This document shows, in pieces, positions 1 to 64,000 of a DNA stretch of 64,000 bases; the first letter of the stretch is position 1; each line of letters begins with the position of its first letter. The stretch comes from Oscillospiraceae bacterium (GTDB taxonomy: Bacteria; Bacillota; Clostridia; Oscillospirales; UBA929): positions 87,608 through 151,607 of the forward strand of contig WRLU01000001.1 of assembly GCA_009777475.1 (NCBI GenBank), in the 5' to 3' direction. Below the pieces are notes generated by a model, which was not told where the DNA came from, did not search any database, and saw only the letters and a list, made by a program, of their open reading frames with translations. The position numbers and the translations under genes were made by a program.

Positions 1-430
1 AAAAAGGATGGTGGATGAAGGGCATATCGTAGGCAATCACACCTATTCACATCCAAATATGTCAAAAATCTCAGACCATGCAGCATTCCAGGGGGAGTTA
101 GAAAATTTAGAAAAGCTTTACAGGGAAACAACAGGAGAAAACATGCTGCGTTTTTACAGGCCACCCGAAGGGGAATACAGCTTAAAAAACTTAGAGTACG
201 CAAAAAAAACAGGCTATAAAACGGTATTCTGGAGCTTAGCATATGTAGACTGGGATCAAAATAAACAGCCGTCAAGGGAAGATGCGCTTAAAAAATTAGT
301 TCCCCGGATACACCCGGGTGCAATCATCCTGCTACACTCTACCTCAAAAACCAATGCCGAAATTTTAGATGAATTGATTATACAATGGAAAGGCCAAGGA
401 TACACCTTTGAGGCATTAACTGCGATATAA
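1..430 (+). CDS. polysaccharide deacetylase family protein (PdaA/PdaB-like NodB domain), 5' end outside window
   Basis: ORF is open to the window start. GNHTYSHP and ILLHS motifs are typical of NodB-type deacetylases of spore formers. Confidence 0.8.
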   Translation, partial: KRMVDEGHIVGNHTYSHPNMSKISDHAAFQGELENLEKLYRETTGENMLRFYRPPEGEYSLKNLEYAKKTGYKTVFWSLAYVDWDQNKQPSREDALKKLVPRIHPGAIILLHSTSKTNAEILDELIIQWKGQGYTFEALTAI

Positions 431-433
431 TCC

Positions 434-703
434 CTATCCTTCAGCATCGCCCGATAGGGCTGCCTCAAGATTAGTACTTGCCAACAGCTGAAACGTCAAG
501 CTTCCCCGGCATTTCGGGCTGACGCGTGGACGGCTGCGGAAGCTTGGCGGTCGTGCTGTTTTGCTGTCCAAAAGCTCATGGGTCAACCCATTTGTGGCCG
601 ACGAGGCCGTTATACCGACAATAATCACCAAGATGATTACGCCAACAGTCAAAACAGCCAGAGAAGGAATCGCAACTGCTGTTTTAAGGCTGAATCTTTT
701 CAC
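434..703 (-). CDS. hypothetical small membrane protein
   Basis: 89-aa ORF with a GTG start about 8 nt after a G-run SD and one N-terminal TM helix. The C-terminal half is low complexity, so it may be non-coding. Confidence 0.25.
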   Translation of the reverse strand: MKRFSLKTAVAIPSLAVLTVGVIILVIIVGITASSATNGLTHELLDSKTARPPSFRSRPRVSPKCRGSLTFQLLASTNLEAALSGDAEG

Positions 704-927
704 TTTACACGCCCCCCCAATATTGTTGTGAGTACAGTATACTCCGTGCCTTCCACTGTGTCAAGCATATTTATCAAAAAGTTTACATCAAAATCCTTGG
801 GATTCTTACATCAAGCGGGCATTTAATCAGGCGTTCCCTCCTGCCGGGAGATTGGAGGGAACTCAACACTCCAAGCGAAATTTGCCGCCCTCGTTCCCTA
901 ACATTGAGTTGGTTGAGGCTGAAAAAA

Positions 928-1094
928 TGGGGGGGACTCACGGCAATTTAGTTTTGTAATTTTTGCAGTTCTCAATGTAGAGGATGCCGTCCTCGGCATC
1001 CTGCAAACCCGCATTGCACCGTTCTGGAGCGGTAGGTTGATGGCGGCGTACCCTACAAACGGTTACGAAACTAAATCGCCGTGGGGGGGACTCA
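928..1094. repeat. 141-nt element with 19-bp terminal inverted repeats, flanked by perfect 13-nt direct repeats (MITE-like or structured RNA)
   Basis: TGGGGGGGACTCA occurs at 928-940 and 1082-1094. CGGCAATTTAGTTTTGTAA (941-959) matches the reverse complement of 1063-1081 at 17 of 19 positions. An internal 9-bp hairpin lies at 981-1002. Confidence 0.6.
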
Positions 1095-1100
1095 AAACGC

Positions 1101-1129
1101 TTGAAAAGTAGCTTTTGATGTGGTAGAAT
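1101..1129 (+). promoter_or_regulatory. sigma-A type promoter of the HAD hydrolase/recJ/relA unit
   Basis: TTGAAA (1101-1106), 17-nt spacer, TAGAAT (1124-1129). Confidence 0.5.
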
Positions 1130-1172
1130 TGGCATTGTCGGTGCAGGCGCGAAAGGACAAGGGGTGTTGAAA

Positions 1173-1892
1173 ATGATAGAGGCTGTTTTGCTTGATTTAG
1201 ACGGAACTCTTTTGAGATTTAATCAAGAGGTTTTTGTCAGGGCGTATTTCAAGGAACTGAAAAAGGTTTTTGTCAAGCTGAATGTGGATGCCGATGTAGC
1301 TGTAAATGCGGTTTGGGCAGGAACAAAAACCATGGCACTCAATGATGGATCGGTGTTAAACTCTGAGCGATTTTGGCACACATTTTCTAAGCAAATGAAC
1401 CTTTACGGACAGCAACTCAAAACAGTTGAGGATGCCTGCAACTCGTTCTACCAAAACGAATTTTCCTCCCTGAAAACCATTTTGCCTCCTGACGGAAACG
1501 ATATAGGGCAGAGGATTGTCAACACCCTTAAAAAACGCGGAGTTATAACAGTTTTGGCTACTAACCCGCTTTTTCCGGAGTGTGCCATTGCTACAAGGCT
1601 CAGCTGGATAGGGCTTGAAGTAGGAGATTTTCACTTAGTTACAAGCTATTCTAACTGTAGATATTGCAAGCCAAATTTGAAATATTACACCGAAATTTTT
1701 AAAACAATAGCTAAAGCCCCTGAGCAATGCCTAATGGCGGGTAACAACTCATCAGAGGATATGTGTGTCGGGGTTTTGGGTACCAAAACATTTTTTGTAG
1801 CAGAATATCCTGAATACCAGGAGGGCAAATGCTTCCCCTCCGACCATAGAGGTACATTAGCAGAATTGGAAGAATTTTTGCAGTCTATTTGA
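1173..1892 (+). CDS. HAD-superfamily hydrolase
   Basis: N-terminal DLDGTLL motif I. ATG at 1173 lies 8-9 nt after an AAGGGG SD. The ORF track starts at GTG 1164. Confidence 0.8.
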   Translation: MIEAVLLDLDGTLLRFNQEVFVRAYFKELKKVFVKLNVDADVAVNAVWAGTKTMALNDGSVLNSERFWHTFSKQMNLYGQQLKTVEDACNSFYQNEFSSLKTILPPDGNDIGQRIVNTLKKRGVITVLATNPLFPECAIATRLSWIGLEVGDFHLVTSYSNCRYCKPNLKYYTEIFKTIAKAPEQCLMAGNNSSEDMCVGVLGTKTFFVAEYPEYQEGKCFPSDHRGTLAELEEFLQSI

Positions 1893-1962
1893 GCCTTGGA
1901 TATTACACCTTTGTTTCAGGATATCTATATATATCAATGATTTGCAAACAGGAGAGAGTGCT

Positions 1963-4026
1963 ATGGGATACGATCATTGGAATTGCTTTGAACCCGAACA
2001 GAATGTTGTTGATGCCTTTACGAGGGTGGGGTACCACCCATTAGCCGCTTATCTGCTTGCGGCCCGGGGCATTAATTCTCCTGAGCAGGTTCGCACAAGC
2101 CTTATCTCAGGCATAGAGGGACTTTATGACCCATTCTTGCTCACAGACATGGACAAAGCTGTAAGCCGTATTCAAAGAGCACTGGAAGACAAAGAGACTA
2201 TTGCCGTGTATGGGGATTACGATGCTGACGGTATTACGGCAGCGGCAATGCTCACTATTGATCTGCGGCGGCTTGGCGGTCATGTCATATGGTACATCCC
2301 AGACAGGCTTTCGGAAGGGTACGGTCTCAATGAAGATGCCTTACAGCATTTAAGCAAGCAGGGTGCGACCCTGCTTATTACCGTAGACACCGGAATATCC
2401 GCTATAGATGAGGTTAAAACAGCTCATAGGCTGGGTATGAATGTAATTATCACGGATCACCATGAGTGCCGTGAGGGAGTGCTGCCGGAGGCTTTAGCAT
2501 TGGTAAATCCTAAACGGCCCGGCAATACATATCCATTTGATGGTCTGGCAGGTGTCGGAGTAGCCTTTAAGTTGCTCTGCGCCATAAACGGAAGCAGCAG
2601 GGAGGTTCTTTCGCGTTACGGTGACCTGGCGGCACTTGGCACGATAGCAGATATTATGCCGATGACAGGCGAAAACCGTGTTATTGTCTGCCAGGGAGTA
2701 GCAGGAATGAAAAATTCTAAAAATTTTGGTTTGAAAACACTATTGAGACAGCCAGAATTGTTCGATAAATATATAGGAGCGGATTTTATTTCCTATACCT
2801 TGGCACCGCGAATCAATGCAGCCGGACGGCTAGGCAGTGCGGATACTGCAATGGAGCTTCTGTTATCTGAGGATGCCTCGCAATGCGAAAATCTTGCGAA
2901 AAAGCTCTGTGAGATGAATTCCCAGCGTTATATTTTGGAGCAGGAAATGCTGGAACAGGCTCTTGGGTTAGTTGACTTATCCCAGCCGGTACTTGTTACG
3001 GCGAAGGATGATTGGTCGGTGGGCTTGGCGGGAATTGTTGCGGGGAAGCTGGCAAATAGCTATGAGAGACCGGTCTTTTTAATTTGCGTTGAAGGAAAGG
3101 AAGCACGGGGCAGTGCTCGTAACAGTGCCTCGAATGGGATTAATTTAGTTGATGTATTATCCTCGGCAGAAGATCTTTTGACTGCCTACGGAGGGCACAA
3201 GGGTGCCGCAGGATTTTCATTGCCTATTGAAAACATTCCCCTTTTCAAAGAAAAAATCTTGGAACGGTGTAGCACTATTGATGTTTCGCAGGAATCGGTG
3301 CTGTTTCTTGATGGGGAGATTCCATTTGAATGGGTTAACACAGAGGGCATAGGGGCATTGGAAGAGTTAGGGCCGTTTGGATCAGGGTTCCCTTCTCCTG
3401 TTTTTTGCCTGAAGGAGGTTTTTGTACAGGATGCAATACCATTGTCACAAGGCAAGCATACTCGTTTAAATCTGCTAAAAAACGGTATTCACCTGAATGC
3501 AGTATGGTTTGGTCACAGCGCAGATGATGTTGACTGCTCTAGAGTTCTTGATGTTGCCGGTGTGTTGCAGATAAACCGTTTTCGCGGCAAAAGCACCCCT
3601 CAGATATTGGTTGAGGATATAAGAATTAGCTCTTGTAACGAAAAAATCAAAGAGCAGCACAAAGTTTATGCTAAATTTATAAAAAATTTAGCAATTACAG
3701 ATGGAGAAGCGTCATTATTGCTTCCCACAAGAGATGATATGGCGATTGTATGGCGTGCCATGGACGGCAATCAGAAGGGTTTCCCAAAGGATGGTTTGAG
3801 CATGTCTTGCTTAGCCTGCCATCTGTCAGGATCGGCCGATCCGGTAGAACCGGCGCGAGTGTGGGTGGCTTTAGATATTTTTTGTGAAATGGGGCTTATA
3901 GAAAGGAAAAAGACTAAAAATGACCGCTTTTTAGTCCGAAAAAACAAAACACATGGCAAAGCCGACATGACCAAGTCGTTATTATTGCAAAAACTGCTTT
4001 CACAAGGAGGTGTTTGGGATGGATAA
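1963..4026 (+). CDS. recJ: single-stranded-DNA-specific exonuclease RecJ
   Basis: DHH family motifs DYDADGIT and ITDHHE, with a DHHA1 region. ATG 1963 follows an AGGAGAGAG SD. Confidence 0.95.
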   Translation: MGYDHWNCFEPEQNVVDAFTRVGYHPLAAYLLAARGINSPEQVRTSLISGIEGLYDPFLLTDMDKAVSRIQRALEDKETIAVYGDYDADGITAAAMLTIDLRRLGGHVIWYIPDRLSEGYGLNEDALQHLSKQGATLLITVDTGISAIDEVKTAHRLGMNVIITDHHECREGVLPEALALVNPKRPGNTYPFDGLAGVGVAFKLLCAINGSSREVLSRYGDLAALGTIADIMPMTGENRVIVCQGVAGMKNSKNFGLKTLLRQPELFDKYIGADFISYTLAPRINAAGRLGSADTAMELLLSEDASQCENLAKKLCEMNSQRYILEQEMLEQALGLVDLSQPVLVTAKDDWSVGLAGIVAGKLANSYERPVFLICVEGKEARGSARNSASNGINLVDVLSSAEDLLTAYGGHKGAAGFSLPIENIPLFKEKILERCSTIDVSQESVLFLDGEIPFEWVNTEGIGALEELGPFGSGFPSPVFCLKEVFVQDAIPLSQGKHTRLNLLKNGIHLNAVWFGHSADDVDCSRVLDVAGVLQINRFRGKSTPQILVEDIRISSCNEKIKEQHKVYAKFIKNLAITDGEASLLLPTRDDMAIVWRAMDGNQKGFPKDGLSMSCLACHLSGSADPVEPARVWVALDIFCEMGLIERKKTKNDRFLVRKNKTHGKADMTKSLLLQKLLSQGGVWDG

Positions 4027-6229
4027 TCCCCAAGTTTTGCAGGCAAATCATCGACAGTTAGAGGATTACTTTCAGGCAATGGTAAATCGCCTTAGAGAGT
4101 CTTATCCCCCTGTCGATCAAGCACGATTGCGTCAAGCGTTTGATTTTATGTGCAAGGCACATGAAAGTCAGCAGCGCAAATCGGGGGAACCCTTTGCCGT
4201 TCACCCTGCCGCAACCGCCCTCATTGTAGCACAGATGAACCTTGATCCCGATTCGGTTATAGGGGCTCTTCTCCACGATGTGCTTGAAGATACCAACCAT
4301 GAGCGAGCAGAGATTGTGGCACACTTCGGTGAAGATATCGCCAAAATTGTGGACGGTGTCACTAAGCTAACCAACATTTTTTTTATATCCAAGGAAGCTG
4401 AGCAAATTGAGAATTTGCGAAAAATGTTTTTGGCCATGGCACACGATACCAGGGTTATTATGATTAAAATAGCCGACCGATTGCATAATATGCGTACCCT
4501 CGGATATCACACCGAGGCAAAACGGCGGGAAAAATCGCTTGAGACTATGCAAATTTATGCCCCGCTGGCGCATAGGCTAGGCATGCAGACAATAAAATGC
4601 GAGCTTGAGGATTTGAGCCTAAAAAACTTAGACCCCATAGCCTATAAAGAAATAACACAGGCACTTTCCGACCAAGAAAGCTGGAGATCTGATTTTCTGG
4701 GGAAAATCAAGGAAACAATAGCAGAGCATCTTTCTGCGGTCGAGATAGAGGCAAAAATAGAGGGAAGGACTAAGCATATTTATAGTATATATAACAAAAT
4801 GTATAGCCAGAAAAAAACATGGTTTGACATACACGACTTATACGCCGTACGTGTTATTGTTGAATCAAAGGCCGAGTGTTACAATGCTTTAGGGATCATA
4901 CATGAAATATTTAACCCGATGCCGGGGAAATTCAAGGATTATATTTCAACCCCTAAGCCTAATATGTACGAGTCCATTCATACAATAGTTGTCAGCAGGA
5001 AGGGGCAGCCTTTTGAGGTACAGATCCGCACATGGGAGATGCACAAACGTGCGGAATATGGAATAGCCGCCCATTGGCAGTATAAAGGCAAGGTAACCAA
5101 GCATGATGAGAAACTGAACGAAAAGCTAGAATCGGTATGCGAGTTGCTGGGGACTCGCCATAATACGGATCTGGATGATTTTATCAGCACTTTAAAAGTC
5201 GATATGTTTGACGGCAAGGTGTTTGTTTTCACGCCAAAGGGTGATGTCATAAATTTACCCCAAGGCTCCAATGTTGTAGACTTCGCATACGCTATTCATT
5301 CAAATGTAGGCAACACAATGACAGGTGCCCAGGTTAATAACCGTATCGTCAGCTTTGAACATATCCCCCAAAACGGAGATATTGTCAATATTATCACCAC
5401 TAAAGGACACAAACCGAGCAGAGATTTGCAGAAGATCGCTAAAACCAGTGAAGCAAAAAGTAAGCTCAGGCGATATTTCAGAGAAGGTGACAGGGAGGAG
5501 AACATAGAACACGGCAAAGCCTCATTTGAGGCAGAGCTGCGGCGGATTGGCATAACGTTATCTACCGTTACCCGGCAGGAGGTGCTGGAACCTTCTTTGA
5601 GAAAAATGGGCTTTGACAGCATTGACGATATGTACGCAACAATCGGCTTTGGCGGAATAACTTCCCTTCGCGCCATCAATCGCTTCAGGGACGAGCTTGT
5701 CCGTATTTCCCGGCAAAAGGAATCCAACGATGAAACAGACCCCGGATTTTTTATCAGGAAACGGCATGCCCCGCAAAAATCCATTTCAGGCGTTATAGTT
5801 GACGGCATTGAAAATTGCCTTGTGAAATTCTCGAACTGCTGCACGCCGATCCCGGGCGACAGCATCATTGGATTTATCACTAAGGGCCATGGAATTTCGA
5901 TCCATAAAGAGGGCTGCAAGAGTGCTATTTCAATGAGGCGCGATGGAGAGGATGACCGTTGGATCAATGTCCGCTGGGCAAATAATAACCACGATAAATA
6001 CAGCGCGGATATTATGATTTCGGCATTAGACCGCCGCGGATTGCTTCAGGATGTAATGTCGGCATTGAACTCTGACAAGCTGTCTATTTTATCCGTTACG
6101 GCACAGACAGACGGTTCTGGTGGGGCGTTAATGCAAATTACAGCCGAGGTCTCCGATACTGATCATCTTGACTCAATGCGAAAAAAGCTTTCAGGTGTTG
6201 ACGGAGTTAGCGCGGTATACCGAAAGTAA
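4019..6229 (+). CDS. relA: bifunctional (p)ppGpp synthetase/hydrolase RelA/SpoT
   Basis: HD domain (HDVLEDT), RelA_SpoT synthetase region (YESIHT), TGS domain and C-terminal ACT domain. The start overlaps the recJ stop. Confidence 0.95.
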   Translation: MDNPQVLQANHRQLEDYFQAMVNRLRESYPPVDQARLRQAFDFMCKAHESQQRKSGEPFAVHPAATALIVAQMNLDPDSVIGALLHDVLEDTNHERAEIVAHFGEDIAKIVDGVTKLTNIFFISKEAEQIENLRKMFLAMAHDTRVIMIKIADRLHNMRTLGYHTEAKRREKSLETMQIYAPLAHRLGMQTIKCELEDLSLKNLDPIAYKEITQALSDQESWRSDFLGKIKETIAEHLSAVEIEAKIEGRTKHIYSIYNKMYSQKKTWFDIHDLYAVRVIVESKAECYNALGIIHEIFNPMPGKFKDYISTPKPNMYESIHTIVVSRKGQPFEVQIRTWEMHKRAEYGIAAHWQYKGKVTKHDEKLNEKLESVCELLGTRHNTDLDDFISTLKVDMFDGKVFVFTPKGDVINLPQGSNVVDFAYAIHSNVGNTMTGAQVNNRIVSFEHIPQNGDIVNIITTKGHKPSRDLQKIAKTSEAKSKLRRYFREGDREENIEHGKASFEAELRRIGITLSTVTRQEVLEPSLRKMGFDSIDDMYATIGFGGITSLRAINRFRDELVRISRQKESNDETDPGFFIRKRHAPQKSISGVIVDGIENCLVKFSNCCTPIPGDSIIGFITKGHGISIHKEGCKSAISMRRDGEDDRWINVRWANNNHDKYSADIMISALDRRGLLQDVMSALNSDKLSILSVTAQTDGSGGALMQITAEVSDTDHLDSMRKKLSGVDGVSAVYRK

Positions 6230-6333
6230 TAGTGAACATACCGAATATTAGTTTGGCTGACCAGAGACAAAAACCCTTGACAAAATCACCGGTTAGGTGA
6301 TAGTCTATGTCTAGCTAAGAAGGAGATGATTTG

Positions 6334-7521
6334 ATGTCAAAAATTGCTGTGGCGGGTGCCGGTTATGTGGGGCTTTCCAGCGCGGTGCTACTTGCCCTGC
6401 GGCATAACGTGGTGATTTTGGATATTGACAGGGAACGAGTTAACCAAATCAATCATGGGCATTCACCTATTTTAGATGCTGACATTCAGCAATATATGAA
6501 TGAAAAAGAACTTAGTCTTACCGCCACAACGGATGCTAAAAATGCTTTTAGCGGCGCCGACTGCATAGTTATTGCCACTCCGACAAACTATGACCCTGAA
6601 CGCAGTTTTTTTGATACATCTTCGGTCGAGAGCGTACTTGCCCAGACAGATGCGTTCGCACCCGGGGCTTCTGTTGTTATACGCTCTACCCTGCCTGTGG
6701 GCTATTGCTCAGCAAAAGCCGTTGAATACAAATTGATGCCGCTTTTCTTTATGCCTGAGTTTTTGCGCGAAGGAAACGCCCTTCTTGACAATTTGTATCC
6801 ATCGCGCATTATTGTTGGCATACCTGATTGTGACGAGAAGCTTATGCCAAAAGCCCGGGAACTGGCGGATTTATGGCTAAGTGCCTCACTGAAAGAGGAT
6901 GTGGATGTACTCTTTACCTCCTCAACCGAGGCAGAGAGTGTGAAGCTGTTTTCCAACACTTATTTAGCAATGCGTGTGGCGTTTTTCAACGAATTAGATT
7001 CCTTTGCAGAAATAAACCGTCTCGACTCGCGTAAAATCATCCGGGGGGTTTGCTTAGACCCGCGTATAGGAGATCATTACAACAACCCTTCATTCGGTTA
7101 CGGAGGGTATTGCCTACCTAAAGACACAAAACAGCTTTTGGCAAATTATTCTAACATACCCAACAATATTATAACAGCGATTGTGCAGGCAAACAGCACA
7201 CGGAAGGATTTTATAGCAGAACAGATCCTTTCTAAAAAACCCAAAGTTGTAGGCATTTACCGACTTACCATGAAAACAAGCTCCGATAACTTCCGCCAAT
7301 CCTCCATACAGGGCATTATGAAGCGGATCAAGGCAAAGGGCATAGACGTGATCGTATATGAACCAGCATTGACAGATCAGTTGTTTTTTAATTCCAGGGT
7401 AATTGTTGACCTGAGCGAGTTCAAGCGGCTGGCTGATGTTATTGTGGCAAACCGTTCCGGGAAAGAACTGGCGGATGTAATGGATAAGGTTTATACTCGC
7501 GACCTTTTTGGAAAAAACTAG
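6334..7521 (+). CDS. ugd: UDP-glucose/GDP-mannose dehydrogenase family protein (UDP-glucose 6-dehydrogenase-like)
   Basis: GAGYVG Rossmann motif and catalytic GGYCLPKD motif. Confidence 0.85.
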
Positions 7522-7685
7522 TAAAGAAAAATGCACCATATTAAAAAATTAATATTATACTGATTTTACGGCTTGTTTGTATCCGAATCACGTAATTGCT
7601 GCTGGTCACTGCCAGTTGAATGCGCCGGTGAGTGTTGGGCGAGTGTTGCGGTATTAAGTATTAGCTAAGAAGGAGAGTATCAGCA

Positions 7686-8960
7686 ATGAAAATATCTGCA
7701 CCCAAAGGCACACATGACATTTTGCCGGGTGAATCTGGAAAGTGGATTTGGCTTGAAAATATTCTGCGCCAAGCTGCTGGACGTTATGGGTTTTCGGAAA
7801 TTCGTTTCCCTGCATTTGAGCATACGGAGCTTTTTTTGCGAGGCATAGGTGATACAACCGATGTGGTGCAAAAGGAAATGTACACTTTTCAGGATAAAGG
7901 CGGGCGTTCGATTACTCTCCGCCCGGAAGGAACCGCCTCAACGGTAAGGGCGTTTGTCGAGCATGGCCTTCACACTACGCCCATGCCCTTCAAATGTTAT
8001 TACATCGCCCCAAATTTCCGTTACGAAAACCCACAAAAGGGCCGACTTCGCCAGCATCACCAGTTCGGCGTAGAATGCTTTGGTGCAAAGGAACCCTCTG
8101 CTGACGCGGAGATTATCGCGCTGGGCAACGATGTTATGGCAAATACAGGCTTGCAGAATGTCAGCCTGCGGATCAACTCTGTTGGATGCCCCTCCTGCCG
8201 GCCTGGCTACAATCAAAAGCTAATAAAGTTCTTAGAAAACTGCCGCCCCAAACTTTGCCAAGATTGCAACAACCGTCTTTCTCGCAATCCTATGCGTATA
8301 TTGGACTGCAAAAACGAAAATTGCCGTGCAGAAATAAAAGATGCCCCTGTAGGAACTGACAGCCTGTGTGACGATTGTAGCACACACATGGAGCAGCTGA
8401 AGATATATCTTGAGTATATGGGAATATCTTTTGATGTAGACCCTTCTATAGTCCGTGGCCTGGACTACTATACTAAAACAGTGTTTGAATTTATTAATGA
8501 CGGCATTACACTTTGCGGAGGCGGAAGATACGATGATCTGGTAAGAGCCTTAGGCGGCCCGGTTACCCCAGGCTTGGGATTTGGCTGTGGCTTAGAACGC
8601 CTTTTGATGATGCTGAAGCGTCAAAATGTTACTGACAAACCGTGGGAGGGTTGTGATATTTATATCGCCGCACTGGGCGTGGCCGCTGATCGACACTCAA
8701 TGCGCTTGTGTAACCAGCTTAGGTCTCATGGATTTTCGGCAGAACGCGACATATGCGGTCGCGGCTTGAAGGCGCAGATGAAGCATGCCGACAAGATAGG
8801 GGCAAGATATACCTTTGTACTTGGCGAGCATGAGCTAACCACGGAAAAAATAGAATTAAAAGATATGGCAACAGGTCAAATCCACGCCGGGAATTTAGAA
8901 ATTTCTTTTTTGGAGGGAATTCTCGGCAACCGCGGGAGGAATCATTCAGATGGGGGGTAA
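7686..8960 (+). CDS. hisS: histidine--tRNA ligase
   Basis: Class II aaRS motifs (FRYENPQKGRLRQHHQFGVE, GGGRYD) and an anticodon-binding C-terminus. Confidence 0.95.
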   Translation: MKISAPKGTHDILPGESGKWIWLENILRQAAGRYGFSEIRFPAFEHTELFLRGIGDTTDVVQKEMYTFQDKGGRSITLRPEGTASTVRAFVEHGLHTTPMPFKCYYIAPNFRYENPQKGRLRQHHQFGVECFGAKEPSADAEIIALGNDVMANTGLQNVSLRINSVGCPSCRPGYNQKLIKFLENCRPKLCQDCNNRLSRNPMRILDCKNENCRAEIKDAPVGTDSLCDDCSTHMEQLKIYLEYMGISFDVDPSIVRGLDYYTKTVFEFINDGITLCGGGRYDDLVRALGGPVTPGLGFGCGLERLLMMLKRQNVTDKPWEGCDIYIAALGVAADRHSMRLCNQLRSHGFSAERDICGRGLKAQMKHADKIGARYTFVLGEHELTTEKIELKDMATGQIHAGNLEISFLEGILGNRGRNHSDGG

Positions 8961-9591
8961 TATATGTATTCCATTTGAAAATTATATCCCTTGTTCATCG
9001 CCGGATATACAATGCGCCTTTGACTGGCGGGAAGAGATTTTGGAAAAACCGGGATGCTGCCTAATACACAAACATTCTATCAGCGGTTTTTTTGTACCAC
9101 CCGATTTAATTAAGGAAAAGTACCCAAGCACCTGTGAACGGCAACTTGAACGGCTTTCTCGTATGCGAGGAATATTCGAACGTCAGGCATCAGGGGACGG
9201 CTGGGTTGAGTTTCTCCCGACCACATTATACGATGCAGTGTCTATAAACGCTAGCTGTGCTGTTTCCGGCTTGGAGCTGTTTGCAGAAAGCGGCTTAACA
9301 CTTCAACATGAAGCCCTGCGTGCCGCCCTTCAGATTATGAAAGCCTGCCTGACACGCTACCCTAATTACCGTATTGTATGGACACCTCAGCCATTGCCGG
9401 TCAGCTTGTGGATAAAGGAAGGACGGGAAGCACTGTATTGCATTGAGAAAAAACCGGAACTACTCTCAGTCCGCATCTCACCCACAAGCGAACAAACGCC
9501 TGAGCCGGGCTTAGAGCAGGCTGACGAAAAAGACAGGGGTGCGTTTTTTTTAGATGAACTCTTAGAAAGTCTTTCCGATGCTACGATGTAA
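8950..9591 (+). CDS. hypothetical protein
   Basis: 213-aa ORF with a GGGAGGA SD 9 nt upstream. It overlaps the hisS end by 11 nt. I recognise no family. Confidence 0.5.
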   Translation: MGGNICIPFENYIPCSSPDIQCAFDWREEILEKPGCCLIHKHSISGFFVPPDLIKEKYPSTCERQLERLSRMRGIFERQASGDGWVEFLPTTLYDAVSINASCAVSGLELFAESGLTLQHEALRAALQIMKACLTRYPNYRIVWTPQPLPVSLWIKEGREALYCIEKKPELLSVRISPTSEQTPEPGLEQADEKDRGAFFLDELLESLSDATM

Positions 9592-9682
9592 AACCGATGC
9601 AGGTGAAAAAAGCCTTTACAAACAGTATAGTCTTTGCTATACTGTGACAGCTATGACTTTATCGGAAGGGGTTAATGTAGAT

Positions 9683-10363
9683 ATGGCAACTGACTTTTCG
9701 CGTTCTTTGGCAATCTTGCGTAAGGAAAAGGGCGTGTCGCAACGGATAGCATGTCAAAATTTAGAGGTCACCCAAGCTGTTCTTAGCCATTACGAAACGG
9801 GCGCACGTGAACCTGGGTTAAGCTTTGTGGCAAAGGCCTGCGATTACTATGACGTAAGTGCAGACTTTCTGTTAGGAAGAACGTTGTCGCGCGATGGCGG
9901 CATTCTCAGACAGGACGATATTTCTAGCACAGAGGAGCAAAAACAAAACCGCCCGGGAAAGGGCTCGATAAGCTCGCTGTTTGCCAAAAAGTTGGTGGTC
10001 AATGCTATGAGTCTTTTGTTTGAATATGCCGGGCGTACAGGTCATACGCAATTGATTACCGAGATGACAAACTTCTTTTCCGCTGCGGTATATAAAATTT
10101 TCCGTCACTTTTATGCCTTTGTCGGTGAAAACGAAAAGGATTTTTTTTCAATAAGCAACAAGGTTTACATAAGCGCATCAAACGCAGATATGGCTGAAAG
10201 CGAGGCACGTTTACTTGCTGTATTACACGGAGACAAGCAGGCACGCCTCGAATTGCCGCCAATTTCTAATGATGCATTGTCCCAGGAGTACCCTCGGCTC
10301 GTCCAGGCTCTGTACGCCCTTGTTCATCAAGCGGGCGAACGTGCCGCAAAAAAACTACCATGA
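9683..10363 (+). CDS. XRE-family helix-turn-helix transcriptional regulator with C-terminal extension
   Basis: HTH segment LRKEKGVSQRIACQNLEVTQAVLSHYETG. ATG 9683 is preceded by GGAAGGGG. The ORF track extends to 9578. Confidence 0.7.
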   Translation: MATDFSRSLAILRKEKGVSQRIACQNLEVTQAVLSHYETGAREPGLSFVAKACDYYDVSADFLLGRTLSRDGGILRQDDISSTEEQKQNRPGKGSISSLFAKKLVVNAMSLLFEYAGRTGHTQLITEMTNFFSAAVYKIFRHFYAFVGENEKDFFSISNKVYISASNADMAESEARLLAVLHGDKQARLELPPISNDALSQEYPRLVQALYALVHQAGERAAKKLP

Positions 10364-10863
10364 TGATACGCTTGGTTTCAGAATTGCCCATCGGGGTTTT
10401 GCATGAAAGGCTGCTGAGATTTTGCACACCCCTCGAAAAGGGTAATTTAAATAAAAAAAACGTCACGCTGCATAAAGGCAGTGCCTCACGATTTATGTTA
10501 GTGCAAAATGGTTCCTGCGGAAGAATGCGCCCCCTGAGAGTTTTCAAAGGTTGCATAGCGAAAAATAAAAAAGGTCAAACAGAAATAACCGGAGCATTCA
10601 GCATTTCGTTATTATCCGGCATACTGGTGACAATACCTGCCTTGCTGATTGTTTTTGGGGCGTTTGCCGTCTCTTCCCACTTAGGGTGGGTTAGCCGCTT
10701 AGTTTTTTGCCTATCGGCAGTATTCGGGGTTTCAATGGTTTTTTATTTCATGTCTCGTATGAGCAAATTTGCCGGAACAGATAACGACAAAAAGCTTTTG
10801 ATGTTTCTCAGTGAGAATATCGCAAAGGGAATTGACCCGCAAAAAAATGATGACACGACTTGA
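10360..10863 (+). CDS. hypothetical membrane protein (start uncertain)
   Basis: ATGA overlap with the upstream XRE gene. The C-terminal half has 2-3 TM helices. Alternative starts at 10495 or 10525. Confidence 0.4.
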   Translation: MMIRLVSELPIGVLHERLLRFCTPLEKGNLNKKNVTLHKGSASRFMLVQNGSCGRMRPLRVFKGCIAKNKKGQTEITGAFSISLLSGILVTIPALLIVFGAFAVSSHLGWVSRLVFCLSAVFGVSMVFYFMSRMSKFAGTDNDKKLLMFLSENIAKGIDPQKNDDTT

Positions 10864-11027
10864 CAGCAGTTTTGCCGTCTCTGCGTGTCAATTTCGTTTG
10901 CGGCTTAGGTCCTGCCTCCATAAGCCCCTCGGCACTCACGTTCCGGCAGATTTCCCCTTGCGCCTCGTTGGTTTTTTTTCACTAAACCCTAAGCCTATAG
11001 GGGTAGGTTCTTAATTTTCGGTGAGGT

Positions 11028-11912
11028 CTATTTTACTGCGATTTCTGCCGAGAATTTTTCGATCAATTTTACAGGATGGTATGAAAGCTTGGACTTTCGC
11101 AACCCTTCAACCCCAGTATCCTCTTCCCGATTGATATAGCGTACCTCATCGGTGGCGTATTGGCGGGCAAAGCTCTGTACCATCATGGGATATGCCCCAG
11201 GTATGCTTACATCACCCTTTTCTATGTGTACAAACAGTGTATCACCTACAATTTCCCCTGCGCTGACCGCCGCGATACGGTCATTTGCCGTCAGTATGCC
11301 AACGAGCATTCCGTGGTGCCCATCAGCTTTAAAGACCTCGCGGGTTTTGCGGTGTTCCTCTGCTGCCATTGCCGATTTGGGCGGCGTTTTAGAAAAATAA
11401 TGTTCAAGAAACTGCATAACATCATCTTGCATCCCCTCAATGGATGAATGAAACTGCCAGTTGGGATTCTCCCTGACAAAACGGTTGACATGGTTGCGCT
11501 GACCGTGGTATTTCCGTCCGCTGAATTCCCGCAGATCGCTGGAATTGTACAGATAATCAAATAAATCCCGATGGCAGGTATCCTTAATCAAAGCCCCATG
11601 CCCTCTCAGTATTCCTACGTCTTCCGCACACAGTGGCGATAATAGTACCGGGGATCTATTTGCGCAAAAGTCCAATAAAATGGGCAAGCTCCGGGCTAAA
11701 TCACCTCCTAAGGGCCGGGCGTATGCCTCGCGACCGCTATAACGCACCTTCAAGAAAAGGGTGTCATTGTATTCGGCATACTGTGTGCAAAAAAAATCTC
11801 GCCACATAATTAATGCACCAGGGGTATAATCACAAAACCGGCAATTAGATTGCAGAAGATATGGCCGTATGCGGATGAGATCCTGAGGCAATAAGGGAGC
11901 AAAGGTCAGCAT
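11028..11912 (-). CDS. DUF2156-like protein (phosphatidylglycerol lysyltransferase C-terminal-like fold)
   Basis: 294-aa ORF. The N-terminal pattern resembles the DUF2156 family as I remember it. Not verified. Confidence 0.5.
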   Translation of the reverse strand: MLTFAPLLPQDLIRIRPYLLQSNCRFCDYTPGALIMWRDFFCTQYAEYNDTLFLKVRYSGREAYARPLGGDLARSLPILLDFCANRSPVLLSPLCAEDVGILRGHGALIKDTCHRDLFDYLYNSSDLREFSGRKYHGQRNHVNRFVRENPNWQFHSSIEGMQDDVMQFLEHYFSKTPPKSAMAAEEHRKTREVFKADGHHGMLVGILTANDRIAAVSAGEIVGDTLFVHIEKGDVSIPGAYPMMVQSFARQYATDEVRYINREEDTGVEGLRKSKLSYHPVKLIEKFSAEIAVK

Positions 11913-12832
11913 AAATCATCGAACCCCTTGTTAATTTCAAATTTCTTCCCCTTTAGATATTCTAAGAAATCGGCTGATGTGCGAAAATTAAAAAGCAGGC
12001 TTGTGGCGCAAAGAGCCTGATGCCGCTTTCCGGAGTGGTTGTCCCTTCCGTACTTCCCATCTCCCAGTATAGGATGGCCGTGATGGGCACATTGAACTCG
12101 TATCTGGTGTGTTCTGCCGGTTATAAGGTAACATTCAAGTAAACAGAGTCCATGGCGAGTCTCGATGGTATTATACTCTAGCTCTGCTGTCCTTGCACCC
12201 TTTGTTAAGCCCTTACATACCGTTACCAGGCTTTGCCGCGCGTCTTTGTACAAAAAATCCCGCCAAATTCCCCGATTAGGCGATGGCGTTCCAAAGACAA
12301 CGGCACGGTAGGTTTTTCGGATTTCGCGCAGTGCGATTTTTTCTGTTAGAATACGCAATGCCGGGGCGGTTTTTGCCGCTAAAACCAGCCCTTCGGTTCC
12401 TCTGTCCAGCCTGTGGCACAGCGATGGGGTAAATACGTTTTCCTCTGCCGGGTTCCATTTTCCCCGGTCCAGAAGATAAGTCCTCATGGAAGACTCCAAG
12501 CTGTTATCCAATGGGATATTGGATTGGCTCAATAAACCGGGCGGTTTGTGTAAAACCAAGATATTATCGTCTTCATACACTACAATGGGCATTGGGGCGT
12601 TGCGATACAGCAGATAAGCTGGGGATTCTGGTTGCGGCTCATTGACATACAGCCGCAACTCATCGCCCGCGGTCAGCCGTACATCAGCCGGGCAGCGTTT
12701 GCCGTTGCGCTTGACATTTTTGGTGCGGAACGCTTTTTGAATTGCTGAAAATGGAATGTCTGCGGCGGCTTTTCGCAAAAAACGGTCAGCCCGCATATCT
12801 GCATCATTTGCCTTGATTACATATTGCCGCAT
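11906..12832 (-). CDS. RluA-family 23S rRNA pseudouridine synthase
   Basis: S4-like N-terminus and the catalytic HRLDRGTEG motif. Confidence 0.9.
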   Translation of the reverse strand: MRQYVIKANDADMRADRFLRKAAADIPFSAIQKAFRTKNVKRNGKRCPADVRLTAGDELRLYVNEPQPESPAYLLYRNAPMPIVVYEDDNILVLHKPPGLLSQSNIPLDNSLESSMRTYLLDRGKWNPAEENVFTPSLCHRLDRGTEGLVLAAKTAPALRILTEKIALREIRKTYRAVVFGTPSPNRGIWRDFLYKDARQSLVTVCKGLTKGARTAELEYNTIETRHGLCLLECYLITGRTHQIRVQCAHHGHPILGDGKYGRDNHSGKRHQALCATSLLFNFRTSADFLEYLKGKKFEINKGFDDLC

Positions 12833-12853
12833 AATTTTGTATCCCTTCCTAGC

Positions 12854-14512
12854 CTACACCTTCACAATTACAGGCAAAATCATTGGTTTTCTCCTGGTTT
12901 TAGCAATTACATGGGAGCCTAAAGAACTGCGGAGGCTTTGCTTAATTGCCGCCCAGTCTGTATTACGGCGGCTCACGGATTTTTCAATCGTTTCAATTGT
13001 TAATTGCCGCAGCTCTTCTATGGTTCCCTCTGCCTCTTTATTAAGCGCAAAGCCCCGGGTGATTATATCCGGGCCTGAAATAATAGAGGAACAATCACAA
13101 GCCATAGCTAAAACCACCATGATTAGTCCATCATTTGCTAGATGCTGGCGATCACGCAGAATAACGCCGGCAACATCCCCTATGCCCATACCATCAACTA
13201 AAATCTGGCCCGCCTGTACGGCTGTGCCTAAACGGATTCCTCTCTCGGAAAATTCAATTGGTCGCCCTAATTCAGGGATAAGCATACGATTCGGGTCATG
13301 TCCCATTGAGGATGCCAGGCCAATATGGGCTTTGAGCATACGATATTCCCCATGTACCGGGATGAAATACTTAGGTTTTACCAGTGCTAAAATCAATTTA
13401 AGCTCTTCTTGGCATGCGTGACCCGAAACGTGCACATCTGCTAATTTTTCGTAAATCACCTCGCAGTTGCGCCGCAAAAGCTCGTTGACCAGCTTGCCGA
13501 CCGTTTTTTCGTTTCCCGGCACGGGCGATGCCGAGATTATTACACGGTCATCCTGGCCTAAATCTACCTGCCTGTGTGCCCCGAATGCCATTCTGTGCAA
13601 TGCAGACATGGGTTCGCCCTGACTGCCAGTGGTTATTATACAAACCTTGTCTTTAGGAAAGCTCTTAACCTGCGGCAATTCTATAATAGTATCAGGCGGA
13701 ATATTAATATAGTCAAGCTGAATGGATACTCTTAAAATATTTTCCATACTTCTTCCTGTAATAGCCACACGCCGCCCGGAGGCTATTGCGGCGTTGATTA
13801 TTTGCTGAAGCCTATGAACATTGGAGGCGAAGGTGGTAACTACAATTCTTTTGTCGCAGCCATTGAAAAGATTCAGCAGTGCCTCGCCCACGCGTTTTTC
13901 GCTCATGGCGTACCCCGGACGTTCGACATTAGTTGAGTCAGACAAAAGAGCTAAAACACCCTTGCTGCCCAAATGCCCCAATCTCGCTAAATCAATCATG
14001 GCACCATCAACCGGGGTAGAGTCTATCTTGAAATCTCCCATATGCACAACCATTCCGGCAGGGGTGCCTATACCAAGGGCCACCGCTCCGGCTATTGAAT
14101 GGTTAACATGGATAAACTCGACCGTAAAGCATCCGGTGCGCACAGCCATGCCCGGCTCTATACAGCACAAATCAACCTTATGCAATAACCCTGCCTCGTC
14201 AAGCTTAACCTCCAATAATCCCGCGGTCAGGCGAGTACAGTAGATGGGGCAGGAAATTTCCTTCATCAAAAAACTAACCGCCCCTATATGGTCTTCATGC
14301 CCATGTGTGATACACAAGGCGCGTATGCGGCTAATATTTTTTATTAGCCAGGCAAAATCGGGGATAACAATATCAACCCCGAACATATCGTCTTCTGGAA
14401 AAGACAGGCCGCAGTCCACTAAAATAATATCAGCACCATATTCGTACACAGTTAAATTTTTACCAATTTCACCAATTCCTCCCAAGGGGATAATTCTCAA
14501 TTTTGGAACCAT
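12854..14512 (-). CDS. rnj: ribonuclease J
   Basis: Metallo-beta-lactamase HGHEDHIGA motif, beta-CASP domain and RNase J C-terminal domain. 552 aa. Confidence 0.95.
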   Translation of the reverse strand: MVPKLRIIPLGGIGEIGKNLTVYEYGADIILVDCGLSFPEDDMFGVDIVIPDFAWLIKNISRIRALCITHGHEDHIGAVSFLMKEISCPIYCTRLTAGLLEVKLDEAGLLHKVDLCCIEPGMAVRTGCFTVEFIHVNHSIAGAVALGIGTPAGMVVHMGDFKIDSTPVDGAMIDLARLGHLGSKGVLALLSDSTNVERPGYAMSEKRVGEALLNLFNGCDKRIVVTTFASNVHRLQQIINAAIASGRRVAITGRSMENILRVSIQLDYINIPPDTIIELPQVKSFPKDKVCIITTGSQGEPMSALHRMAFGAHRQVDLGQDDRVIISASPVPGNEKTVGKLVNELLRRNCEVIYEKLADVHVSGHACQEELKLILALVKPKYFIPVHGEYRMLKAHIGLASSMGHDPNRMLIPELGRPIEFSERGIRLGTAVQAGQILVDGMGIGDVAGVILRDRQHLANDGLIMVVLAMACDCSSIISGPDIITRGFALNKEAEGTIEELRQLTIETIEKSVSRRNTDWAAIKQSLRSSLGSHVIAKTRRKPMILPVIVKV

Positions 14513-14680
14513 GCTTAATCTATCACTCCTTTAAAATTATTTATATTAACACGCAATAATACGTGTAAGACACAACGCATATGTACACGGCTCACGCTGA
14601 CGCAAGCCGCCGGGAATACAAAACGCATATTCCATCCACACTACTATAACATAAACTTTTCAAAAAGCCAAGCAAAAATT

Positions 14681-16963
14681 TCAGGGATTTATTTTTAGAT
14701 CGGCGGCATGAGCTTTTTTTTCAAATTCTACACAAATTTCCTGGGCGGCTTCCTGGCTCATGCCCTCGGCGGCAATAGAGAGGGCACTTCTATCTGCCAA
14801 AGGGCTTACCCTTACCCAGCCGTTGCTTGTTTTTGTGTGAAACCCTTCATATAACTCTGCATGATCGACTTGCTCCAAAAGCTCCCTCATAACCTGGCCT
14901 CTGTCTTTGTCAAGGAGAATTTCTCTTTCTGCAAAATGGAAATTCGGCAGCTTCGACTCTAACTGCCCGGCAGTTAAGCCCAGTTTTCTCAAGGCGTAGC
15001 TTAGGCGTACCGCTAAACATATAGGATCATGCATATAGGCTTGACTTGCCAGAAGTGTCCGGGCATCCTGGCCGTCCCTGCCTATCCGTTTGACAGACCT
15101 TACACCATGCTCCCTGGCAGTTACCTCGGCGGAGGCCGGGGCGTCGCAGGGCAGTGCCAGCTCTTGGCTCCCGCAGAGAGCCTCCGCCAGAGCCATCATT
15201 GCTATCAGCCGTGGCATTTTAATTTTTCCATCTAATTCAAGCATCAGCCCATCATCGTCAATCTGCAAAAGAACTCCCCCATTTGCGGCACACCCTGCCT
15301 GAGTCAGTGCCATCCTCAAAATCTCTGGAGCCTGGCCGGTGCCTGGAACACTAAAGTCAAGCGGTGGAGCGGCAGCAGATGCCCATCCGGGCGGTTTAGA
15401 TGCTGTGTGAGCGTATAAGCCCGGCAGCCCGCTTGTTTTTTTAGAATCCGGGATCTTCTGCCAATCGGCAAGCTGAACATCACCGCGCAAAACATTTGAC
15501 TCAATTTTTCTTTCTAGCTCCCGCCTTATGGGCATGCCGTCTTTTTCAAAGAAGTATATGGTAATCCCACTGCCCTTTTGGTTAATAAATATAGTAAGCG
15601 GGATCCGGTACAGCCCTCCGCAAAATCCGGCGCAACCCGGAGTTTGGGCATCGGTAATCAAGGGGCGGGTTCCGGCGGCTGCCAAACCAACCTCGATGGC
15701 TCCCGCTAAAACCTTTGCCGCTTGCCCACCATGCCAGGACAGTGCGGCATCGTCCCTTGCAGCTGTTCCCGCCGCAAGACCTACGCGCAAGCAAAAGTCA
15801 GGCGAAATGTCAGTATAAGACAGCCCTTGTATACGCCCCTGGTTAAACAATGAATCTCGGTAGGCTGAATCCCGGTTAACAGAGCCTGAAACCCTTGCTC
15901 CCTGCGCGATCTTTTTTTTCGGCCATATACGCGCTGATTCGGTAAGGATGCTCCTTGCTCCGGCATATGCCCCCGAGCCAAGCACCGCCCCCTGAAGTGC
16001 AGTTGACTGAGTACCCAAAACCGCGCCTTTTCCTATATATGCTCCCTGGCATCTCGCCTCTTTTTCCAAAATACCGCCGGCAATTACACATGACTCGGCA
16101 ATCGCCCCATCATCTAAAATACTTCCCTCGCCGATAACAGAATAAGGCCCAACCGTAACATTTTTTCCAAACCGTACATCTGTAGCTATATAACATGGGG
16201 GGGCAACAGCTACATCTTCCGGGGCTGTGGCTTGCGGCGGTAAATTGAGAGTTATCTGTTTGTCTAAAATATCATGACAGCATTTCAGGTATGCTGAGCT
16301 GTCGCCCATATCGCACCAATAACCCTCAGCGGTGAACCCGAGCAAATGCAATCCCTCTTTCAGCATTTTTGGAAAGAGATCCCTTGCGAAATCATATGGC
16401 GTGCCTTGAGGAATCATTCCCATAGCATTGGGGGACAATATATAAATCCCGGTATTGACTGCATCTGAAAAAACCTGCCCCCAAGAAGGCTTTTCGATAA
16501 AACCCTGAACCCTTTCATTTTTGTCGAGCATAACAAGCCCATATTCCAAAAGCTCTTTTTGCCGGCTCAAAATAATGGTAACGTCAGCTTTTTTTTCGTT
16601 ATGCCGGGCTAGTGCGGCGGAAAGGTCAAAATCCGTGACACCATCGCCAGAGAGTACTAAAATGGGTTCATCAGTCTCCCCGGGCAGGGCGGCCTTGACG
16701 CCTCCCGCCGTTCCCAGAGGAGTTTTTTCCACACTGTAACGTATTGAAACGCCGAATTTAGCACCGGAACCGAAATAATCTTTAATTTGCTGGGCCATTG
16801 TACCTAATGTCACGGTAATATCATCAAAGCCATGACCCTTCAACAGTTCTATGCCGTATTCCATAACCGGTTTATCAAAGAGCTCCACCAGCGGCTTGGG
16901 ACAGTCCGCGCTTATTGGACGCAAACGGGTTCCTTCGCCGCCTGCAAGCAATACTGCTTTCAT
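14681..16963 (-). CDS. bifunctional sugar-phosphate nucleotidyltransferase / phosphomannomutase-like protein
   Basis: N-terminal LAGGEGTRLRP nucleotidyltransferase motif, a left-handed beta-helix middle region and a PGM/PMM-like C-terminal half. Confidence 0.8.
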   Translation of the reverse strand: MKAVLLAGGEGTRLRPISADCPKPLVELFDKPVMEYGIELLKGHGFDDITVTLGTMAQQIKDYFGSGAKFGVSIRYSVEKTPLGTAGGVKAALPGETDEPILVLSGDGVTDFDLSAALARHNEKKADVTIILSRQKELLEYGLVMLDKNERVQGFIEKPSWGQVFSDAVNTGIYILSPNAMGMIPQGTPYDFARDLFPKMLKEGLHLLGFTAEGYWCDMGDSSAYLKCCHDILDKQITLNLPPQATAPEDVAVAPPCYIATDVRFGKNVTVGPYSVIGEGSILDDGAIAESCVIAGGILEKEARCQGAYIGKGAVLGTQSTALQGAVLGSGAYAGARSILTESARIWPKKKIAQGARVSGSVNRDSAYRDSLFNQGRIQGLSYTDISPDFCLRVGLAAGTAARDDAALSWHGGQAAKVLAGAIEVGLAAAGTRPLITDAQTPGCAGFCGGLYRIPLTIFINQKGSGITIYFFEKDGMPIRRELERKIESNVLRGDVQLADWQKIPDSKKTSGLPGLYAHTASKPPGWASAAAPPLDFSVPGTGQAPEILRMALTQAGCAANGGVLLQIDDDGLMLELDGKIKMPRLIAMMALAEALCGSQELALPCDAPASAEVTAREHGVRSVKRIGRDGQDARTLLASQAYMHDPICLAVRLSYALRKLGLTAGQLESKLPNFHFAEREILLDKDRGQVMRELLEQVDHAELYEGFHTKTSNGWVRVSPLADRSALSIAAEGMSQEAAQEICVEFEKKAHAADLKINP

Positions 16964-17160
16964 ATGGCACTGTACATTCCTTTCACTTTGGCTTATAAAT
17001 CTTTAGTATAGACAAAATTCTAAAAAATATAATTCATGTGGGCGGGTTTGTATATTTGCAGGCAATTAACACAAAATAAGCCTCCGCGAATCACAATTAT
17101 TGCAAAATGGCCAAGCAATAAATTTACGTGTTAAGGTCAGAGGCATAAGGAGGACGATAA

Positions 17161-17595
17161 ATGACTGAATTTTCAGTTTGGGGCGGCAATGATGGGATTT
17201 TGTCCTTCCTGCGTTCTGCCGCACCGGAGGTTGCATGGTGTAATGAAAACAGCCGAGCCTACGCTTTGGTTGTTCTGCCGGGCGCGGCGGCTGTACCTGA
17301 AACAGCCGTACACACGGCGGTCATTCCATCTCATCTGCCGGTAACCGCCAAGCAGGTAATTACCTATGGTTTAGGGCAGGCAAGCACCCTTACCCTTTCC
17401 AGCTTCCGTGAGGATGGGTGTATGATTTCACTGCAGCGGGATATTGTCACCATCTCAGGGGAAAAGCTGTTAAGGCAGGAAATACCATTGCCACCCAGCG
17501 ATAACCCGGACCTGCTCTTATCGCTTTGCGGGACACTGCTCGCGGCAGGGGCAGCCCCCGAATTTAATGGTTTTGAATTTATTGGCAGTTGTTGA
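17161..17595 (+). CDS. hypothetical protein
   Basis: 144-aa ORF with a GGAGGA SD. The stop abuts the next gene. No family recognised. Confidence 0.5.
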   Translation: MTEFSVWGGNDGILSFLRSAAPEVAWCNENSRAYALVVLPGAAAVPETAVHTAVIPSHLPVTAKQVITYGLGQASTLTLSSFREDGCMISLQRDIVTISGEKLLRQEIPLPPSDNPDLLLSLCGTLLAAGAAPEFNGFEFIGSC

Positions 17596-18258
17596 ATGGC
17601 GGCAGGCGGGCATAATAGCGGCGGGATGGTGATAAAATTGAAGCAATCATTTAAAATTCCTATTTTTCTTATTTTGTTTGCCCTGCTGCTGCCTGCCCCC
17701 GTAATTGCCGCACCGGCTGTGTATACCGTCAGGGCAGGCGATTCACTCTGGAAAATAGCTGTGGCATATGAGATTGGGCTATCTGAAATTAAAGCCGCAA
17801 ATCCTCAAATCAAAAGCTTTGACTTGATTTATCCCGGTGATAAAATTAATATTCCAGAGGCATCATCGCTTAAATCGCTTGAAGAAGAGGTAATCCGCCT
17901 TGTAAATTCCGAACGGTCAGGCAGGGGCCTGCCTGCGCTGACTGCCCACTGGGAGCTGTCTCGTGTTGCACGCTATAAGTCTCAGGATATGATTGACAAA
18001 AAATATTTTTCCCACGACTCGCCAACGTATGGCTCACCCTTTAAAATGATTGAGTCATTTGGCATCAAGTATACCGCTGCCGCGGAGAATATTGCTTATG
18101 GACAGAGAACTCCTGCGGATGTTATGAAAAGCTGGATGAACTCACCGGGGCACCGCTCTAATATTTTGTCTGCAAATGTAACTCATATTGGTGTAGGTGC
18201 AGCCAAAGCGGGCAACGGAACGCTTTACTGGACACAAATGTTTATACGACCACGATAG
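17596..18258 (+). CDS. secreted LysM domain + CAP/SCP (YkwD-like) domain protein
   Basis: Signal peptide, a LysM domain (YTVRAGDSLWKIA...IYPGDKINIP) and a CAP domain (GHRSNIL, YWTQMF). The start may be M11 at 17626. Confidence 0.85.
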   Translation: MAAGGHNSGGMVIKLKQSFKIPIFLILFALLLPAPVIAAPAVYTVRAGDSLWKIAVAYEIGLSEIKAANPQIKSFDLIYPGDKINIPEASSLKSLEEEVIRLVNSERSGRGLPALTAHWELSRVARYKSQDMIDKKYFSHDSPTYGSPFKMIESFGIKYTAAAENIAYGQRTPADVMKSWMNSPGHRSNILSANVTHIGVGAAKAGNGTLYWTQMFIRPR

Positions 18259-18541
18259 CGCGATAGCCTTATATGAAAAGCCTTAAAAATTAACCCCTTA
18301 ACCCCAATTGAAACGCTAATTGTCCAAGGCTCTAGAAATGTTCCATTGTTTGGAGTAACCTGACAAAATGTTTTTTTGCTAAGAAAACAAGTCATAGAGG
18401 TTATCCGAACAATGGAACAAAACAATTGTATCACAGCGGGAAAAACACAAGCACATTTTGCGGAACGACAGATACATAAATCCAGGATTCGGGACAATTA
18501 AAGTTTCAACTGCCCCGGACACATCGTCTGAAAAAAAGTAG

Positions 18542-18570
18542 TTGACGAGGATGCATATATGTGTTATACT
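18542..18570 (+). promoter_or_regulatory. sigma-A type promoter upstream of rpmG-secE-nusG
   Basis: TTGACG (18542-18547), 17-nt spacer, TATACT (18565-18570). Confidence 0.55.
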
Positions 18571-18664
18571 TCCCCTTGCCTGAGAGAGGTTCTTTTTTTG
18601 TCGCTTGGTTTCATAAGGATTCTCCAGGGGTTTTAGTAAGAAGTACTAGGGAGGTGCCGTCGCC

Positions 18665-18814
18665 ATGCGGGTAAGAATTACTTTAGCTTGTTCGGAGTGC
18701 AAGCAGAGAAATTACGATACCATGAAAAACAAAAAAAACGACCCCGACCGTTTAGAAATGAACAAATACTGTCGTTTTTGCCGCAAACATACCCCTCATA
18801 AAGAATCTAAATGA
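18665..18814 (+). CDS. rpmG: 50S ribosomal protein L33 (below the ORF-track size cutoff)
   Basis: My own translation is [57 protein letters not shown], and the canonical position before secE. Confidence 0.9.
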
Positions 18815-18863
18815 TAAGATGCACAAATATGGGGACTACAGGTCGAGAAGGATGTGAATCGCT

Positions 18864-19145
18864 GTGAGTGAAAAAAATAATCAAAACGAACGGGGGCTTG
18901 AAGCCACAGGCAGGGCTGAAAAGAAGCCTGAAAAAAAATCTGAGAAGCCTTCCTTGCCAATACGTGTCAGACGTTGGTTCAGGGAGATGCAGGTTGAACT
19001 TAAAAAGGTTGTTTGGCCCACCCGTAAACAACTCGTTAACAATACCATCATTGTTGTTGTGGCCGTAGTAATTGTCAGTGCCGCAATCGGGGTGCTTGAC
19101 TACCTTTTCCTCAGGATTTTGAATTTGCTGAGAGAAACGTTCTAG
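18864..19145 (+). CDS. secE: preprotein translocase subunit SecE
   Basis: Conserved ELKKVVWPTRKQ segment plus a single TM helix. K/E-rich N-terminal extension and GTG start. Confidence 0.85.
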   Translation: MSEKNNQNERGLEATGRAEKKPEKKSEKPSLPIRVRRWFREMQVELKKVVWPTRKQLVNNTIIVVVAVVIVSAAIGVLDYLFLRILNLLRETF

Positions 19146-19188
19146 GGTGCCTCTGGGCGGATATCTCCGAGAGAAAGGGTCAGTGAAA

Positions 19189-19710
19189 ATGTCAGATAAT
19201 TCTAATTGGTATGTTGTCCATACCTATTCTGGTTATGAAAAAAAAGTTGCCGCTACCATTGAAAAAGCAGTGGAAAACCTCAGGTTACATGATTATATTT
19301 TTGATGTCAGCGTGCCAACTGAAGAGGTCACCGAAATTACGGAGGTCAACAAGAAAAAAGTTGTGGAGCGCAAGCTTTTCCCGGGGTATGTTTTGGTTAA
19401 AATGATACTGACTGACCAAAGCTGGCATGCGGTACGAAATACCCGGGGTGTCACAGGCTTTGTCGGTCCCGGTGGCAAGCCTATTCCCCTTACCGATGCT
19501 GAAGTTTCTGCCCTCGGGGTGGAAAAACGTGAAATTGTCGTACCATACAAGGAAGGCGACAGTGTTACCATTGCCGATGGCCCCCTTCAAAGCTTTATAG
19601 GCATAGTCGAGGAAATCGACTTTGACAAGAATATTGTCCGTGTAGTTGTGTCAATGTTCGGAAGGGAAACCCCGGTCGAATTGGAGTTAGACCAGGTGGA
19701 ACCAATCTAA
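19189..19710 (+). CDS. nusG: transcription termination/antitermination factor NusG
   Basis: WYVVHTYSGYE NGN domain and C-terminal KOW domain. ATG 19189 follows a GAAAGGG SD. Confidence 0.95.
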   Translation: MSDNSNWYVVHTYSGYEKKVAATIEKAVENLRLHDYIFDVSVPTEEVTEITEVNKKKVVERKLFPGYVLVKMILTDQSWHAVRNTRGVTGFVGPGGKPIPLTDAEVSALGVEKREIVVPYKEGDSVTIADGPLQSFIGIVEEIDFDKNIVRVVVSMFGRETPVELELDQVEPI

Positions 19711-19814
19711 GTTAATGCAAGATAAGCGGGTAATTCTGCTTTCTTAAATATGTGGGAGAAGCTTCGCCAAAGCTTTGCCAACACCACAACCTAAACTATG
19801 GGAGGAAAAAAATC

Positions 19815-20240
19815 ATGGCACAAAAAGTTATCGGCTTTATCAAATTGCAAATCCCCGCCGGCAAAGCAACGCCGGCACCGCCTATTGGCCCCGCCTTGGG
19901 TCAGCACGGCGTTAACATCATGGCATTCACAAAGGAATTTAATGAGCGTACAAAAAATGACGTTGGTTTGGTCATTCCGGTTGTAATTACCGTTTACGCC
20001 GATAGAAGCTTCACCTTCATCACCAAAACGCCGCCCGCCGCAGTGCTTGTTAAGAAGGCCTGCAAGATCGAAAAAGCCTCCGGCGTCCCCAACAGGGAAA
20101 AGGTCGCAACAATCAGCAAGGAAGACATTAAAAAAATCGCGGAACAGAAAATGGCCGACCTCAATGCCGCTTCAATAGAGGCCGCCGAGTCGATGATTGC
20201 CGGTACAGCTCGTAGTATGGGCGTTACCGTAGCGGAATAA
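19815..20240 (+). CDS. rplK: 50S ribosomal protein L11
   Basis: Translation [44 protein letters not shown]. Confidence 0.95.
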
Positions 20241-20253
20241 GGGGGGTCGTGTT

Positions 20254-20949
20254 ATGTTTCGTGGAAAAAAATATCAAGATTCGATAAAGCTGATTGACCG
20301 TACAGTGCAATACGACATGGAAGATGCTTTCGGATTGGCACTTAAATCAGCCAAGGCCAAATTTGATGAGACAATAGAGGTTCATGTGCGCCTGGGCGTT
20401 GACTCTCGTCACGCAGACCAGCAGGTTCGCGGCAATATCGTTTTGCCGCATGGAACGGGCAAGGTTAATCGTGTTTTGGTTTTTGCCAAGGGTGACAATG
20501 CCAAAACCGCCGAGGATGCCGGCGCGGATTTTGTGGGTGCCGAGGATATGGTTGCCCGAATTCAGAACGAGAACTTTTTTGATTACGATGTTATCGTGGC
20601 TACTCCCGATATGATGGGCTTAGTTGGTCGTTTAGGCAAGGTTTTAGGCCCCAAGGGTCTTATGCCCAACCCCAAGGCCGGAACAGTTACCAATGATGTG
20701 ACACGTGCCATATCGGAGATTAAAGCGGGTAAGGTTGAGTACCGTCTTGATAAAACAAATATCGTTCACTGCCCCCTGGGCAAGGTTAGCTTTGGAGAAC
20801 AAAAGCTTTTGGAGAATTTCGAAGCTCTGCTCCGTGCCATTATAAAGTCCAAGCCCGCCGCCGCCAAGGGTCAGTATATCCGCTCATGCGTCATTTCACC
20901 GACAATGGGCCCCGGTATCAAGGTAAGCACCGCTAGGCTGATGACCTAA
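20254..20949 (+). CDS. rplA: 50S ribosomal protein L1
   Basis: 231-aa ORF with typical L1 sequence (GKKY..., [18 protein letters not shown]). Confidence 0.95.
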
Positions 20950-20968
20950 TTGAGAATATATAGATTAT

Positions 20969-21133
20969 CCCGCGCTAGATGTCCGCATGCATAGCCGGGG
21001 CGCGACTGCCACTTTACAAAGCCGCAGTCTACACTTGCCTTTTTATCAAGCCTGTGATTTTTGCTCACAGACTGCCCATAATTGCAGCCCTTACACTTTT
21101 TTGTCTCGTTGTGTTTGCTGGCAGTAGCGCGGG
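20969..21133 (+). other. orphan structured non-coding region downstream of rplA (candidate ncRNA or leader relic)
   Basis: Long-range pairing of CCCGCGCTA (20969-20977) with TAGCGCGGG (21125-21133), and of CTGCCA (21006-21011) with TGGCAG (21119-21124). Internal hairpin CTGTGA/TCACAG at 21052-21070. Confidence 0.35.
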
Positions 21134-21160
21134 TGTACCGTACGAAAAATTGAGACACTC

Positions 21161-21193
21161 AAAACGGTGATGGCCCCCCGGCCACACCGTTTT
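21161..21193 (+). terminator. intrinsic terminator ending the rplKA unit (palindromic, possibly bidirectional)
   Basis: AAAACGGTG..GGCC-CCCC-GGCC..CACCGTTTT followed by a T-run. Confidence 0.7.
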
Positions 21194-21203
21194 GAAAAAA
21201 ACC

Positions 21204-21232
21204 TTGCAAAGCTTGTTTCGGCGTGTTATACT
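21204..21232 (+). promoter_or_regulatory. sigma-A type promoter of rpsB-tsf
   Basis: TTGCAA (21204-21209), 17-nt spacer, TATACT (21227-21232), then a leader of about 145 nt with nested hairpins. Confidence 0.6.
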
Positions 21233-21379
21233 ACTTCGGCGTACCGGGGTAGGACGTAATTCACACGCATTCGGATGCGCCTTGGCACTGTGGCCGGCTC
21301 TGCCGGTTGCCAAGACGAGGATGAAGAGTGCGGCGGGAATCATATTGAGATTCAAAAAACAAAGAGGAGGAACCTTAGC

Positions 21380-22150
21380 ATGTCAGTAGTTTCCATGAAA
21401 GGCCTATTGGAGGCCGGGGTGCATTTTGGCCATCAAACACGTAGATGGAACCCAAAAATGCAGAAATTTATCTTTACCGAACGCAATGGCATTTACATCA
21501 TCGACTTGCAAAAAACTGTAAGAAAGTTAGAGGAAGCCTATGCTTTTGTCCGCGACTTGACGATTGACAAGCAGACAGTTTTGTTTGTCGGAACCAAAAA
21601 GCAGGCACAGGAGGCCATCCGCGAAGAGGCAGAGCGGGTGGGTATGTACTTTGTAAATGCTCGTTGGTTAGGCGGAATGCTAACCAACTTTAAGACTATG
21701 CGCCGCCGGGTTGACCGTCTTAACCAGTTGCGTAAAATGGAAGAGGATGGCACCTTCGAGATGCTTCCCAAAAAAGAGGTAATCAAATTAAATGGTGAAA
21801 TTGCTAAACTGGAAAAATATTTGGGCGGTGTCAAGACCATGAACCGCTTGCCTGGTGCATTGTTTATAATTGACCCTCGCAAGGAGCGTAATGCCATCGC
21901 TGAGGCACACAAGCTGGGTATTCCCATTGTAGCTGTTGTTGACACCAACTGCGACCCTGACGAAATCGACTACCCCATTCCTGGCAACGATGATGCTATC
22001 CGAGCCATAAAGCTTATCTCCCAGACTATTGCCAATGCTGTCTTGGAAGGCCGTCAGGGGGAGGAAGCTGCTGAGTATTCCGGACAAGAGGGAAATGTCG
22101 CCAACAAGGAAGACATTAAACCGGAATCGTCACCTGAAACAGAGCAATAG
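21380..22150 (+). CDS. rpsB: 30S ribosomal protein S2
   Basis: Translation [35 protein letters not shown]. The ORF track extends upstream to 21275. Confidence 0.95.
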
Positions 22151-22192
22151 TATTCTTATATAATTTTTTCATTATGGAAAGGAACGAGCTTT

Positions 22193-23125
22193 ATGGCATT
22201 TACCGCAAAAGACGTACAGACGCTACGTGAGATGACCGGCGTTGGAATGATGGACTGCAAAAAAGCCCTACAAGAAGCGGACGGGAACATCGACAGTGCC
22301 GTTAAAATACTGCGTGAAAAGGGCATGGCGGCGGCGGCCAAAAAGGCAGGACGTGTTGCCGCCGAGGGGATGTGTCACGCTATTGTGTGTCCTAAGAGCG
22401 GCGTTGCTGCCTTGGTCGAGGTTAACATTGAGACGGACTTTGCCGCAAAGAATGAAGAATTCAAGGATTTTGTCAAAACCTTGGCCTTTGTTGTTGCAGA
22501 TGAAGCCCCTGCCGATGTGGATGCTCTCAAGCAATGCGAATATCCTGAAAGCAATGGCCGCCCAATTGAGAAGGTCTTACAAGACAAGGTTCTGAAAATC
22601 GGCGAGAACATTCAAATCCGCCGTTTTGATCGTGTAGTCTGCCCTTTAAACGCCGTTTATATCCACATGGGCGGAAAAATTGCTGTTGTTGTCAGTATGG
22701 ATGTTTCTGAAAACCTGAAGGATAATCCTGATGTCTCTGAGCTTGGCCGTGATGTTGCCATGCAGATTGCTGCCATGCGTCCGCTTTGGCTAGACGAGAC
22801 AGTTGCCGACCAAACCGTTGTAAATAGTGAGAAGGAAATCATCACCCAACAACTTAAGCAGGACGAAGCAAACGCCAAGAAATCCGAAAATGTCCTCGAA
22901 AAAATAGTTGAAGGCCGGATTCGCAAGTATTTAGCCGAGGTTTGTCTGCTAAAGCAAGCCTTTGTAAAAGAAAGCAAAACCACAGTAGGTGATCATGTCG
23001 CGGCAACAGCCAGGGCTTTACACGGAGAAATTAAGGTAGCATCCTTTGTCCGCTACGAGGTGGGTGAGGGTCTTCAAAAACGAGAGGAAAACTTTGCCGA
23101 TGAGGTTGCAAAAATGACGAAGTAA
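22193..23125 (+). CDS. tsf: translation elongation factor Ts
   Basis: UBA-like N-terminus (LREMTGVGMMDCKKAL) and EF-Ts dimerisation domains. Confidence 0.95.
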   Translation: MAFTAKDVQTLREMTGVGMMDCKKALQEADGNIDSAVKILREKGMAAAAKKAGRVAAEGMCHAIVCPKSGVAALVEVNIETDFAAKNEEFKDFVKTLAFVVADEAPADVDALKQCEYPESNGRPIEKVLQDKVLKIGENIQIRRFDRVVCPLNAVYIHMGGKIAVVVSMDVSENLKDNPDVSELGRDVAMQIAAMRPLWLDETVADQTVVNSEKEIITQQLKQDEANAKKSENVLEKIVEGRIRKYLAEVCLLKQAFVKESKTTVGDHVAATARALHGEIKVASFVRYEVGEGLQKREENFADEVAKMTK

Positions 23126-23157
23126 TTTTTTTGCATAGTGGGATCTGTAAAAAATGT

Positions 23158-23186
23158 TTGACATCTTGTTTTTCATGTTATATACT
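23158..23186 (+). promoter_or_regulatory. near-consensus sigma-A promoter of the tRNA-Met/tRNA-Glu unit
   Basis: TTGACA (23158-23163), 17-nt spacer, TATACT (23181-23186). Confidence 0.65.
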
Positions 23187-23215
23187 GCTTTCGTTTCCGG
23201 CTGGAGACGAAAGAT

Positions 23216-23292
23216 GGCGGCGTAGCTCAGTTGGCTAGAGCATACGGTTCATACCCGTAGTGTCATTGGTTCAATTCCAATCGCCGCTACCA
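23216..23292 (+). tRNA. tRNA-Met (anticodon CAT, elongator-type; lysidine-modified tRNA-Ile2 not excluded)
   Basis: Manual cloverleaf: GGCGGCG acceptor, GCTC/GAGC D stem, TACGG-TTCATAC-CCGTA anticodon arm, ATTGG-TTCAATT-CCAAT T arm, encoded CCA. Confidence 0.9.
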
Positions 23293-23295
23293 CTG

Positions 23296-23332
23296 CAATT
23301 GACAATTAAGAGTATTTCCTAATTGTCAATTG
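23296..23332 (+). other. perfect 13-bp hairpin in the tRNA-tRNA spacer
   Basis: CAATTGACAATTA (23296-23308) pairs with TAATTGTCAATTG (23320-23332) across an 11-nt loop. Confidence 0.6.
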
Positions 23333-23336
23333 ATTT

Positions 23337-23411
23337 GGCCCGTTGGTCAAGCGGTTAAGACTCCGCCCTTTCACGGCGGCAACAGGGGTTCGATTCCCCT
23401 ACGGGTCACCA
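23337..23411 (+). tRNA. tRNA-Glu (anticodon TTC)
   Basis: Manual cloverleaf: GGCCCGT acceptor, CCGCC-CTTTCAC-GGCGG anticodon arm, AGGGG-TTCGATT-CCCCT T arm, encoded CCA. Confidence 0.9.
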
Positions 23412-23413
23412 GC

Positions 23414-23500
23414 GAAACCCATGTCTAAGCAGGTTCCCAAACATTGAAAAAGCTAGGGTTTTCAACTGTTTGCGAGTTTGCTCGGACATGGGTTTTTTGT
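23414..23500 (+). terminator. long composite hairpin plus U-run ending the tRNA unit
   Basis: AAACCCATGTC (about 23416-23426) pairs with GACATGGGTTT (about 23485-23495), followed by TTTTTG. An inner 13-bp hairpin is CAAACATTGAAAA/TTTTCAACTGTTTG. Confidence 0.55.
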
Positions 23501-23719
23501 CGCCTGAAAAAAGACGTTTTCAGAAATTTTGGTCATTTTGCAGGTGTGCGTTGGCTGAAAGCGTTGCAAATCAAGGAATGTTCGGAAACATGGGTCGGTG
23601 ACGCTTCAAATGGAAAAGTGGTTACCTCAAAACCCCATGTTGGGATGAGTTGGGGGTTCGGCCAGTGGCGGGTGGATGGTGTCATGTTTGAGGATGGCGA
23701 CGCTTGCCGAAAAAAGCGG

Positions 23720-23748
23720 TTGTCGGGCGGCATGGTCTGTGGTATAAT
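23720..23748 (+). promoter_or_regulatory. sigma-A type promoter of the Mrr-like gene
   Basis: TTGTCG (23720-23725), 17-nt spacer, TATAAT (23743-23748). Confidence 0.55.
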
Positions 23749-23783
23749 CAAGGGGAGCATGGTTGTAAATTGGAGGTATCAGA

Positions 23784-24659
23784 ATGAAAAAGATTATGCC
23801 ACAAAGCGGAGTGCCAAATTATAGTGATTTAATTAACCCAACATTGAAAGTACTTCAATCGCTGGGCGGTTCTGGGAAGAACGATGAGATATACGACGAG
23901 GTTATTAAACTCTTAAATCTCCCAGATAGTGCAATAGATGTCCCGCACGGTGAAGGAAGTCAGAGTGAACTTGAATATCGTCTTGCGTGGGCTCGCACCT
24001 ACTTAAAGAAGTATGGAGCTATTGATAATTCCGCTAGAGCTGTTTGGTCTGTAGCTTCCGCTTATATGAATGTAGAAGAACTTGATATAAACGAGGTTAT
24101 ACGGAAAGTAAAAAGCTTACATCCTGCTACGAAAACGTCCAAACCCGTATCGAAAACGATATCGGAAGTTAATGAATCGGAATTCCCTGACGAGATAAAA
24201 CCATGGCGCAAAAAACTTTACGATATATTGATTAACATGGATTCCTTCGCTTTTGAACGCTTATCACAGCGACTTTTAAGAGAAAGTGGCTTTACCCATG
24301 TTGTAGTTACTAAAAAATCTGGAGATGGGGGAATTGACGGATTTGGAAAGCTTAAAATAAATGGTATTTTTAGCTTCAACATAGCTTTTCAATGTAAACG
24401 TTACAAGGACTCATCGCCTATAGGCTCACCGGCGATTCGTGACTTTAGGGGTTCCCTTACGTCAAACATAGAAAAGGCGATTTTCATTACTACTAGCACA
24501 TTCTCTAAGGCAGCAAAAGCCGAGGCTTCAGAACCCGGCAAATTACAAATTGACCTCATGGAAGGAGAAGAATTTATTAGCAAGCTTGCTGAATGTGGAA
24601 TTGGAGTTAAAGAGGTAAAAGACTACGAAATAGACGAGAATTATTTTGCTACAGTTTAA
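23784..24659 (+). CDS. mrr: Mrr-family (type IV, modification-dependent) restriction endonuclease
   Basis: Mrr_N winged-helix N-terminus (LINPTLKVLQSLGG...EIYDEV) and Mrr catalytic core (GDGGIDGFGKL...FQCKRY). Confidence 0.85.
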   Translation: MKKIMPQSGVPNYSDLINPTLKVLQSLGGSGKNDEIYDEVIKLLNLPDSAIDVPHGEGSQSELEYRLAWARTYLKKYGAIDNSARAVWSVASAYMNVEELDINEVIRKVKSLHPATKTSKPVSKTISEVNESEFPDEIKPWRKKLYDILINMDSFAFERLSQRLLRESGFTHVVVTKKSGDGGIDGFGKLKINGIFSFNIAFQCKRYKDSSPIGSPAIRDFRGSLTSNIEKAIFITTSTFSKAAKAEASEPGKLQIDLMEGEEFISKLAECGIGVKEVKDYEIDENYFATV

Positions 24660-25090
24660 CCGCCAGCCGTCCAAACACTCCATTCCCGCTTCTCGCGCCC
24701 TCAACCCCACGCCCAAATCCCCACAAACACGAATCGATGAAACCATAAAGCCATAGGCGAAAGAGCTGTCAGAGAAAATCTTTTCGGCATTTTTCTGACC
24801 CTCTAATTACCCATAAATAATCTGGCATATAAAACGTAGTGTTTGCAAGGGTTACAAGTGTGCTGGACATGGGTTTTGGGAGTAACGACTAAGGGTCACC
24901 ACACGCAAATAATCCGAAAGATCCGCCAGTCATTAAAGCGATTGGCGAGGGGTTCGGTTTTTTGCTTTGGCTGGAAAACTTATGCCCCACCAAAGGGAGC
25001 GGCAAAACCGCTTTCTTTGTCTTTTCCGGCATTTTAATTGAGAATTTTTGAGGAGCTACGGGGCGGGGCAGATGGAGAGCAAAAAAGCCG

Positions 25091-25119
25091 TTGCCGAATC
25101 CTATAACTTTTGCTATAAT
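25091..25119 (+). promoter_or_regulatory. sigma-A type promoter of the MmeI-family gene
   Basis: TTGCCG (25091-25096), 17-nt spacer, TATAAT (25114-25119). This supports ATG 25141 as the start. Confidence 0.55.
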
Positions 25120-25140
25120 GCCATCAAGGCGGTGAAGTCA

Positions 25141-27798
25141 ATGCAACTTACATGGGACGAAATACAAGCCAACGCCGTTGCTTTTTCCAAACGTTGGAAG
25201 GATGTAACCAGCGAAAAACAGCAAGACCAAGGCTTTATTGAGGCACTGTTGCGTGTTTTTGGCGTTGATGACGCACGAGCTGTTGGGACCTTTCAAGAGA
25301 AAACCCGCATTGAGGGTAGTACAAAATGGATAGACTACCTTTGGAAAGGTCAAATTGCCATTGAAATGAAATCCGCAGGCGAAAATCTCGATCTTGCCTA
25401 TGAACAACTGCGGGAGTATATGTACAGTCTGCCTGAAGAAGATGTGCCTGACCTCTGGCTAGTATGCGACTTTGAAACCATACGGCTTTCCCGCCGCTCT
25501 ACAAATGAAGTTTGGAGCTTTAAGACCAAAGACTTGCGTAAAAACATCAAGCGTTTTGCCAACATTGCCGGACACACCACCGAGCGTTTCCGTGCCGGTC
25601 AGATAGAGTTGAACGTCAAGGCCGCTGAGAAAATGGCAAAACTCCATGATGCGCTAAAATTCCACGGATATGATGGTCACAATCTCGAGGTTTACCTTGT
25701 GCGGTTACTTTTTTGTATGTTTGCCGGGGATACCGGGATTTTTCCCAAAGGAAATTTTTACTTTTACATCAAAGATTCCAAAGAAAACGGCAGTGACCTG
25801 TCACACAGAATTTCCGATTTATTTGAAGTTCTCAATATGCCGTATGAAATAAGGGCGAAGAAAACGCTTTTGTCCGATGAATTAAAACAATTCCGATATA
25901 TAAACGGCAGCTTGTTTGAAGAAAGATTGCCTCCCGCTGATTTTGATGCCAAAATGCGAAATCTTCTCTTAGAATGCCGGGGATTTGACTGGAGCGACAT
26001 TAGCCCGGCTATTTTTGGTGCAATGTTTCAGGGTGTTATGGACAAAACCCAGCGCCGAGAACTGGGAGCGCATTACACCAGCGAAGAAAACATCTTGAAA
26101 CTCATTAACCCGCTGTTTATGGACGAGCTATGGGCAGAATTTGACCGTGTGAAAACCGACCCGGCCGCTCTTGACCGTTTTCACAATAAAATTGCAAATT
26201 TGAAGTTTTTAGACCCCGCCTGCGGCTGCGGAAATTTTTTGATTATCACTTACCGGGAATTGCGATTGCTAGAGCTTGAAGTGTTGCGGGTGAAACGCAA
26301 TTCAGGACAGATGCTAATGGACATAACGCCCTTGCTGAAAGTCAACGTCAACCAATTTTGCGGCATCGAGCTTGAGAATTTCCCCTGCCAAATCGCCACT
26401 GTTGGTCTGTGGCTGACCGACCATCAAATGAACAACCTTGTTGCTGACGAGTTTGGGATTCCGTTCGTACGCTTGCCTCTGAAAGACAGTGCGGTTATTG
26501 TGCATGGGAACGCACTGCGAATGGATTGGGAGAGTGTTGTGCCAAAACGGGAATTGAGTTTTATATTGGGCAACCCGCCGTTTGTGGGGAACAATAATTT
26601 GAATGTTTCACAGCGGGAGGATTTAGCACCTCTGTTTCCAAAGAATAAAACAATGGACTATGTTACAGCGTGGTATGTAAAATCCGCAGAATATATGAAT
26701 GATACCACGATTCGTTGTGCTTTTGTTTCAACAAATTCTATAGCGCAAGGCGAACAGGCTGCGTTATTGTGGAAACCATTATTTGAACGAGGGATACGTA
26801 TAAATTTTGGCATTCCTGCTTTTATATGGAATAATGAGGCCAAGGGAAAAGCGGCGGTACATTGCGTCATCGTTGGTTTTAGCTATCGAGAGACGGAACC
26901 AATTATCAGCCCATACTTGATTGAAGGCTCTAAAATCGTTGTGCAAAGCCGTAGCAACCCACTATGTGATGTGCTACAAATTCAAAAGGGCAACCAGCCG
27001 ACAGATGGCGGCAATTTAATCATTGAAGCGGATGAATATGCTGATTTTATTAGGAGGGAACCTCTTGCAGAAAAATATATCAAACGCCTAATTGGTGCTG
27101 TAGAGTTTATCAATAATCGTGACCGTTATTGCCTGTGGCTTGTGGGTGTCAGTCCGGCAGAATTGCGGAAAATGCCGCTTGTGATGGAGCGTGTGGATAA
27201 ATGCCGCCAAATGCGCCTTGAAAGCTCTGATGCAGGAACACGCAGACACGCCGATACCCCAACCTTATTCCGTGAAACCAATAACCCCGAAACGTTTATT
27301 GTGATTCCATCGGTATCATCCGAACGACGGCGATATATTCCCATTGGATTTTTAGACAGTTCAACAATTGCAACAAACCTTGTGCTTATCATTCCAAATG
27401 CTTCCTTGTATCATTTCGGGATACTCACATCTAATGTGCATATGGCTTGGACAAGGGTTGTGTGTGGCAGGCTCAAAAGTGACTACCGATATTCAAAGGA
27501 TTTAGTGTACAATAATTTCCCATGGCCGGACACAACAGATAGCCAGAAAACTGTAATTGAAAAGTTGGCACAAGCCATTTTGGATGCAAGGAAGCAATTT
27601 CCCGACTGTTCTCTTGCCGATCTCTACGACCCGCTCACAATGCCCACGGAGCTGTTGAACGCCCATCGCACACTTGACCGTGCTGTGATGAAGCTGTATG
27701 GTTTTGACGTGAAGGGTACGAGCGAGGCGGAGTGTGTGGCGGCGTTGATGGAGCGGCATCGGGGGTTGGTGGAGAATGAGAGGGGATGCGGGAAATGA
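25141..27798 (+). CDS. MmeI-family type IIL/IIG restriction-modification enzyme (fused PD-ExK nuclease + N6-adenine methyltransferase + TRD)
   Basis: D-x9-E-x-K nuclease motif (IDYLWKGQIAIEMK), SAM motif DPACGCGNFL and catalytic NPPF (LGNPPFVG). About 885 aa from ATG 25141. The ORF track starts at 25048. Confidence 0.85.
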   Translation: MQLTWDEIQANAVAFSKRWKDVTSEKQQDQGFIEALLRVFGVDDARAVGTFQEKTRIEGSTKWIDYLWKGQIAIEMKSAGENLDLAYEQLREYMYSLPEEDVPDLWLVCDFETIRLSRRSTNEVWSFKTKDLRKNIKRFANIAGHTTERFRAGQIELNVKAAEKMAKLHDALKFHGYDGHNLEVYLVRLLFCMFAGDTGIFPKGNFYFYIKDSKENGSDLSHRISDLFEVLNMPYEIRAKKTLLSDELKQFRYINGSLFEERLPPADFDAKMRNLLLECRGFDWSDISPAIFGAMFQGVMDKTQRRELGAHYTSEENILKLINPLFMDELWAEFDRVKTDPAALDRFHNKIANLKFLDPACGCGNFLIITYRELRLLELEVLRVKRNSGQMLMDITPLLKVNVNQFCGIELENFPCQIATVGLWLTDHQMNNLVADEFGIPFVRLPLKDSAVIVHGNALRMDWESVVPKRELSFILGNPPFVGNNNLNVSQREDLAPLFPKNKTMDYVTAWYVKSAEYMNDTTIRCAFVSTNSIAQGEQAALLWKPLFERGIRINFGIPAFIWNNEAKGKAAVHCVIVGFSYRETEPIISPYLIEGSKIVVQSRSNPLCDVLQIQKGNQPTDGGNLIIEADEYADFIRREPLAEKYIKRLIGAVEFINNRDRYCLWLVGVSPAELRKMPLVMERVDKCRQMRLESSDAGTRRHADTPTLFRETNNPETFIVIPSVSSERRRYIPIGFLDSSTIATNLVLIIPNASLYHFGILTSNVHMAWTRVVCGRLKSDYRYSKDLVYNNFPWPDTTDSQKTVIEKLAQAILDARKQFPDCSLADLYDPLTMPTELLNAHRTLDRAVMKLYGFDVKGTSEAECVAALMERHRGLVENERGCGK

Positions 27799-27899
27799 AT
27801 GAAATGACTATCAAAAGCGAGGCAATTTTTGGTATTCTGCCAATAGGAACCCCCTCAACCTCTATAGAACTTGGTATGAAGTCGGTCTGAGCATTACTG

Positions 27900-27936
27900 C
27901 ACCCCCCGGATGTATTGTACATCCGGGGGGTGTTTT
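27900..27936 (+). terminator. intrinsic terminator after the MmeI-family gene
   Basis: CCCCCCGGATGTA-TTG-TACATCCGGGGGG followed by TGTTTT. Confidence 0.75.
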
Positions 27937-27997
27937 GGAGTTGGAAACTGCTGAAAAACGTGCTGCCAGGCTTCAAAAGCATTTTCTCAGCACTGTC

Positions 27998-29641
27998 TTA
28001 CTTAGGTGCTTTCACGGTTACTTTGAAGCTCTTGCTCGCCGGGGTATAGCTTGCAGGTGCTGTTGTACTTGCCGGGGACGACAGGGCAGGTGACCGCAAA
28101 AGGTATACCGTATTGGTTGAGTTAACAGCCAGAGCTCCGCTCAGTGCAGACCAGTCGCCGCTGGGGTTCTTATTGTCTGAGGTGAGTGCCCACTGGTATG
28201 TACCTGTGATATTATCCCCGGTTTTGGGTATCAGGTTTCCGTCGGCATCGGCCTTGAGTTTTTCAGGGTTAGCTTTCGGGCGGGGGTTTATTGTTGGGAA
28301 ATGCACACATTTCCCGGTGTATGTCTTAGTTGCCTTGCTGTAACCCTCTGCAACATACAGGTTCATGCCCTTGTCGAGCAGTTTTTTGAACAATTCCGGG
28401 GTCAACGGCTTGTCTTTCCACTTAATACCGCCGTTTACGCTGTATGCACCTGCGGTAAAGGGCAGAGTGATTGTTTCGTTGGCAAGGTCTATCGAGGCGT
28501 TGAGAGGGTCGTTGATTGAGGGGATGTTGATGGGGAGGGAATCTATCCTGTAGGCATTCCAATCCCAATCCTCGAAGTTTGATATAAAGTAACCGTCTCC
28601 ATGATACTCAACCTCATAGTTTCCAAACGGGAATATCACATTGTTATCTTTGTCAACAATCCCCTCTGTGAAGACCTTATCTGTATGACCTGCCTTAAAA
28701 TAACCATCGCCCTGATAGTAAACCCAATCATACATTCCAAATGGGAGTATCACATTGTTATCTTTGTCGGTGACTCCCAAATCGGTGTCTCCCGTTTTGT
28801 CGTTGTCTTTATCTATTATAAAGTAACCGTCGCCGGCATAATAAACGTAAGCATACATTCCCAGCGGGAATATTATTTTGTTATCTTTGTCGACAAGTCC
28901 CGCTAGCGAGGATCCCGCAGAGATTTTATCTACCGCAAAGTAATCATCGCCCCAATATTCAATGTAATCATAGATTCCGAGCGGGAATACCATGTTGTTG
29001 TCTTTGGTGGCAACTCCATATTGAGTGCCTTTTCTTACCACAAAGTAACCATCGCCTTGATATGTAATGATGTCGTAGATTCCAAATGGGATTAACACAT
29101 TTTTATCTTCGCCGACAACGCCCCATAGGGTGCCGCTCTGTACTTTAAAGAAACCGTCACCGACATAGTCAATCGAAGTATAGCTTCCAAGCGTGAATAT
29201 CATGTTGTTATCTTTGTCGACTACTCCATATAGGGAGCCTTTTCTTACCCTAAAGAAACCGTCGCCTTGATAGTAAACGAAATCATAGGTTCCGAGCGGG
29301 AATGTCATATTGTTATTTTTGTCGGCGATTCCGCGTTGGGTACCTTTCCTTACCTCAAAGTAATCGTCGCCGGCATATTCAGTGTAATCATAGCTTCCAA
29401 GCGGGAGTATCATGTTGTTATCCTTGTCGGCGATTCCATATTGGGAACCTTTCCTTACTCTAAAGAAACCATCGCCTAAATATTGAACTACATTATACAT
29501 CCCAATCGGGAACACAGGCTTCAGAGTTGTCGACGACGCCAATGCGTCGGGGGAGGGGAACGATCCCGGCAGGGCGGGGTACAGCGTGAGCAGCATGACC
29601 CATGCAAGAACGATTGCGATGCGTTTGGTTGTTGTTTTCAT
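27998..29641 (-). CDS. secreted WG-repeat (KWG-type) protein
   Basis: Signal peptide, then about 9 tandem units of the form GDGYF.V.KG..YG..DKDNN.I.P.G.YD, then a non-repetitive C-terminal domain. Confidence 0.8.
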   Translation of the reverse strand: MKTTTKRIAIVLAWVMLLTLYPALPGSFPSPDALASSTTLKPVFPIGMYNVVQYLGDGFFRVRKGSQYGIADKDNNMILPLGSYDYTEYAGDDYFEVRKGTQRGIADKNNNMTFPLGTYDFVYYQGDGFFRVRKGSLYGVVDKDNNMIFTLGSYTSIDYVGDGFFKVQSGTLWGVVGEDKNVLIPFGIYDIITYQGDGYFVVRKGTQYGVATKDNNMVFPLGIYDYIEYWGDDYFAVDKISAGSSLAGLVDKDNKIIFPLGMYAYVYYAGDGYFIIDKDNDKTGDTDLGVTDKDNNVILPFGMYDWVYYQGDGYFKAGHTDKVFTEGIVDKDNNVIFPFGNYEVEYHGDGYFISNFEDWDWNAYRIDSLPINIPSINDPLNASIDLANETITLPFTAGAYSVNGGIKWKDKPLTPELFKKLLDKGMNLYVAEGYSKATKTYTGKCVHFPTINPRPKANPEKLKADADGNLIPKTGDNITGTYQWALTSDNKNPSGDWSALSGALAVNSTNTVYLLRSPALSSPASTTAPASYTPASKSFKVTVKAPK

Positions 29642-29701
29642 GACAATACACTTCCTTTTTTTAAGTCCCCTGGGTTCTGTGTACTGAACCCGGGAGCTAT
29701 T

Positions 29702-30090
29702 TTATTTAGGCAATTTCCTTGCCCTATAACTGTTATCGTATATCAGCGGGGAATACTTTAGCGGTTTTAGAAAAATTTTTTTAAATTTTTTAAATTCCTC
29801 GATTTCACGCAGTACGATAATGTCCGCGCCGCCATCATGGACGAATATATCTTCTTTTCCAGTTTTGTCTATAAATCCATATTTGAAGCCCATTTCATAC
29901 TTTTTCACAAGAGCCATTCCGTCTGAGAAGTCATGTGCGTAATCATCGTGACCACGCTCTGCATCGTACTATGAATGGGGCGGCTACATTCCCATTTTTG
30001 TCAATATAGCCGGCTTTCCCACCACCTTCACCATATCGTATAACCCAAGCAAGACCTTTAAAATCACTTAAAAAAATGATTTTGCTTAAA
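29702..30090 (-). pseudogene. decayed WG-repeat paralogue (no start codon, frameshift near 29960)
   Basis: Two frames give ...KGLAWVIRYGEGGGKAGYIDKNGNVAAPFI and YDAERGHDDYAHDFSDGMALVKKYEMGFKYGFIDKTGKE. An upstream in-frame stop precedes any ATG. Confidence 0.6.
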
Positions 30091-30169
30091 TACTCCCCGG
30101 AGTCCTATGGATCACTTGCAAAAAAATACCCCTCTCGCCATCAAGTATGAGGACGAGAAGGGTATTTTT

Positions 30170-30295
30170 TTATACCTTTTTCCCCTTCTTCTGAGGAACA
30201 GGCGACACTTTGTTTTTTGGGAATACGGTTTTTTTGTTCGATTCAGTCCCATGCGGTTCCTTAGGGTCAGGGCGGCGCATGCCGGCTTTAGCCAT
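30170..30295 (-). CDS. unlisted 41-aa lysine-rich basic protein
   Basis: GAGGTGA SD 5 nt before the ATG. Peptide MAKAGMRRPDPKEPHGTESNKKTVFPKNKVSPVPQKKGKKV. The stop abuts a bidirectional terminator hairpin at 30126-30165. Confidence 0.45.
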   Translation of the reverse strand: MAKAGMRRPDPKEPHGTESNKKTVFPKNKVSPVPQKKGKKV

Positions 30296-30337
30296 GTTTA
30301 TCACCTCAAAAGCCAGCTTGCGCGGCAGGTGTATATT

Positions 30338-32458
30338 TTATGCGCCCGGTATTCTCAGCACTTGACCGATTGACAGATTGCTATCGGTCAATCCGTTCAG
30401 CTGCATGATGATTTCTATCGTTGTGCCAAACCGTTGAGCTAATGCCCAGAGGGTATCCCCGCTCTGTACGGTGTAATTGAAATATTCTCCGTTGGCATTG
30501 CCGCCCGGTCCTTTCAGCGATTCTAGTATCCCGCGTACTATAGCATCGGCATATGCGTTGAAATTTTGATCAAAAAGCTCGTTGTCACGCTCGTTGGTTA
30601 TAAAACCGAGTTCAACCAACATGGCAGGGGCTTGAGTATTTCTTAAAACGGCAAAATTCTCCTGCTTGACTCCCCTATTGCTCTGTACACCCACACTGAC
30701 AATCGCGTTCTGCACGTTTTGGGCATAGCTTATATTAATGGGAGGGGCATTAGGCTTCACAAAGGTTTCTACTCCGTTCGCAGCCGGGCTTACAGAGGCG
30801 TTCCTGTGGAGGGAAACAAATATATCGGCATTATTACGATTGGCTATTTCGCTCCTCTCCTCCAGCGGTACAAAGACATCAGAGCTTCTGGTTAAAATAA
30901 CTCTTTGCTTTTCCGTCTGAAGCCTCTGCGCTACAGCTAAGGCAAGATTCAGATTATCGTCTTTTTCACGCCGTGTACCTGATGACGCACCCCAGTCGGA
31001 GCCTCCGTGACCCGCATCAATAACAACTGTTAAGGTGTTGGTATCCCGATAGTTGTTGTACTGTGTTACAATAGCGTTCCATGTAGCAGGACCTATTACA
31101 CCATCCACGGCAAGCCCGAACAGGGACTGGAATGCCCTAACCGCGTTTTCAGTAAGCGGTCCGAAAGCCCCATCTGCGTTAAGCCTTGGTATAGTTGGAA
31201 AAACTCCGGCAAGGTCGTTCATGTATTGCTGCATGACCCTTACGCTTTCGCCAGTTGATCCGAGCCTGAGAGGTACGCCTGGATACATAGGCGATCCGGG
31301 ATTAGCAGTTTGGAGGTTGTTGTATTCACGTACAATAGCCGCCCAGGTAATAGGGCCTATAATACCATCGATGCCCAAGCCGAACTGTCTTTGAAATGCC
31401 CTGACTGCGTTTTCGGTAAGCGGCCCGAAAATCCCATCCGCTGTAATCACTGGAATAGAGGGAAATGCCGCGGCAATGGCATTGAGGTACTGCTGCATAA
31501 GCCTTACACTGTCGCCTCTGCTTCCGTTTCTGAGCAGTGTGCCGGGGAATGCCGGTCCTGTAGGCGGCGGGGTTGGCGGAATCACAGGGGGAGTTGCTTG
31601 GAGACTGTTGTACTGTTCCACAATAGCATTCCAGGTAATAGGGCCTATAATACCATCGATGCCTAAGCCGAACTGTCTTTGAAATGCCCTGACTGCGTTT
31701 TCGGTAAGCGGCCCGAAGATTCCGTCCGCTGTAATTCCTGGGATAGAAGGAAATGCCGCGGCAATGGCATTGAGGTACTGCTGCATAAGCCTTACACTGT
31801 CGCCCCGGGAGCCTGCTCTGAGCGGTGCGCCGGGATATACAGGTCCAGTTGGCGGTGGTGTTATCTGAGGGGGTACCGAGCCCTTTGCCGAATTATACAC
31901 CTCATAGATTTTGTTCCAATCCGCGGCGTTTACAACGCCGTCCGCACTTAGGCCGAACCGGTTTTGGAATCTTATAACCGCATCCTTTGTAAGCGCACCG
32001 AAGCTTCCGTCCTGTGCAAGAGCCGGGACATCCGGGTAAAACTGCGAGATAAACGTAAGCATATATTGCAAGCGGGTAACTAGACCGCCTTTGGTGCCCA
32101 TGCTGACAGTAGTGTTAGGCGGGATTGTGCCTGTTACTATGCGGTCCCCCTCACTGGTCAGTTGGGCAAGCCTTGTCACCGCAACATAACGATAGGTTAT
32201 AAGGTTCCAGGTAGCTCTGTCTATGATACCGGTTTGCGGGAGGGAATTGATTGACTGAAAAGCCCTCACCGCATTGGCGGTATCTGCCCCATAAATTCCG
32301 TTGGGATTTGAAATGCCCGGGATATAAGGGAAATTTTGGCGCACACGGTTCAAGTATTTCTGCATGAGCTCCACGTCCGGACCCTGTGCCCCCTGAGACA
32401 GGGGTACCCCAGGATATGACTCGGTAATAGGGGCAACCGGGGCAGTATCTATTATCAA
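30338..32458 (-). CDS. cell-wall hydrolase: 5 PG_binding_1 repeats + N-acetylmuramoyl-L-alanine amidase (Amidase_3) + C-terminal LysM; 5'-truncated
   Basis: Repeated GIFG.LT..AV..FQ modules, an amidase_3 core (VVIDAGHGG...VSLHRNA) and a LysM domain (YTVQSGDTLWALA). The only usable start is TTG 32458, which has no SD. The frame stays open to 32536 with SpoIID-like ALQILRHYY. Confidence 0.8.
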   Translation of the reverse strand: MIIDTAPVAPITESYPGVPLSQGAQGPDVELMQKYLNRVRQNFPYIPGISNPNGIYGADTANAVRAFQSINSLPQTGIIDRATWNLITYRYVAVTRLAQLTSEGDRIVTGTIPPNTTVSMGTKGGLVTRLQYMLTFISQFYPDVPALAQDGSFGALTKDAVIRFQNRFGLSADGVVNAADWNKIYEVYNSAKGSVPPQITPPPTGPVYPGAPLRAGSRGDSVRLMQQYLNAIAAAFPSIPGITADGIFGPLTENAVRAFQRQFGLGIDGIIGPITWNAIVEQYNSLQATPPVIPPTPPPTGPAFPGTLLRNGSRGDSVRLMQQYLNAIAAAFPSIPVITADGIFGPLTENAVRAFQRQFGLGIDGIIGPITWAAIVREYNNLQTANPGSPMYPGVPLRLGSTGESVRVMQQYMNDLAGVFPTIPRLNADGAFGPLTENAVRAFQSLFGLAVDGVIGPATWNAIVTQYNNYRDTNTLTVVIDAGHGGSDWGASSGTRREKDDNLNLALAVAQRLQTEKQRVILTRSSDVFVPLEERSEIANRNNADIFVSLHRNASVSPAANGVETFVKPNAPPINISYAQNVQNAIVSVGVQSNRGVKQENFAVLRNTQAPAMLVELGFITNERDNELFDQNFNAYADAIVRGILESLKGPGGNANGEYFNYTVQSGDTLWALAQRFGTTIEIIMQLNGLTDSNLSIGQVLRIPGA
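31343..31804. repeat. 288-bp tandem duplication inside the amidase gene
   Basis: 31343-31516 and 31631-31804 are near-identical, with only a few substitutions. They encode two almost identical PG_binding_1 modules. Confidence 0.85.
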
Positions 32459-32640
32459 ATCACTGGGATAATAATGCCTCAGTATTTGCAGTGCAGTTCT
32501 GCCATTATTGGCGGGCAGTTGGATAAACCTAGTATGTCAAAAATTCAGAAAACATCATGGGTTTCGACGTTTTTTATTTTTCGGAATAGGACAAGTCGCA
32601 AATTCAATATAGTTATAAAAACTGTATTGGAGTTGAGGGC

Positions 32641-32790
32641 TTGAAGGATGAAAATGAAAAAATCATATTGCCCAAAGAATTACAAAAGCAAATACTGCAA
32701 TTTTTTCTGAAAACCTCTATACCAAGAATCAAAAAAGAAAAACTCACGCTTATGTCTGAGCAAAAATCAGACGGAGGCGATAAAAAATGA
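32641..32790 (+). CDS. 49-aa ORF translationally coupled to the recombinase (candidate accessory/directionality factor)
   Basis: TTG start 8 nt after GGAG. Peptide LKDENEKIILPKELQKQILQFFLKTSIPRIKKEKLTLMSEQKSDGGDKK. Its stop overlaps the recombinase ATG (ATGA). Confidence 0.4.
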   Translation: MKDENEKIILPKELQKQILQFFLKTSIPRIKKEKLTLMSEQKSDGGDKK

Positions 32791-34352
32791 GGGAAAGCAC
32801 GCGAAAAAACTTAAATACAGCTATTTACGTAAGGGTATCCACCGAGGAACAGGCACAAGAGGGCTTTTCAATCAGGGCTCAGACCGAAAAACTAAAATCG
32901 TATGCCTTGTTGAAGGATTGGAGCATTTTCGACATTTACAGCGATGAGGGCATAAGCGGTAAGAATATTACAGAACGACCTGCCATAAACAGGATGATTA
33001 GCGATATTGAGAGCGGAAGGGTCAATAATATTCTTGTTTTTAAGGTTGACAGGCTCACGAGAAATACAAAAAATTTACTTGAATTAGTGGAGTTGTTTGA
33101 AGATTTTGATTGTGCGTTTAATTCCCTGACCGAAAACATAGACACCGACACGCCCAGCGGCAGGATGTTTCTAAAAATAATCGGTATATTTGCCGAATTT
33201 GAACGTGAAAATTTATCAAGCAGATTAAAGCTGGGCCTAGAGCGGAAAGTAAAAGAGGGGTATACACTGGCATCGAACACGGTGAGTTATGGATATATCA
33301 GAGAAAAAGGCCAAAAGATACAGGAAATACACCCGGAAGAAGCAGGGATTGTAAGGGAAATATTTTCGTTATATTTAGATGGCGATATGTCTATGACCCA
33401 AATTGCAAGCATACTGAATGAAAGAAAGCTAGATACCAAAATGAATGGAAGCATGTGGACTGTGATGACGGTAAAGAGAATATTAACCAATTCTTCATAT
33501 ATCGGCAAGGTAAGGTATTCCGTTAAGGATGATGAGAAATACTTTGAAGCAGATGGGCACCACGAAAGAATTTTATCTGATGAAATCTTTTATCTTGCAC
33601 AAGAAAAAATGGAGAGAATAACTAATGTTTTGCAAACAAAACGGCCAAAGGACATCTGTTATTTTTGCGGCGTGTTGTTTTGTGGGTTATGCGGAAGCAA
33701 ATTTTCAACACATCATAACAAGGGAATAAAAAACAAAAATGGCGTAGTATCTCTGAAAATCTCCTATCGGTGTAATAAAAAGGTTTATTTTAATGATGAT
33801 ATCCGGTGCGATTCCCCTAATATCAGTCATACGAAGGTGGAAGACGCCTTTACGAAATATATAGAAAGGGTAAACGATTTTACAGAAAATGAAATCATTG
33901 AACCCAAAAAGGACGAAGGTCGAAAAAGCATCATGGAATATATCATTGCTTGTGAAGATAAATTACGCAGAGTTGGTATTAAAAAGAAGCGGATTATGGA
34001 GCAATATGCCAACGAAGAAATAAGCTTTGATGAATACAAGAGCCTGACGGAAATTCTCAACACAAGGTCGGACATATTGGATGAGGAATTGAGAGCCGCA
34101 AGGGCAAAAACGGAGGTTAAGGAAGAGGTTTCTATATCAAAAAAAGATATTGTTCTAAGCTTAAAGGAAAACTGGGATGCACTAAATAACAGTGAGAGAA
34201 TGATATTCCTGCAAAGCTTTGTTAAGAAAATCACTGTCATAGTTAAAAAGGTTACACTAAGGGAAAACGCTGTGAAAATTGACAGCATAGAATTTCATTC
34301 AGGCGAATTGCAAGCAGGACAGCTAATTCATTCAAAACGGAGAAAAGCATAA
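32787..34352 (+). CDS. large serine recombinase (SpoIVCA / phage-integrase type)
   Basis: Resolvase catalytic domain (AIYVRVSTEEQ, DRLTRN), a recombinase domain, a Cys-rich zinc-ribbon (CYFCGVLFCGLCG...YRC) and a coiled-coil C-terminus. Confidence 0.9.
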   Translation: MRESTRKNLNTAIYVRVSTEEQAQEGFSIRAQTEKLKSYALLKDWSIFDIYSDEGISGKNITERPAINRMISDIESGRVNNILVFKVDRLTRNTKNLLELVELFEDFDCAFNSLTENIDTDTPSGRMFLKIIGIFAEFERENLSSRLKLGLERKVKEGYTLASNTVSYGYIREKGQKIQEIHPEEAGIVREIFSLYLDGDMSMTQIASILNERKLDTKMNGSMWTVMTVKRILTNSSYIGKVRYSVKDDEKYFEADGHHERILSDEIFYLAQEKMERITNVLQTKRPKDICYFCGVLFCGLCGSKFSTHHNKGIKNKNGVVSLKISYRCNKKVYFNDDIRCDSPNISHTKVEDAFTKYIERVNDFTENEIIEPKKDEGRKSIMEYIIACEDKLRRVGIKKKRIMEQYANEEISFDEYKSLTEILNTRSDILDEELRAARAKTEVKEEVSISKKDIVLSLKENWDALNNSERMIFLQSFVKKITVIVKKVTLRENAVKIDSIEFHSGELQAGQLIHSKRRKA

Positions 34353-34398
34353 GTAATTTTAATACTGATTTTACCTGCCATCTTGTGTGTGTGCTGGC

Positions 34399-34427
34399 TT
34401 GCACGGCCAATTTTCATGTGCTATACT
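34399..34427 (+). promoter_or_regulatory. sigma-A type promoter of glnA
   Basis: TTGCAC (34399-34404), 17-nt spacer, TATACT (34422-34427). Confidence 0.55.
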
Positions 34428-34505
34428 GTCGTTAATTCACCATAGGGGGGTGTGGCTCTTGAAAAAGCTGGATTTCCCCGGAAATGAAATCAGGGAGGTG
34501 CCCGC

Positions 34506-35822
34506 ATGAGCTGCACAAGGCATGAAATTATGGAATTTGTAAAGGAAAACGAGGTTAAGTTTATAAGACTTAGCTTTTGTGATATTTTTGGGCAGAAAAA
34601 GAACATTGCCATTATGGCACGCGAATTAGAGCAGGTGCTTGAAAATGGGATGCCCTTCGATGGGGGCGCGGTTGCGGGCTTTGCCGGTACGGCAAGGTCT
34701 GATTTGGTGCTGATGCCAGACCTGAATACCATGGCGGCACTGCCCTGGCGGCCGGGTCCCGGGCGGGTTCTGAGGTTTTTCTGCGACATAAAAACCCCGG
34801 AGGGTACAAGCTTTCCCCTTGACAGTAGGTGTGTTTTGAAAAATGCTGTGGAAAAAGCGGCGGAAAGGGGCTACGGCTGCACTGTTGGGGCGGAATGCGA
34901 ATTTACCCTTTTCAAAACAGACGAGTCCGGCGATCCTACCGCCATTCCCATTGACAGGGGCGGCTATCTTGATATAGCCCCGCTTGACAGAGGGGAGGAT
35001 ATACGCCGTGAGATATGCCTGACCCTTGAGGAAATGGGCATATATCCTGAAACAAGCCATCACGAGCGGGGACATGGGCAAAACGAGATTGACTTCCGCC
35101 CGGGCGATGCCCTGAGCTGTGCCGACAATTTTTTGACATTCAAAAATGTCGTCAGGGCAATAGCCTCGCGTAATGGGCTTCATGCCTCCTTTATGCCCAA
35201 GCCTATTGCGGAGGCCCCCGGAAATGGCCTGCACGTCAATCTCTCCTTAAGCCAGGATGGAGTAAATATCTTTAAAAACACAAACGAAGGACATTCCGCC
35301 GCCGCCGAGAGCTTTATTGCCGGAATACTCGCCATGGCTCCTGAGATAACTCTGTTTTTGAACCCGCTGGCAAATTCATACGAGCGGCTGGGCAGGCTTG
35401 AAGCCCCCGGGTATGTGTCGTGGTCGCACCAAAACCGTTCCCAGCTTATAAGAATCCCGGCGGCAAGCGGCGAAAAGGTCAGACTGGAGCTGCGCTCGCC
35501 TGACCCTGCCGTCAACCCCTATACCGCGTTTGCCCTGATTATCGCGGCGGGATTTCATGGGATTGATGGGGGTCTGCGCCTGCCGAGGCCCGTTAATGCC
35601 GATTTGTATAAAGACAGGGAGACGGCCCAGCGGCTTATCCCCCTGCCCCCAAGCCTGAATGAAGCCATAGAGATTGCCAAGGGAAGCAGCTTTGCAAGGG
35701 CAGTTATAGGCCAGGAGCTTTTTTCAAAATATATTTGCCTTAAGGAAAAGGAAGCCGCAGAGACTGCCCTTCCGCCTGATGGGTCTGAAGCTTACAGGAA
35801 AAAATACTTTGGCATAATATAA
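34506..35822 (+). CDS. glnA: glutamine synthetase, type I
   Basis: 438 aa with the beta-grasp N-terminus (VKFIRLSFCDIFG) and the catalytic domain (HHERGHGQNEIDF, NGLHVNLS). Confidence 0.95.
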   Translation: MSCTRHEIMEFVKENEVKFIRLSFCDIFGQKKNIAIMARELEQVLENGMPFDGGAVAGFAGTARSDLVLMPDLNTMAALPWRPGPGRVLRFFCDIKTPEGTSFPLDSRCVLKNAVEKAAERGYGCTVGAECEFTLFKTDESGDPTAIPIDRGGYLDIAPLDRGEDIRREICLTLEEMGIYPETSHHERGHGQNEIDFRPGDALSCADNFLTFKNVVRAIASRNGLHASFMPKPIAEAPGNGLHVNLSLSQDGVNIFKNTNEGHSAAAESFIAGILAMAPEITLFLNPLANSYERLGRLEAPGYVSWSHQNRSQLIRIPAASGEKVRLELRSPDPAVNPYTAFALIIAAGFHGIDGGLRLPRPVNADLYKDRETAQRLIPLPPSLNEAIEIAKGSSFARAVIGQELFSKYICLKEKEAAETALPPDGSEAYRKKYFGII

Positions 35823-35876
35823 TGGGTGCCAAGGGTACCCATTTCTGGCTGTCGAGCACAAAAGGGGGCCTGTGTG

Positions 35877-36446
35877 ATGGAAAGTGCTCTAATTGTCTCC
35901 TTTGCGGATAAAGGCACAGCTTATTTTACCGAGCTTTTAGCTGAGGCAGCTATCCGCAGGATAACCACTCTTCCGTCCTGCGCCGAGGCACGCAGGACGC
36001 TTTTGGTGAGGGAATTTGATTTAATAGTGGTCAACGCGCCGCTGAGGGACGAGCCGGGGGAAAATTTCGCAAGGGATATAGCCTCCAGGGGGACAGCGCA
36101 GGTTATTCTTGCGGTAAAAAGCGAATACTTCGGGCAGGTGTCGGCTGCCTGCGAGGGAGACGGTGTGCTTACTGTATCAAAGCCGGTAAACAGAAATCTT
36201 TTCCGGGCGTCGCTCTCACTTGCTAAATCCGCCCATAGAATGGTCAGAAGAGTTCAGTCGGAAAATGCGCGGCTGAAGCAAAAAATTGAAGACATACGCG
36301 TTGTTGACCGTGCAAAATGGCTGCTCATATCCCGCATGAATATGTCGGAGCAGGACGCTCACAGGCTTATAGAGAAGCAGGCAATGGATATGCGCTCCAC
36401 AAAAAGGGCTGTTGCCGAGGGTATTTTAAAAACATACGAGAATTGA
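35877..36446 (+). CDS. ANTAR-domain RNA-binding antiterminator with pseudo-receiver domain (NitR/AmiR-like)
   Basis: C-terminal ANTAR domain (IEDIRVVDRAKWLLISRMNMSEQDAHRLIEKQAMDMR). The receiver-like N-terminus has Asn at the phospho-acceptor position (DLIVVN). Confidence 0.85.
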   Translation: MESALIVSFADKGTAYFTELLAEAAIRRITTLPSCAEARRTLLVREFDLIVVNAPLRDEPGENFARDIASRGTAQVILAVKSEYFGQVSAACEGDGVLTVSKPVNRNLFRASLSLAKSAHRMVRRVQSENARLKQKIEDIRVVDRAKWLLISRMNMSEQDAHRLIEKQAMDMRSTKRAVAEGILKTYEN

Positions 36447-36453
36447 TAAGAAT

Positions 36454-36494
36454 CCCCCCGCGCCACTGGGCTCATGCCCTGAGGTGCGGGGGGG
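36454..36494. terminator. bidirectional terminator between the ANTAR gene and the convergent surface-protein gene
   Basis: CCCCCCGCGCC (36454-36464) pairs with GGTGCGGGGGG (36483-36493). Confidence 0.6.
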
Positions 36495-36516
36495 AGGAAT
36501 TAGGTATGCAATTTAA

Positions 36517-38610
36517 TTACCGCTTGATTTTCAGACCCTTAGCGGTTGACCACTTGCCAAATACATTCTTCTTCTGAGAGTCTTTCTTGAAGGCTCTTAC
36601 TCTGACCCATACGGTTGTGTTCTTTTTGAGCTTTCTGAAGGTGTACTTGGTTTTCTTTGCGTTGCCAACAGCCTTTGACGCGCCTTTTTTGAAGTTTTTC
36701 GAGGTGGCTCTCTGTACCTGATAGCCTGCCGCGCCCGAAACCTTGCCGTAGCTGAAGGAAAGCTGGCCCTTTTTGCTGTTTTTCAGCTTGGAGGGGGTCT
36801 TGCCCTTGCCTACCTTGACCTTTGTCCACTGAGCGTAGTAGGTCACGGTGGCGGCTGCCTTGGTTGTCGTGCTGATTTTAGTGCCGCCTGATTTTGCGGT
36901 GTACCAGCCCTTTAAGGTGTGGCCCTTGCGGCTGATCTTGGGCAGTGTGCCAACATTAGAGTTGAGCTTAAGTGTTTTCCTGGTAACTGCGTTTTTGTCG
37001 AAGGTACCGCCGTTACGGTCGAAGGTGACGGTAACATCGGGTACCGGACTCGGGGTTATTACCGGCGCGGCATCGGTTTTAATCTGTGTTCCGGCTGAGG
37101 CGTCACCCACATTGTACTTGCCTTCGCCCTGGTCCTTGGCGCGGGCAAAGAAGAAGTAGTTGGTGTTGGCGGTCAGTCCGGTGAAGGCTGTGCTGTCCTG
37201 CCAGCCGGTGTACGGTGCCGCATTAGTTGATGCCCGGGCGTATTCCACAGTCTGGCCGTTTGCCGGAGCGGCAACTGCCGCTAGGGTAATGCTGGTTGCG
37301 GTTCTTGCGGCGGGTGCGGCGGCGGGTGCGGCAACTGCCGCGCCTACATCGTAACGTACCTGCGCGCTGTTAAGAACATAGGTGATGGTGGTAAAAGCAG
37401 GATCATCATCAGGATCATCGGAATCCTCAAAGAATTCAAACGTCACTGTGCCGCCTTTTGATACTAAGAAGGTGAAGTCACTATCGACCGTAAACCCTGT
37501 GTATCCCTTGAGCCTTACATCACCGTCAACGTCCTCGTCAACCGGGCCTAATCCATCGGCAGCGTTGTCGCCGCTATCCCGGTAAATTTCCAGAGCCTTG
37601 TTGGTCTCCTTTATCTGGATGTCAGCCGGGTCGGTACCCAGTATTGCTTCCAGCAGGGATTGGGGAATTGCCGCTACGCTGTAGTCCTTGTCTCCCCACA
37701 GGGCTTTTTTGTCCTTGTCAAACACAGCATCGTCATCCAGGTCCTCCGGCTCCTCAGTCGCTTCTGGAGGAAGGGGAACGCCGAAGTCCACCAGGAACTC
37801 ATCCGGGATTTCCTTCTGATAGGAGGTTCCGCTCAGATAGGCGGTAATCTCCAGTGCGGGGGTGACTTCCGGGTCGGGGTCGGCACTGGGGTAGGCGTTG
37901 GTGTAGGCAAGATTAGCCTCAAGCTGGCTGCCCTCGGCGATGAATTCAAGGCCGCCCTTAACAAAGTCCAGCTGATTGTCGATTTCCACTGTGAGGTATT
38001 TTTCTTTAGTGCTGCTGTCGTCATTAAACATCATTATTACAGCCTCGCTGCCGGGAGCCAGCAGGACGCTTATAAAGTCAGTGGCACCATCGAAGGACGC
38101 GTCTTCTTTTGTAACGCCGTTTGCGGTGTTGGTAGCGTTAAATGTAAGTGTGTCGCTCATCTCGCCTGTCAGTGCCGCGCCGTCAAGGACGGCCAGGGTA
38201 AAGGGCTTGCCGTTCAGGGCAAATGGGTTAGGACAAAAGCTACCGGTTGTTCCATGGTAGGGACTCCCGAGAGGATAATCGCCATCGCCCAAGACGTACT
38301 GGCCCACGTAGCCGGTGCCATCGTCTGTGCGTGTAAGGAAGCCTTCCTCTCCCATTTCAATCTCGCCGGTAAAGGTCAGCTTCACGGTGCTGGTGTCCTC
38401 GTCCCAGTCAACATCGACTTCAACATCGCCAGGAGTACCACCCAGCCAGTTGGTGTTTTCGGTAAGGAAGTCATCGTCCAGCCAGTATTCCGCATCGGCA
38501 GGGCCAGGTTCTTCTGCCAGTACTGTTGCCGGGAGCAGACCAAGCAATAGTGTGGCCGCCAGGAGAATCGCGAAGGAACGCTTGAGGTTGGTTGCCTTTG
38601 AGGTTTTCAT
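36517..38610 (-). CDS. secreted surface protein with Listeria-Bacteroides (Flg_new) repeat and C-terminal Fn3-like domain
   Basis: Signal peptide MKTSKATNLKRSFAILLAATLLLGLLPATVLA from ATG 38610 (AAGGGAGAG SD). Flg_new unit VTFDRNGG...GHTLKGWY...YAQW. Lys-rich Fn3-like end. Confidence 0.8.
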   Translation of the reverse strand: MKTSKATNLKRSFAILLAATLLLGLLPATVLAEEPGPADAEYWLDDDFLTENTNWLGGTPGDVEVDVDWDEDTSTVKLTFTGEIEMGEEGFLTRTDDGTGYVGQYVLGDGDYPLGSPYHGTTGSFCPNPFALNGKPFTLAVLDGAALTGEMSDTLTFNATNTANGVTKEDASFDGATDFISVLLAPGSEAVIMMFNDDSSTKEKYLTVEIDNQLDFVKGGLEFIAEGSQLEANLAYTNAYPSADPDPEVTPALEITAYLSGTSYQKEIPDEFLVDFGVPLPPEATEEPEDLDDDAVFDKDKKALWGDKDYSVAAIPQSLLEAILGTDPADIQIKETNKALEIYRDSGDNAADGLGPVDEDVDGDVRLKGYTGFTVDSDFTFLVSKGGTVTFEFFEDSDDPDDDPAFTTITYVLNSAQVRYDVGAAVAAPAAAPAARTATSITLAAVAAPANGQTVEYARASTNAAPYTGWQDSTAFTGLTANTNYFFFARAKDQGEGKYNVGDASAGTQIKTDAAPVITPSPVPDVTVTFDRNGGTFDKNAVTRKTLKLNSNVGTLPKISRKGHTLKGWYTAKSGGTKISTTTKAAATVTYYAQWTKVKVGKGKTPSKLKNSKKGQLSFSYGKVSGAAGYQVQRATSKNFKKGASKAVGNAKKTKYTFRKLKKNTTVWVRVRAFKKDSQKKNVFGKWSTAKGLKIKR

Positions 38611-38790
38611 AAAAACACTCTCCCTTTCTTTTTTGCCTGTTTTCGTGGGTAAACAGAAAAACCATTCTCTCACCCCCCCCCATGGAAAATTTAGGATGGA
38701 GGGTGCCGCACACTCGAAATAGGTGCATGCCCACTCACAATACTCTTTTTTTGTCAGCATGTCAACCCCCCTGGGGGAGCATTTTGTTGA

Positions 38791-38819
38791 GTTTACACTT
38801 TGTTTACATTTTGTTTACA
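38791..38819. promoter_or_regulatory. three helically phased GTTTACA direct repeats in the divergent intergenic region
   Basis: GTTTACA at 38791, 38802 and 38813, an exact 11-nt period. The array ends 34 nt upstream of the aro -35 box. Confidence 0.4.
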
Positions 38820-38852
38820 ATTGACCGGTATACGGACGCCAAAAAAACAGGG

Positions 38853-38882
38853 TTGACAAGGCCGCCCCCTGTGGTATACAAT
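38853..38882 (+). promoter_or_regulatory. sigma-A type promoter of the aro operon
   Basis: TTGACA (38853-38858), 16-18 nt spacer, TATACA/TACAAT (38875-38882). Confidence 0.55.
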
Positions 38883-38925
38883 GTCCGGGTGAGCATTCAG
38901 CGGAATTTTTTAGGGAGGCAGGGCA

Positions 38926-39039
38926 ATGAGCAGAGGTACTTGTAAAATTGAGCGGAGCAGGAACGCGGCATATTTTGCCTCGGGCTTTGTGCTGTTTTAT
39001 TTTGCCTTTATGCCGGCCCGGAAAAACGCGCCGCGGTAG
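38926..39039 (+). CDS. candidate aro-operon leader peptide (37 aa, 5 Phe + 2 Tyr clustered)
   Basis: AGGGAGG SD 7 nt before the ATG. Peptide MSRGTCKIERSRNAAYFASGFVLFYFAFMPARKNAPR. Followed by a terminator before aroF. Confidence 0.5.
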   Translation: MSRGTCKIERSRNAAYFASGFVLFYFAFMPARKNAPR

Positions 39040-39055
39040 CCGCGGAAGAAAGCGT

Positions 39056-39092
39056 ACCCGGGCAATCGGCAGCGATTGTGCCGGGTGTTTTT
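39056..39092 (+). terminator. intrinsic terminator (attenuator) between leader ORF and aroF
   Basis: ACCCGGGCAATCG-GCAG-CGATTGTGCCGGGT stem of 12-13 bp with one mismatch, followed by GTTTTTATTATTT. Confidence 0.7.
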
Positions 39093-39118
39093 ATTATTTA
39101 AACAGGAGGGAAAATATT

Positions 39119-40123
39119 ATGATAGCAGTGCTTAAGCCAAGCGCGACCGGGGAGCAGATTGAAAATCTTACCGCCTGGCTGGAGGGCAGAGGGCTTGCCG
39201 TGCATCTTTCCAAGGGGGAGTCCTACACCGTGCTGGGGCTGATTGGCGATGTCGCCCGGCTTGATACCGAGCTTTTGGAGGGACTTGACATAGTTGACTC
39301 GGTTAAGCGCATTTCCGACCCATTTAAAAGCGCCAACCGGAAATTCCATCCATCCGACAGCATTATTGAGGTGGGCAATCTGAAAATCGGCGGGCCGCAT
39401 TTTCAGATAATGGCAGGTCCCTGCTCGGTGGAGACCCCGGAGCAGATCAGCCAGATAGCACAGGGCGTCAACGCCTCAGGGGCATCAATACTCAGAGGGG
39501 GGGCATTTAAGCCGCGCACCTCACCGTATGACTTCCAGGGTCTCCGCGCCGATGGGATTGAGCTGCTGCTTGAGGCCAAAAGGCAGACCGGTATGCCTAT
39601 TGTCACCGAAATAATGAACGCCAACCATCTGCCCATGTTTGACGAGGTTGACATTATCCAGGTAGGCGCGCGCAACATGCAGAACTTCGAGCTTCTCAAG
39701 GAGCTGGGGAGCATCCGCAAGCCGGTATTGCTCAAGCGCGGTCTTGCAAGCACGCTCAAGGAGCTGCTTATGAGCGCGGAATACATCATGGCGGGCGGGA
39801 ATCATAATATCATCCTCTGTGAGCGCGGTATCCGCACCTTTGAGACATTTACCCGGAACACTCTTGACATTTCGGCGATACCGGCTCTTAAGGAACTCTC
39901 TCACCTGCCGGTTGTTGTTGATCCCAGCCACGCCTGCGGGATTGCCCGCTTTGTGCTGCCTATGGCAATGGCGGCGGCGGCGGCGGGGGCGCACGGTCTT
40001 ATGATTGAGGTCCACAATGACCCCAAAGCGGCTCTTTGCGATGGGGCGCAGTCGCTCACCCCGGAGCAGTTTGCGCATGTGGCGGAGAATGTGCGCAGGA
40101 TACGCGAGGTGGAGGCACTATGA
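39119..40123 (+). CDS. aroF: 3-deoxy-7-phosphoheptulonate (DAHP) synthase, type I-beta with N-terminal regulatory-like domain
   Basis: GPCSVE, KPRTSPYDFQG and DPSHA motifs. ATG 39119 follows an AGGAGGG SD. The ORF-track extension to 38948 covers the leader. Confidence 0.9.
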   Translation: MIAVLKPSATGEQIENLTAWLEGRGLAVHLSKGESYTVLGLIGDVARLDTELLEGLDIVDSVKRISDPFKSANRKFHPSDSIIEVGNLKIGGPHFQIMAGPCSVETPEQISQIAQGVNASGASILRGGAFKPRTSPYDFQGLRADGIELLLEAKRQTGMPIVTEIMNANHLPMFDEVDIIQVGARNMQNFELLKELGSIRKPVLLKRGLASTLKELLMSAEYIMAGGNHNIILCERGIRTFETFTRNTLDISAIPALKELSHLPVVVDPSHACGIARFVLPMAMAAAAAGAHGLMIEVHNDPKAALCDGAQSLTPEQFAHVAENVRRIREVEAL

Positions 40124-40950
40124 TTGCAGGAGTTGCCGGGCTGGGGCTGATAGGCGGCTCTCTCTCCAAGGCCTACCGGGGCGGCGGGCACTGTGTCTAC
40201 GGCTTTGACGCCGATGAGGAGGTGCTGGGCTTTGCCCTGCTTTCCGGCGCGGCAAGCGGTGTGCTGGACAAAAACACAATCGGGAGGTGCCAGCTGATAT
40301 TTATCGCGCTTAACCCGGCGGACACAGTTGACTATCTGGAAAAAAACGCCCCGTATATTTCAAAGGACGCCATGGTCATTGACTGCTGCGGAGTTAAAAG
40401 GCTTGTCTGCTCAAAATGCTTCCCGATCGCCGAAAAATACGGCTTTGCGTTTGTAGGCGGACACCCTATGGCGGGAAGCCATAAGGGCGGGTTCAAAAAC
40501 AGCCGGGAGAGCCTCTTCCGCGGAGCCTCTATGATTCTTGTCCCTCCTGTATATGACGACCCTGTGTTATTCGGCCGCATGGAGGAGCTGCTGAGGCCTG
40601 CCGGCTTCGGGCGGCTTACTGTCTCCAGTGCCGCCAAGCACGATGAAATGATTGCCTTCAGCTCCCAGATGGCACACGTTGTATCAAACGCCTACGTCAA
40701 AAGCCCCACCGCCCGCGGACATAAAGCTTTCTCCGCCGGGAGCTACAAGGATTTAACGCGGGTTGCAAGGCTTAACCCGGAAATGTGGGCGCAGCTGTGC
40801 ATTGAAAACAGGGATTTCTTAATAAAGGAGCTTGACAGCTTTACAGGGGAGATAGAAAAATACAAGGAATCGCTGGCCAGGGGAGACAAGGACACACTGC
40901 AAGAGCTGCTGGAGGAGGGCAGCAGGCTGAAGGGGGAGCTGGATCCTTGA
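40120..40950 (+). CDS. tyrA: prephenate dehydrogenase
   Basis: GLGLIGGS NAD-binding motif and GGHPMAG. ATGA overlap with aroF. Confidence 0.9.
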   Translation: MIAGVAGLGLIGGSLSKAYRGGGHCVYGFDADEEVLGFALLSGAASGVLDKNTIGRCQLIFIALNPADTVDYLEKNAPYISKDAMVIDCCGVKRLVCSKCFPIAEKYGFAFVGGHPMAGSHKGGFKNSRESLFRGASMILVPPVYDDPVLFGRMEELLRPAGFGRLTVSSAAKHDEMIAFSSQMAHVVSNAYVKSPTARGHKAFSAGSYKDLTRVARLNPEMWAQLCIENRDFLIKELDSFTGEIEKYKESLARGDKDTLQELLEEGSRLKGELDP

Positions 40951-42005
40951 TGAAGACTATAACGGTAAGCGTGTCAAAGACCTATGATATTTTTGTGGGT
41001 TCCGGGCTTCTGGGTAAATCCGGCGGGATTATCAGCCAGGTATGCCCCGGCTTGTCGGCGGCAATTGTTACCGATTCGACCGTGGATTCACTTTACGGCG
41101 GCAGGCTGGCGGATATTCTGGCAAAAAGCGGCCTGAGAGTGTCCAAATATGTTTTCCCTCAGGGCGAGGAGTCTAAGAACCCGGAAATATTTCTAAGCAT
41201 TCTTAATTTTTTGGCACAGGAAAAAATCACCCGCGCAGATGCGGTGGTTGCCCTCGGAGGAGGGGTGGCGGGGGATTTGGCGGGCTTTGCCGCCGCTTCC
41301 TATATGAGAGGGGCCGGGTTTATACAAATCCCGACTACCCTTTTGGCGGCGGTTGATTCCTCGGTTGGCGGAAAAACCGGCATAAATTTGCCGTCAGGGA
41401 AAAACCTGGCCGGGGCATTTTATCAGCCTGATGCCGTGATCTGCGACACCTCGCTACTCTCAACCCTTGATCCTGAGGTCTTCAAGGACGGCTGTGCCGA
41501 GGTTATCAAGTACGGCATGATAGCTGACAGAACGCTGCTGAAGGGCGTTGAAATGCCGGGCAGGGGGAGCTTGGAGGACGTAATTGCCCGGTGTGTTTCA
41601 ATTAAACGCGATATTGTAGCCGGGGACGAGCTTGAGCGGGGAGAGAGAAGGATGCTTAATTTCGGCCATACTGTCGGCCACGCGGTCGAGCTGCTGAGCG
41701 GATACCAAATTTCACACGGCAGGGCGGTTGCCATTGGTATGGCCACCATTACCCGGGCGACCGTTAAAATGGGGCTTTGCCGGAGCGATTGCCTGGATGA
41801 TTTGCTAGAGTCACTCGACAGGCATTCCCTGCCCCAAAGCACAAGCTATAACGCTTGTCAGCTCGCCCGCGCCTGCCTTTCTGATAAAAAGCGCGGCAGG
41901 GACGGCCTTGTGATGGTTTTTCCGGTTGAACCCGGCAAATGTGAACTGAAAAAAATCCCGGTTAGTGACTTGGAGCAAGTAATACGGCTGGGCCTGGAGG
42001 GATAA
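40950..42005 (+). CDS. aroB: 3-dehydroquinate synthase
   Basis: GGGVAGDLAGFAAA and NFGHTVGHA motifs. The start overlaps the tyrA stop. Confidence 0.95.
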   Translation: MKTITVSVSKTYDIFVGSGLLGKSGGIISQVCPGLSAAIVTDSTVDSLYGGRLADILAKSGLRVSKYVFPQGEESKNPEIFLSILNFLAQEKITRADAVVALGGGVAGDLAGFAAASYMRGAGFIQIPTTLLAAVDSSVGGKTGINLPSGKNLAGAFYQPDAVICDTSLLSTLDPEVFKDGCAEVIKYGMIADRTLLKGVEMPGRGSLEDVIARCVSIKRDIVAGDELERGERRMLNFGHTVGHAVELLSGYQISHGRAVAIGMATITRATVKMGLCRSDCLDDLLESLDRHSLPQSTSYNACQLARACLSDKKRGRDGLVMVFPVEPGKCELKKIPVSDLEQVIRLGLEG

Positions 42006-42009
42006 TGCT

Positions 42010-43143
42010 GTGGATATTCGCATAATAAAGCCTTTGCAGGGAAGCGTTCTGCGAGGTCAGGTGACAATGCCGCCCTCCAAGAGCTTATCCCACCGCGCTT
42101 TAATTGCCGCCTTCCTTTCCGGCTGCACGGCTGAAAATCTAGCCGGGAACACCGACATCGCCGCAACGCGAGGCTGCCTTTCCGCGCTTAGGACGGGCGG
42201 GGTTCTTGAATGTGGAGAGTCAGGCTCCACCATGCGGTTCCTCATGCCGCTGTCGCTGGTTTTACGTGAAACGGCGGTATTTACCGGAAGCCCGGGGTTG
42301 CTCAGGCGGCCTATGGAGCCGTATTTTAACTTTTTCGATGCCGAAAGGCTTGATAATGGCTACCGCCTGCGGGGCAAGCTCCAGCCGGGGAGGTATCCTC
42401 TTAAGGGGAATGTCAGCTCTCAGTTTGTCACCGGGCTGATGTTTGCCCTGCCCATGCTGGGCGGCAACAGTGAAATCATCCTCACCTCGCCGCTGGAATC
42501 TAAGCCGTATGCCGATATGACAGTACAGGTGCTGTCAGCATTCGGCATTGACATAAAGGAGGTAAGCGGCGGCTATTTTATCCCCGGCAATCAGAAATAT
42601 CGCCCATGCCACTATACGGTGGAGGGAGACCAGTCGGCGGCGGCGTTTTGGCGGGTTGCCAACGCCCTTGGTGCCGAGATAGACTGTAAAGGCCTAAACC
42701 CCCGCACTGTACAGGGTGATAGCGTTATGGAGAGCATTATCCAAAACCATGAGCGTGTCATTGACGTGCGGGAATGTCCTGACCTTGTGCCCGCCCTTGC
42801 CGTACTCTGTTGCTTTGGTCAAGGGGAAAGCCGCATTGTCAATGCCGGCAGGCTGCGGCTCAAGGAAAGTGACCGCCTTAGCACCATATCGGCGGAGCTG
42901 AACAGGCTGGGTGCGAAAATTGAGGAGCTGCCTGAGAGTCTGATTATACAGGGTGTGGCATCCTTGGCCGGCGGTGATGTTTATGGGCATAACGACCACC
43001 GCATTGCAATGGCTCTTGCCATTGCAGCCATGCGCTGTCGTTCGCCTGTTACAATACACGGGGCTGAATGTACAGAGAAATCCTACCCGCGTTTTTTTGA
43101 AGACTTCAAAAGCTTAGGGGGTTATTATGAACAATTGGGGTGA
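42010..43143 (+). CDS. aroA: 3-phosphoshikimate 1-carboxyvinyltransferase (EPSP synthase), short 377-aa form
   Basis: PPSKSLSHR, LKESDR and DHRIAMA motifs. GTG start 8 nt after GGAGGG. Confidence 0.9.
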   Translation: MDIRIIKPLQGSVLRGQVTMPPSKSLSHRALIAAFLSGCTAENLAGNTDIAATRGCLSALRTGGVLECGESGSTMRFLMPLSLVLRETAVFTGSPGLLRRPMEPYFNFFDAERLDNGYRLRGKLQPGRYPLKGNVSSQFVTGLMFALPMLGGNSEIILTSPLESKPYADMTVQVLSAFGIDIKEVSGGYFIPGNQKYRPCHYTVEGDQSAAAFWRVANALGAEIDCKGLNPRTVQGDSVMESIIQNHERVIDVRECPDLVPALAVLCCFGQGESRIVNAGRLRLKESDRLSTISAELNRLGAKIEELPESLIIQGVASLAGGDVYGHNDHRIAMALAIAAMRCRSPVTIHGAECTEKSYPRFFEDFKSLGGYYEQLG

Positions 43144-44077
43144 AGCATTAAAAATTTCCATTTTCGGTGAGTCTCATGGGAAGGCTGTCGGCATAGTAAT
43201 TGATGGAATAGTACCGGGGTTTGCCCCAGATATGGAGGAGGTTGGCCGGGAGTTAGCGCGGCGCGCTCCGGGGCAATCGGGTTTAACAACCTCCCGCAGG
43301 GAGGATGACACCGTAGAAATAGTCAGCGGCCTGTTTGAGGGGAGAACTACCGGAGCCCCGCTTTGCTGTATGATACGCAACACAAATACCCGATCGAGCG
43401 ATTACCAACGGCACCTGGCACGGCCCGGACACGCAGACTATACGGCGCATATAAAATACAAGGGGTTTTCAGACTATAGGGGCGGCGGGCATTTTTCAGG
43501 GAGATTAACCGCGCCATTGGTTTTTGCTGGTGCATTGGCAAAGCAGCTGCTGCCTGGCGTGAACTTCAAGGCCAAGCCGGAGCTTATAGGAGGGGTAAGC
43601 CCTGACGATGAAACTATATTAAACGCTAAGGCTGAAAATGACAGTGTAGGAGGGATAATATCGTGCGTTATTACCGGGCTTCCCGCAGGGCTTGGCGAAC
43701 CGTTTTTCAGCTCGACTGAAAGCCGGCTGTCGTCTATATTGTTTTCCGTACCCGCCGTTAAGGGCGTGGAGTTTGACAATGGGTTTGCATTAGCGGGAAT
43801 GCGCGGTTCTGAGTCTAACAAAACAAATTTCGGCATTTTAGGCGGTATAACAACCGGAAAGCCTCTTAATTTCCGGGTTGCCGTTAAGCCCACGCCCTCA
43901 ATCGGACAGGAGCAGAATACAATTGAGCTTACAACGGGGGAACCCGCTAAAATCACTATATCGGGCAGGCACGACCCATGTATAGTCCCCCGGGCGGTTC
44001 CTGTTATAGAGGCGGCGGCGGCAATTGGCATTCTTGACCTCTGGATTGCGGGAAAATTCCCATTTATATTTGATTAG
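43127..44077 (+). CDS. aroC: chorismate synthase
   Basis: FGESHG and GRHDPC motifs. Overlaps the aroA end by 17 nt. Confidence 0.9.
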   Translation: MNNWGEALKISIFGESHGKAVGIVIDGIVPGFAPDMEEVGRELARRAPGQSGLTTSRREDDTVEIVSGLFEGRTTGAPLCCMIRNTNTRSSDYQRHLARPGHADYTAHIKYKGFSDYRGGGHFSGRLTAPLVFAGALAKQLLPGVNFKAKPELIGGVSPDDETILNAKAENDSVGGIISCVITGLPAGLGEPFFSSTESRLSSILFSVPAVKGVEFDNGFALAGMRGSESNKTNFGILGGITTGKPLNFRVAVKPTPSIGQEQNTIELTTGEPAKITISGRHDPCIVPRAVPVIEAAAAIGILDLWIAGKFPFIFD

Positions 44078-44085
44078 AGAGGAAA

Positions 44086-45231
44086 ATGATTATGGATTTA
44101 CAAGAGTTACGCAAGCAAATTGACGGAATTGACAACGAGTTGGTTGCCTTGCTTGGACGCCGCATGGATACATCCGCTGAAATCGCCAAGCATAAAAAAG
44201 CCAACGCCCTGCCGGTATATGACCCGGCACGCGAGAGGCAAAAGCTGTATGATTTATCCGGGAAGGCCGGTGAAGGCCGGGGGACATATATTTCCGCGCT
44301 GTATTCCATTTTGTTTGAGCTAAGCAGAGCCGATCAAGAGCAAATAATAAACCCCCATTCACAATTAACCGACAGAATTCAAAATGCCGTGAAGGATACG
44401 GATTGGCTTTTTCCAGAAAGAACAGTAATAGCCTGCCAGGGCATAGAAGGGGCGTATTCCCAGCAGGCGGCGCAAAAGCTGTTTTCAACGCCAAGCATTA
44501 TGTATTTCGGCAACTTTGAAGGGGTCTTTTCGGCAGTTGACAGCGGTATGTGTTCATACGGCATTCTGCCGCTTGAAAATAGTACGGCAGGCTCAATAAA
44601 TCAAGTATATGACCTTATGATGAAATATCCTTTTAGCATAGTAAAAAGCACACGCCTTAAAATTGACCATTGCTTGCTTGCCAAAAAGAAAGTTGAAATT
44701 ACGGATGTAAAAGAGATATTCTCTCACGAACAGGCGATTGCCCAGTCATCGGAGTTTATAAAAAAACTCGGCTGTAAGGTAACCGTATGCCGGAACACTG
44801 CCGAGGCGGCTGAGATTGTCTCTAAATCACCTCGCAATGACATCGCTGCCCTTTCCTCACGTAACTGCTCTCGTCTGTATGAGCTGTGCCGCCTTGCCGA
44901 CTCCGTGCAGGACCAGGGGAATAATTATACCCGCTTTATCTGTGTTTCAAAATCGCTTGCAATCTATCCGGGTGCCGACAAAACAAGCCTTATGCTTACC
45001 GTTCCCCACAAGCCCGGTTCGCTGTATCACGTGCTGTCCCGGCTTTATATCCATGGAATAAATCTTATCAAGCTTGAAAGCCGCCCCATTCCGAACAGGG
45101 ATTTTGAGTTCATGTTCTATTTCGACCTTGAAACACCTGTATATTCACCCTGCCTAATGAGGGCACTGAGAGAGCTTGAAGATTTTTGTGAGGAGTTTTA
45201 TTATCTCGGTAGCTACTCGGAGGTGGTGTGA
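44086..45231 (+). CDS. pheA: bifunctional chorismate mutase / prephenate dehydratase (P-protein)
   Basis: N-terminal CM_2 helix (LRKQIDGIDNELVALLGRR), a PDT domain and an ACT domain (LESRPI). Alternative start at 44092. Confidence 0.9.
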   Translation: MIMDLQELRKQIDGIDNELVALLGRRMDTSAEIAKHKKANALPVYDPARERQKLYDLSGKAGEGRGTYISALYSILFELSRADQEQIINPHSQLTDRIQNAVKDTDWLFPERTVIACQGIEGAYSQQAAQKLFSTPSIMYFGNFEGVFSAVDSGMCSYGILPLENSTAGSINQVYDLMMKYPFSIVKSTRLKIDHCLLAKKKVEITDVKEIFSHEQAIAQSSEFIKKLGCKVTVCRNTAEAAEIVSKSPRNDIAALSSRNCSRLYELCRLADSVQDQGNNYTRFICVSKSLAIYPGADKTSLMLTVPHKPGSLYHVLSRLYIHGINLIKLESRPIPNRDFEFMFYFDLETPVYSPCLMRALRELEDFCEEFYYLGSYSEVV

Positions 45232-46493
45232 TGGCAGCCTGTGAACAACAGGCAACGAGAAGCCCTGGTCGCTTCGGATTGCTCGGAGAGCATCTTTCAC
45301 ACAGTTTTTCGCCTTTAATCCACGCACAACTGGGAAATTACGAATATGTGCTGCATGAAAAAAAACCTTGGGAGTTAGAGGAGTTTCTCCTGCACAGTGA
45401 ATTTGATGGGCTTAATGTTACTATTCCCTACAAAAAAACTGTTGTTCCTTTTTGTGCGGAATTATCTGATTTTGCAAGGAAAACCGGAAGTGTGAATACA
45501 ATTACGCGCTTGCCTGACGGAACTCTTTTTGGAGACAACACAGATGGATACGGCTTTATTTGTTTGCTGAAAAGGGCAGGTGTTGATCCGGGTGAAGGAA
45601 AAACAGTTGTCCTCGGCAGCGGGGGTGCATCACAAGCAGTACAGGAAGTATTGCGGGAGCAAGGCTCAAGGGAGATTGCAGTTGTATCCAGAACCGGAGA
45701 TAATAATTACGAAAATATTAAAAAACATTCCGATGCTGTTCTTATTGTAAACACAACACCTGTGGGAATGTATCCGGGCAATGGGGTTTCGCCGTTGGCT
45801 GATTTAGGGCTGTTTCAAAACTGCAAGGCTGTAATTGACCTTATTTACAATCCATCCCACACTGAATTGCTGTTAATGGCCAGGGAATGCGGTATTCCTG
45901 CTGAGAATGGGCTTGCAATGCTTGTTGGTCAGGCAAAAAAATCAGCAGAAATGTTTATTGGAGAATCTATTGCCGATTCTCTAATAGAAAAAATTATATC
46001 TAAGATTAGCAGAACAACCCGGAACATTGTGCTGATTGGTATGCCGGGTTGCGGAAAGACAAGCATTGGCACAGAGCTGGCAGGAATAATGGACAGGCCT
46101 TTTGCCGACACAGACGAGCAAATCGAAATGGCCGCCGGAAAGACTGTTGCAGCCATATTTTCCGAGGACGGCGAAAACGCATTCAGGGAATTGGAAACCA
46201 AGCTGCTCACAGAGCTTTGTAAGCAAAACGGAGGCATTGTCGCAACAGGCGGCGGCGTGGTAAAACACCCTGTAAATAAGCATATAATGCAGCAAAACGG
46301 CGTTATTGTCTTTTTAGAACGCGATATTTCCAGACTTGAGACATCAGGCAGGCCCCTTTCAGAACAAGCCGGGGTTGACGTGCTGGCAAAAGAGCGTTTG
46401 CCTATTTATAGGCAGTGGTGCGATGTAGCCGTACAAGTAGGCGGCATTAGACAGACGGCTGAAAAAATATATAATATGGTTAGACAGGAGTAA
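45228..46493 (+). CDS. aroE: fused shikimate dehydrogenase / shikimate kinase
   Basis: N-terminal SHSFSP..H and GSGGAS motifs (AroE). The C-terminal part has Walker A GMPGCGKT plus DTD (AroK). Confidence 0.9.
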   Translation: MMAACEQQATRSPGRFGLLGEHLSHSFSPLIHAQLGNYEYVLHEKKPWELEEFLLHSEFDGLNVTIPYKKTVVPFCAELSDFARKTGSVNTITRLPDGTLFGDNTDGYGFICLLKRAGVDPGEGKTVVLGSGGASQAVQEVLREQGSREIAVVSRTGDNNYENIKKHSDAVLIVNTTPVGMYPGNGVSPLADLGLFQNCKAVIDLIYNPSHTELLLMARECGIPAENGLAMLVGQAKKSAEMFIGESIADSLIEKIISKISRTTRNIVLIGMPGCGKTSIGTELAGIMDRPFADTDEQIEMAAGKTVAAIFSEDGENAFRELETKLLTELCKQNGGIVATGGGVVKHPVNKHIMQQNGVIVFLERDISRLETSGRPLSEQAGVDVLAKERLPIYRQWCDVAVQVGGIRQTAEKIYNMVRQE

Positions 46494-46495
46494 GT

Positions 46496-46930
46496 ATGAA
46501 AAGAATTCTAGTAATCAATGGACCTAATATAAATCTGCTGGGCATACGGGAGCCGGAGATTTACGGAAAAGAGAGTTATGCAGATTTGCTTGCTTTTATT
46601 TGCAATTCGGCAAGGTCTGCCGGAGTTGAGGTTAGGTGTTTTCAATCTAATTCCGAGGGTGCCATTGTAGACGAAATTCAAAACGCCATAGGGCAATTTA
46701 ACGGAATTATAATCAATCCCGCCGCATATACCCATACCAGTATTGCCATTCCCGATGCGCTGAAAGCAACCGGAATACCTGCCGTTGAAGTACACCTATC
46801 CGATATTTCAAATCGTGAAGAATACCGGAAAATTTCTTATACCGCCGAGGCCTGCTGTGCTACCATAGCAGGAAAAGGTTTTGAGGGCTACAGCGAGGCA
46901 ATTGAGGTGCTGTCTTCTATATCACACTAA
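46496..46930 (+). CDS. aroQ: type II 3-dehydroquinate dehydratase
   Basis: VINGPNINLLGIREPEIYG signature. 144 aa. Confidence 0.95.
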   Translation: MKRILVINGPNINLLGIREPEIYGKESYADLLAFICNSARSAGVEVRCFQSNSEGAIVDEIQNAIGQFNGIIINPAAYTHTSIAIPDALKATGIPAVEVHLSDISNREEYRKISYTAEACCATIAGKGFEGYSEAIEVLSSISH

Positions 46931-47671
46931 TCCGTATAATTCAAACGGCTCGTTCTGCAAGGCTTGCCTGTAAAGCTCAATGGTGTTCTTGACTTGAACC
47001 AGCATACATTTGGCGTTACCAATCATTCCGTCAGCAATGTATCCCGCTTCATATGCCCTGTCTTGGATCGTATACCAAGGCTTTACAGGCGGATTCCATG
47101 CTTCAAGAAACCAGTCAGATTCAGGATAAACCTCTCTCGCTTCCTGCGAAGGGGCAAACCTGTTTTTGATTTCATCAGGCAGAGCATCCTCAACATAGTG
47201 CATGGCGGACATTTTGTAAATATCAACGCCCATCAAAAGAGCATAGCCGCCGGAATCTATCAAATGCTGGAAACTCTCAGCGTGCCTCTCGGCATCTTTC
47301 CCCCAAGCGGAAACCCGGAATATACCCTCTCCAGTAACAATACCGGGCATTTTCCTGAATGTTTCGGGAACTATTCCCATGCGAGACTTCTCATTATCAG
47401 TGTGCAAAACTTTGATTTTTTGCGTCAAACCTAACTTTTTATCTGTTTCGGTCAAGGGCAAATCAGGCGAGAGTTTGAACGAGGGCATAACAATCGCCCC
47501 ATCCCTGCCCACGATATGTTTGAGTGCTTCTATTACCATCAAAGCACCGCCGTCAACATAGCCCAAATTACGCAGGGATGAATGTACTTCCAGCATCATC
47601 CCCGCTGTAACGCCCAACTGCATAAGACCTTTTTCTATTTCGATTCTCGTTATAGGCATAGCAAAATTCAA
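46922..47671 (-). CDS. AAC(3)-family aminoglycoside N-acetyltransferase-like protein (YokD-like)
   Basis: N-terminus I.KG L.QLGV..G..L.VHSSL..LG.V.GGA..VI.AL, typical of the AAC(3) fold. The start is TTG 47671 or ATG 47659. Confidence 0.75.
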   Translation of the reverse strand: MNFAMPITRIEIEKGLMQLGVTAGMMLEVHSSLRNLGYVDGGALMVIEALKHIVGRDGAIVMPSFKLSPDLPLTETDKKLGLTQKIKVLHTDNEKSRMGIVPETFRKMPGIVTGEGIFRVSAWGKDAERHAESFQHLIDSGGYALLMGVDIYKMSAMHYVEDALPDEIKNRFAPSQEAREVYPESDWFLEAWNPPVKPWYTIQDRAYEAGYIADGMIGNAKCMLVQVKNTIELYRQALQNEPFELYGLV

Positions 47672-47675
47672 CTCC
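47501..47675. repeat. direct repeat copy A (5' end plus RBS region of the AAC(3) gene)
   Basis: About 175 bp, roughly nine-tenths identical by eye to 48366-48540. Confidence 0.8.
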
Positions 47676-47680
47676 GATTA

Positions 47681-48292
47681 TCATTTCTTTCGAGCATAGA
47701 TTACGTCCATAGCGTGTTGATGGGGAACACCAGACGAATCACAATCAAAAATATATTCGGAGAAATCTTCTACAAGCCAGTCATGGTAAAAGGCCAGCAA
47801 TTGACCCGAATGCCAAAGATGAGCGTTTTCTTCCTTTTCGGGTGCAGGAGCGATAAATGGCTTTTCAATAAACACATTCAATGCGTTGATTCCGTTTTCG
47901 TTTGTGTGGCTTTGATAATCCTTGAATATTTCATCACGCAATCCTGGCTTGATATAGTGCAAAGTTCCGCTGGAATAGAGAATATCATAGCTGACATCCA
48001 GCCTATAATCGCAAATATCTGCCTGAAATATATTGACATGCACACCGGCATTTTCGGCAAGCCGTTTTGTTTTCTCAACGCCGGTATTGGATATATCAAA
48101 AGCACTGACATCATAACCGCAGCGAGCAAAGAATACAGCATCTTTCCCTTCGCCGCAGCCTATGTCCAGCACTTTCAAATGCTCACCTGGCGGCAAAAGG
48201 GAGATAACTCGCAGGCACATCTGAGAAGGGGCTACTCCCCAATAATATTCCTGTGTGCCTTGGTATGCGTTTTCATAGTATTTGTGTTTCAT
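47681..48292 (-). CDS. class I SAM-dependent methyltransferase (TehB-like)
   Basis: VLDIGCGEGKD motif I and SAFDIS motif II. 203 aa. Confidence 0.85.
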   Translation of the reverse strand: MKHKYYENAYQGTQEYYWGVAPSQMCLRVISLLPPGEHLKVLDIGCGEGKDAVFFARCGYDVSAFDISNTGVEKTKRLAENAGVHVNIFQADICDYRLDVSYDILYSSGTLHYIKPGLRDEIFKDYQSHTNENGINALNVFIEKPFIAPAPEKEENAHLWHSGQLLAFYHDWLVEDFSEYIFDCDSSGVPHQHAMDVIYARKK

Positions 48293-48525
48293 ATTTCCTC
48301 CCCTTTCAACTCGTCAATTCCAAGCTTATGAAATCTCTTTATAATTTTATCTTGTATTATTTCACATCCCCTGCCCACGATATGTTTGAGTGCGTCTATT
48401 ACCATCAAAGCACCGCCGTCAACATAGCCCAAACTGCTCAGGGACGAATGCACTTCCAGCATCATTCCCGCTGTAACACCCAATTGCATGAGACCGTTTT
48501 CTATTTCGATTTTCGTCATAGACAC
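48289..48525 (-). pseudogene. duplicated 5' fragment of the AAC(3) gene, fused out of context
   Basis: The first ~52 residues (MSMTKIEIENGLMQLGVTAGMMLEVHSSLSSLGYVDGGALMVIDALKHIVGRG) mirror the full gene. They are followed by unrelated sequence ending in an ATGA-type overlap with the methyltransferase. Confidence 0.7.
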
Positions 48526-48540
48526 AGCACAATTCAGCTC
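48366..48540. repeat. direct repeat copy B
   Basis: Matches 47501-47675 (see copy A). Confidence 0.8.
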
Positions 48541-48596
48541 CCGGACGCAATATTTTCAACACAGTCAGACCTCTTTGGCTGCTTCGCTGCCGGCGA

Positions 48597-49052
48597 TTAG
48601 CAACAGCCGTCTGCTCCGGAACACGCTGAAGGGTTTTGTTCAGATTTTACAGATTCGGCATTGACTTTGTAATGCTCTGGATATAGGCCAATTGCCGTAC
48701 CGCAGCACTCCTTCACACAAAGACCGCATCTTGTACACTTGTCATAGTCAATGATAATTCTGCCGTAAGGCGTACCACCGCAGCTATACAATGGATCGTT
48801 ATTCACGCTCTCACAACCGCCCGCACAGTCGCAACCGGCACGATAACCATCCGCAGACATTGGTGTCAATCCTAACGCTTCACGTTCATTGCAGTTGCAG
48901 TTCAAAGTCTTGTCCATAATAGGCTCGTCTGCCTCAATGTAGCTGACAGCATCCACAGGGCAACACTTAATTGCGGTACAGACGTTTCGGCTCGCAAAGC
49001 ATCTTTTCAGGTCTACTACTGGTTTCAAACGAATCCCTCCAAAAAATCCCAC
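48597..49052 (-). CDS. Cys-rich 4Fe-4S ferredoxin-domain protein
   Basis: CTRCGLCVKEC cluster motif plus a second CxxxxCC-P-like motif. Additional Cys-rich middle region and C-terminus. Confidence 0.6.
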   Translation of the reverse strand: MGFFGGIRLKPVVDLKRCFASRNVCTAIKCCPVDAVSYIEADEPIMDKTLNCNCNEREALGLTPMSADGYRAGCDCAGGCESVNNDPLYSCGGTPYGRIIIDYDKCTRCGLCVKECCGTAIGLYPEHYKVNAESVKSEQNPSACSGADGCC

Positions 49053-49061
49053 TTCCTTACT

Positions 49062-49610
49062 TTAACATTGCTCAAATGTCAATTGCATACTTTTTGCTGT
49101 TGCTTTACTTGCAGCTGCATATCCCGGTGTTGATCTTATGTGAACGGCAAAATCATCAGCGTTATTAAATTGACTGCTCCAATTATCGTATGCTTTTATT
49201 TTTGAAAATGCAGATGGTTCAAATATCAACCTAAGGCTTAGCTGATAGGGTTCATCTCCAAGAGGTTTAGAAACTTGCCGCGTAATGTCAAAGCTGAAAT
49301 GCTCATCGTTTTCATCACCCCAATCATAAACACCGTATTGGCAGAGCAGCATATCATTGAGTGTTTCAGAATAGTCAATGCCCTCAACCTCAATTTCCTT
49401 AAAAAGCGTGATAGCAAGGTCAATAAGCTCATCAGCACTCAAAAAGTCCCTTTCGCCGATAGTCTTACGATATTCGTTTTCCAAATCATAAAATGCAGTT
49501 TTCATTTGGAAATCCTCTTTTCTTCTGTCATTATCGAAAACGCCTGTCTTCAAGCAAGAACAAAGGCACATAATCATTGCAAGCAAAACAAAAATTATTA
49601 TTTTCTTCAT
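49062..49610 (-). CDS. hypothetical lipoprotein
   Basis: Signal peptide with a lipobox-like LCSC. No family recognised. Confidence 0.55.
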   Translation of the reverse strand: MKKIIIFVLLAMIMCLCSCLKTGVFDNDRRKEDFQMKTAFYDLENEYRKTIGERDFLSADELIDLAITLFKEIEVEGIDYSETLNDMLLCQYGVYDWGDENDEHFSFDITRQVSKPLGDEPYQLSLRLIFEPSAFSKIKAYDNWSSQFNNADDFAVHIRSTPGYAAASKATAKSMQLTFEQC

Positions 49611-49948
49611 TTCCGTTTTCTCACCTTAGGTTTGACCAAATCGTAGCTGCTGGCAATCATTTGCATCAACTCATCCTCAGGTACATCCCCGCCAACAACA
49701 ACCGTATTCCAATGCCGCTTGTTCATGTGCCAGCCGGGGCGTACATCCTCAAACAGTTGCCGTAAAAAATCGGCCTCATCGGGATCACATTTAAGGTTGA
49801 TAGACAGTCTTCCGTCTGTTTCTCCGACCAATGCAAACATTTTGCAGTTTCCGCTGTGCTTGATGACCGGCGTTACGTTGTCAAACGGATAATCTTCATA
49901 TGCACCAGGGAGGGTTAGGCAGAAGTCGATTAGGTCTTGTCGGGTCAT
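49607..49948 (-). CDS. MmcQ/YjbR-family protein
   Basis: MTRQDLIDFCLTLPGAYEDYPF N-terminus is typical of YjbR. ATG 49948 follows AGGAAGGAAGG. The ORF track starts at 49978. Confidence 0.75.
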   Translation of the reverse strand: MTRQDLIDFCLTLPGAYEDYPFDNVTPVIKHSGNCKMFALVGETDGRLSINLKCDPDEADFLRQLFEDVRPGWHMNKRHWNTVVVGGDVPEDELMQMIASSYDLVKPKVRKRK

Positions 49949-50015
49949 ATGGAGAGCCTTCCTTCCTGATATTTTCAAATCAAATAATTGTTTTCCCTGT
50001 TTTCGTGCTTTCCTA

Positions 50016-51041
50016 TTATCTCAAAGCTATAACAGCAATTTCCGGGCGGTTGAAAACCCTAGGTACCGCCCTTGTGGATTCTCTCGCTAATCCACGGCTG
50101 ACTATCATTGTCGTATCGCCAAAGGAGTATTTGCCATTCGTGTATTTAGGAAACAAACCTTGATTCGGTGCCAACAAGCCATTTTCAAGAAGTACAGGCA
50201 ACCGCCATTGTCCGCCGTGTGCGTGACCCGATAAAACAAGGTCTGGTTTAAGCGGTAAGAGTTCGCCTATGCGTTCCGGGCGATGCGACAACAGTATCGT
50301 AAACAATTCATTATCGGCGGATTCTTCGTTCAAACGGCTGATTTGTTCAGCATAGGGCATGGAGTGGCTTGCGTATCTGTCGGTATCAGGGTCGTCTGTG
50401 CCGCTTATGCGGATTCTCTCGCCGTCAACCTCCAATATTTCACTCGTCCCCTCCAAAACTTTAACATCGCATGATTCAAGGATAATCTTGTAATCATCAG
50501 CCTTTCCGCTCCAAAACTCGTGATTGCCGGAAACGTAATAGCATGGATACTTGCTAGAAATGTCTTCAATAAATTCTACCGAATTTTCCGGCGGCAAGTC
50601 ATCATCGAAAATATCTCCGCAGAGCAGAATGGCATCCGGACGTTCTATATCAATGGCGTTAATCAGTTCATTTTTCCCATCTCCGTAATAGCATGAGTGC
50701 AGATCGGCTGCAAGTATCAACTTGATTTGACCTTCGATTTTATCGGCTTCAAAATCAAAACGGCTGACCGACAGGCCTGAGTTGAATACGAACACGATGA
50801 TTACAACTTGAAAAAATATGATAAACGGTACCCCGACCATAAATTTTTTGTGGCGTGTCTTATGCCGAACAGCAAGCATCGTAAACAGCATTGCCGCCGA
50901 ACCGCCGAGTACAGAAATGGCGAGAAGCGTCCGCTCTTTTATTCGCCGCGCATTTTTTCTTGCGGCGTTCTTATCACAGACTGTTAGTATAACCGCAAGA
51001 AGGCTGATGGCAGCTAAGTAAATCAGGTTATATAAGTCCAC
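50016..51041 (-). CDS. membrane-anchored metallophosphoesterase (DUF1294-like N-terminus)
   Basis: TM N-terminus, then the calcineurin-like motifs DLHS, GDIFDD, GNHE and GHAHGGQ. Confidence 0.85.
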   Translation of the reverse strand: MDLYNLIYLAAISLLAVILTVCDKNAARKNARRIKERTLLAISVLGGSAAMLFTMLAVRHKTRHKKFMVGVPFIIFFQVVIIVFVFNSGLSVSRFDFEADKIEGQIKLILAADLHSCYYGDGKNELINAIDIERPDAILLCGDIFDDDLPPENSVEFIEDISSKYPCYYVSGNHEFWSGKADDYKIILESCDVKVLEGTSEILEVDGERIRISGTDDPDTDRYASHSMPYAEQISRLNEESADNELFTILLSHRPERIGELLPLKPDLVLSGHAHGGQWRLPVLLENGLLAPNQGLFPKYTNGKYSFGDTTMIVSRGLARESTRAVPRVFNRPEIAVIALR

Positions 51042-51186
51042 GGCTTCCTCCTATTATTTCTTTGCCTTATATATATGGGCAACACAGCCGCCACAATCGC
51101 AATATGTTAGCACAGTCCCCTCTTCTTACTTGCTCGTAGTTCCTTTCAACGGATTTCAAAACAATTTTCGAGCTAATCCAGCAGAT

Positions 51187-53778
51187 TTATATACTTTTCT
51201 CAAGCATCTCCCTCACTGCCGCGAATGCCTCAGGTATCTTGCATTTATCCTTGCCTCCGCCCATGGCACTATCGGGTCTGCCCCCTCCTGAACCGCCGCA
51301 TACTTTCGAGGCAAGGCTGACTATGACACCTGCTTTGACACCTTTGGCAACCGATTCTTTTCCGCACACGGCTAAAAATGTAATCTTATCTTCTGAATTA
51401 GCTGCAATCAATGAAACAACGTTGGGGTTTGCGTTTTTTATATGGTCACCCATTGCACGCAATATGTTTATATCGGTGTTTTCTAGACTTTCTGCAACAA
51501 ACTCAAATTCCGCTATTTTTTTCGCCGTTAAGAGGGCGGCATCTGCTTTTATATTTGCAATCTTTTGGCGCATGGCATTGTTTTCATGGGTTAAGCTGCG
51601 TTGCTCAGATAACAAAAGCTTTACACGATCCCTCAGTGCCGCTGGAGTGGTCTTCAGCACTGCAGCTACTTGATGCAGCTTGTGTACGAAATACTCCATC
51701 CTTTCAAAAAATGCTTGTCCAACATCGGCCTCAATCCGGCGTACTCCTGCCGCTACCGAACTGTCGGCAGTGAAGAAGAATGAGCCTGCCAAAGCGGTAT
51801 TGCTCAAATGAGTACCGCCGCAAAGCTCTGAAGAGTAATCCCCTATTTTAACCACACGCACGATGCTGTCGTATTTTTCTCCGAACAGGGCTACTGCCCC
51901 TTGGGCTTTGGCTTGCTCTATGGGCAGCAGCTCTGTTACAATTTCAAGCCCCTGTAAAATACTCTCGTTAACCTTCCTGTTGATTTGGGAAATTTCTTGG
52001 TGGGTTAAGGCTGAAAAGTGGGTAAAATCAAACCGTATTCTGTCAGGCTCAACTAAGCTTCCGGCCTGACCAACCTGCTCCCCTAAAACCTCCCGCAAAG
52101 CCTTGTGCAGCAAATGGGTTGTGCTGTGTGCCCTCATTATTGCCCTGCGGCGGGAGCGGTCAACCTTTGCCGTTGCCTCATTGCCGGGAGATATTTCTCC
52201 TGAAATAAGCTCCCCTAAATGTAAAACTTTTCCGTCAGGTGTGCTTTTCACAGCATCTACCCTGAAAACTCCGCCCGGGGCTTCTATAAACCCAGTGTCG
52301 GCAACCTGACCTCCGCTTTCGGCATAAAATGGTGTTTGCTCCAATAAAACAATCGTATTATCAGCAGCAACAGCCAAGATTTCAGACACATCTTCTAATC
52401 TATCGTAGCCTGTAAACTTGGTTTTAATGCTGTTATCCAATCCAAGATCTACCGATGCCCAGCCGGTATTGTTAAGCTCAGCACGAGCATCACGCGCTCT
52501 CTGCCTCTGGGCATGAAGCAATGAATCAAAGCTCTCTCTGTCAAGAGTTAGATTATGTTCGCGCAGAATTTCCAGGGTTAAGTCAACCGGAAAACCAAAA
52601 GTATCATACAGCTTAAATGCTATACTGCCCGGGAATACACCATTTTTAGCTTTCTTCAGTTCACCGGTCAGAAGCTGCATTCCGGCGTCAATGGTGGAGG
52701 CAAAGCGTTCCTCTTCAACAGCGATAACCTTGCGGATATACTCTTCCCTCTCTCCAAGCTCGGGATATGCTTCCCGGCTTTCTGCAATCACCGTTTCAGC
52801 CAGTTTCTCTAAAAACAGGCTCTCTATGCCAAGCAACCGCCCATGCCTTGATGCTCTCCTCAAGAGCCTCCTTAACACATACCCCCTGCCCTCATTAGAG
52901 GGTAGTACACCATCGCAGATTAGCATAACTGTAGAGCGGATATGGTCGGTTATAACACGCAGGGAAACATCTGATTTTTCATCTCGGTTATATTCAACTC
53001 CGGATATTTCGCTGGCACGTTTGCGTATGCGTGTAATGGTATCGACTTCAAAGAGGTTGTCAACACCCTGCACGATACAGGCAAGTCGTTCAAGCCCCAT
53101 TCCTGTATCAATATTTTTCTTGGTCAATGGTGTGTAATTACCCTCGCCATCGTTATTGTACTGAGTGAAAACAAGATTCCAAAACTCTACATACCGGTCA
53201 CAGTCACAACCGGGCTTACAGTCGGAACTGCCGCAACCGCGTGAGACTCCGTGATCGTAATATATCTCGGAGCAGGGACCGCAGGGACCCGAGCCTATTT
53301 CCCAAAAATTATCAGACTTACCAAGCCTAATCATATGTTCGGGGGCTATGCCTATTTCATTAACCCAAATATCCCATGCCTCATCATCGTCCAGGTAGAC
53401 GGAGATAAACAGCTTTTCGGGCGGCAGCTGCATAACCTGTACGCAAAACTCCCACGCCCAGGCAATAGCGTCTCTTTTAAAATAATCGCCGAAAGAGAAA
53501 TTACCCAGCATTTCAAAGAATGTGCCGTGACGGCTAGTTTTCCCCACACGCTCAATATCCGGTGTTCGGATACATCTCTGACAGGTAGCCATACGAGGAG
53601 CGGGCGGGTTAGCCTCGCCTGAAAAATACGACTTTAGCGGTGCCATTCCAGAGTTTACTAGCAAAAGGGAGGGGTCTCCCTGAGGCACGAGAGGAAAACT
53701 CGGGGCGACAAAATGCCCCTTTCCCTCAAAAAATTTTAAATATTTTCTCCGAATTTCGTTTAGTCCTATACTGTGCAT
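51187..53778 (-). CDS. alaS: alanine--tRNA ligase
   Basis: 863 aa with the class II core, editing domain (HSTTHLLH) and DHHA1 C-terminus. Confidence 0.95.
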   Translation of the reverse strand: MHSIGLNEIRRKYLKFFEGKGHFVAPSFPLVPQGDPSLLLVNSGMAPLKSYFSGEANPPAPRMATCQRCIRTPDIERVGKTSRHGTFFEMLGNFSFGDYFKRDAIAWAWEFCVQVMQLPPEKLFISVYLDDDEAWDIWVNEIGIAPEHMIRLGKSDNFWEIGSGPCGPCSEIYYDHGVSRGCGSSDCKPGCDCDRYVEFWNLVFTQYNNDGEGNYTPLTKKNIDTGMGLERLACIVQGVDNLFEVDTITRIRKRASEISGVEYNRDEKSDVSLRVITDHIRSTVMLICDGVLPSNEGRGYVLRRLLRRASRHGRLLGIESLFLEKLAETVIAESREAYPELGEREEYIRKVIAVEEERFASTIDAGMQLLTGELKKAKNGVFPGSIAFKLYDTFGFPVDLTLEILREHNLTLDRESFDSLLHAQRQRARDARAELNNTGWASVDLGLDNSIKTKFTGYDRLEDVSEILAVAADNTIVLLEQTPFYAESGGQVADTGFIEAPGGVFRVDAVKSTPDGKVLHLGELISGEISPGNEATAKVDRSRRRAIMRAHSTTHLLHKALREVLGEQVGQAGSLVEPDRIRFDFTHFSALTHQEISQINRKVNESILQGLEIVTELLPIEQAKAQGAVALFGEKYDSIVRVVKIGDYSSELCGGTHLSNTALAGSFFFTADSSVAAGVRRIEADVGQAFFERMEYFVHKLHQVAAVLKTTPAALRDRVKLLLSEQRSLTHENNAMRQKIANIKADAALLTAKKIAEFEFVAESLENTDINILRAMGDHIKNANPNVVSLIAANSEDKITFLAVCGKESVAKGVKAGVIVSLASKVCGGSGGGRPDSAMGGGKDKCKIPEAFAAVREMLEKSI

Positions 53779-53794
53779 ACATTAACCCTCTTTC

Positions 53795-55246
53795 TTAGCC
53801 ATAGACCTCCGGATTGTTTTTCTTGATTTGCTCGTGTGAATAGCTGTCTGCTACAAACTTGTGAGTGCCGTCAACAGTAAGTGCGTAGAAGAAAATACCG
53901 GGCTTGTTTGCGGGGTAGAGAGCGGCACGCAACGCCTCGCTACCAGGAGAGCAAATCGGTCCAGGCGGCAACCCTTTGTTTTTGTAAGTGTTGTATGGGC
54001 TGTCAATATCCTTGCCTTTGGCAATATCCGCCTGAGTGAGTTCCTTGTCTTTATCCCGCCCGATTAGGTAAACCAGGGTACAGTCCATATCCAGGGTGGG
54101 AAATCGAGAATTTTTGAGACGGTTGTAAATAACTGCGGATACATCCTTCATTTCCGGCACATAGCCCGTTTCAAGCTGAATCATTGATGCAACGGTCATA
54201 ATTTCATGCAGGCTGTAAGGCTCTTCCTTGACGTGATTTCGCATGGAAGGGGTGAGCTTGCGGTCAAAGTTACGCAGGAGCTTTAAAATAACGCTATCGG
54301 GGCGTTCGTTGGTGTAAAAATCATACTTATCCGGGAAGAGGTATCCCTCCAAGCGTTTGTAATCGCCTGTGGGTATGGTTTTCAAAAAGGAAAAGTCAAA
54401 TTCATTTTCTGCCATGGTTTTTTCCAGCAACTCACGAGTGCTTACCCCGGCTTCCACTAAAATATCAATCGTTTCGTCAACATTTTTACCCTCGGGAATG
54501 GTAACCGCAACAACAACCTTATCAGAATGCTTGCGCAGATTCCTCAGAATTGCGTGATAATCCAGGTTTTTGGGGAGGTCATAAATACCCGGCTCAATAT
54601 CTTGGGAGGTTTCTGAGCGGTTTGCATAATAGCTGAACAGCCATGCGTGTTTAATTATTCCCGATTTTTTAAGTGTCCGAGATACCTCAGAAATGGTATA
54701 GCTGTCTTCGACCTCCACAGTTGCCTGCCCTTCCTGATCCATCAGAGCCAAGACATCATCGGCACAGCTCCAAACAAACAATGCCGTGAAAAAAGATACT
54801 GCCAAAACTGAAACGGTATATAAAACACCTCTTAGGCAACCCGTGTTTTCCTTTTTTCTTTTGGCGTATGCAACTCCGCGCTGACCCGGGGACGCTCCTT
54901 GGGTATTACGCCGGGGGGGATCCCGGTCGGGGCGGGCTGTGCCGGGTGCCGCGGAACGCTGATTTTGCATCGGATTGATTTTTTGGGTATGCTGCCCCTG
55001 GCCGGGTGCTGTACCCGGAGTCTGATTTTGTATAGGTTTAATCTTCTGGGTGTGCTGTCCCTGGCCGGGAGCCGGAACCCCTTGCGGACGCTTGCCCTGC
55101 CCTGGCACCGGATTCCTGTGTGCTTGCTGAGGATTGGCAGGGCGAGCCCCCCCTCCCTGATTAGGTCGGGGAATCTGCTTGCCCTGCCCCGGCCCAGGTG
55201 AGCCGGAGCCGTGTGGAGGTGGTTTGCGCTGCGGATCCTGAGGCAT
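53795..55246 (-). CDS. mltG: endolytic murein transglycosylase MltG (YceG-like) with long P/Q/G-rich N-terminal extension
   Basis: YceG domain (ASMIQLET, YNTYKNKGLPPGPI) after a TM segment. The N-terminal ~125 aa are low complexity with tandem GQGQHTQKI units. Confidence 0.9.
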   Translation of the reverse strand: MPQDPQRKPPPHGSGSPGPGQGKQIPRPNQGGGARPANPQQAHRNPVPGQGKRPQGVPAPGQGQHTQKIKPIQNQTPGTAPGQGQHTQKINPMQNQRSAAPGTARPDRDPPRRNTQGASPGQRGVAYAKRKKENTGCLRGVLYTVSVLAVSFFTALFVWSCADDVLALMDQEGQATVEVEDSYTISEVSRTLKKSGIIKHAWLFSYYANRSETSQDIEPGIYDLPKNLDYHAILRNLRKHSDKVVVAVTIPEGKNVDETIDILVEAGVSTRELLEKTMAENEFDFSFLKTIPTGDYKRLEGYLFPDKYDFYTNERPDSVILKLLRNFDRKLTPSMRNHVKEEPYSLHEIMTVASMIQLETGYVPEMKDVSAVIYNRLKNSRFPTLDMDCTLVYLIGRDKDKELTQADIAKGKDIDSPYNTYKNKGLPPGPICSPGSEALRAALYPANKPGIFFYALTVDGTHKFVADSYSHEQIKKNNPEVYG

Positions 55247-55257
55247 GAATAAAACTC

Positions 55258-55800
55258 CTATCGTTCTGATTCAAAAAGTCCGTTCCTTGTAACAACGAAA
55301 TCAACTGGGACATCCCATCCGTCCCGGGGGATAGAGGGCAGCAAAAAATCGTGGAAGCACAGCCCTATCGACACGCCCCATGTATACCTTAGATAGCGGT
55401 CATAATATCCGCGGCCCTTTCCTATCCGGTATCCCTGGCGGTCAAACGCCAATCCTGGAACTATAATAATTTCCGGATTACGCATAATGGGGGCATTTTT
55501 AGGCGGCTCAAGAATCCCAAAGAGACCCGGCGTAAGTTCTTCACGGCTTTGTATACAACGTGCTTTCATAGAACTGTCATTTTTACAAAAGGGAACACTC
55601 AAGGGGAATCCGTTTGCCAGACAAAAATTTATAATCTCCCATGTATCAGGTTCTGCGGGGGTGCTGCAATAACAAAATATCTTCATTTTTTTTCCATAAC
55701 ACTCAAGGTGCCTGATCATGTACCGGGATATTTCCGGTTCAGGTGTGGTTTGGGGCCTCATTAAAAGTTGCCGGCGCAACACATCTTTTTCTTTATCCAT
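55258..55800 (-). CDS. 5-formyltetrahydrofolate cyclo-ligase
   Basis: VPGLAFDRQGYRIGKGRGYYDRYL motif. ATG 55800 overlaps the stop of the upstream gene. The ORF track starts at 55848. Confidence 0.85.
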   Translation of the reverse strand: MDKEKDVLRRQLLMRPQTTPEPEISRYMIRHLECYGKKMKIFCYCSTPAEPDTWEIINFCLANGFPLSVPFCKNDSSMKARCIQSREELTPGLFGILEPPKNAPIMRNPEIIIVPGLAFDRQGYRIGKGRGYYDRYLRYTWGVSIGLCFHDFLLPSIPRDGWDVPVDFVVTRNGLFESER

Positions 55801-56382
55801 TAGCTTGAGACAATGAGCGGGATAATTGTCTCGCTGTCCTGGAGGCACATATCCTTGGCTATAAGAGAGGTGATCTTCTTGCCCTTTAAAAAAGTCACAA
55901 TATTAAGCCCAAAGTCAATTGCCGCACCCGGACCCCTTCCGGTTATAAGGTTTTTGTCTGTGTAACAGTGTGTGTTTTTCAATTTTCCGCCGCCTTTCTT
56001 GATTTTATCAGCAAATGTGGGGTAGCAGGTAACCCTGCGTTTTTGCAAAAGCCCCAAGTCGGCAAGAAGTGCGGGAGCGGAGCAGATCGCCGCAACCGGA
56101 GCCTCATTTGCAAAAGCATCCTTCAACATTTTGCATACAGCCTCGGATTTACTGAGGTTTTCAACTCCGCGCAACCCTCCCGGCAGAATCAGCATATCAA
56201 AACCGGCCTGGGGCAACTGGCCAATACCGATGTCGGCAGTGACCTCAACACCACGAGCCGAGGTCACGGTACCGCCTGTCACTCCAACAGTTTTGAAGAA
56301 CGATGTCTGCCCGGCGCAGAATATCTATAACCGCAACGACCTCCAATTCCTCAAACCCATCGGCTAAGAACATATATACCAA
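55800..56382 (-). pseudogene. DJ-1/PfpI-family protein with +1 frameshift in a homopolymer (or assembly error)
   Basis: The N-terminal 30 codons (MVYMFLADGFEELEVVAVIDILRRADIVLQ) are in one frame from TTG 56382. The rest (TVGVTGGTVTSARG...AAICSAP...) is in another frame. The switch is at T4 run 56291-56294. Confidence 0.65.
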
Positions 56383-56409
56383 GACGCACCCCTCCTTTTG
56401 CGATTGCGG

Positions 56410-57234
56410 CTAGTTATGCAGAAGATTGATATACAAACCCACATGTGAAAAGAAAATTTCCTCAATGGATTTTCCTCCGGGGCAAGCTGTTTTGTTGTTC
56501 CACGGTGCGCCTTTGTCAATTCCGTGACCCTGTAGGCCTATTTCAGGGAACATTCCGCAAAGCGTATCGGCTTTGGTCACTCGGACGCAGGCACTTAACT
56601 GATGCGGCATCTGGGGCAGGGCAATGGGGACCTGTTCTAAAACATGAGTACCATATCCCGCCTGATAGCCGTCATGGGTCAGATTAACGGTATATTCCCG
56701 CAAAAGCCTACGCCAAGCCCGGTCTGTACGTTCAACGCGGTTGGGGAAAGCCTCTTGGTACATACGGCTCAAATAGGGTATGTCTCCTTCTTTTGCGAAC
56801 TGACCCTGATGTGCCGGAGTGCATACATACCGATGTGCCAATTGCCTAAAACCGTGCTTGCTGTAGCAGGAAATCACCTGTTCGCTACAGGGTATGAGGG
56901 ATGCAATGGGTATATTCCTGAGATAGCACTCAAACATAGCCTGCTCTAAAAGCCACCCGGCATATCCCTGCCGGCGATAGTCCTGATGGGTTCCTATTCC
57001 GAAAAAATACCCCATGGCAACGCTTTTACCCATCAGCATGACGGCATGAATCTCCATGTGAAGCATGGAATATACCCTCTGGGAATCGGCAAAAACAAAG
57101 GTTTTTTCCGGACGGTAGGACAAATGAAAACAGCTTTCGTTTTCTTTGCCGGGAAAACAGTGCCGCCATAAGGCGAAAACATCATCCTGAGGCAAAGCCC
57201 GGCGTAATTTGGGGGCAATCTGCTTGAGTACCAT
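56410..57234 (-). CDS. GNAT-family N-acetyltransferase (Eis-like, two-domain)
   Basis: Acetyl-CoA motif RRQGYAGWLLEQA. 274 aa. Confidence 0.7.
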   Translation of the reverse strand: MVLKQIAPKLRRALPQDDVFALWRHCFPGKENESCFHLSYRPEKTFVFADSQRVYSMLHMEIHAVMLMGKSVAMGYFFGIGTHQDYRRQGYAGWLLEQAMFECYLRNIPIASLIPCSEQVISCYSKHGFRQLAHRYVCTPAHQGQFAKEGDIPYLSRMYQEAFPNRVERTDRAWRRLLREYTVNLTHDGYQAGYGTHVLEQVPIALPQMPHQLSACVRVTKADTLCGMFPEIGLQGHGIDKGAPWNNKTACPGGKSIEEIFFSHVGLYINLLHN

Positions 57235-57475
57235 GACTATTCTCTCTTTCGTTATTTACATGGGCACTGCACGAGGTGCCACACAATGTTAATTCTATCA
57301 CAATATAATTGCATTTGCAAGAGGCGGTTACTTTGGGTTTGCACTACTTTTTTTCAGCCAGGTATTTCGTATTAAACGTATTATTTGCCTCGTAATTGAG
57401 GATTTCGAGCCGCGAGCTCAAACAACGTGATGCATTGACCTATCGTTGAATTACGGCTGAATTAAAAAATTTTAG

Positions 57476-57504
57476 TTGACAAGGGAAGATAGGTATGTTA
57501 TAAG
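57476..57504 (+). promoter_or_regulatory. sigma-A type promoter of secG
   Basis: TTGACA (57476-57481), 17-nt spacer, TATAAG (57499-57504). Confidence 0.55.
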
Positions 57505-57562
57505 AATATACAGGTGTGCTTTCGCCCTTCGGGGCGTAATCTTGAAATGGAGTGTGAAAAAA

Positions 57563-57811
57563 ATGGAAGCAAGGGTTTTAGTCGCGTGTATTTTGCAGGT
57601 AATTATGGCGGTGGTTCTAATTGCCGTTGTGTTGTTCCAGTCCGGTAAACGTTCGGGACTGTCGGGAGCTATCTCGGGTGCGGCAGATACTTTTTTAGCA
57701 AAAAACGCCGCAAAAACATGGGATGCCCGTCTTGCCAAAATGACTAAATGGGTGGCAATTTTCTTCATTATACTTACCTTGGTATTGAATCTCGGTTCAT
57801 TCCAAGCGTGA
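57563..57811 (+). CDS. secG: preprotein translocase subunit SecG
   Basis: 82 aa with two TM helices and the conserved LFQSGK..GLSGAISG segment. GGAG SD. Confidence 0.85.
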   Translation: MEARVLVACILQVIMAVVLIAVVLFQSGKRSGLSGAISGAADTFLAKNAAKTWDARLAKMTKWVAIFFIILTLVLNLGSFQA

Positions 57812-57860
57812 TTTGTGTGCGGAACAGACAGTGTTTCTGTTGTTGGACGCTGTTTTTCTT

Positions 57861-57950
57861 GGAGAGGTGTCCGAGTGGCCGAAGGAGCACGATTGGAAAT
57901 CGTGTGTACGCAAAAACGTACCAGGAGTTCAAATCTCCTCCTCTCCGCCA
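57861..57950 (+). tRNA. tRNA-Ser (anticodon GGA)
   Basis: Manual cloverleaf: GGAGAGG acceptor, CACGA-TTGGAAA-TCGTG anticodon arm, long variable arm GTACG-CAAAAA-CGTAC, T arm AGGAG-TTCAAAT-CTCCT, encoded CCA. Confidence 0.9.
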
Positions 57951-57959
57951 AGCCAATGT

Positions 57960-58006
57960 CAAGCCCCCGACAAAAAAATTCTTAAAATTTTTTTGTCGGG
58001 GGCTTG
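57960..58006. terminator. bidirectional terminator after tRNA-Ser
   Basis: A perfect 19-bp palindrome, CAAGCCCCCGACAAAAAAA ... TTTTTTTGTCGGGGGCTTG. Confidence 0.8.
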
Positions 58007-58029
58007 ACGGCACCATTTCCCCTTATATA

Positions 58030-58606
58030 TCAAGGGGTTTTCCAAACAACCTCAAGCTTCATGCCGGGATATACCAATACCTTGTCAACCAACGCTTCCA
58101 CCAATTCAGGGGATAGTTTTTTCGCCCCAAGTGCCCCCCTCACGGTGCTAGACAATGGTTTGCCCGCCGCTTTTTCTTTGTTCTTGGCGGCACAACGGCT
58201 CCTTTTGTCAAATTCAACTTTGGTAGTTTTGTACTGTTCTTCGCCAATCTCCCCAAGAACAAACTGCTCGTACAAAATTCGCTTGGCATCTTCGTTTTCA
58301 GAGGATTGGGGCGAAATATTATCCTCAATATTGCCCAAAAAACTGTTTCGCTCGCTGAGATACAGCCTTGTAAACCTCTGTTTCCAGCTCTTTTGCCGGA
58401 ATTTTAAGCCGATAGCAGTCTCTATCCGGCGCAACATGGGTAAATTGGCAGTGAAACGCTGTGTTTTTAGTTTGGCTGAGTCTCATTTTATGCCCGCAGC
58501 AACCGCAGACCACTTTGCCTTTCAGAGGGTTGTCAAATTTTCCATATCGCTCCCATGTTCCGATTTTCCGTCCCCTCAACGGAGACTTGCGCAAGCAGAT
58601 TACCAA
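58030..58606 (-). pseudogene. large serine recombinase, C-terminal remnant (catalytic domain deleted, internal frameshift)
   Basis: A zinc-ribbon piece (GKVVCGCCGHKM...FHCQF) and a C-terminal piece (LSPELVEALVDKVLVYPGMKLEVVWK) lie in two frames. No resolvase domain. Confidence 0.7.
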
Positions 58607-58866
58607 GGCGGTGCTGGAGGAGTTCAGCCAAGCGGTTGAGCTGAAAGCCGAGAAACATCAAGGGCTTGCCGACCAAATGCGTGAGGCTGGGGCAAAGGCG
58701 GCGGCTCATAATGCTGAAAAAGCAGGCCAGCCGAAACCGTCAAGGGCGGCGGAGATTGCGGTCTAAAAGCAGACCGATAGGAAAAGGCGGCGTTTTGCCG
58801 CCTCCTTTTCCTTTGACGAAACCAAAAATGTGTGGTAAAATCAAAACAATACGAGGGGGTAGCGGC

Positions 58867-60123
58867 ATGGAATGTACGCTGATGCACAAAAATATCCCGG
58901 TTTTAGACCTTACCATTTCGGAATATAGCGGAAATATTGAAAAACACGGCAATATTCATAATTCCGCTCATATTCCGCTTGGCACAACCATTAACTCCGG
59001 AAGAGAAAAGGGCAATATTATCCCCCGTTCTCTCAATGACTGGTGGACTGGCCGCTCTATCCCTGCCAGCCGTGACGGGATTCGGGAAGTCTTTGAAACG
59101 CTCGGGATTCACAATACGGCTTTGCTTCTGACCAAATGTTACGGTTTGAGTTTGTCTGACCAGTATTGGGTTTGTCCGAAAAATTCAGGGTTGTGCTGGG
59201 AAAATGTCAATTTTTTTCACAATGAGTTTTCAAAAGATGTCGGTGAGATATTGTTTGGTTCAACATCGGAAGACCCCGAACACATCAGCCTTATGTCGCC
59301 GGACAACACATCGGACGGCTGGCTTCGCAAAAAGTGGATTATTGCAAACGAAAAGCGGGTTTTGATGAAAGGCGGCAGCGGTGTTTATCAGCAAGAACCG
59401 TTCAACGAAGTGGTTGCGACTGCCATTATGCGGCGGCTTGGCATTGAGCATATTCCATACACCGTAACAACTGAAAAAGGAAAGCCATACAGTTTGTGTG
59501 AAAATTTTGTCATGCCCGAAACCGAGTTAGTTCCGGCTTGGCGTGTATGTCATACTCTGGAAAAAGATAACAGGGATTCTCATCTAATGCACCTCTTGCG
59601 TTGCTGTGAAAATCTCGCTATACCAAATGTCAGCGATGCAATGAACAAAATGCTTGTCCTAGACTATATCATTGCCAATCAAGACAGGCATTACAACAAT
59701 TTCGGCTTTATCCGCAATGCAGAAACGCTGGAATGGCTTGGGTTTGCACCGATTTTTGACAGCGGAACATCGCTCTGGTATAACACACAAAGGGTAGGTA
59801 TCGAGACGGAAAGCAAGCCTTTCCGAAAAACCCACCAAGAACAAATCAAGCTAGTGACGGATTTTTCGTGGTTTGAACATTCTTCCTTAAAAGGGCTGGC
59901 AGATGAAATAATGGAGATTTTTTCTTCTGCCCCGGAAGTTGACCAAGCCAGAGCAAAGTCAATTACACGGCAGGCGTTGGAACGTGCCGGACAAATCGAA
60001 CAACTGGAAAAAACGAAAATCCCCTTGGCACAGCGGATGGAAACAGCTCGTGCAGAAGCTGAAAAGCATAATGCCCAACGAGAAAAAATACCCGGCAAGC
60101 AAAAAAACGAACACGAAATATAA
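58867..60123 (+). CDS. HipA-like Ser/Thr kinase (HipA_C domain), orphan
   Basis: NQDRHYNNFGF matches the HipA D-x-H-x-x-N-F catalytic loop. APIFDSG matches the HipA P-L-Y-D metal-binding motif. ATG 58867 follows GAGGGGG. The ORF track starts at 58666. Confidence 0.75.
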   Translation: MECTLMHKNIPVLDLTISEYSGNIEKHGNIHNSAHIPLGTTINSGREKGNIIPRSLNDWWTGRSIPASRDGIREVFETLGIHNTALLLTKCYGLSLSDQYWVCPKNSGLCWENVNFFHNEFSKDVGEILFGSTSEDPEHISLMSPDNTSDGWLRKKWIIANEKRVLMKGGSGVYQQEPFNEVVATAIMRRLGIEHIPYTVTTEKGKPYSLCENFVMPETELVPAWRVCHTLEKDNRDSHLMHLLRCCENLAIPNVSDAMNKMLVLDYIIANQDRHYNNFGFIRNAETLEWLGFAPIFDSGTSLWYNTQRVGIETESKPFRKTHQEQIKLVTDFSWFEHSSLKGLADEIMEIFSSAPEVDQARAKSITRQALERAGQIEQLEKTKIPLAQRMETARAEAEKHNAQREKIPGKQKNEHEI

Positions 60124-60198
60124 TCAAACAAATGTCGGTATGAAAGCACCCATTCAGAACGGATGGGTGCTTTGTGCCGCACCGAAAAGGAGGAAAAT

Positions 60199-61353
60199 AT
60201 GGAGTCTGAAAAAATTGAGCAAATGCAAGATTGGCTCTTCGCCCGCATCAATAAAAACTACACCGAATACCTTGATTCATTGGATAATTTCAGCAAAACT
60301 GAAATTATCAACATGGCGGGAAGAATCAAGGCTGTGTCTGATGCACATTCATATATGACCACATGGCACGATTATGACGCACATGAGCTGGCCTATCTTC
60401 TTGAATTTCAAAATCCCCTTGAAGTTTTTGCTGACGAATGGTACGAACGCTGTATTGACCAGAGCGACATGAGTTTTGCGATGGAAGAGATTTATGAACG
60501 CAGTGAGTTTCTGTTAGATCAATATCCTCTGATACATGATGCAGACGTACCCATTGACACAAGCCTGCGGCGGTTTATGGGTGTTGATTTGGAAGTGTTT
60601 CTCGGTAAAATCGCAGAAAAAACGATTGTCCATTATCCCAATGACTGGAAATACGATGCCCAAGAACTGCGTAAAATAGCACAGGCCGGGAACAGTGAAG
60701 ATAAGCGGTTGATTTGGCACGTCTGTTCAATGGGTACACACTTGAAAAATGAGCGTGATGTGTATATCAGGGACACCGGGGCGTATGAATTTATGACAGA
60801 TTATCACCAAAATGACCCGGATATGTTCGGCTATTATGTCGAGGTTTTGGGCGTGGACAGCAGCGGCAGTGTTGTCGGTAACGTCTTTGAAGTGGGCAAT
60901 TACGCCGAGTTTGCGGAGCATATCCGCAATGTGGCCGAGACGCTTGAATCGCTAACTCTCATTTACTCTGACTCTTGGGGTGTCAACGCCGGAAAAGCCG
61001 TCACGGTCAGCCGCAGGGAGTATGACGACGACCGTCACCGCCTGATGAGCCAAAGCGGTAACGTAACTAAGGTTGTCTACCATCCCAAGGATAAAGTGCG
61101 TCTGGCAGGATTGATTGTTGCTGAAAGGGCACGGCGTATGTCTCGGCCAATGGGCAGCATGAGTACGCATTTTCAGAAAATTCACGAAATCTTAAAAGAA
61201 GTCCGTAAGCCCCCGGAAAAATCCAAGTCAAAAGACAGAGTGCCGCTGGATGAACAAATCAGAATAGGCAGAGAAAAAATGAAGGCACAAAATAACGCAC
61301 AGGAGGCGGCACAAGCAAATACTAAATCCCGCAAGCGAAATGAACGCTCTTGA
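60199..61353 (+). CDS. hypothetical 385-aa protein with K/R/E-rich tail (mobile-element associated)
   Basis: AGGAGGAAAA SD. I recognise no motif. It vaguely resembles uncharacterised proteins of Clostridiales conjugative elements. Confidence 0.6.
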   Translation: MESEKIEQMQDWLFARINKNYTEYLDSLDNFSKTEIINMAGRIKAVSDAHSYMTTWHDYDAHELAYLLEFQNPLEVFADEWYERCIDQSDMSFAMEEIYERSEFLLDQYPLIHDADVPIDTSLRRFMGVDLEVFLGKIAEKTIVHYPNDWKYDAQELRKIAQAGNSEDKRLIWHVCSMGTHLKNERDVYIRDTGAYEFMTDYHQNDPDMFGYYVEVLGVDSSGSVVGNVFEVGNYAEFAEHIRNVAETLESLTLIYSDSWGVNAGKAVTVSRREYDDDRHRLMSQSGNVTKVVYHPKDKVRLAGLIVAERARRMSRPMGSMSTHFQKIHEILKEVRKPPEKSKSKDRVPLDEQIRIGREKMKAQNNAQEAAQANTKSRKRNERS

Positions 61354-61396
61354 CATTGCAACGATTATTCGTTATAATGCAGTCAGGAGGATTTTA

Positions 61397-61969
61397 ATGA
61401 TGAAATTAAGTGAAGTTTTGCAAGAAAAAAATATGACAAAATACAGGCTTTCCAAAATCAGCGGAGTGCCTTTTACGACTGTCAGCGAAATCACCACGGG
61501 CAAAACAAACATCAAAAATTGCACCGGCGAAACGCTGTATAAACTAGCAAAGGCTTTGAATGTAACAATGGAGGATTTGGTCAGGGACAGTGTGGAATAT
61601 CGTCAGAATTTTGAAACTTACAAGAGCAATATCTGCCATATGGTCAAGGATATGGGCGATATCGATTTTATTATTAACACGTTGGAATCAGGCAAAATCC
61701 GAACGCTGTATCAAAAAAAGTGGTATCCTGAAAGCCTGTATCTTTTGGCGATGCTTGACTATTTAAGCCGTGAGAATGATTTGCCCCTTTGTGAGGACTA
61801 CAGTGATATTCGAGCCGTTCGTCTGAGTGACCCGATTTACCCGGCAAGTATTATTGCTATGAGCGTGTTCTGCCGTAGCGACCAACCCAAAAAAGATAGC
61901 TATGCAGAGGCAATACCTGAGTTTATACGGTTTAATATCGTGGAAAGCGAGGTGCGTAATGTCTGCTGA
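61397..61969 (+). CDS. XRE-family HTH protein with ~120-aa C-terminal domain
   Basis: HTH segment KYRLSKISGVPFTTVSEITTGK. AGGAGG SD. The ORF track starts at 61340. Confidence 0.7.
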   Translation: MMKLSEVLQEKNMTKYRLSKISGVPFTTVSEITTGKTNIKNCTGETLYKLAKALNVTMEDLVRDSVEYRQNFETYKSNICHMVKDMGDIDFIINTLESGKIRTLYQKKWYPESLYLLAMLDYLSRENDLPLCEDYSDIRAVRLSDPIYPASIIAMSVFCRSDQPKKDSYAEAIPEFIRFNIVESEVRNVC

Positions 61970-62300
61970 TATGCCGTTTACCAAAGAAAATCTTGACACA
62001 ACCCTCAAAGAACTCGGCAAGACGTTCCGAAAGCTAAACGGTACAAAAATGCCCGCTGAAATTATCCTGATTGGTGGTGCGGCAATACTTGCCAATTACG
62101 GTTTTCGTGAGATGACCTATGATATTGATGCTGTAATCCTTGCCTCTTCCGCTATGAAAGAGGCGATTAACCATGTAGGCGACAAAATGGGATTGCCTAA
62201 CGGCTGGCTCAATGCGGACTTCAAAAGGACGGCATCCTTTTCGGAGAAACTCTTGCGGAATATTATCTGCGCACATATAACTTCCTGCTCGAAGGCATAA
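61959..62300 (+). CDS. minimal nucleotidyltransferase-fold protein, probably C-terminally truncated
   Basis: GGAAILANYGFREMTYDIDA fits the G[GS]-x9-13-D-x-D NTase motif. Overlaps the XRE gene by 11 nt. The sequence changes character after about residue 95. Confidence 0.5.
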   Translation: MSADMPFTKENLDTTLKELGKTFRKLNGTKMPAEIILIGGAAILANYGFREMTYDIDAVILASSAMKEAINHVGDKMGLPNGWLNADFKRTASFSEKLLRNIICAHITSCSKA

Positions 62301-62370
62301 CGCTGATAGAGATAGATGTGGACGCAAAGACACTCAGGGTTCTAAAAGATTAAGTGAGGGGGAAATAATC

Positions 62371-62721
62371 ATGCCAGATGTGGTTTATATTGTCTTAATA
62401 ATTGCTATGATTGTGGGGTTTGGTTATTTCGCTTGGGCTATGAAAAAGAAGGAAGACGAACGCAAAGACAGAAAAGAACAAATGAAGCACGAGCGTAAAA
62501 TGAACAACCGCCATAACCGAAAGAAAGAACAAGCACGGTTGAAACATGAGCTTGAGATGGCAAAAGTACAGACGGCGCACGAGTTCAAGACCGATAAAGA
62601 GCAGAAGGCTCACGAACGCATGATGGATGGGCGTAAATCTATTGGTGAACAGTTGATAGAGATTATCCCCGATTCCCTTAAGAGTGTTGGAGATATTCTC
62701 AGCTTTTGGAAGAAAAAATAA
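62371..62721 (+). CDS. hypothetical membrane-anchored K/E/H-rich protein
   Basis: One N-terminal TM helix, then charged repeats (KEQMKHERKM, KEQARLKHE, KEQKAHERMM). GAGGGGGAAA SD. Confidence 0.5.
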   Translation: MPDVVYIVLIIAMIVGFGYFAWAMKKKEDERKDRKEQMKHERKMNNRHNRKKEQARLKHELEMAKVQTAHEFKTDKEQKAHERMMDGRKSIGEQLIEIIPDSLKSVGDILSFWKKK

Positions 62722-62741
62722 AAAAGAGGTGGGGTATAGTT

Positions 62742-63230
62742 ATGGCGCGACAGCGATTACGTGATAGGTACACGCACGAGGACTTAGGTGTTACCAAAGC
62801 TGAATTTAACAGACTGTTGCAAGCTGTTGACGACGAGATAATTCACGAGGGTATTGCCTTTTCAAAAAGAAACATTGATATGTTCAAGTATGGCGGTATG
62901 CGTATTGATGACCTTATAAGAACTTGGTCTGTCCGTGGCTATAAAGACCCCTTTGAAGGTCGTGTGTTCGACATTAGTCAGCGCGAGTTTGAAGAAATTG
63001 TTTATGAAGCCGCTGTAAATAACCCAAGTGTTGACGCATACAAAATCGAAGGGGCTACCGTATACGTAAAATTCTATTCGCGCTCCAGAAAACAGAGTTG
63101 GCAGGCGGTTTTAGATTTTAACGATGACGGAAGATATACCCGCCGTTTTTGTGGACACAGGCTTAGAATATCCCGAATTGAGGGCATTTGTGCGGACAAA
63201 AGACGATGTAACACCCTAAAAAGTTTTTGA
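62742..63230 (+). CDS. hypothetical protein, C-terminus replaced by out-of-frame gene debris
   Basis: AGAGGTGGGG SD and ATG 62742. After about residue 130 another frame reads VFVDTGLEYPELRAFVRTKDDVTP, a PAPS-reductase-like fragment. Confidence 0.45.
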   Translation: MARQRLRDRYTHEDLGVTKAEFNRLLQAVDDEIIHEGIAFSKRNIDMFKYGGMRIDDLIRTWSVRGYKDPFEGRVFDISQREFEEIVYEAAVNNPSVDAYKIEGATVYVKFYSRSRKQSWQAVLDFNDDGRYTRRFCGHRLRISRIEGICADKRRCNTLKSF

Positions 63231-63390
63231 ATTAGCGAAAACTCACACGAAATACCAATCCCGTTGTTGGGAAAGTTGCCGCAGAAATGGAAATACCCCA
63301 TTGGCTTTTGGAGGCGATGGAAAAGTTAAGACTTGCAAACACAGATAATTTCGGGTATAATATCTTTAGATTGATGGGGAGGCGAACATT

Positions 63391-63663
63391 ATGCCAAATA
63401 TACAACCCAGCACAATTTTAGGAACGCATTACAATGACATCTCTTCCTTCTGTAACGATAACCGTGAACCTATGTTCATTACCAAAAATGGACAAGGCGA
63501 CCTTGCAGTGATGAGCATTGAGATGTATGAAAACCTCAATGGCAAACAAGAGTTGTACCGCTTATTGGATGAGGGTATGGCGGATATACAAGCGGGTCGG
63601 GTACGTCATTACAATGAAGTCTTTGACGAAATTGAGCAGGAGATATTGGATGGACATTTATAA
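63391..63663 (+). CDS. Phd/YefM-family type II antitoxin
   Basis: 90 aa with the pattern PMFITKNGQGDLAVMSIEMYE. GGGGAGG SD. Confidence 0.8.
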   Translation: MPNIQPSTILGTHYNDISSFCNDNREPMFITKNGQGDLAVMSIEMYENLNGKQELYRLLDEGMADIQAGRVRHYNEVFDEIEQEILDGHL

Positions 63664-63964
63664 AGTCGAGCTAGCCAAAGCTGCTGAATGCGATATGAAA
63701 GATATCGCACGATACATCACATCAAAACTAAATGCACCGACAGCCGCAATTAATACGGTACAGGCGATTAGGGCAGAAATTGGCAATCTGAAAACAAATG
63801 CTCTTCTGCATTCGCTTGTTCGAAATGACCGACTGTCGGATAAAGGCTACCGCCCGATGATTATAAAAAACTACATCGTTTTTTATGTGGTCAATGAGAA
63901 GGACAAAATTGCCTCTGTTGCTCGTATTCTCCATAGCCGCCGTGATTGGCAAAGCATCTTGTAA
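63650..63964 (+). CDS. RelE/ParE-family type II toxin
   Basis: 104 aa from ATG 63650, overlapping the antitoxin by 14 nt. The C-terminal pattern YIVFYVVNEKDKIASVARILHSRRD is typical of ParE/RelE. Confidence 0.8.
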   Translation: MDIYKVELAKAAECDMKDIARYITSKLNAPTAAINTVQAIRAEIGNLKTNALLHSLVRNDRLSDKGYRPMIIKNYIVFYVVNEKDKIASVARILHSRRDWQSIL

Positions 63965-64000
63965 AATAAAACAACCATCAACCCCACCGGCTGCCCTCTC

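Follow-up and report, generated by a model that had tools for sequence, protein, structure and literature searches.

The window analysed in this study, a stretch of 64,000 nt of metagenomic DNA of an Oscillospiraceae organism, contains a minus-strand cell-wall hydrolase gene without a beginning, and a small recombinase cassette adjoins the break. This raises the question of where the beginning of the gene is and whether the recombinase may put the gene together again.

Structure of the broken gene

The features on the gene side of the break are as follows.

30338-32512, minus strand: C-terminal part (residues 285-1007 and the stop codon) of the hydrolase gene, here assigned to the SleC family; 32512 is the exact point at which full-length relatives begin to match, and the match is collinear once the gene is joined in silico.
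32513-32539, minus strand: out-of-gene extension of the frame (HTRFIQLP) into the recombinase-side arm, to the stop at 32537-32539.

The gene piece retains the last part of the SleC catalytic domain together with five PG_binding_1 repeats, Amidase_3, and LysM, whereas a start codon, a ribosome-binding site, and a promoter are all lacking. A preliminary description of the window had called the gene broken and without a plausible start, and this was confirmed: the first start of the open reading frame is TTG 32458, with no ribosome-binding site, and the frame stays open upstream as far as the stop at 32537-32539, reading ...HTRFIQLPANNGRTALQILRHYYPSD there. The N-terminal domain, promoter, and ribosome-binding site had likewise been described as missing. 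About 284 N-terminal codons present in every homolog are indeed absent, and in 102 of 120 homologs the HTRFIQLPANNGRTALQILRHYYPSD motif is preceded by about 290 residues, which include a conserved N-terminal domain that is lacking here. When the window was searched by tblastn with seven homologs, no N-terminal half was found in it, the only match being the junction of the C-terminal half.

Location of the missing half

The window was extended with an ENA contig (ERZ27257348) and JGI contigs, from termite-gut samples, into a composite sequence, in which the ENA contig and one JGI contig overlap the window with 0 mismatches. The N-terminal half of the gene (P0121, 299 aa) was found intact on the same metagenomic contig, outside the window, 45.7 kb to the right and on the opposite strand.

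77350-78249 (composite coordinates), plus strand: N-terminal gene half P0121, on the contig beyond the window.
32510-64000, no strand: left 31.5 kb of a putative invertible segment of 45,696 nt, which continues to composite coordinate 78203.

Between the halves are core genes such as glnA, the shikimate/aromatic amino acid pathway, alaS, and secG. The segment also carries the cassette, an ANTAR regulator, a surface protein, an mltG-like gene, and toxin-antitoxin genes, and past the window a VanY/two-component/PBP5 cluster and the N-terminal gene half itself. The preliminary description had considered a split sporulation-type gene with its other half elsewhere, and the finding of P0121, with matching recombinase half-sites at both junctions, supports this. 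It had also cited the skin and SPbeta elements as precedents. The geometry differs from theirs: one half is on each strand, 45.7 kb and a set of core genes lie between them, and therefore rejoining needs an inversion and not an excision. An excisable element would have foreign DNA between directly oriented attL and attR sites, whereas the sites here are inverted, with 45,696 nt between them, of which only 1.9 kb stands out as foreign in composition.

It could be argued that this geometry is an artefact, the contig being chimeric and the real genome having a conventional element between adjacent halves. The source is metagenomic, and the contigs of all assemblies stop just past the N-half junction, 73-113 nt beyond its stop codon; the 163-nt tail, which is what comes after the P' arm, matched nothing among the sequences compared here. 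Linkage across 35.5-55.1 kb of the window rests on the window assembly and one ENA contig. However, the sequences of the window, of the ENA contig, and of two JGI contigs are 100% identical wherever they overlap, including the passage from the recombinase to glnA and that from 55-64 kb to the N-terminal half. No repeat was found at the boundary of the cassette and glnA, and an independent organism has the same cassette directly followed by chromosomal genes. A chimeric contig is thus hardly credible.

Predicted recombination sites and product

At the break in the window the following site is predicted.

32489-32529, no strand: site 1, of attR type, with a gene-side arm at 32489-32507, the core TTGGC at 32508-32512, and a recombinase-side arm GGGCAGTTGGATAAACC to 32529; the partner core is GCCAA, and the arm is homologous in the related loci L007 and L010.

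The search for the missing coding segment and an att-like flank, proposed in the preliminary description, yielded both, as the N-terminal half ends in the core GCCAA and a half-site. This core, at composite 78199-78203, is the reverse complement of TTGGC at 32508-32512. One site has the layout gene arm, GCCAA, and recombinase arm P', and the other recombinase arm P, GCCAA, and gene arm; by sequence, they make up an inverted pair of attL and attR type. The crossover dinucleotide of site 1 would be TT at 32508-32509. A second half-site resembling P' was not found downstream of the recombinase in the window or in L010.

When the 45,696-nt segment is inverted in silico, a single ORF of 1007 aa without interruption results, which aligns to an uninterrupted homolog (P0002) with 69% identity and 0 gaps over 493 aa. 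In a tblastx comparison with the locus of this homolog, the match passes from the N-terminal to the C-terminal half exactly at the junction; outside the gene itself, the flanks of the two loci do not align. The predicted attB (rejoined) junction is GGAACAGTGACACTTGCCAATAATGGCAGAACTGCACTG and the predicted attP (reciprocal) junction is CTAGGTTTATCCAACTGCCCGCCAAGGCCGGCATTATAATAAACCACC. The latter, GGTTTATCCAACTGCCCGCC-AA-GGCCGGCATTATAATAAACC, is palindromic at 15 of 23 positions and attP-like. In their shared GCCAA core with its non-palindromic central dinucleotide, the pseudo-palindromic predicted attP, and arms homologous in L007, L010, and L092, the sites resemble the att sites of large serine recombinases.

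Identity of the joined gene

The joined gene encodes a member of the SleC family of spore cortex-lytic enzymes. Residues 4-401 of the protein joined in silico align to residues 61-476 of 480 of SleC (PDB code: 9h68) with E = 4.6e-77, and it has a pre-pro region, a catalytic domain, and a C-terminal PG_binding_1 domain, collinear with this solved structure. Beyond the architecture of 9h68 it has four more PG_binding_1 repeats, Amidase_3, and LysM. The sequence at the break had earlier been likened to SpoIID/LytB domains. To an extent this was correct, since positions 239-264 of TIGR02669 (SpoIID_LytB) match residues 274-299 of the joined protein, straddling the break, with E = 7.5e-10. However, the match covers the last 26 profile positions only and scores 39.2 bits against a curated cut-off of 83.3, short of a full SpoIID/LytB domain; PF08486 matches homologs weakly, and the upstream fragment of the C-terminal half alone matched nothing. 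The label SpoIID is therefore imprecise, the domain as a whole being the pre-pro and catalytic region of SleC. In Clostridium difficile, sleC is sigma-K dependent and required for germination (PMC3789822, PMC5025042). That the source organism, which is uncultured, sporulates is assumed here from its gene content.

Recombinase cassette and its promoter

The cassette extends from 32513 to about 34400 and contains the following features.

32583-32614, plus strand: sigma-E-like motif, GGAATA at 32583-32588 and, after 16 nt, CAATATAGTT at 32605-32614, with ATA at -35 and a CATA-like element at -10.
32641-32790, plus strand: ORF of 49 aa with a TTG start and GGAG 12 nt upstream, its stop overlapping the recombinase ATG; conserved in L007.
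32787-34352, plus strand: large serine recombinase of 521 aa with domain matches to Resolvase, Recombinase, and zinc ribbon.
34353-34420, plus strand: right boundary of the cassette, where the GC drop ends, with a terminator-like hairpin at 34395-34409; glnA starts at 34506.

The GC content of 32513-34400 is 37.1%, compared with 47.4% in the rest of the window, and no other stretch of such size in the window is lower; it climbs back just ahead of glnA. This agrees with the AT-rich cassette that had been noticed at the break, and the overlap of the 49-aa ORF with the start of an intact recombinase, also noticed earlier, was found again at 32787. The 1.9-kb cassette is a recombinase module at one end of the segment and not the whole of the intervening DNA. 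Its operon begins 129 nt from the junction, so that the recombinase lies beside one junction as in sporulation intervening elements.

The recombinase has the resolvase domain with its serine nucleophile (PF00239, E = 4.2e-40; Ser18 in YVRVSTEEQ, invariant among 20 homologs), the C-terminal Recombinase domain (PF07508, E = 2.4e-23), and a zinc ribbon (PF13408 Zn_ribbon_recom, E = 1.9e-10), and thus the composition of a large serine recombinase. It also matches the integrase family phrog_95 (E = 1.2e-125) and the catalytic domain of TP901-1 integrase (E = 9.5e-29). Every invariant column of the 20 homologs is kept, and the enzyme appears to be intact. A Hin/Gin-type invertase is ruled out by the length of 521 aa and by C-terminal domains of the integrase type; with the Mpi model the protein reaches 34.9 bits, where the cut-off is 272.

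The 49-aa ORF is kept upstream of the recombinase in 74 related loci, with the motif KI.LPK.LQ..M.KFFLKTSIPR.KK. Its one PHROG match is phrog_30936 (E = 2.8e-4), to which PHROG assigns no function, and no Pfam family was matched. The homologs, in 56 representative clusters, are all small stand-alone proteins, and among these clusters no fusion to a recombinase was found. It is plausible that the protein is a directionality factor or an accessory protein. The ORF is always co-transcribed with the recombinase, a poor fit to the integration step required by mobile relatives.

The motif upstream of the operon resembles the sigma-E consensus (described in PMC3789822) and is present in all of the 12 closest cassettes; when the pattern is relaxed, it is found in 30 of the 74 upstream regions, compared with 8.9% of shuffles. 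A sigma-K-like motif, AC-N17-CATATAATA, is found 78 nt upstream of the N-terminal half, as one of only 4 matches in 78 kb. Both motifs are short, and we infer their sigma factors from them. A scan of the cassette for sigma-70 promoters gave fewer matches than in shuffles and is uninformative.

Related loci

Canonical sleC-intervening elements were found in termite-gut metagenome-assembled genomes (L007/L008, L123, L011, L049, L075, and the viral contig L109). They have the recombinase clade (45-62% identity), the small ORF, and the target gene in common with the cassette, but differ from it as insertions of 7.5-11 kb that carry relaxase and coupling-protein genes or are predicted to be viral. 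They lie between adjacent, co-oriented gene halves and can therefore excise. In L007 and L123, the module is at the same sleC codon inside ordinary excisable elements of 9.7-10.5 kb, with homologous arms and an AA core; the recombinase is 59% identical and the small ORF is conserved. A second organism, one of the Defluviitaleaceae, has, in L010, a minimal cassette as here, flanked by metabolic genes, and L092 is the bare partner half-site of L010, followed by housekeeping genes. Combined, their arms make a strong palindrome that is identical in its outer 13 nt. The minimal cassette recurs in other termite-gut Clostridia. In L040, a related recombinase (46% identical) splits a sigK-like gene. 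In gut Clostridia, related recombinases cut sleC at about five different positions, which suggests that such elements have repeatedly targeted the control of germination capacity.

These loci bear on whether the split gene is an evolutionary relic, a sleC-intervening element broken by chromosomal inversion and deletions, leaving a dead gene and half-sites that no longer recombine. The canonical relatives are mobilizable elements of about 10 kb, and therefore the minimal form could be a decay product; moreover, the cassette is AT-rich foreign DNA and neither recombined junction, attB or attP, was seen. JGI metagenome contigs were scanned for the attB junction and the P' arm without a match, yet sequence known from JGI sample 3300002469 was missed as well, and therefore these negatives carry no weight. 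Against decay, both halves are full-length open frames, equally similar to the intact homolog (69% identity without gaps), and the recombinase retains all its invariant residues. Preservation extends to the small ORF and the promoter motif, to the identical cores, and to both arms, and L010 with L092 gives another family that has the minimal architecture. A relic is thus unlikely, and the remnant of an integrated element that truncated the gene, as the preliminary description also considered, is not favoured with both halves, both sites, and the recombinase intact.

Proposed mechanism

Overall, a mother-cell-specific inversion that reassembles the split SleC-family gene is the preferred reading, to which we give a probability of roughly 0.6. 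The fuller proposal has about even odds: that a domesticated serine integrase and its 49-aa partner invert about 46 kb of core chromosome as part of a natural developmental programme and assemble a germination enzyme gene in the mother cell, which would be the first sporulation rearrangement of the inversion type. In this proposal, the occurrence and timing of recombination and the role of the 49-aa protein would follow this scheme. The inherited chromosome would hold the sleC-family gene in two pieces, and the 5' piece would have a promoter to itself. During sporulation, the operon of the small ORF and the recombinase would be switched on in the mother cell by a sigma-E-type promoter, and the recombinase, with the small protein as directionality factor, would carry out the crossover of both sites at their central AA. 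The conserved small ORF and the sigma-E-like motif speak, indirectly, for a rearrangement in sporulation that needs a directionality factor. When att sites are inverted, large serine recombinases invert the DNA that separates them, and they need a directionality factor to recombine attL with attR (PMC5025042, PMC12286644). Since the sites are inverted, the 45,696-nt segment would be inverted instead of excised, yielding an intact gene of 1007 aa with a sigma-K-type promoter in front of it and, at the other end, a pseudo-palindromic attP-like site. The forespore chromosome would remain unrearranged, and the split state would therefore be inherited.

The same parts might also work as a reversible switch outside the mother cell, where the recombinase alone would split the gene (attP x attB) and, with the small protein, rejoin it, so that germination bet-hedging would arise from heritable subpopulations. 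An inversion loses no DNA, and therefore both states would be viable and heritable; pairs of an integrase and a directionality factor do serve as synthetic two-state inversion switches (PMC12286644). However, three assemblies have the split state only, assembled straight through site 1, and the promoter motifs look like mother-cell promoters. The small ORF and the recombinase are also unlikely to be made separately, since they are translationally coupled. Such a switch is quite improbable.

Comparison with known systems

The closest parallels to the proposed mother-cell inversion are elements that interrupt sporulation genes. The gin element in gerE of Bacillus cereus ATCC10987 (GirC and the 42-aa GirX) is a non-phage element that splits a mother-cell sporulation gene, with a large serine recombinase, a very small accessory protein without known motif, and att sites that have an imperfect inverted repeat and predicted cleavage at a central AA (PMC5595907). 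Its recombinase and small factor are expressed together in sporulation (PMC5595907). However, gin is a 28.6-kb element with directly oriented flanking sites and is excised as a circle (PMC5595907), whereas the locus here has a 1.9-kb module, inverted sites 45.7 kb apart with core chromosome between them, and sleC as its target.

In skin, a large serine recombinase (SpoIVCA in Bacillus subtilis; CD1231 with the directionality factor CD1234 in C. difficile) rejoins a split mother-cell gene, sigK, and the timing factor is under sigma-E control (PMC5025042). CD1231 inverted DNA in Escherichia coli when the att sites were in inverted orientation (PMC5025042). Skin differs in that the gene for the directionality factor is separate from that of the recombinase (PMC5025042). 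In SPbeta in spsM (SprA/SprB), vfbin, vrin, and yin, a timed attL x attR reaction by a serine integrase and a small directionality factor restores a sporulation gene (PMC4191935, PMC5499854, PMC10747680), and SprA is a detectable structural relative of the recombinase described here. These are prophages or prophage-like and are removed by excision; none is in sleC and none acts by inversion.

Site-specific inversion alters coding sequence also in the case of the Hin/Gin/Mpi invertases and of intragenic invertons. The Hin/Gin/Mpi enzymes are invertases of about 190 aa with a C-terminal helix-turn-helix, which need short inverted repeats and an enhancer. Here, in contrast, the recombinase is of the integrase type with 521 aa and the sites are asymmetric attL/attR sites. 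The chemistry proposed is identical to that of synthetic switches (phiC31, Bxb1, and Nm60 with directionality factors), in which inverted attL x attR gives attP and attB (PMC12286644). Those switches are engineered plasmid constructs over a few hundred bases, whereas this would be a natural chromosomal case of 45.7 kb.

The described sporulation rearrangements (sigK, spsM, spoVFB, spoVR, gerE, and yabG) all excise a mobile element, and a literature search of incomplete coverage found neither a split sleC nor an inversion-type sporulation rearrangement. If the proposal is true, two genes and two half-sites can be enough for a serine integrase system that acts on the host chromosome, flipping 45.7 kb that include glnA, the aromatic amino acid pathway, and alaS, and the germination lytic enzyme SleC is added to the interrupted genes. 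It would then be a natural counterpart of the engineered inversion switches, and this compact pair of recombinase and partner, with defined sites in a natural inverted attL/attR arrangement, may serve as a genome-engineering tool.

Broken gene and adjoining cassette

The minus-strand ORF at 30338-32458 of the window starts with a TTG codon without a ribosome-binding site, and its frame remains open for 78 nt beyond this codon, until a stop at 32537-32539. By Pfam, the fragment contains five PG_binding_1 domains, Amidase_3, and LysM, and no N-terminal domain was detected. In 102 of the 120 best homologs, the motif ...SQWGT..LA..G....IL..YYP... is located ~290 residues in, behind a conserved domain that is absent from the window gene. 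With seven full-length relatives in tblastn, homology begins exactly at 32512, and no match to the missing ~284 residues was found anywhere in the window. This cell-wall hydrolase gene is indeed broken at its 5' end, as the preliminary description had proposed. Directly downstream of it lies the gene of a 547-aa secreted protein (27998-29641, minus) with about eight 35-residue WG-type repeats, encoded by 105-nt periodic DNA repeats. Between tsf and this gene, an Mrr-family restriction endonuclease and a 916-aa MmeI-family type IIL restriction-modification enzyme (23444-27798) probably form a small defence island.

The GC content at 32513-34400, beyond the break, is 37.1% versus 47.4% elsewhere in the window, the lowest for a stretch of such size there. 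This stretch carries two genes that overlap, at the stop of a 49-aa ORF (the small ORF) and the ATG of a second ORF, whose 521-aa product has the domains Resolvase, Recombinase, and Zn_ribbon_recom; this bears out the AT-rich recombinase cassette suggested earlier. The cassette borders directly on the glnA leader (34395-34505), and the gene of an ANTAR-domain regulator (35826-36446) is found downstream of glnA; insertion of the cassette ~100 nt upstream might affect the regulation of glnA.

The missing half and map of the region

The best match of the N-domain profile is P0121, a stand-alone 299-aa protein ('MAG: hypothetical protein FWH04_00870 [Oscillospiraceae bacterium]') with the C-terminus ...GMSQWGTVTLA, then 15 unrelated residues. 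It is encoded on a JGI contig of sample 3300002469, and also on ENA contig k141_4008824 (77,415 nt), which carries the recombinase of the window as well. A composite of 78,362 nt was assembled from the window and the overlapping contigs L090, L091, and L003, with zero mismatches in the overlaps. The 5' piece of the gene (N-half) is at composite 77350-78249 on the plus strand, 13 kb past the right end of the window, and the 3' piece (C-half) is on the minus strand. The earlier suggestion of a split gene with its other half elsewhere is supported. The recombinase-side arms at the C-half and N-half junctions are termed arm P and arm P', respectively.

Order of features along the composite
Left of arm P: C-half (window 30338-32512), minus strand, leftward
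Between arms P and P', in order: 49-aa ORF, recombinase, glnA, ANTAR regulator, surface protein, shikimate/aromatic pathway, alaS, secG, toxin-antitoxin genes, VanY/two-component/PBP5 cluster, N-half (composite 77350-78249, plus strand, rightward)
Right: arm P' after the N-half, then end of contig

The sequence left of the C-half is core chromosome too (recJ, relA, hisS, RNase J, rpsB, tsf). Every assembly ends, perhaps at a repeat, 73-113 nt past the N-half. About 120 nt beyond arm P', just where three assemblies end, TTCCAAAAGGT-ACA-CCTTTTGGAA (L003 10976-11001) makes up a near-perfect hairpin, which might be a terminator or mark the border of a repeated element.

Two 173-nt direct repeats (window 47503-47675 and 48369-48541), 90% identical and 866 nt apart, may represent a partial duplication; the first copy extends over the 5' end of an aminoglycoside 3-N-acetyltransferase-like gene (46922-47671, minus), and the interval between the copies holds an unannotated ORF of 249 aa. 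The region of window ~58000-64000 and L090 11021-12395 includes a lower-GC patch (~42.5%) with a HipA-like kinase, HTH proteins, DUF6036, and a Phd/ParE pair. After the patch, beyond the window edge, come short fragments that look like pseudogene remnants, one NadA-like (99 aa) and one from the N-terminus of a SAM synthetase (80 aa).

Predicted recombination sites and product

Read along the gene, the N junction is CACTT-GCCAA-GGCCGGCATTATAATAAACC and the C junction GGTTTATCCAACTGCCC-GCCAA-TAATGGCAGAACT. The plus-strand cores, TTGGC at window 32508-32512 and GCCAA at composite 78199-78203, are mutually inverted, and a strand exchange made in silico at AA/TT flips a segment of 45,696 nt. One product is a minus-strand ORF of 1007 aa without interruption; the other is a reciprocal site, GGTTTATCCAACTGCCCGCC-AA-GGCCGGCATTATAATAAACC, in which 15 of 23 arm positions are complementary, as would be expected of a serine-integrase attP. 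No recombined junction came to light; two metagenome scans, which also missed a sequence known from the JGI sample, had no bearing on this.

The joined protein aligns with P0002, an uninterrupted 918-aa homolog, at 69% identity with 0 gaps over 493 residues, and in tblastx of the P0002 locus the N-half match gives way to the C-half match exactly at the junction. Residues 4-401 align end to end with the SleC structure (PDB code: 9h68; E = 4.6e-77), and some relatives are named 'spore cortex-lytic protein' at NCBI. The SpoIID/LytB signature noted previously is real but local: positions 239-264 of TIGR02669 match residues 274-299 of the rejoined protein (E = 7.5e-10, below cut-off), which is precisely the motif cut by the break, while the window fragment alone gave no match to this profile. 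SpoIID structures matched over the last 28 residues only.

Overall, the arrangement is best read (probability roughly 0.6) as a minimal serine-integrase cassette that would flip 45.7 kb of chromosome, most likely in the mother cell, and thereby restore a SleC-family gene. The main rival, that the arrangement is a non-functional relic, seems unlikely. The split could have originated by an inversion with one breakpoint within an ordinary element, or the recombinase itself could have inverted the DNA between sleC and a resident attP. In the literature, the coverage of which was incomplete, no description was found of a split sleC or of a sporulation rearrangement of the inversion type.

Related loci in other genomes

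A dispersed form of the same minimal system is found elsewhere. L010 (Defluviitaleaceae) has a C-half, small ORF, and recombinase, then, 83 nt on, FMN reductase, GH10 xylanase, and oxidoreductases; L092, from the same metagenome, has an N-half, 36 nt on unrelated genes, then serS and gpsA. Each half is ~80% identical to one common full-length homolog. The two are very likely partners, since their recombinase-side arms form a strong palindrome (GGTGTTTTTTATT...) on either side of a common GCTAA core. A third N-half (L005) is followed by housekeeping genes.

L007/L008 carry a 9.7-kb insertion at the same codon of the same gene, between adjacent, co-oriented halves, with arms and AA core homologous to those of the window system. 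The insertion encodes a HEPN/nucleotidyltransferase pair, M48 peptidase, TraG-like coupling protein, Replic_Relax protein, tyrosine integrase, a 50-aa ORF, and a 516-aa recombinase 59% identical to that of the window. A comparable element in L123 spans 10.5 kb and has a MobA relaxase. A recombinase-profile scan of species-representative genomes gave 80 loci, mostly from termite-gut Oscillospiraceae and Defluviitaleaceae MAGs, among which sleC-like genes are split at residues ~180, 222, 245, and 286; a predicted viral contig splits one at residue ~295. Across genome and viral contigs (L011, L013, L049, L057, L058, L063, L075, L076, L109), SleC-like genes of termite-gut Clostridia are cut at about five codon positions by elements with related serine recombinases, some adjoining the N-half co-directionally and others the C-half divergently.

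L040 has a sigK-like gene split by a recombinase that is 46% identical to that of the window. There (9541-9855; Defluviitaleaceae MAG WRBD01000023.1), the recombinase, with the same small upstream ORF, adjoins a broken sigma-factor gene ending ...NLRLVAYVAKKYNNHAKDAEDLISVGT, which looks like a skin-type interruption of sigK. The small ORF is kept directly upstream of the recombinase in 74 loci, and its family comprises 56 representative clusters, all small stand-alone proteins without annotation.

Putative regulation and comparison with known systems

In all 12 closest cassettes, GGAATA is followed after 14-16 nt by (C/A/T)ATATA, ~35-55 nt ahead of the small ORF; -10 boxes of the CATA(C/T)A type occur in more distant ones. 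Upstream of the N-half is AC-N17-CATATAATA, of which there are 4 matches in 78 kb versus ~9 expected from shuffles. The sigma-E and sigma-K promoters of C. difficile have a common -10 element and are told apart by the -35 (ATA in the former, AC in the latter), and sleC of this species is sigma-K dependent and required for germination (PMC3789822, PMC5025042). The promoter-like motifs fit a scheme in which the recombinase module would be expressed early in the mother cell and the rejoined gene late. For large serine recombinases, site topology does not matter; in E. coli, CD1231 inverted the DNA lying between sites of opposite orientation (PMC5025042), and attL x attR substrates are inverted by integrase and directionality-factor pairs (PMC12286644).

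The same logic, an early recombinase module and then a late rejoined gene, is known from skin (PMC5025042) and gin (PMC5595907). In gin, a ~40-aa accessory protein is co-expressed with the recombinase, a precedent for the 49-aa candidate partner, and the central AA of its site is likewise a precedent for the central AA here (PMC5595907).

Follow-up and report, generated by a model that had tools for sequence, protein, structure and literature searches.

In the textbook view, amino acid biosynthetic operons of the Firmicutes are controlled by T-boxes, TRAP or other proteins, and classical leader-peptide attenuation is all but restricted to Proteobacteria and Actinobacteria. The classical attenuators are those of E. 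coli (pheL-pheA, pheST, trpL and hisL), and only a handful of exceptions have been reported from Firmicutes, namely those of his in Bacilli, of leu in Streptococcus and Lactococcus and of ilv in Listeria.

Two described systems serve as precedents for the locus considered here. The aroR leader of Corynebacterium glutamicum, which carries the codons Phe-Tyr-Phe, attenuates the aroF operon, and stalling on it raises read-through (Neshat et al. 2014, J Biotechnol 190:55, via PMC11802643); as far as the account in that review goes, the response is to Phe and not to Tyr (PMC11802643). The second is the uORFC-13-1 motif, a predicted upstream ORF (uORF) that precedes aroF in Acholeplasma and in environmental sequences (Breaker laboratory, PMC8632094).

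The DNA analysed in this work is a 64-kb stretch from an Oscillospiraceae bacterium, referred to below as the window. Upstream of its aroF gene lies what is very probably a ribosome-mediated leader-peptide attenuator, which would sense charged tRNA-Phe and tRNA-Tyr and thereby control a complete aromatic amino-acid operon.

Organization of the aroF Leader

The following features, all on the forward (+) strand, make up the locus:

38853-38882 (+), sigma-A-type leader promoter: -35 TTGACA at 38853-38858, 18-nt spacer, -10 TACAAT at 38877-38882
38905-38925 (+), segment 1, putative anti-antiterminator: AUUUUUUAGGGAGGCAGGGCA, which is the leader's ribosome-binding region with its Shine-Dalgarno (SD) sequence AGGGAGG
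38926-39039 (+), leader-peptide ORF: 37 codons plus UAG (39037-39039), peptide MSRGTCKIERSRNAAYFASGFVLFYFAFMPARKNAPR
38971-39009 (+), candidate regulatory codon cluster: Y16, F17, F21, F24, Y25, F26 and F28
39010-39022 (+), segment 2, predicted 5' strand of the antiterminator: core UGCCGGCCCGG at 39011-39021, leader codons 29-32
39026-39054 (+), apical hairpin of the predicted antiterminator structure: core CCGCGG-UAG-CCGCGG at 39031-39045
39056-39099 (+), intrinsic terminator: 13 bp with one bulge, from a terminator scan and folding
39104-39121 (+), aroF ribosome-binding site and start: AGGAGG at 39104-39109, ATG at 39119
39119-46930 (+), predicted regulated operon: aroF, tyrA, aroB, aroA, aroC, pheA, an aroE-aroK fusion and aroQ (NCBIfam scan)

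A preliminary description of this DNA had already listed a TTGACA promoter at 38853, a 37-codon ORF with a strong SD sequence, seven Phe or Tyr residues within 13, a GC-rich terminator after the leader stop codon, an 11-bp alternative pairing, a perfect hairpin with UAG in its loop, and an operon holding both pheA and tyrA. Each of these was recovered where it had been placed.

The leader promoter matches the consensus at 11 of 12 positions, and the same consensus scan found three promoter-like sites over 1 kb, where 0.8 would be expected. Transcription would start near 38889. Downstream, AroF matches NF006421 with 472.7 bits over residues 1-331, pheA is the chorismate mutase/prephenate dehydratase type (both from the NCBIfam scan), and the genes of the operon are closely spaced or overlap. 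The source organism is an uncultured MAG.

The leader ORF begins with the ATG at 38926, 7 nt beyond the SD sequence AGGGAGG (38912-38918), and its cluster consists of five TTT and two TAT codons within 13 codons. At the operon's combined Phe and Tyr frequency of 6.5%, such a cluster has P = 6e-6. The window as a whole holds eight stop-free 13-codon stretches with at least seven Phe or Tyr in its six frames, a count from which about 0.01 would be expected in a leader of equal size. Those eight stretches, together with the frequency of alternative pairings in GC-rich leaders, are what could be said for a chance ORF followed by a constitutive, leaky terminator of no regulatory meaning. In fact, the enrichment taken alone is only moderately improbable, and it is the comparative data that make it convincing: the full arrangement is kept in homologous loci even though their leader DNA has a mean column identity of only 63% despite AroF identities of 84-85%, and the same logic is found in more than 100 other loci. 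With the low expectation for a leader-sized region added to this, a chance origin is barely credible. Codon bias is uninformative here, as all seven Phe/Tyr codons end in U, yet P = 0.057 given the operon's usage. The leader peptide is hydrophobic.

Alternative Structures in the Leader RNA

The terminator hairpin spans 39056-39086, folds at -19.7 kcal/mol and is followed by the tail GUUUUUAUUAUUU at 39087-39099. Its 5' arm lies at 39056-39068, its loop GCAG at 39069-39072 and its 3' arm, which is segment 4, at 39073-39086; segment 3 comprises 39058-39071.

The alternative partner of this 5' arm is segment 2. The core at 39011-39021 can pair with 39058-39063 and 39067-39071 to give a duplex of 11 bp and -21.4 kcal/mol, which was equalled by 8 of 300 shuffles. 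When leaders or terminators from 104 loci were substituted for the window's own, none gave a pairing as good. The window's antiterminator contains an AAU bulge, which goes back to a 3-nt deletion in segment 2. Between segments 2 and 3 an apical hairpin (-12.1 kcal/mol; 8 of 500 shuffles as good) carries the leader stop codon, 39037-39039, in its loop.

A further pairing would involve the region where the ribosome itself loads. Segment 1 can pair with 39004-39027, segment 2 included, and in ribosome-free minimum free energy (MFE) folds segment 2 is paired with nucleotides -6 to -16 relative to the leader ATG. The window's 1:2 duplex reaches -20.3 kcal/mol and was equalled by 12 and 25 shuffles in sets of 500. 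All four homologous leaders (the window's and the three introduced below) are predicted to pair segment 2 with the initiation region in the same way, at -18 to -26 kcal/mol and with shuffle frequencies of 0.02-0.12, these being long-range MFE predictions. A role for segment 1 as an anti-antiterminator has moderate support and is advanced here as a suggestion.

Proposed Mechanism and Ribosome Geometry

A scheme of the classical kind can be put forward from these parts, in which the coupling of ribosome to polymerase and the response to Phe and Tyr are presumed. Transcription would begin at about 38889, and a ribosome would load at AGGGAGG/AUG and translate the 37 codons behind RNA polymerase. 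With Phe and Tyr plentiful, the ribosome would pass segment 2 and reach the UAG between segments 2 and 3, where its presence would prevent 2:3 pairing; the terminator at 39056-39086 and its U-tract would then form, and transcription would end about 25 nt upstream of aroF. When Phe-tRNA or Tyr-tRNA is scarce, the ribosome would stall on one of six Phe/Tyr codons at 38971-39003, leaving segment 2 free to capture the 5' arm of the terminator as soon as it is made, so that the terminator is unable to form and polymerase continues into aroF. Were no ribosome engaged, segment 1 would capture segment 2, and termination would be the default. If the leader's ribosome-binding site does act as the anti-antiterminator, about one round of leader translation would be licensed per transcript.

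The geometry was explored with a footprint model in which the ribosome masks -15 to +12 from the A-site, figures that are textbook limits rather than measurements. When the A-site holds a Phe/Tyr codon, the 5' arm of 13-15 nt has 8-14 nt paired to upstream sequence by the time segment 4 is made; for a ribosome placed at the stop codon this number drops to 0-5 nt, and the terminator forms. Six of the window's seven Phe/Tyr codons allow the antiterminator under this masking, and F28 and the stop codon allow the terminator only. Segment 2 begins only some 3 nt past the last Phe codon, and a ribosome stalled at F28 is predicted to cover it, so that only the six codons before F28 would be productive. 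At equilibrium, the full-length RNA favours the terminator in every modelled state, and antitermination must therefore be kinetic.

Homologous Leaders in Termite-Gut Oscillospiraceae

Three homologous leaders, here called L164, L165 and L167, were found upstream of aroF-tyrA on contigs of termite-gut Oscillospiraceae with AroF 84-85% identical to that of the window. They were reached only through a protein search and contig look-ups. The closest AroF relatives in two collection scans (76-83% identity) have T-boxes or no leader. A profile search of the protein database with the leader peptide returned two proteins only: the leader peptide of L167 itself and a protein that differs from the L165 peptide at one residue. 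Such leader ORFs are rarely called as genes.

The three leaders keep the SD sequence and ATG, with ORFs of 48 aa (L164), 44 aa (L165) and 39 aa (L167). Their N-terminal residues diverge, and the Phe/Tyr run persists at 10 of 14, 8 of 12 and 5 of 8 residues, respectively, the runs being YALFFGLFFYYYFF, ALFFGLFFYYFY and SYFGLYYY. The window's run of 7 in 13, broken by ASG, VL and A, is the weakest seen. Segment 2, which reads CGAUUGUCCG, CGGUUGUCCG or CGGUUGUCUG, forms 10 bp with the 5' arm of the terminator in each homologue. The terminators, CCCGGGCAATCG...CGATTGCCCGGG, are otherwise alike and differ at one pair by a compensatory G-C/A-U/G-U change; covariation within this sub-family is thin, there being three true homologues only. 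Column-by-column pair counts were set aside for the four-sequence alignment, in which the 3' arm is thrown out of register by a bulged G. Across the four leaders, terminators fold at -19.7 to -29.1 kcal/mol and antiterminator duplexes at -19.1 to -21.4 kcal/mol, each equalled by 1-8 of 300 shuffles. In all four, 7-19 nt separate segment 2 from the stop codon, and a further 15-21 nt separate the stop codon from the terminator. L164, L165 and L167 also have a hairpin of unrelated sequence at the place of the window's apical hairpin, with the stop codon in or beside its loop.

These homologues also bear on the idea that control is mainly translational, with a leader UAUUUUGCCU repeat (38971 and 38998) masking the SD region of aroF (39106-39117) unless a ribosome is stalled on the codons of the repeat. 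The window does show a 12-nt complementarity with 11 matches, and the duplex of -14.7 kcal/mol was matched by only 9 of 500 shuffles. The best duplexes between leader and aroF ribosome-binding site in L164, L165 and L167, however, were equalled by 149, 390 and 489 of 500 shuffles, and such masking would act only on transcripts already beyond the terminator. The pairing is found in the window only, without counterpart in the homologues, and is probably due to chance; as the main mode of control it is most improbable.

A Large Family of Clostridial Phe/Tyr Leaders

Beyond the close homologues, 114 of 162 related Clostridia aroF loci carry an SD sequence and ATG-initiated ORF with at least six Phe or Tyr in 10 codons and, downstream of it, a strong terminator. 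Examples occur in Sporobacter termitidis, Flintibacter, Lawsonibacter and Angelakisella. Rfam 15 scans of these loci gave noise only. The leaders, which are more AT-rich than that of the window, were aligned with MAFFT (alignment A1), and a covariance model (R1) was built from 98 of them. In the terminator of the family, pairing reaches 88%, and each of the 12 pairs shows compensatory changes. Fixed-column covariation in A1 is weak, with 68.5% of the antiterminator paired against 65.1% after shuffling and 68.7% against 63.0% for the 1:2 pairing. Because the register differs between sub-families, per-locus duplexes and a comparison of native with foreign partners were used, in which native segment 2 and terminator pair at -14.4 kcal/mol and foreign combinations at -11.2 kcal/mol.

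Depending on the locus, the segment-2 motif of the large family is conserved inside the ORF or beyond its stop codon; because it is kept in either place, it must be conserved as RNA and not as peptide. This weighs against the proposal that the ORF is there to make a hydrophobic micro-protein with a function of its own, such as a membrane peptide, in which case the hairpin would be a plain terminator or insulator and the alternative pairing fortuitous. The window's peptide is indeed hydrophobic, the L165 ORF is annotated as a gene by its source, whose pipeline called it as such, and trans-acting leader peptides are known, peTrpL being one. What is conserved, however, is Phe/Tyr content and the pairing nucleotide motifs only; length, N-terminus and C-terminus all vary. 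The ORF is always upstream of aroF, and a terminator placed directly between the promoter and aroF, the gene that opens an essential biosynthetic operon, is sensible only if it is conditional. A micro-protein is thus a very unlikely explanation.

Membership of the window in this family by sequence was considered and rejected, since R1 scored at most 1.1 bits on the window leader, even with filters off. The model gave 48.7 bits for L163, a clear family member with 85% AroF identity to the window, 17.5 for L041, 12.9 for L165 and 9.9 for L164; the L165 and L164 matches are weak but full-length and at the right place. By sequence inspection, a TTGACA-N17-TAnnnT promoter occurs at comparable distance in L163, L164 and L167. 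Judging from these scores, the window leader may be a diverged branch of the large family, or its homology may lie past detection. As R1 misses the window leader, the statistics of the large family apply to it by analogy only.

The large family and the window share the same position, parts and logic. They differ in the sequences of segment 2 and terminator, which are GC-rich in the window (CCGGCCCGG and CCCGGGCAATCG) as opposed to UUUGUGCUGCA and CGCAGUGAAA in the large family, and in segment 1, for which the window has the initiation region and the large family a UUUGCAGC (Phe-Ala-Ala) motif.

The preliminary description had called a pheL-like attenuator unusual in a Firmicute. This holds for the literature, where such leaders are rare; it does not hold for Clostridia genomes, in which the Phe/Tyr leader is a common solution. 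There is also something to be gained for annotation, as Phe/Tyr aroF leaders are missing from Rfam and almost never called as genes, and it is for these reasons that the leaders and their premature 3' ends have been left unexplained. A case of unexplained premature termination has been reported at aroF of C. difficile (PMC8237595).

T-Boxes and the Origin of the Signal

No Rfam 15 family, T-box, Phe_leader and leu/phe leader included, matched 38700-39200 even at E<=10, and at the Rfam gathering score the whole window yielded two tRNAs only. A reading of the leader as a T-box or other riboswitch was rejected on this basis; the leader contains neither a T-box sequence nor a Stem I. Of the other checks that the preliminary description had proposed, the comparison with relatives showed that the small ORF, its Phe/Tyr run, the terminator and the antiterminator all recur in L164, L165 and L167, and folding under footprint masking gave the antiterminator on stalling and the terminator at the stop codon.

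It might still be argued that the switch is real but responds to a small ligand, to uncharged tRNA or to a protein that binds the RNA, the Phe/Tyr ORF being incidental. T-boxes, TRAP or protein-mediated antitermination are usual in Firmicutes, T-boxes are used by close AroF relatives, and alternative RNA structures alone are silent on what sets them. Against this stand not only the Rfam result but also the retention of an SD-ATG ORF with a Phe/Tyr run both in the homologues and in over 100 other loci while other residues vary, and the positions of run, segment 2 and stop codon, which suit a ribosome footprint; nor is there a conserved unpaired motif that would point to a ligand or protein site. 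A switch of this kind is accordingly judged unlikely, and ribosome-mediated attenuation remains the preferred reading.

The T-boxes of the relatives are nevertheless instructive. Close relatives with AroF 79-84% identical carry aroF T-boxes (RF00230) with Tyr (UAC) or Phe (UUC) specifiers. These resemble the window leader in the gene controlled, in their use of tRNA-Tyr or tRNA-Phe and in the choice between terminator and antiterminator, whereas a T-box reads uncharged tRNA through RNA-RNA contacts with no need for translation and the window leader is of the leader-peptide type. The occurrence of a T-box at the same place in close relatives offers a natural experiment in the turnover between two readouts of tRNA charging.

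Taken further, it is conceivable, though the proposal is tentative and may well not hold, that Phe/Tyr leader attenuators form a widespread, uncatalogued class in Clostridia (more than 100 species-level aroF loci, absent from Rfam 15) that has repeatedly been swapped with Tyr/Phe T-boxes, or has disappeared, in lineages still sharing 79-85% AroF identity. Within this class, the branch of the window would be marked by an anti-antiterminator formed from the leader's own ribosome-binding site and by a stop codon in the apical hairpin of the antiterminator.

Comparison with Known Systems

The mechanism is a classical one, with precedents in aroR-aroF of C. glutamicum and uORFC-13-1 of Acholeplasma, and is rarely described in Clostridia. 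What has to be corrected is the textbook view, since the whole aromatic pathway of this gut Oscillospiraceae bacterium is most likely under a dual Phe/Tyr leader peptide.

Like the window's leader, aroR places Phe and Tyr codons before an operon headed by the DAHP synthase gene aroF, a likeness that is a functional analogy drawn by description rather than sequence. The actinobacterial leader has a single short F-Y-F, in contrast to seven Phe/Tyr over 13 codons in the clostridial one, and the content of the operons differs. The uORFC-13-1 motif, compared by description only, likewise has a uORF with Phe codons directly before an intrinsic terminator and aroF in a Firmicutes-related lineage; its description is limited to Acholeplasma and speaks of "at least one" Phe codon derived from a U-run.

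With the E. coli pheL-pheA type, the window shares the logic, in which a short ORF with its run of regulatory codons is combined with segments 1-4 and an intrinsic terminator, while showing no sequence similarity and no covariance-model similarity to Phe_leader (no Rfam match at E<=10). Unlike pheL-pheA, the window leader would sense two amino acids and would control the common pathway together with both the Phe and Tyr branches. Moreover, segment 1 is apparently the leader's ribosome-binding site in the window and the region of the regulatory codons in the classical E. coli attenuators, and the window's stop codon, unlike theirs, lies in the apical hairpin that separates segment 2 from segment 3.

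The leader and its operon

The aromatic amino acid operon of the window is preceded by a leader that can be predicted, with good confidence, to act as a ribosome-mediated Phe/Tyr (F/Y) attenuator. This was the interpretation offered in the preliminary description, whose promoter, leader ORF, F/Y cluster and terminator were all read in the sequence as claimed, and it is supported by homologous leaders, by footprint-masked folding, and by the lack of any Rfam match. Confidence is held at this level because the evidence comes from sequence throughout, true homologues are few, and the F/Y run in the window's own leader is interrupted. The features are as follows.

23216-23289, (+): tRNA gene, 66.1 bits
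23337-23408, (+): tRNA gene, 62.6 bits
36517-38760, (-): divergent upstream gene, 747 aa in the ORF list, Flg_new / Listeria-Bacteroides repeat protein
38853-38882: strong sigma-A-type promoter (TTGACA, 18 nt, TACAAT; 11/12 consensus matches)
38912-38918: leader Shine-Dalgarno (SD) sequence AGGGAGG, 7 nt before the ATG
38926-39039: leader ORF of 37 codons (ATG 38926, UAG 39037-39039)
38971-39009: Phe/Tyr cluster, codons 16-28 (5 TTT and 2 TAT)
39056-39086: terminator, a 13-bp GC-rich hairpin with one bulge (-19.7 kcal/mol), then GUUUUUAUUAUUU
39119-46930: operon of aroF, tyrA, aroB, aroA, aroC, pheA (chorismate mutase/prephenate dehydratase), an aroE-aroK fusion and aroQ

The terminator ends 20 nt before the aroF ATG (39119). 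When 38700-39200 was searched with Rfam 15, neither a T-box nor any other riboswitch or family was matched, even at E<=10, and at the gathering score the whole window yielded the two tRNAs and nothing else. Stop-free stretches of 13 codons with at least seven F/Y occur eight times in the window's six frames, with about 0.01 expected in this leader; taken alone, the rarity of the cluster is suggestive and not decisive. AroF itself (39119-40123) has an FXD (ferredoxin-like) domain, PF18152, N-terminal to the DAHP synthase barrel, so allosteric feedback control probably acts on the enzyme as well.

Conservation among close relatives

A protein search with AroF recovered relatives at 82-85% identity, whose contigs were inspected upstream of aroF. 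Three kinds of upstream region were found among them, namely window-type leaders, a member of a large Clostridia family, and T-boxes, while others had neither leader nor T-box; the nearest relatives by AroF from the two collection scans (76-83% identity) were without such a leader. Three loci carry homologues of the window's leader.

L164: MDTGNRITNVINNTHSLVNEAVYALFFGLFFYYYFFMHPVVRNSAPIF
L165: MDNGNFMINGSNINVFMSEAIGALFFGLFFYYFYMRPIVRRVVM
L167: MNDRSRKLNSLFTNEAILTSYFGLYYYTRPVVCRSTLRL

All four leaders keep the F/Y run, and the N-terminus varies. The terminator CCCGGGCAAUCG...CGAUUGCCCGGG is also kept (-19.7 to -29.1 kcal/mol), with one pair being G-C in L165 and L167, A-U in L164, and G-U in the window. 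Segment 2 of the homologues (CGAUUGUCCG, CGGUUGUCCG or CGGUUGUCUG; 39011-39021 in the window) forms 10 bp with CGG(G/A)CAAUCG of the terminator's 5' arm (segment 3), which corresponds to the antiterminator first proposed for the window with a split left arm. That pairing was confirmed, and its 3-nt AAU bulge was traced to segment 2 being one codon shorter in the window (MP-AR versus MRPIVR), a loss made up for by extra G-C pairs. Across the four leaders, antiterminator duplexes reach -19.1 to -21.4 kcal/mol, values equalled or bettered by 1-8 of 300 shuffles.

The stop codon lies 7-19 nt past segment 2 and 15-21 nt ahead of the terminator. The UAG described in the loop of a CCGCGG hairpin was found, and in all four leaders a small hairpin lies between segments 2 and 3 with the stop codon in or beside its loop, although the sequences forming it are unrelated (CCGCGG/CCGCGG, GAUAUU/AAUAUC, GGGUUGUAAU/GUUGCAACCC and UUGUAA/UUACAA). 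Against shuffles, the hairpin is significantly stable in the window (8/500) and L165 (0/500) and weak in the two AU-rich cases.

A large family of F/Y leaders in Clostridia

Scanning species-representative genomes with AroF gave 80 Clostridia loci (64-79% identity), and 65 of the 75 usable ones have a short ORF with SD and ATG, 70-230 nt upstream of aroF, with at least 6 F/Y per 10 codons. Once a metagenome scan was added, an F/Y ORF with a strong terminator was present at 114/162 Clostridia loci. Peptides such as MKSTLFAAAYFFYFFFYFICGKVKVISAAKNAIVA and MRNVLFTASYYFYFYFYWDEVRAIDAAKSAI (the latter from Sporobacter termitidis) illustrate the family, whose named hosts include Sporobacter, Flintibacter, Lawsonibacter, Pseudoflavonifractor, Angelakisella, Emergencia, Faecalibacterium and Ruminococcus. 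The family (L001-L162, alignment A1) is AT-rich, no Rfam family matched its loci, and 98 aligned leaders give the consensus UUUGCAGCnGnAUAUUnUUACUUUUACUUU ... AGUAAGAGUGAUUUnUGCUGCAAA ... GCCnCGCAGUnAAnnCnCUGnGGGGCnUUUUUUU. Pairing in its terminator reaches 88%, compensatory changes are seen at 12/12 pairs, and the covariation score is 0.69 versus 0.24 in shuffles.

Segment 2 of the family is a GAUUUnUGCUGCA motif complementary to the terminator loop and the top of the 5' arm. Some loci keep it within the ORF and others downstream of the stop codon, so what is conserved is the RNA and not the peptide. It binds the native terminator at -14.4 kcal/mol versus -11.2 for foreign ones (23% of loci in the best 5%), and fixed-column counts for this pairing and for segments 1 and 2 (UUUGCAGC with GCUGCAAA) are only modestly above controls.

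One locus, L163 (AroF 85% identical to the window's), is a clear member, scoring 48.7 bits with R1, the covariance model built from A1. Its leader (positions 522-665; MIVNNSLYSYNYCISVYCKNAVLRCAE) contains four Tyr codons and zero Phe codons, the run being Tyr-only (SLYSYNYCISVYC), and may be a Tyr-specific variant. R1 does not recognise the window's leader (at most 1 bit even with filters off). Weak full-length matches lie exactly over the leaders of L165 (12.9 bits) and L164 (9.9 bits), and because of these the window's branch probably split from the large family as a GC-enriched offshoot whose most diverged member is the window.

Exchange with T-boxes

T-boxes of 93-109 bits lie upstream of aroF at seven loci with AroF 79-84% identical (L084, L086, L087, L088, L090, L169 and L170); five come from the collection scans (100-109 bits), and L169 and L170 score 93 bits. 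Specifiers are UAC (Tyr) in L086 and UUC (Phe) in L088, which agrees with dual Phe/Tyr sensing at the aromatic operon. Neither leader peptide nor T-box was found at L085, L089, L091, L168, L171, L172 and L001. Judging from these upstream regions, aroF regulation has turned over rapidly in this clade.

Proposed mechanism

A ribosome footprint covering 15 nt on the 5' side of the A-site and 12 nt on its 3' side was masked, and the remaining free RNA was folded. With the A-site at Y16, F17, F21, F24, Y25 or F26, the antiterminator forms in RNA made before segment 4, the terminator's 3' arm (-27 to -36 kcal/mol when all of the free RNA is counted, including the nested hairpin). With the A-site at F28, a later codon or the stop, only the terminator forms, since segment 2 is then covered or the ribosome lies between segments 2 and 3. 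The outcome is the same for L164, L165 and L167. At equilibrium, the full-length RNA prefers the terminator, and read-through would therefore have to be kinetic, as in the classical model.

In ribosome-free folds of all four leaders, the partner of segment 2 is the initiation region of the same leader (38905-38925 in the window, SD included), at -18 to -26 kcal/mol and shuffle frequencies of 0.02-0.12 each. Such pairing would act as an anti-antiterminator, making termination the default, and would shut the leader's ribosome-binding site once segment 2 is made.

Neighbouring features

Three GTTTACA repeats at 11-nt spacing (38791-38821; GTTTACACT, GTTTACATT, GTTTACAAT) overlap TTTACA-18-TACAAT, a further promoter-like site that precedes the leader promoter by about 60 nt; the region could be a second promoter or a transcription-factor binding site. 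The divergent gene has a good SD and an ATG at 38610 (minus strand), followed by a signal-peptide-like MKTSKATNLKRSF. This is probably its true start, and the intergenic region would then measure about 310 nt. Nine consecutive C (G when read on the minus strand) at 38673-38681 lie in the intergenic region, between this surface-protein gene and its promoter-like site (38765-38737), and could be a slipped-strand, phase-variable tract.

Within the leader, UAUUUUGCCU (Tyr-Phe-Ala codons) is repeated at 38970-38981 and 38998-39007 and is 11/12 complementary to the aroF SD region (39106-39117); this pairing is absent from the three homologous leaders and is thus probably due to chance.

Comparison with known systems

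The mechanism is classical; what is worth recording is how prevalent it is in Clostridia, that Rfam lacks it, and that close relatives have exchanged it with T-boxes. No description of the Clostridia F/Y leaders was found in the literature collection searched, a negative that is only an absence of evidence. Other leader peptides have been reported in Firmicutes for his in Bacilli (PMC2965389) and leu in Streptococcus (PMC5314783). Possibly related is the premature termination event reported at C. difficile aroF, for which no riboregulator is known (PMC8237595). The closest prediction in a Firmicute-related lineage is the uORFC-13-1 motif upstream of aroF in Acholeplasma (PMC8632094). The window's leader follows the same logic as trpL, pheL and hisL, and its closest functional precedent is the aroR leader (Phe-Tyr-Phe) of C. 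glutamicum, upstream of the aroF operon and reported as experimentally shown (Neshat 2014, as summarised in PMC11802643).

Follow-up and report, generated by a model that had tools for sequence, protein, structure and literature searches.

The window analyzed here, a 64,000-nt stretch of contig WRLU01000001.1 from an Oscillospiraceae bacterium, contains four co-directional, tightly spaced genes that encode, in order, a HipA-like kinase, a 384-aa protein, an XRE-family HTH protein and a nucleotidyltransferase (NTase). A first-pass annotation, made from the sequence alone, had proposed that they form a reversed or tripartite HipA toxin-antitoxin or abortive-infection operon or, alternatively, two juxtaposed modules. 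The question raised by this locus is whether the four genes are one unit. All four ORFs were recovered in the ORF list at the coordinates originally described (Table 1), and they are very probably juxtaposed remnants of an ICE rather than one operon.

Table 1. Features at the right end of the window (positions are those of the window).
Feature	Coordinates	Strand	Basis
tRNA-Ser(GGA)	57861..57950	+	ARAGORN; Rfam tRNA model 53.6 bits, E 2e-10
23-nt inverted repeat, perfect	57958..58008	.	Repeat search: 100% complementary, 5-nt loop
Large serine recombinase debris	58030..58606	-	ORFs 58030-58437, 58325-58606
3' fragment of lost gene	58580..58766	+	Tail HMM
Terminator-like GC-rich hairpin, then T-rich run	58785..58803	+	Also found as inverted repeat
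Promoter-like site, TTGACG-17-TAAAAT with TG	58813..58841	+	Consensus match only
CtkA/HipA-fold Ser/Thr kinase, 418 aa	58867..60123	+	Pfam HipA_C, PDB profile search, Foldseek
Tail on kinase, …KIPLAQRMETARAEAEKHNAQREKIPGKQKNEHEI	60013..60120	+	Tail HMM E 2.3e-6; 7.5e-8 after iteration
Intergenic RNA hairpin, kinase to 384-aa gene	60133..60181	+	MFE -30.8 kcal/mol
384-aa accessory protein, conjugative transfer region	60199..61353	+	Homologs, synteny, AF2
Tail on 384-aa protein, …RVPLDEQIRIGREKMKAQNNAQEAAQANTKSRKRNERS	61231..61350	+	Tail HMM E 1.2e-6; 8.9e-8 after iteration
Sigma-70 consensus promoter, TTGACA-17-TATAAT	61350..61378	+	12/12 match
XRE-family HTH protein, 189-190 aa	61397..61969	+	HTH_26 5.7e-12
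Truncated DUF6036 nucleotidyltransferase, 113 aa	61959..62300	+	Pfam DUF6036 positions 2-60/164
Unknown 116-aa protein	62371..62721	+	Only weak, scattered HMM matches
162-aa protein	62742..63230	+	Gene call from metagenome contig L001
Phd/YefM-ParE toxin-antitoxin pair	63391..63964	+	63391-63663 and 63650-63964

The kinase gene spans 419 codons including the stop, and in its product, a HipA-like N-terminal subdomain is followed by the core kinase domain and, at the C-terminus, by a tail. The protein matched Pfam HipA_C above the gathering score (E 4.7e-10), and more than 6000 homologs were found. The two motifs noted at first pass, D-R-H-Y-N-N-F and P-I-F-D, are present (in NQDRHYNNFG and FAPIFDSG), and every column that is invariant among 30 aligned family members is retained; judged by its motifs, the kinase appears catalytically intact. 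The HipA-type glycine-rich loop is replaced in the family alignment by a conserved SPDNTSDGWLRKKW motif. The nearest solved relative is CtkA (JHP0940) of the Helicobacter pylori tfs3 ICE (PDB 3AKJ/3AKK/3AKL), the best match to the kinase core in both sequence and fold, and not E. coli HipA. A profile search of the PDB with the kinase family returned CtkA at 7.4e-13 and HipT at 0.08, whereas E. coli HipA gave no match at E ≤ 1. The AF2 model (pLDDT 76) was matched best in Foldseek by CtkA (TM-score 0.64, target-normalized); it also aligned over most of full-length HipA (TM 0.52). The DRHxxN and FDxG catalytic motifs are identical in CtkA and the window kinase, but the cores share just ~21% identity, and CtkA (325 aa) is without the ~120-residue HipA-like N-terminal subdomain.

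As the first-pass annotation had noted, no HTH gene precedes the kinase; a gene fragment, a terminator-like hairpin and a promoter-like site (10/12 matches plus TG) are located there instead. In other Hip families, reversed gene orders (hipAB and hipEB) are known, as are antitoxins that are encoded downstream and are not HTH proteins (PMC8262856). In 79 genome loci with kinase homologs, none of nine flanking positions held a conserved neighbor: the most recurrent neighbor cluster at positions -4 to +5 appeared in at most 4 loci, and a homolog of the 384-aa, XRE or NTase protein adjoined the kinase in none. No conserved small ORF was found downstream of the kinase in 85 loci, nor was a HipB, HipS, HIRAN, Stl-like or resolvase-like partner gene found beside it. 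HipA of hipBA and the Hip families described by Gerdes et al. 2021 (HipT, HipH/YjjJ, HipE and others) are among the closest known systems. The kinase family consists of solo genes and in this resembles monocistronic HipH/YjjJ, with which it also shares an N-terminal HTH fusion in some members (HTH_59, 4 of 30 aligned).

The presence of a hairpin in the gap that follows the kinase gene was borne out, although its earlier description as weak was not (z -5.7; 0 of 200 shuffles folded equally well). No U-tract follows it. The 384-aa ORF beyond is well started, as had been reported (AGGAGG 7 nt 5' of the ATG), and its sole Pfam match was to DUF3848, below threshold (E 1e-3). Many of its 105 homologs are longer DUF3848 mosaics, and the protein itself comprises a DUF3848-like helical N-terminal module, an alpha/beta core and a C-terminal tail; the AF2 model (pLDDT 86) found no fold match in the PDB or BFVD. 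In 80 metagenome loci, the neighbors of this family included SpoVG (44 loci), VirB6-like (36), VirB4 (25) and T4CP (18) genes, and a kinase in none. The conserved synteny, which comprises VirB6-like, HD, SpoVG, PrgI/VirB4 and T4CP genes, places the family in the transfer region of Firmicutes conjugative elements, between the VirB6-like and PrgI/VirB4 genes. The 384-aa protein is the product of an ordinary conjugation-region gene that usually resides inside the T4SS operon of the element. Homologs of the kinase and of this protein are adjacent in only two further contigs, in the same order in L163 and reversed in L164. An adjacency so rare and so variable in order is consistent with two genes that belong, as cargo or backbone, to one family of conjugative elements.

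The XRE gene starts at 61397 or 61400, 43 nt after the 384-aa gene, and overlaps the NTase ORF by 11 nt; these positions and the HTH_26 match agree with the first reading. The XRE protein has a conserved C-terminal domain of ~120 aa and 3714 homologs at 70-83% identity. The suspected truncation of the NTase was confirmed: tblastn with full-length, 242-aa homologs covered only 61959-62258 (residues 1-100), and the remaining residues are absent from the window. The XRE gene and a gene for a 242-aa DUF6036 protein, with the identical 11-nt overlap, were found in three unrelated contexts, and DUF6036 follows XRE in all three. The two constitute a conserved, translationally coupled, autonomous pair; the consensus promoter predicted to serve this pair extends over the stop codon of the upstream 384-aa gene. 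The window pair is 74-83% identical to intact pairs and keeps the G-G…D-I-D motif of the NTase, but the loss of ~140 distal NTase residues appears to have inactivated the module here. The NTase matched neither AbiEii in Pfam nor any PADLOC model, and the earlier comparison to AbiE did not hold; the XRE-DUF6036 module, to our knowledge uncharacterized, is toxin-antitoxin-like and only loosely comparable to AbiEi/AbiEii or MNT-type nucleotidyltransferase pairs.

A single non-canonical HipA operon, with the 384-aa and/or XRE protein as the downstream antitoxin or regulator, is thus very improbable. Despite the co-directional arrangement and the adjacency seen in L163 and L164, the genes do not co-occur (linkage in 0/79 kinase loci and 0/80 loci of the 384-aa family), which strongly disfavors the model. 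Furthermore, the gene order differs between those two contigs, the 384-aa gene has its place in a conserved T4SS synteny, and a strong hairpin intervenes between it and the kinase gene. The XRE gene has its own 12/12 promoter and another, strictly conserved partner. The proposal of two juxtaposed modules fared better for the XRE/NTase pair than for the kinase and its neighbor, which were not upheld as a module.

A C-terminal tail of ~35-40 residues (consensus KKPSLADRLAAAKEKAKAQNA…KKREEEID) is common to the kinase, its 384-aa neighbor and the product of the gene fragment upstream. The fragment, which matched no Pfam family, retains this tail only (ending …GLADQMREAGAKAAAHNAEKAGQPKPSRAAEIAV at its stop; tail HMM E 2.4e-4, and 3.2e-9 after one iteration). 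The tail is present in 17 of 29 aligned kinase homologs and throughout the alignment of the 384-aa family, and the tails of the two families align even though the families are unrelated. The iterated tail HMM gave 123 matches at E ≤ 0.01 among 10,053 ORF C-terminal segments, all on the operon strand; a reversed control yielded 0 at the same threshold. In full-length proteins, the tail ended ≤5 residues from the C-terminus in 74 of 78 cases and ≤20 residues from it in the other 4, and a search of 1.84 billion representative proteins returned 39 matches, of which 37 were at the very C-terminal end. Among the carriers are DUF3848 mosaics, SpoVG-domain proteins, the kinase, DUF7007, DUF6674 and a 179-aa protein of unknown family; no fewer than six unrelated families of these conjugative elements have had the tail appended. 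A conserved helical motif, P-S/T-L-x-D/E-R/K-L-x-x-A/G-x-E-K-A/V-K-A-Q/H-N-A, precedes an end of the form K-K/R-x-E-E-R/I-D/E; the charge is mixed and not net-positive, and the AF2 models predict that an amphipathic helix gives way to disorder at the end.

A precedent exists in the tfs3 element, where CtkA, PZ39 and Fic have a common 27-residue C-terminal tail that is needed for CtkA-dependent, Tfs3-T4SS-dependent signaling and is missing or divergent in CtkA homologs of other gut bacteria (PMC5536186). Like the window kinase, CtkA is variable cargo of a conjugative element, has no antitoxin and bears a tail found on unrelated proteins of its own element. The two tails are not homologous, however (27 residues ending KRRR vs. 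~38 ending K-K-R-E-E-x), the host here is Gram-positive and the T4SS is of another type; CtkA is thought to target eukaryotic cells, and export of the window kinase is argued by analogy. Substrate signals of VirB/D4 T4SSs are equally short, C-terminal, partly disordered, charged and borne by unrelated proteins of one element, but their ends are rich in Arg/Lys, whereas the present tail has mixed charge and a helical motif. For Gram-positive conjugative T4SSs, we know of no defined protein-substrate signal. F-like plasmids are known to transfer proteins via conjugative T4SSs (PMC8406263), and transfer of polyvalent proteins by this route has been suggested (PMC5512222). By analogy with CtkA, PZ39 and Fic, the tail may be a secretion or docking signal; we consider its being a T4SS or T4CP signal possible but less likely than not.

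The strict C-terminal position in six families fits a terminal recognition signal, but a protease degron, which would limit tailed proteins to the transfer window, would look alike. A helix that docks the proteins on the relaxosome or on DNA is another candidate; the predicted amphipathic helix with its disordered end and the absence of net positive charge favor a purpose other than export. The authors of the CtkA study suggested that a conserved tail might be a recombination site that creates variation in gene content (PMC5536186). Tails of different families were more alike within a locus (identity 0.325) than between loci (0.250; Mann-Whitney p 4e-6, uncorrected for shared ancestry or gene conversion), and gene conversion at a recombination-prone cassette boundary would give the same result. 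The three window tails, however, have low similarity at the DNA level and no common repeat ≥14 nt, which argues against recent recombination here. We consider it distinctly unlikely that the tail serves one of these purposes while the kinase regulates transfer in the donor.

The kinase could also be a self-contained toxin-like or defense kinase, carried as element cargo and acting within its host, where it would serve abortive infection or growth control, with a tail unrelated to export. The family is not confined to conjugative elements, as most homologs from cultured genomes are without the tail and ICE hallmark genes were found by BLAST within 8 kb in just 13 of 80 genome loci. Some genomes have tandem copies (three in L038), and arrays are common for defense genes. 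The kinase matched the PADLOC defense-candidate model PDC-M03A (up to 7.8e-21), and the resemblance to monocistronic YjjJ extends to the HTH fusions. PDC-M03, however, comprises two genes (HipA and a HIRAN protein), no partner match was found here, and PDC systems are unvalidated candidates; CtkA, moreover, is not the toxin of a toxin-antitoxin system. Those proteins most closely related to the window kinase have the tail and are encoded within ICEs. Unlike Hip kinases, the relatives that were looked up are tied to conjugative elements, and the tail-bearing ones lie within such elements at varying positions: kinase, 384-aa homolog, PrgI in L163; PrgI, VirB4-like, kinase, M23/NlpC hydrolase, sortase in P0064; and SpaA adhesin, kinase, topoisomerase, YodL/ArdC-N in P0039 and P0019. 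A purely host-acting kinase is possible but rather unlikely.

The surroundings are those of a decayed element, and the mobile-element remnant beside a toxin-antitoxin pair described at first pass was found. The tRNA-Ser(GGA) is a chromosomal gene that abuts the left end of the island, and the inverted repeat just 3' of it is probably a bidirectional terminator marking the left edge. Of the recombinase, only the C-terminal part survives, in two frames, and the catalytic N-terminus is gone (NCBIfam XisF positions 287-359/465, E 6.6e-7; PHROG integrase, 4.8e-7). The hairpin at 58785 appears to close the upstream gene fragment. Past the NTase, the 116-aa protein has a single N-terminal membrane helix and a low-complexity body rich in K/E/R, the 162-aa protein matched no family HMM, and the Phd/ParE pair was recognized by Pfam (PhdYeFM 1.9e-6, ParE_toxin 1.4e-13). 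The locus is also present in two metagenome contigs, in which chromosomal genes restart shortly past ParE. The window holds no T4SS, so an export function of the tail could not work in cis here.

Taken as a whole, the best explanation, which we hold with moderate confidence, is that of decayed ICE remnants with a stranded kinase that bears a putative export or docking tail. The region from 58.0 kb to past 64 kb would be the stump of a Clostridia ICE lodged at tRNA-Ser, from which four pieces would have survived: the stand-alone CtkA/HipA-fold kinase, which has a promoter-like site to itself and lacks a cognate antitoxin; the 384-aa accessory protein; the autonomous XRE-DUF6036 module, with its NTase inactivated; and the two small proteins plus the Phd/ParE pair. 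In the intact element, the tail would act as a common docking or export signal, most likely read by the coupling protein (T4CP), and the kinase and other tailed proteins would function at the mating channel or be delivered to it. A delivered kinase could then phosphorylate recipient or donor proteins during transfer, in parallel to what was put forward for the tfs3-encoded proteins CtkA, PZ39 and Fic in H. pylori. As the secretion machinery has been lost from this genome, the kinase would be an orphaned cargo gene.

All four co-directional genes proposed in the first-pass annotation were recovered at their places by ORF listing and HMM scans. That annotation had read them as a non-canonical HipA-type toxin-antitoxin or abortive-infection cluster (order: kinase, unknown protein, HTH, nucleotidyltransferase). 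As it had described, no HipB-type HTH gene lies upstream of the kinase; a gene fragment, a terminator-like hairpin and a promoter-like site are located there instead. The recombinase debris, ICE-type genes and Phd/ParE pair also bear out its description of a mobile-element remnant beside a toxin-antitoxin pair. The locus is a remnant of an integrative conjugative element (ICE), and the cluster was judged very probably to comprise juxtaposed remnants of such an element rather than one operon. The features are collected in the table.

Features of the island and its left boundary (positions in the window)
Feature	Position	Strand	Remarks
tRNA-Ser(GGA)	57861-57950		left of island
Perfect 23-nt inverted repeat	57958-58008		5-nt loop; 8 nt past tRNA-Ser
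Large serine recombinase	58030-58606	-	C-terminal two-thirds, split over two overlapping frames
Gene fragment with tail	58580-58766	+	
Terminator-like hairpin	58785-58803		upstream of kinase
Promoter-like site	58813-58841		upstream of kinase
Kinase, 418 aa	58867-60123	+	Pfam HipA_C, E 4.7e-10
Intergenic hairpin	60133-60181		between kinase and 384-aa gene
384-aa gene	60199-61353	+	strong AGGAGG ribosome-binding site; Pfam: sub-threshold DUF3848 at N-terminus only
Sigma-70 promoter	61350-61378		perfect consensus TTGACA-17-TATAAT; overlaps 384-aa stop codon, directly upstream of XRE
XRE protein	61397-61969	+	HTH_26, 5.7e-12
NTase ORF, 113 aa	61959-62300	+	11-nt overlap with XRE; covers 2-60 of the 164-position DUF6036 profile
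116-aa protein	62371-62721		one N-terminal membrane helix; highly charged K/E/R-rich repeat-like body
162-aa protein			downstream of 116-aa gene; no informative family match
Phd/ParE pair			downstream of 162-aa gene
Tail copies	58580-58766, 60013-60120, 61231-61350	+	ends of gene fragment, kinase and 384-aa protein

The tRNA-Ser gene scored 53.6 bits (cut-off 29) in a region-restricted Rfam search; the whole-window search at gathering thresholds missed it, a filter-sensitivity effect. The adjacent inverted repeat is probably a bidirectional terminator, and it marks the junction of chromosome and island. A copy of the tRNA 3' end (attR, direct repeat) delimiting the island was sought downstream in L001, a contig with the same locus, and was not found. 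The recombinase has lost its catalytic N-terminal domain, the place of which is taken by the plus-strand gene fragment; the island is therefore no longer able to excise by its own enzyme. Type IV secretion system (T4SS) genes are absent from the window, where the T4SS neighbors of the 384-aa gene have been lost. With no T4SS left in this part of the genome, the kinase has become an orphan. The 116-aa protein gave weak matches to ZorB/MotB (PADLOC, 6.5e-6) and to an Rz-like spanin (PHROG, 7e-5) that are probably compositional; PADLOC, NCBIfam and PHROG searches with the 384-aa, 116-aa and 162-aa proteins and with full-length DUF6036 returned nothing informative. An identical locus is present in two metagenome contigs, in which chromosomal genes restart ca. 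0.5-0.8 kb past ParE. Most of the related sequences were derived from termite-gut metagenomes.

The kinase has the catalytic loop (NQDRHYNNFG) and the Mg-binding motif (FAPIFDSG) ascribed to it on first reading; DRHYNNF and FD(S)G are invariant in the family alignment, in which an invariant SPDNTSDGWLRKKW replaces the canonical glycine-rich loop. A 30-member kinase profile was searched against all PDB sequences. The best match was CtkA, the kinase of the Helicobacter pylori tfs3 conjugative element (E 7.4e-13), followed by Legionella HipT at 0.08; E. coli HipA was not retrieved at E <= 1. The DRHxxN and FDxG motifs are identical between the kinase alignment and CtkA. CtkA was also ranked first by Foldseek (E 8e-9) for the AlphaFold model of the kinase (pLDDT 76, pTM 0.77), and full-length HipA was aligned to this model over ca. 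450 columns with a TM of ca. 0.5; an N-terminal domain of ca. 150 residues is retained. The kinase therefore shows the two-part architecture of HipA (N-subdomain and core), with a core closest to that of CtkA.

This Firmicutes kinase family is large (more than 6000 clusters at E <= 1e-3), and its members are typically 370-420 aa in length. Four of the 30 aligned kinases (P0010, P0016, P0019 and P0022) are fused at the N-terminus to an excisionase-type HTH_59 domain, an arrangement reminiscent of YjjJ/HipH. Some members that are not so fused (P0027, P0068 and P0096) are named "excisionase" by NCBI; these names were probably transferred from the fused forms. Tandem or multiple copies were observed in some loci, including three in a row in Eubacterium callanderi (L038, 8001-~11600) and others in L013, L044 and L049. 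Plasmid collections held only distant relatives (34 records at <40% identity, plasmids of Helicobacter and Campylobacter among them), and a few unannotated metagenomic "phage" contigs in phage collections matched the kinase.

For the neighborhood analysis, 80 kinase loci were fetched from reference genomes, ORFs were called, and all proteins were clustered by BLAST; 79 loci were analyzed. Between positions -4 and +5 relative to the kinase, no protein cluster occurred in more than four of these 79 loci, and no locus had a homolog of any of the other three proteins (384-aa, XRE, NTase) beside the kinase. A permissive search of 85 kinase loci for a small downstream partner ORF found nothing common to more than two. 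Thus, occasional HTH fusion aside, the kinase family has no partner gene.

The known systems were compared with these results. As in hipBA, there is a HipA-fold kinase with intact catalytic and Mg-binding motifs; no HTH gene lies upstream, where HipB is usually encoded, the only one being two genes downstream with its own promoter and a DUF6036 partner, and no kinase-partner pair is conserved (79 loci, or 85 for the small downstream ORF). In hipBST, the kinase lacks N-subdomain 1 and is accompanied by a separate HipS protein and an upstream HipB; here the kinase has the N-terminal domain, and neither HipS nor HipB genes were found among the window ORFs or by Pfam. The PADLOC model PDC-M03A (HipA-like) matched the kinase (best E 7.8e-21, 72.8 bits). 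PDC-M03 is a two-gene PADLOC candidate comprising HipA and a HIRAN-domain protein, and none of the five neighboring proteins scanned matched a partner model. In the Hip families of Gerdes et al., partner genes or fused HipS, HIRAN or HTH domains are always present (PMC8262856), whereas the family described here has neither partner nor fusion, bar the occasional HTH. Three features of CtkA-like kinases, by comparison, were observed: a core nearest to CtkA, carriage by conjugative elements as variable cargo, and a tail in common with unrelated proteins of the element. A new Hip toxin-antitoxin architecture is not supported: the kinase family has no conserved partner, and its closer relative is CtkA, not HipA. 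The reversed or tripartite Hip module suggested at first is not supported either, no kinase having been found in any of 80 metagenome loci of the 384-aa family. The kinase is of the CtkA/HipA-like type borne by ICEs and lies in a decayed element, and a HipA_C match beside an HTH gene is insufficient evidence for a hip module.

The alternative of two juxtaposed modules had paired the kinase with the 384-aa gene and the XRE gene with the NTase ORF; only the latter pair held. The XRE family comprises 3714 clusters (70-83% identical), and in three unrelated genomic contexts a 242-aa DUF6036 gene comes after the gene of the ca. 189-aa XRE protein, the 11-nt overlap being reproduced exactly. Because the pair recurs in this way and has its own promoter, it is an independent, translationally coupled module. 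In the window, the XRE gene is intact (74-79% identity to pair members) and the overlap is kept. The NTase ORF is truncated, as had been suspected: its homology to the 242-aa partner stops at about residue 100, and the remainder is nowhere in the window. The pair here is a broken module, a member by descent that is probably inactive. The proposed likeness to AbiE was not sustained, as Pfam gave only DUF6036 and HTH_26/HTH_3, with no AbiEi or AbiEii domain, and PADLOC gave no AbiE match for either the truncated or the full-length NTase. In L165/L166, contigs with the intact pair, which lies at 5001-6288 in L165, two large ResIII/DEAD helicase genes (6446-10570), one with a TIR domain, adjoin it; a Fic gene is nearby, and the neighborhood resembles a defense island.

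The intergenic hairpin upstream of the 384-aa gene had been called weak; it is in fact strong, with a 13-bp perfect core, -30.8 kcal/mol and a z-score of -5.7. It lacks a U-tract and is therefore not a canonical intrinsic terminator; it may instead serve in attenuation, RNA stability or processing. The 384-aa family is small (105 clusters) and almost entirely from termite gut; 24 aligned homologs are 38-57% identical over the core. The AlphaFold model of the 384-aa protein (pLDDT 86) had no significant PDB or BFVD match. Its best matches were to the TrwC relaxase, with a meaningless TM of 0.12.

Relatives of the 384-aa gene have a VirB6-like gene upstream and SpoVG, PrgI and VirB4 genes downstream. 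In L094, the order is DUF3991/Toprim, DUF3801, the coupling protein (T4CP; TraG/VirD4), Rha, MT-A70, TrbL/VirB6-like, HD, the 384-aa homolog, a SpoVG-domain protein, a VirB4-like ATPase and DUF6674. The T4CP of this locus (2820-4826) has a TraG-D_C domain, and its VirB4-like ATPase (10119-13067) has an intein-splicing domain match (PF14890, E 2.8e-9). Across the 80 loci, many of them on short contigs, VirB6-like genes were found in 36, SpoVG in 44, VirB4 in 25 and T4CP in 18. By its homology and the gene context of its relatives, the 384-aa protein is an accessory protein from the transfer region of conjugative elements in Clostridia. Homologs of the kinase and the 384-aa protein are adjacent in only two contigs, in opposite orders (kinase, 384-aa, PrgI in L163; reversed in L164), as expected for a kinase carried as variable cargo with several insertion sites in such elements. 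In the 384-aa/DUF3848 mosaics (L083-L162, almost exclusively termite-gut metagenomes), N-terminal modules are shuffled before the same tail: the IETEIWKPNPDRPGT module, DUF3848, and a barrel-like module (GDWVIAAGN…YLIGTVTAIDK).

That tail, first described as a K/R/E-rich end of the 384-aa protein, is real, and alignment and HMM place it on the kinase and the upstream gene fragment as well. It spans ca. 35-40 residues (ca. 38 in the consensus, PAKKKPSLADRLAAAKEKAKAQNAQNPQNKSKKREEEID), with the motif P-S/T-L/I-x-D/E-R/K-L/I-x-x-A/G-x-E-K-A/V-K-A-Q/H-N-A followed by K-K/R-x-E-E-R/I-D/E; its charge is mixed, not basic. About 35 extra residues past the kinase domain are present in 17 of the 29 closest kinase homologs. 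A similar C-terminal end occurs throughout the 384-aa family, and the tails of the two families can be aligned to one another. In the window, the tail HMM matched three consecutive plus-strand ORF ends. When iterated once, it gave 123 matches at E <= 0.01 among 10,053 ORF C-terminal segments, all on the operon strand, and a reversed-sequence control gave none; in 74 of the 78 matches to full-length proteins, the tail ends within five residues of the C-terminus. Its carriers include SpoVG-domain proteins, DUF7007, DUF6674, an unknown 179-aa protein, DUF3848 mosaics and the kinase; six or more unrelated protein families in related conjugative-element loci (L083-L164) have it, always C-terminally. 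All tailed kinases that were looked up lie inside conjugative-element gene sets, at differing positions. Tail identity across families is higher within a locus (0.325) than between loci (0.250; p 4e-6), a difference that may in part reflect shared history, and the two tails of L163 (kinase and 384-aa) are nearly identical. No DNA repeat or recombination scar was found at the three window tails, which are only ca. 50-65% identical at the DNA level and share no repeat. Nor did Pfam scans of tailed proteins at E <= 0.1 or 0.01 place any domain, DUF4316 included, over the tail. The kinase of L164 (3204-4543) has no tail, and a 90-codon ORF ending 185 nt downstream encodes one (E 6.6e-5), pointing to a frameshift or a misassembly between kinase and tail.

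To our knowledge, protein-substrate choice by Gram-positive conjugative T4SSs is poorly defined, and our literature search on the protein signals of these systems found no description matching the tail. In the tfs3 ICE, the unrelated proteins CtkA, PZ39 and Fic have a common 27-residue C-terminal tail, deletion of which abolishes CtkA-dependent, Tfs3-T4SS-dependent signaling; according to the same authors, the tail is missing or divergent in the CtkA homologs of Clostridium and Enterococcus (PMC5536186). The tfs3 case is a near parallel; the present tail is analogous to that of CtkA, not homologous. By this analogy, it could tentatively be seen as a docking or export signal for the coupling protein or T4SS of the element, in which case the kinase would act at the mating channel or pass through it. 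The mixed charge of the tail speaks against this reading, as does the loss of the T4SS from this genome region. A more specific proposal, also speculative, is that the tail may be the protein-substrate recognition signal of a Gram-positive conjugative T4SS family and the kinase a conjugation-delivered effector that would phosphorylate recipient proteins. The tailed repertoire (HipA/CtkA-fold kinase, DUF3848 mosaics, SpoVG-domain, DUF7007 and DUF6674 proteins) would then be injected with DNA into recipients, and the kinase, if so delivered, would be a bacterial-target counterpart of CtkA. Protein transfer by conjugative T4SSs is known (PMC8406263), and it has been argued that polyvalent proteins are element proteins delivered along with the DNA (PMC5512222). 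The chief competing role for the kinase, likewise possible but doubtful, is that of a self-contained toxin or defense cargo gene.

The finding as originally posed is ordinary: a decayed mobile-element stump in which a lone HipA-like kinase, a gene of the conjugation region and a two-gene module, now broken, are carried. The shared tail is the part worth pursuing, as it bears on substrate selection in Gram-positive conjugation. A candidate sequence-defined signal and a ready list of putative substrates would make the substrate question directly testable. If the tail is such a signal, this would suggest that recipient cells are sent protein kinases, along with other proteins, in advance.
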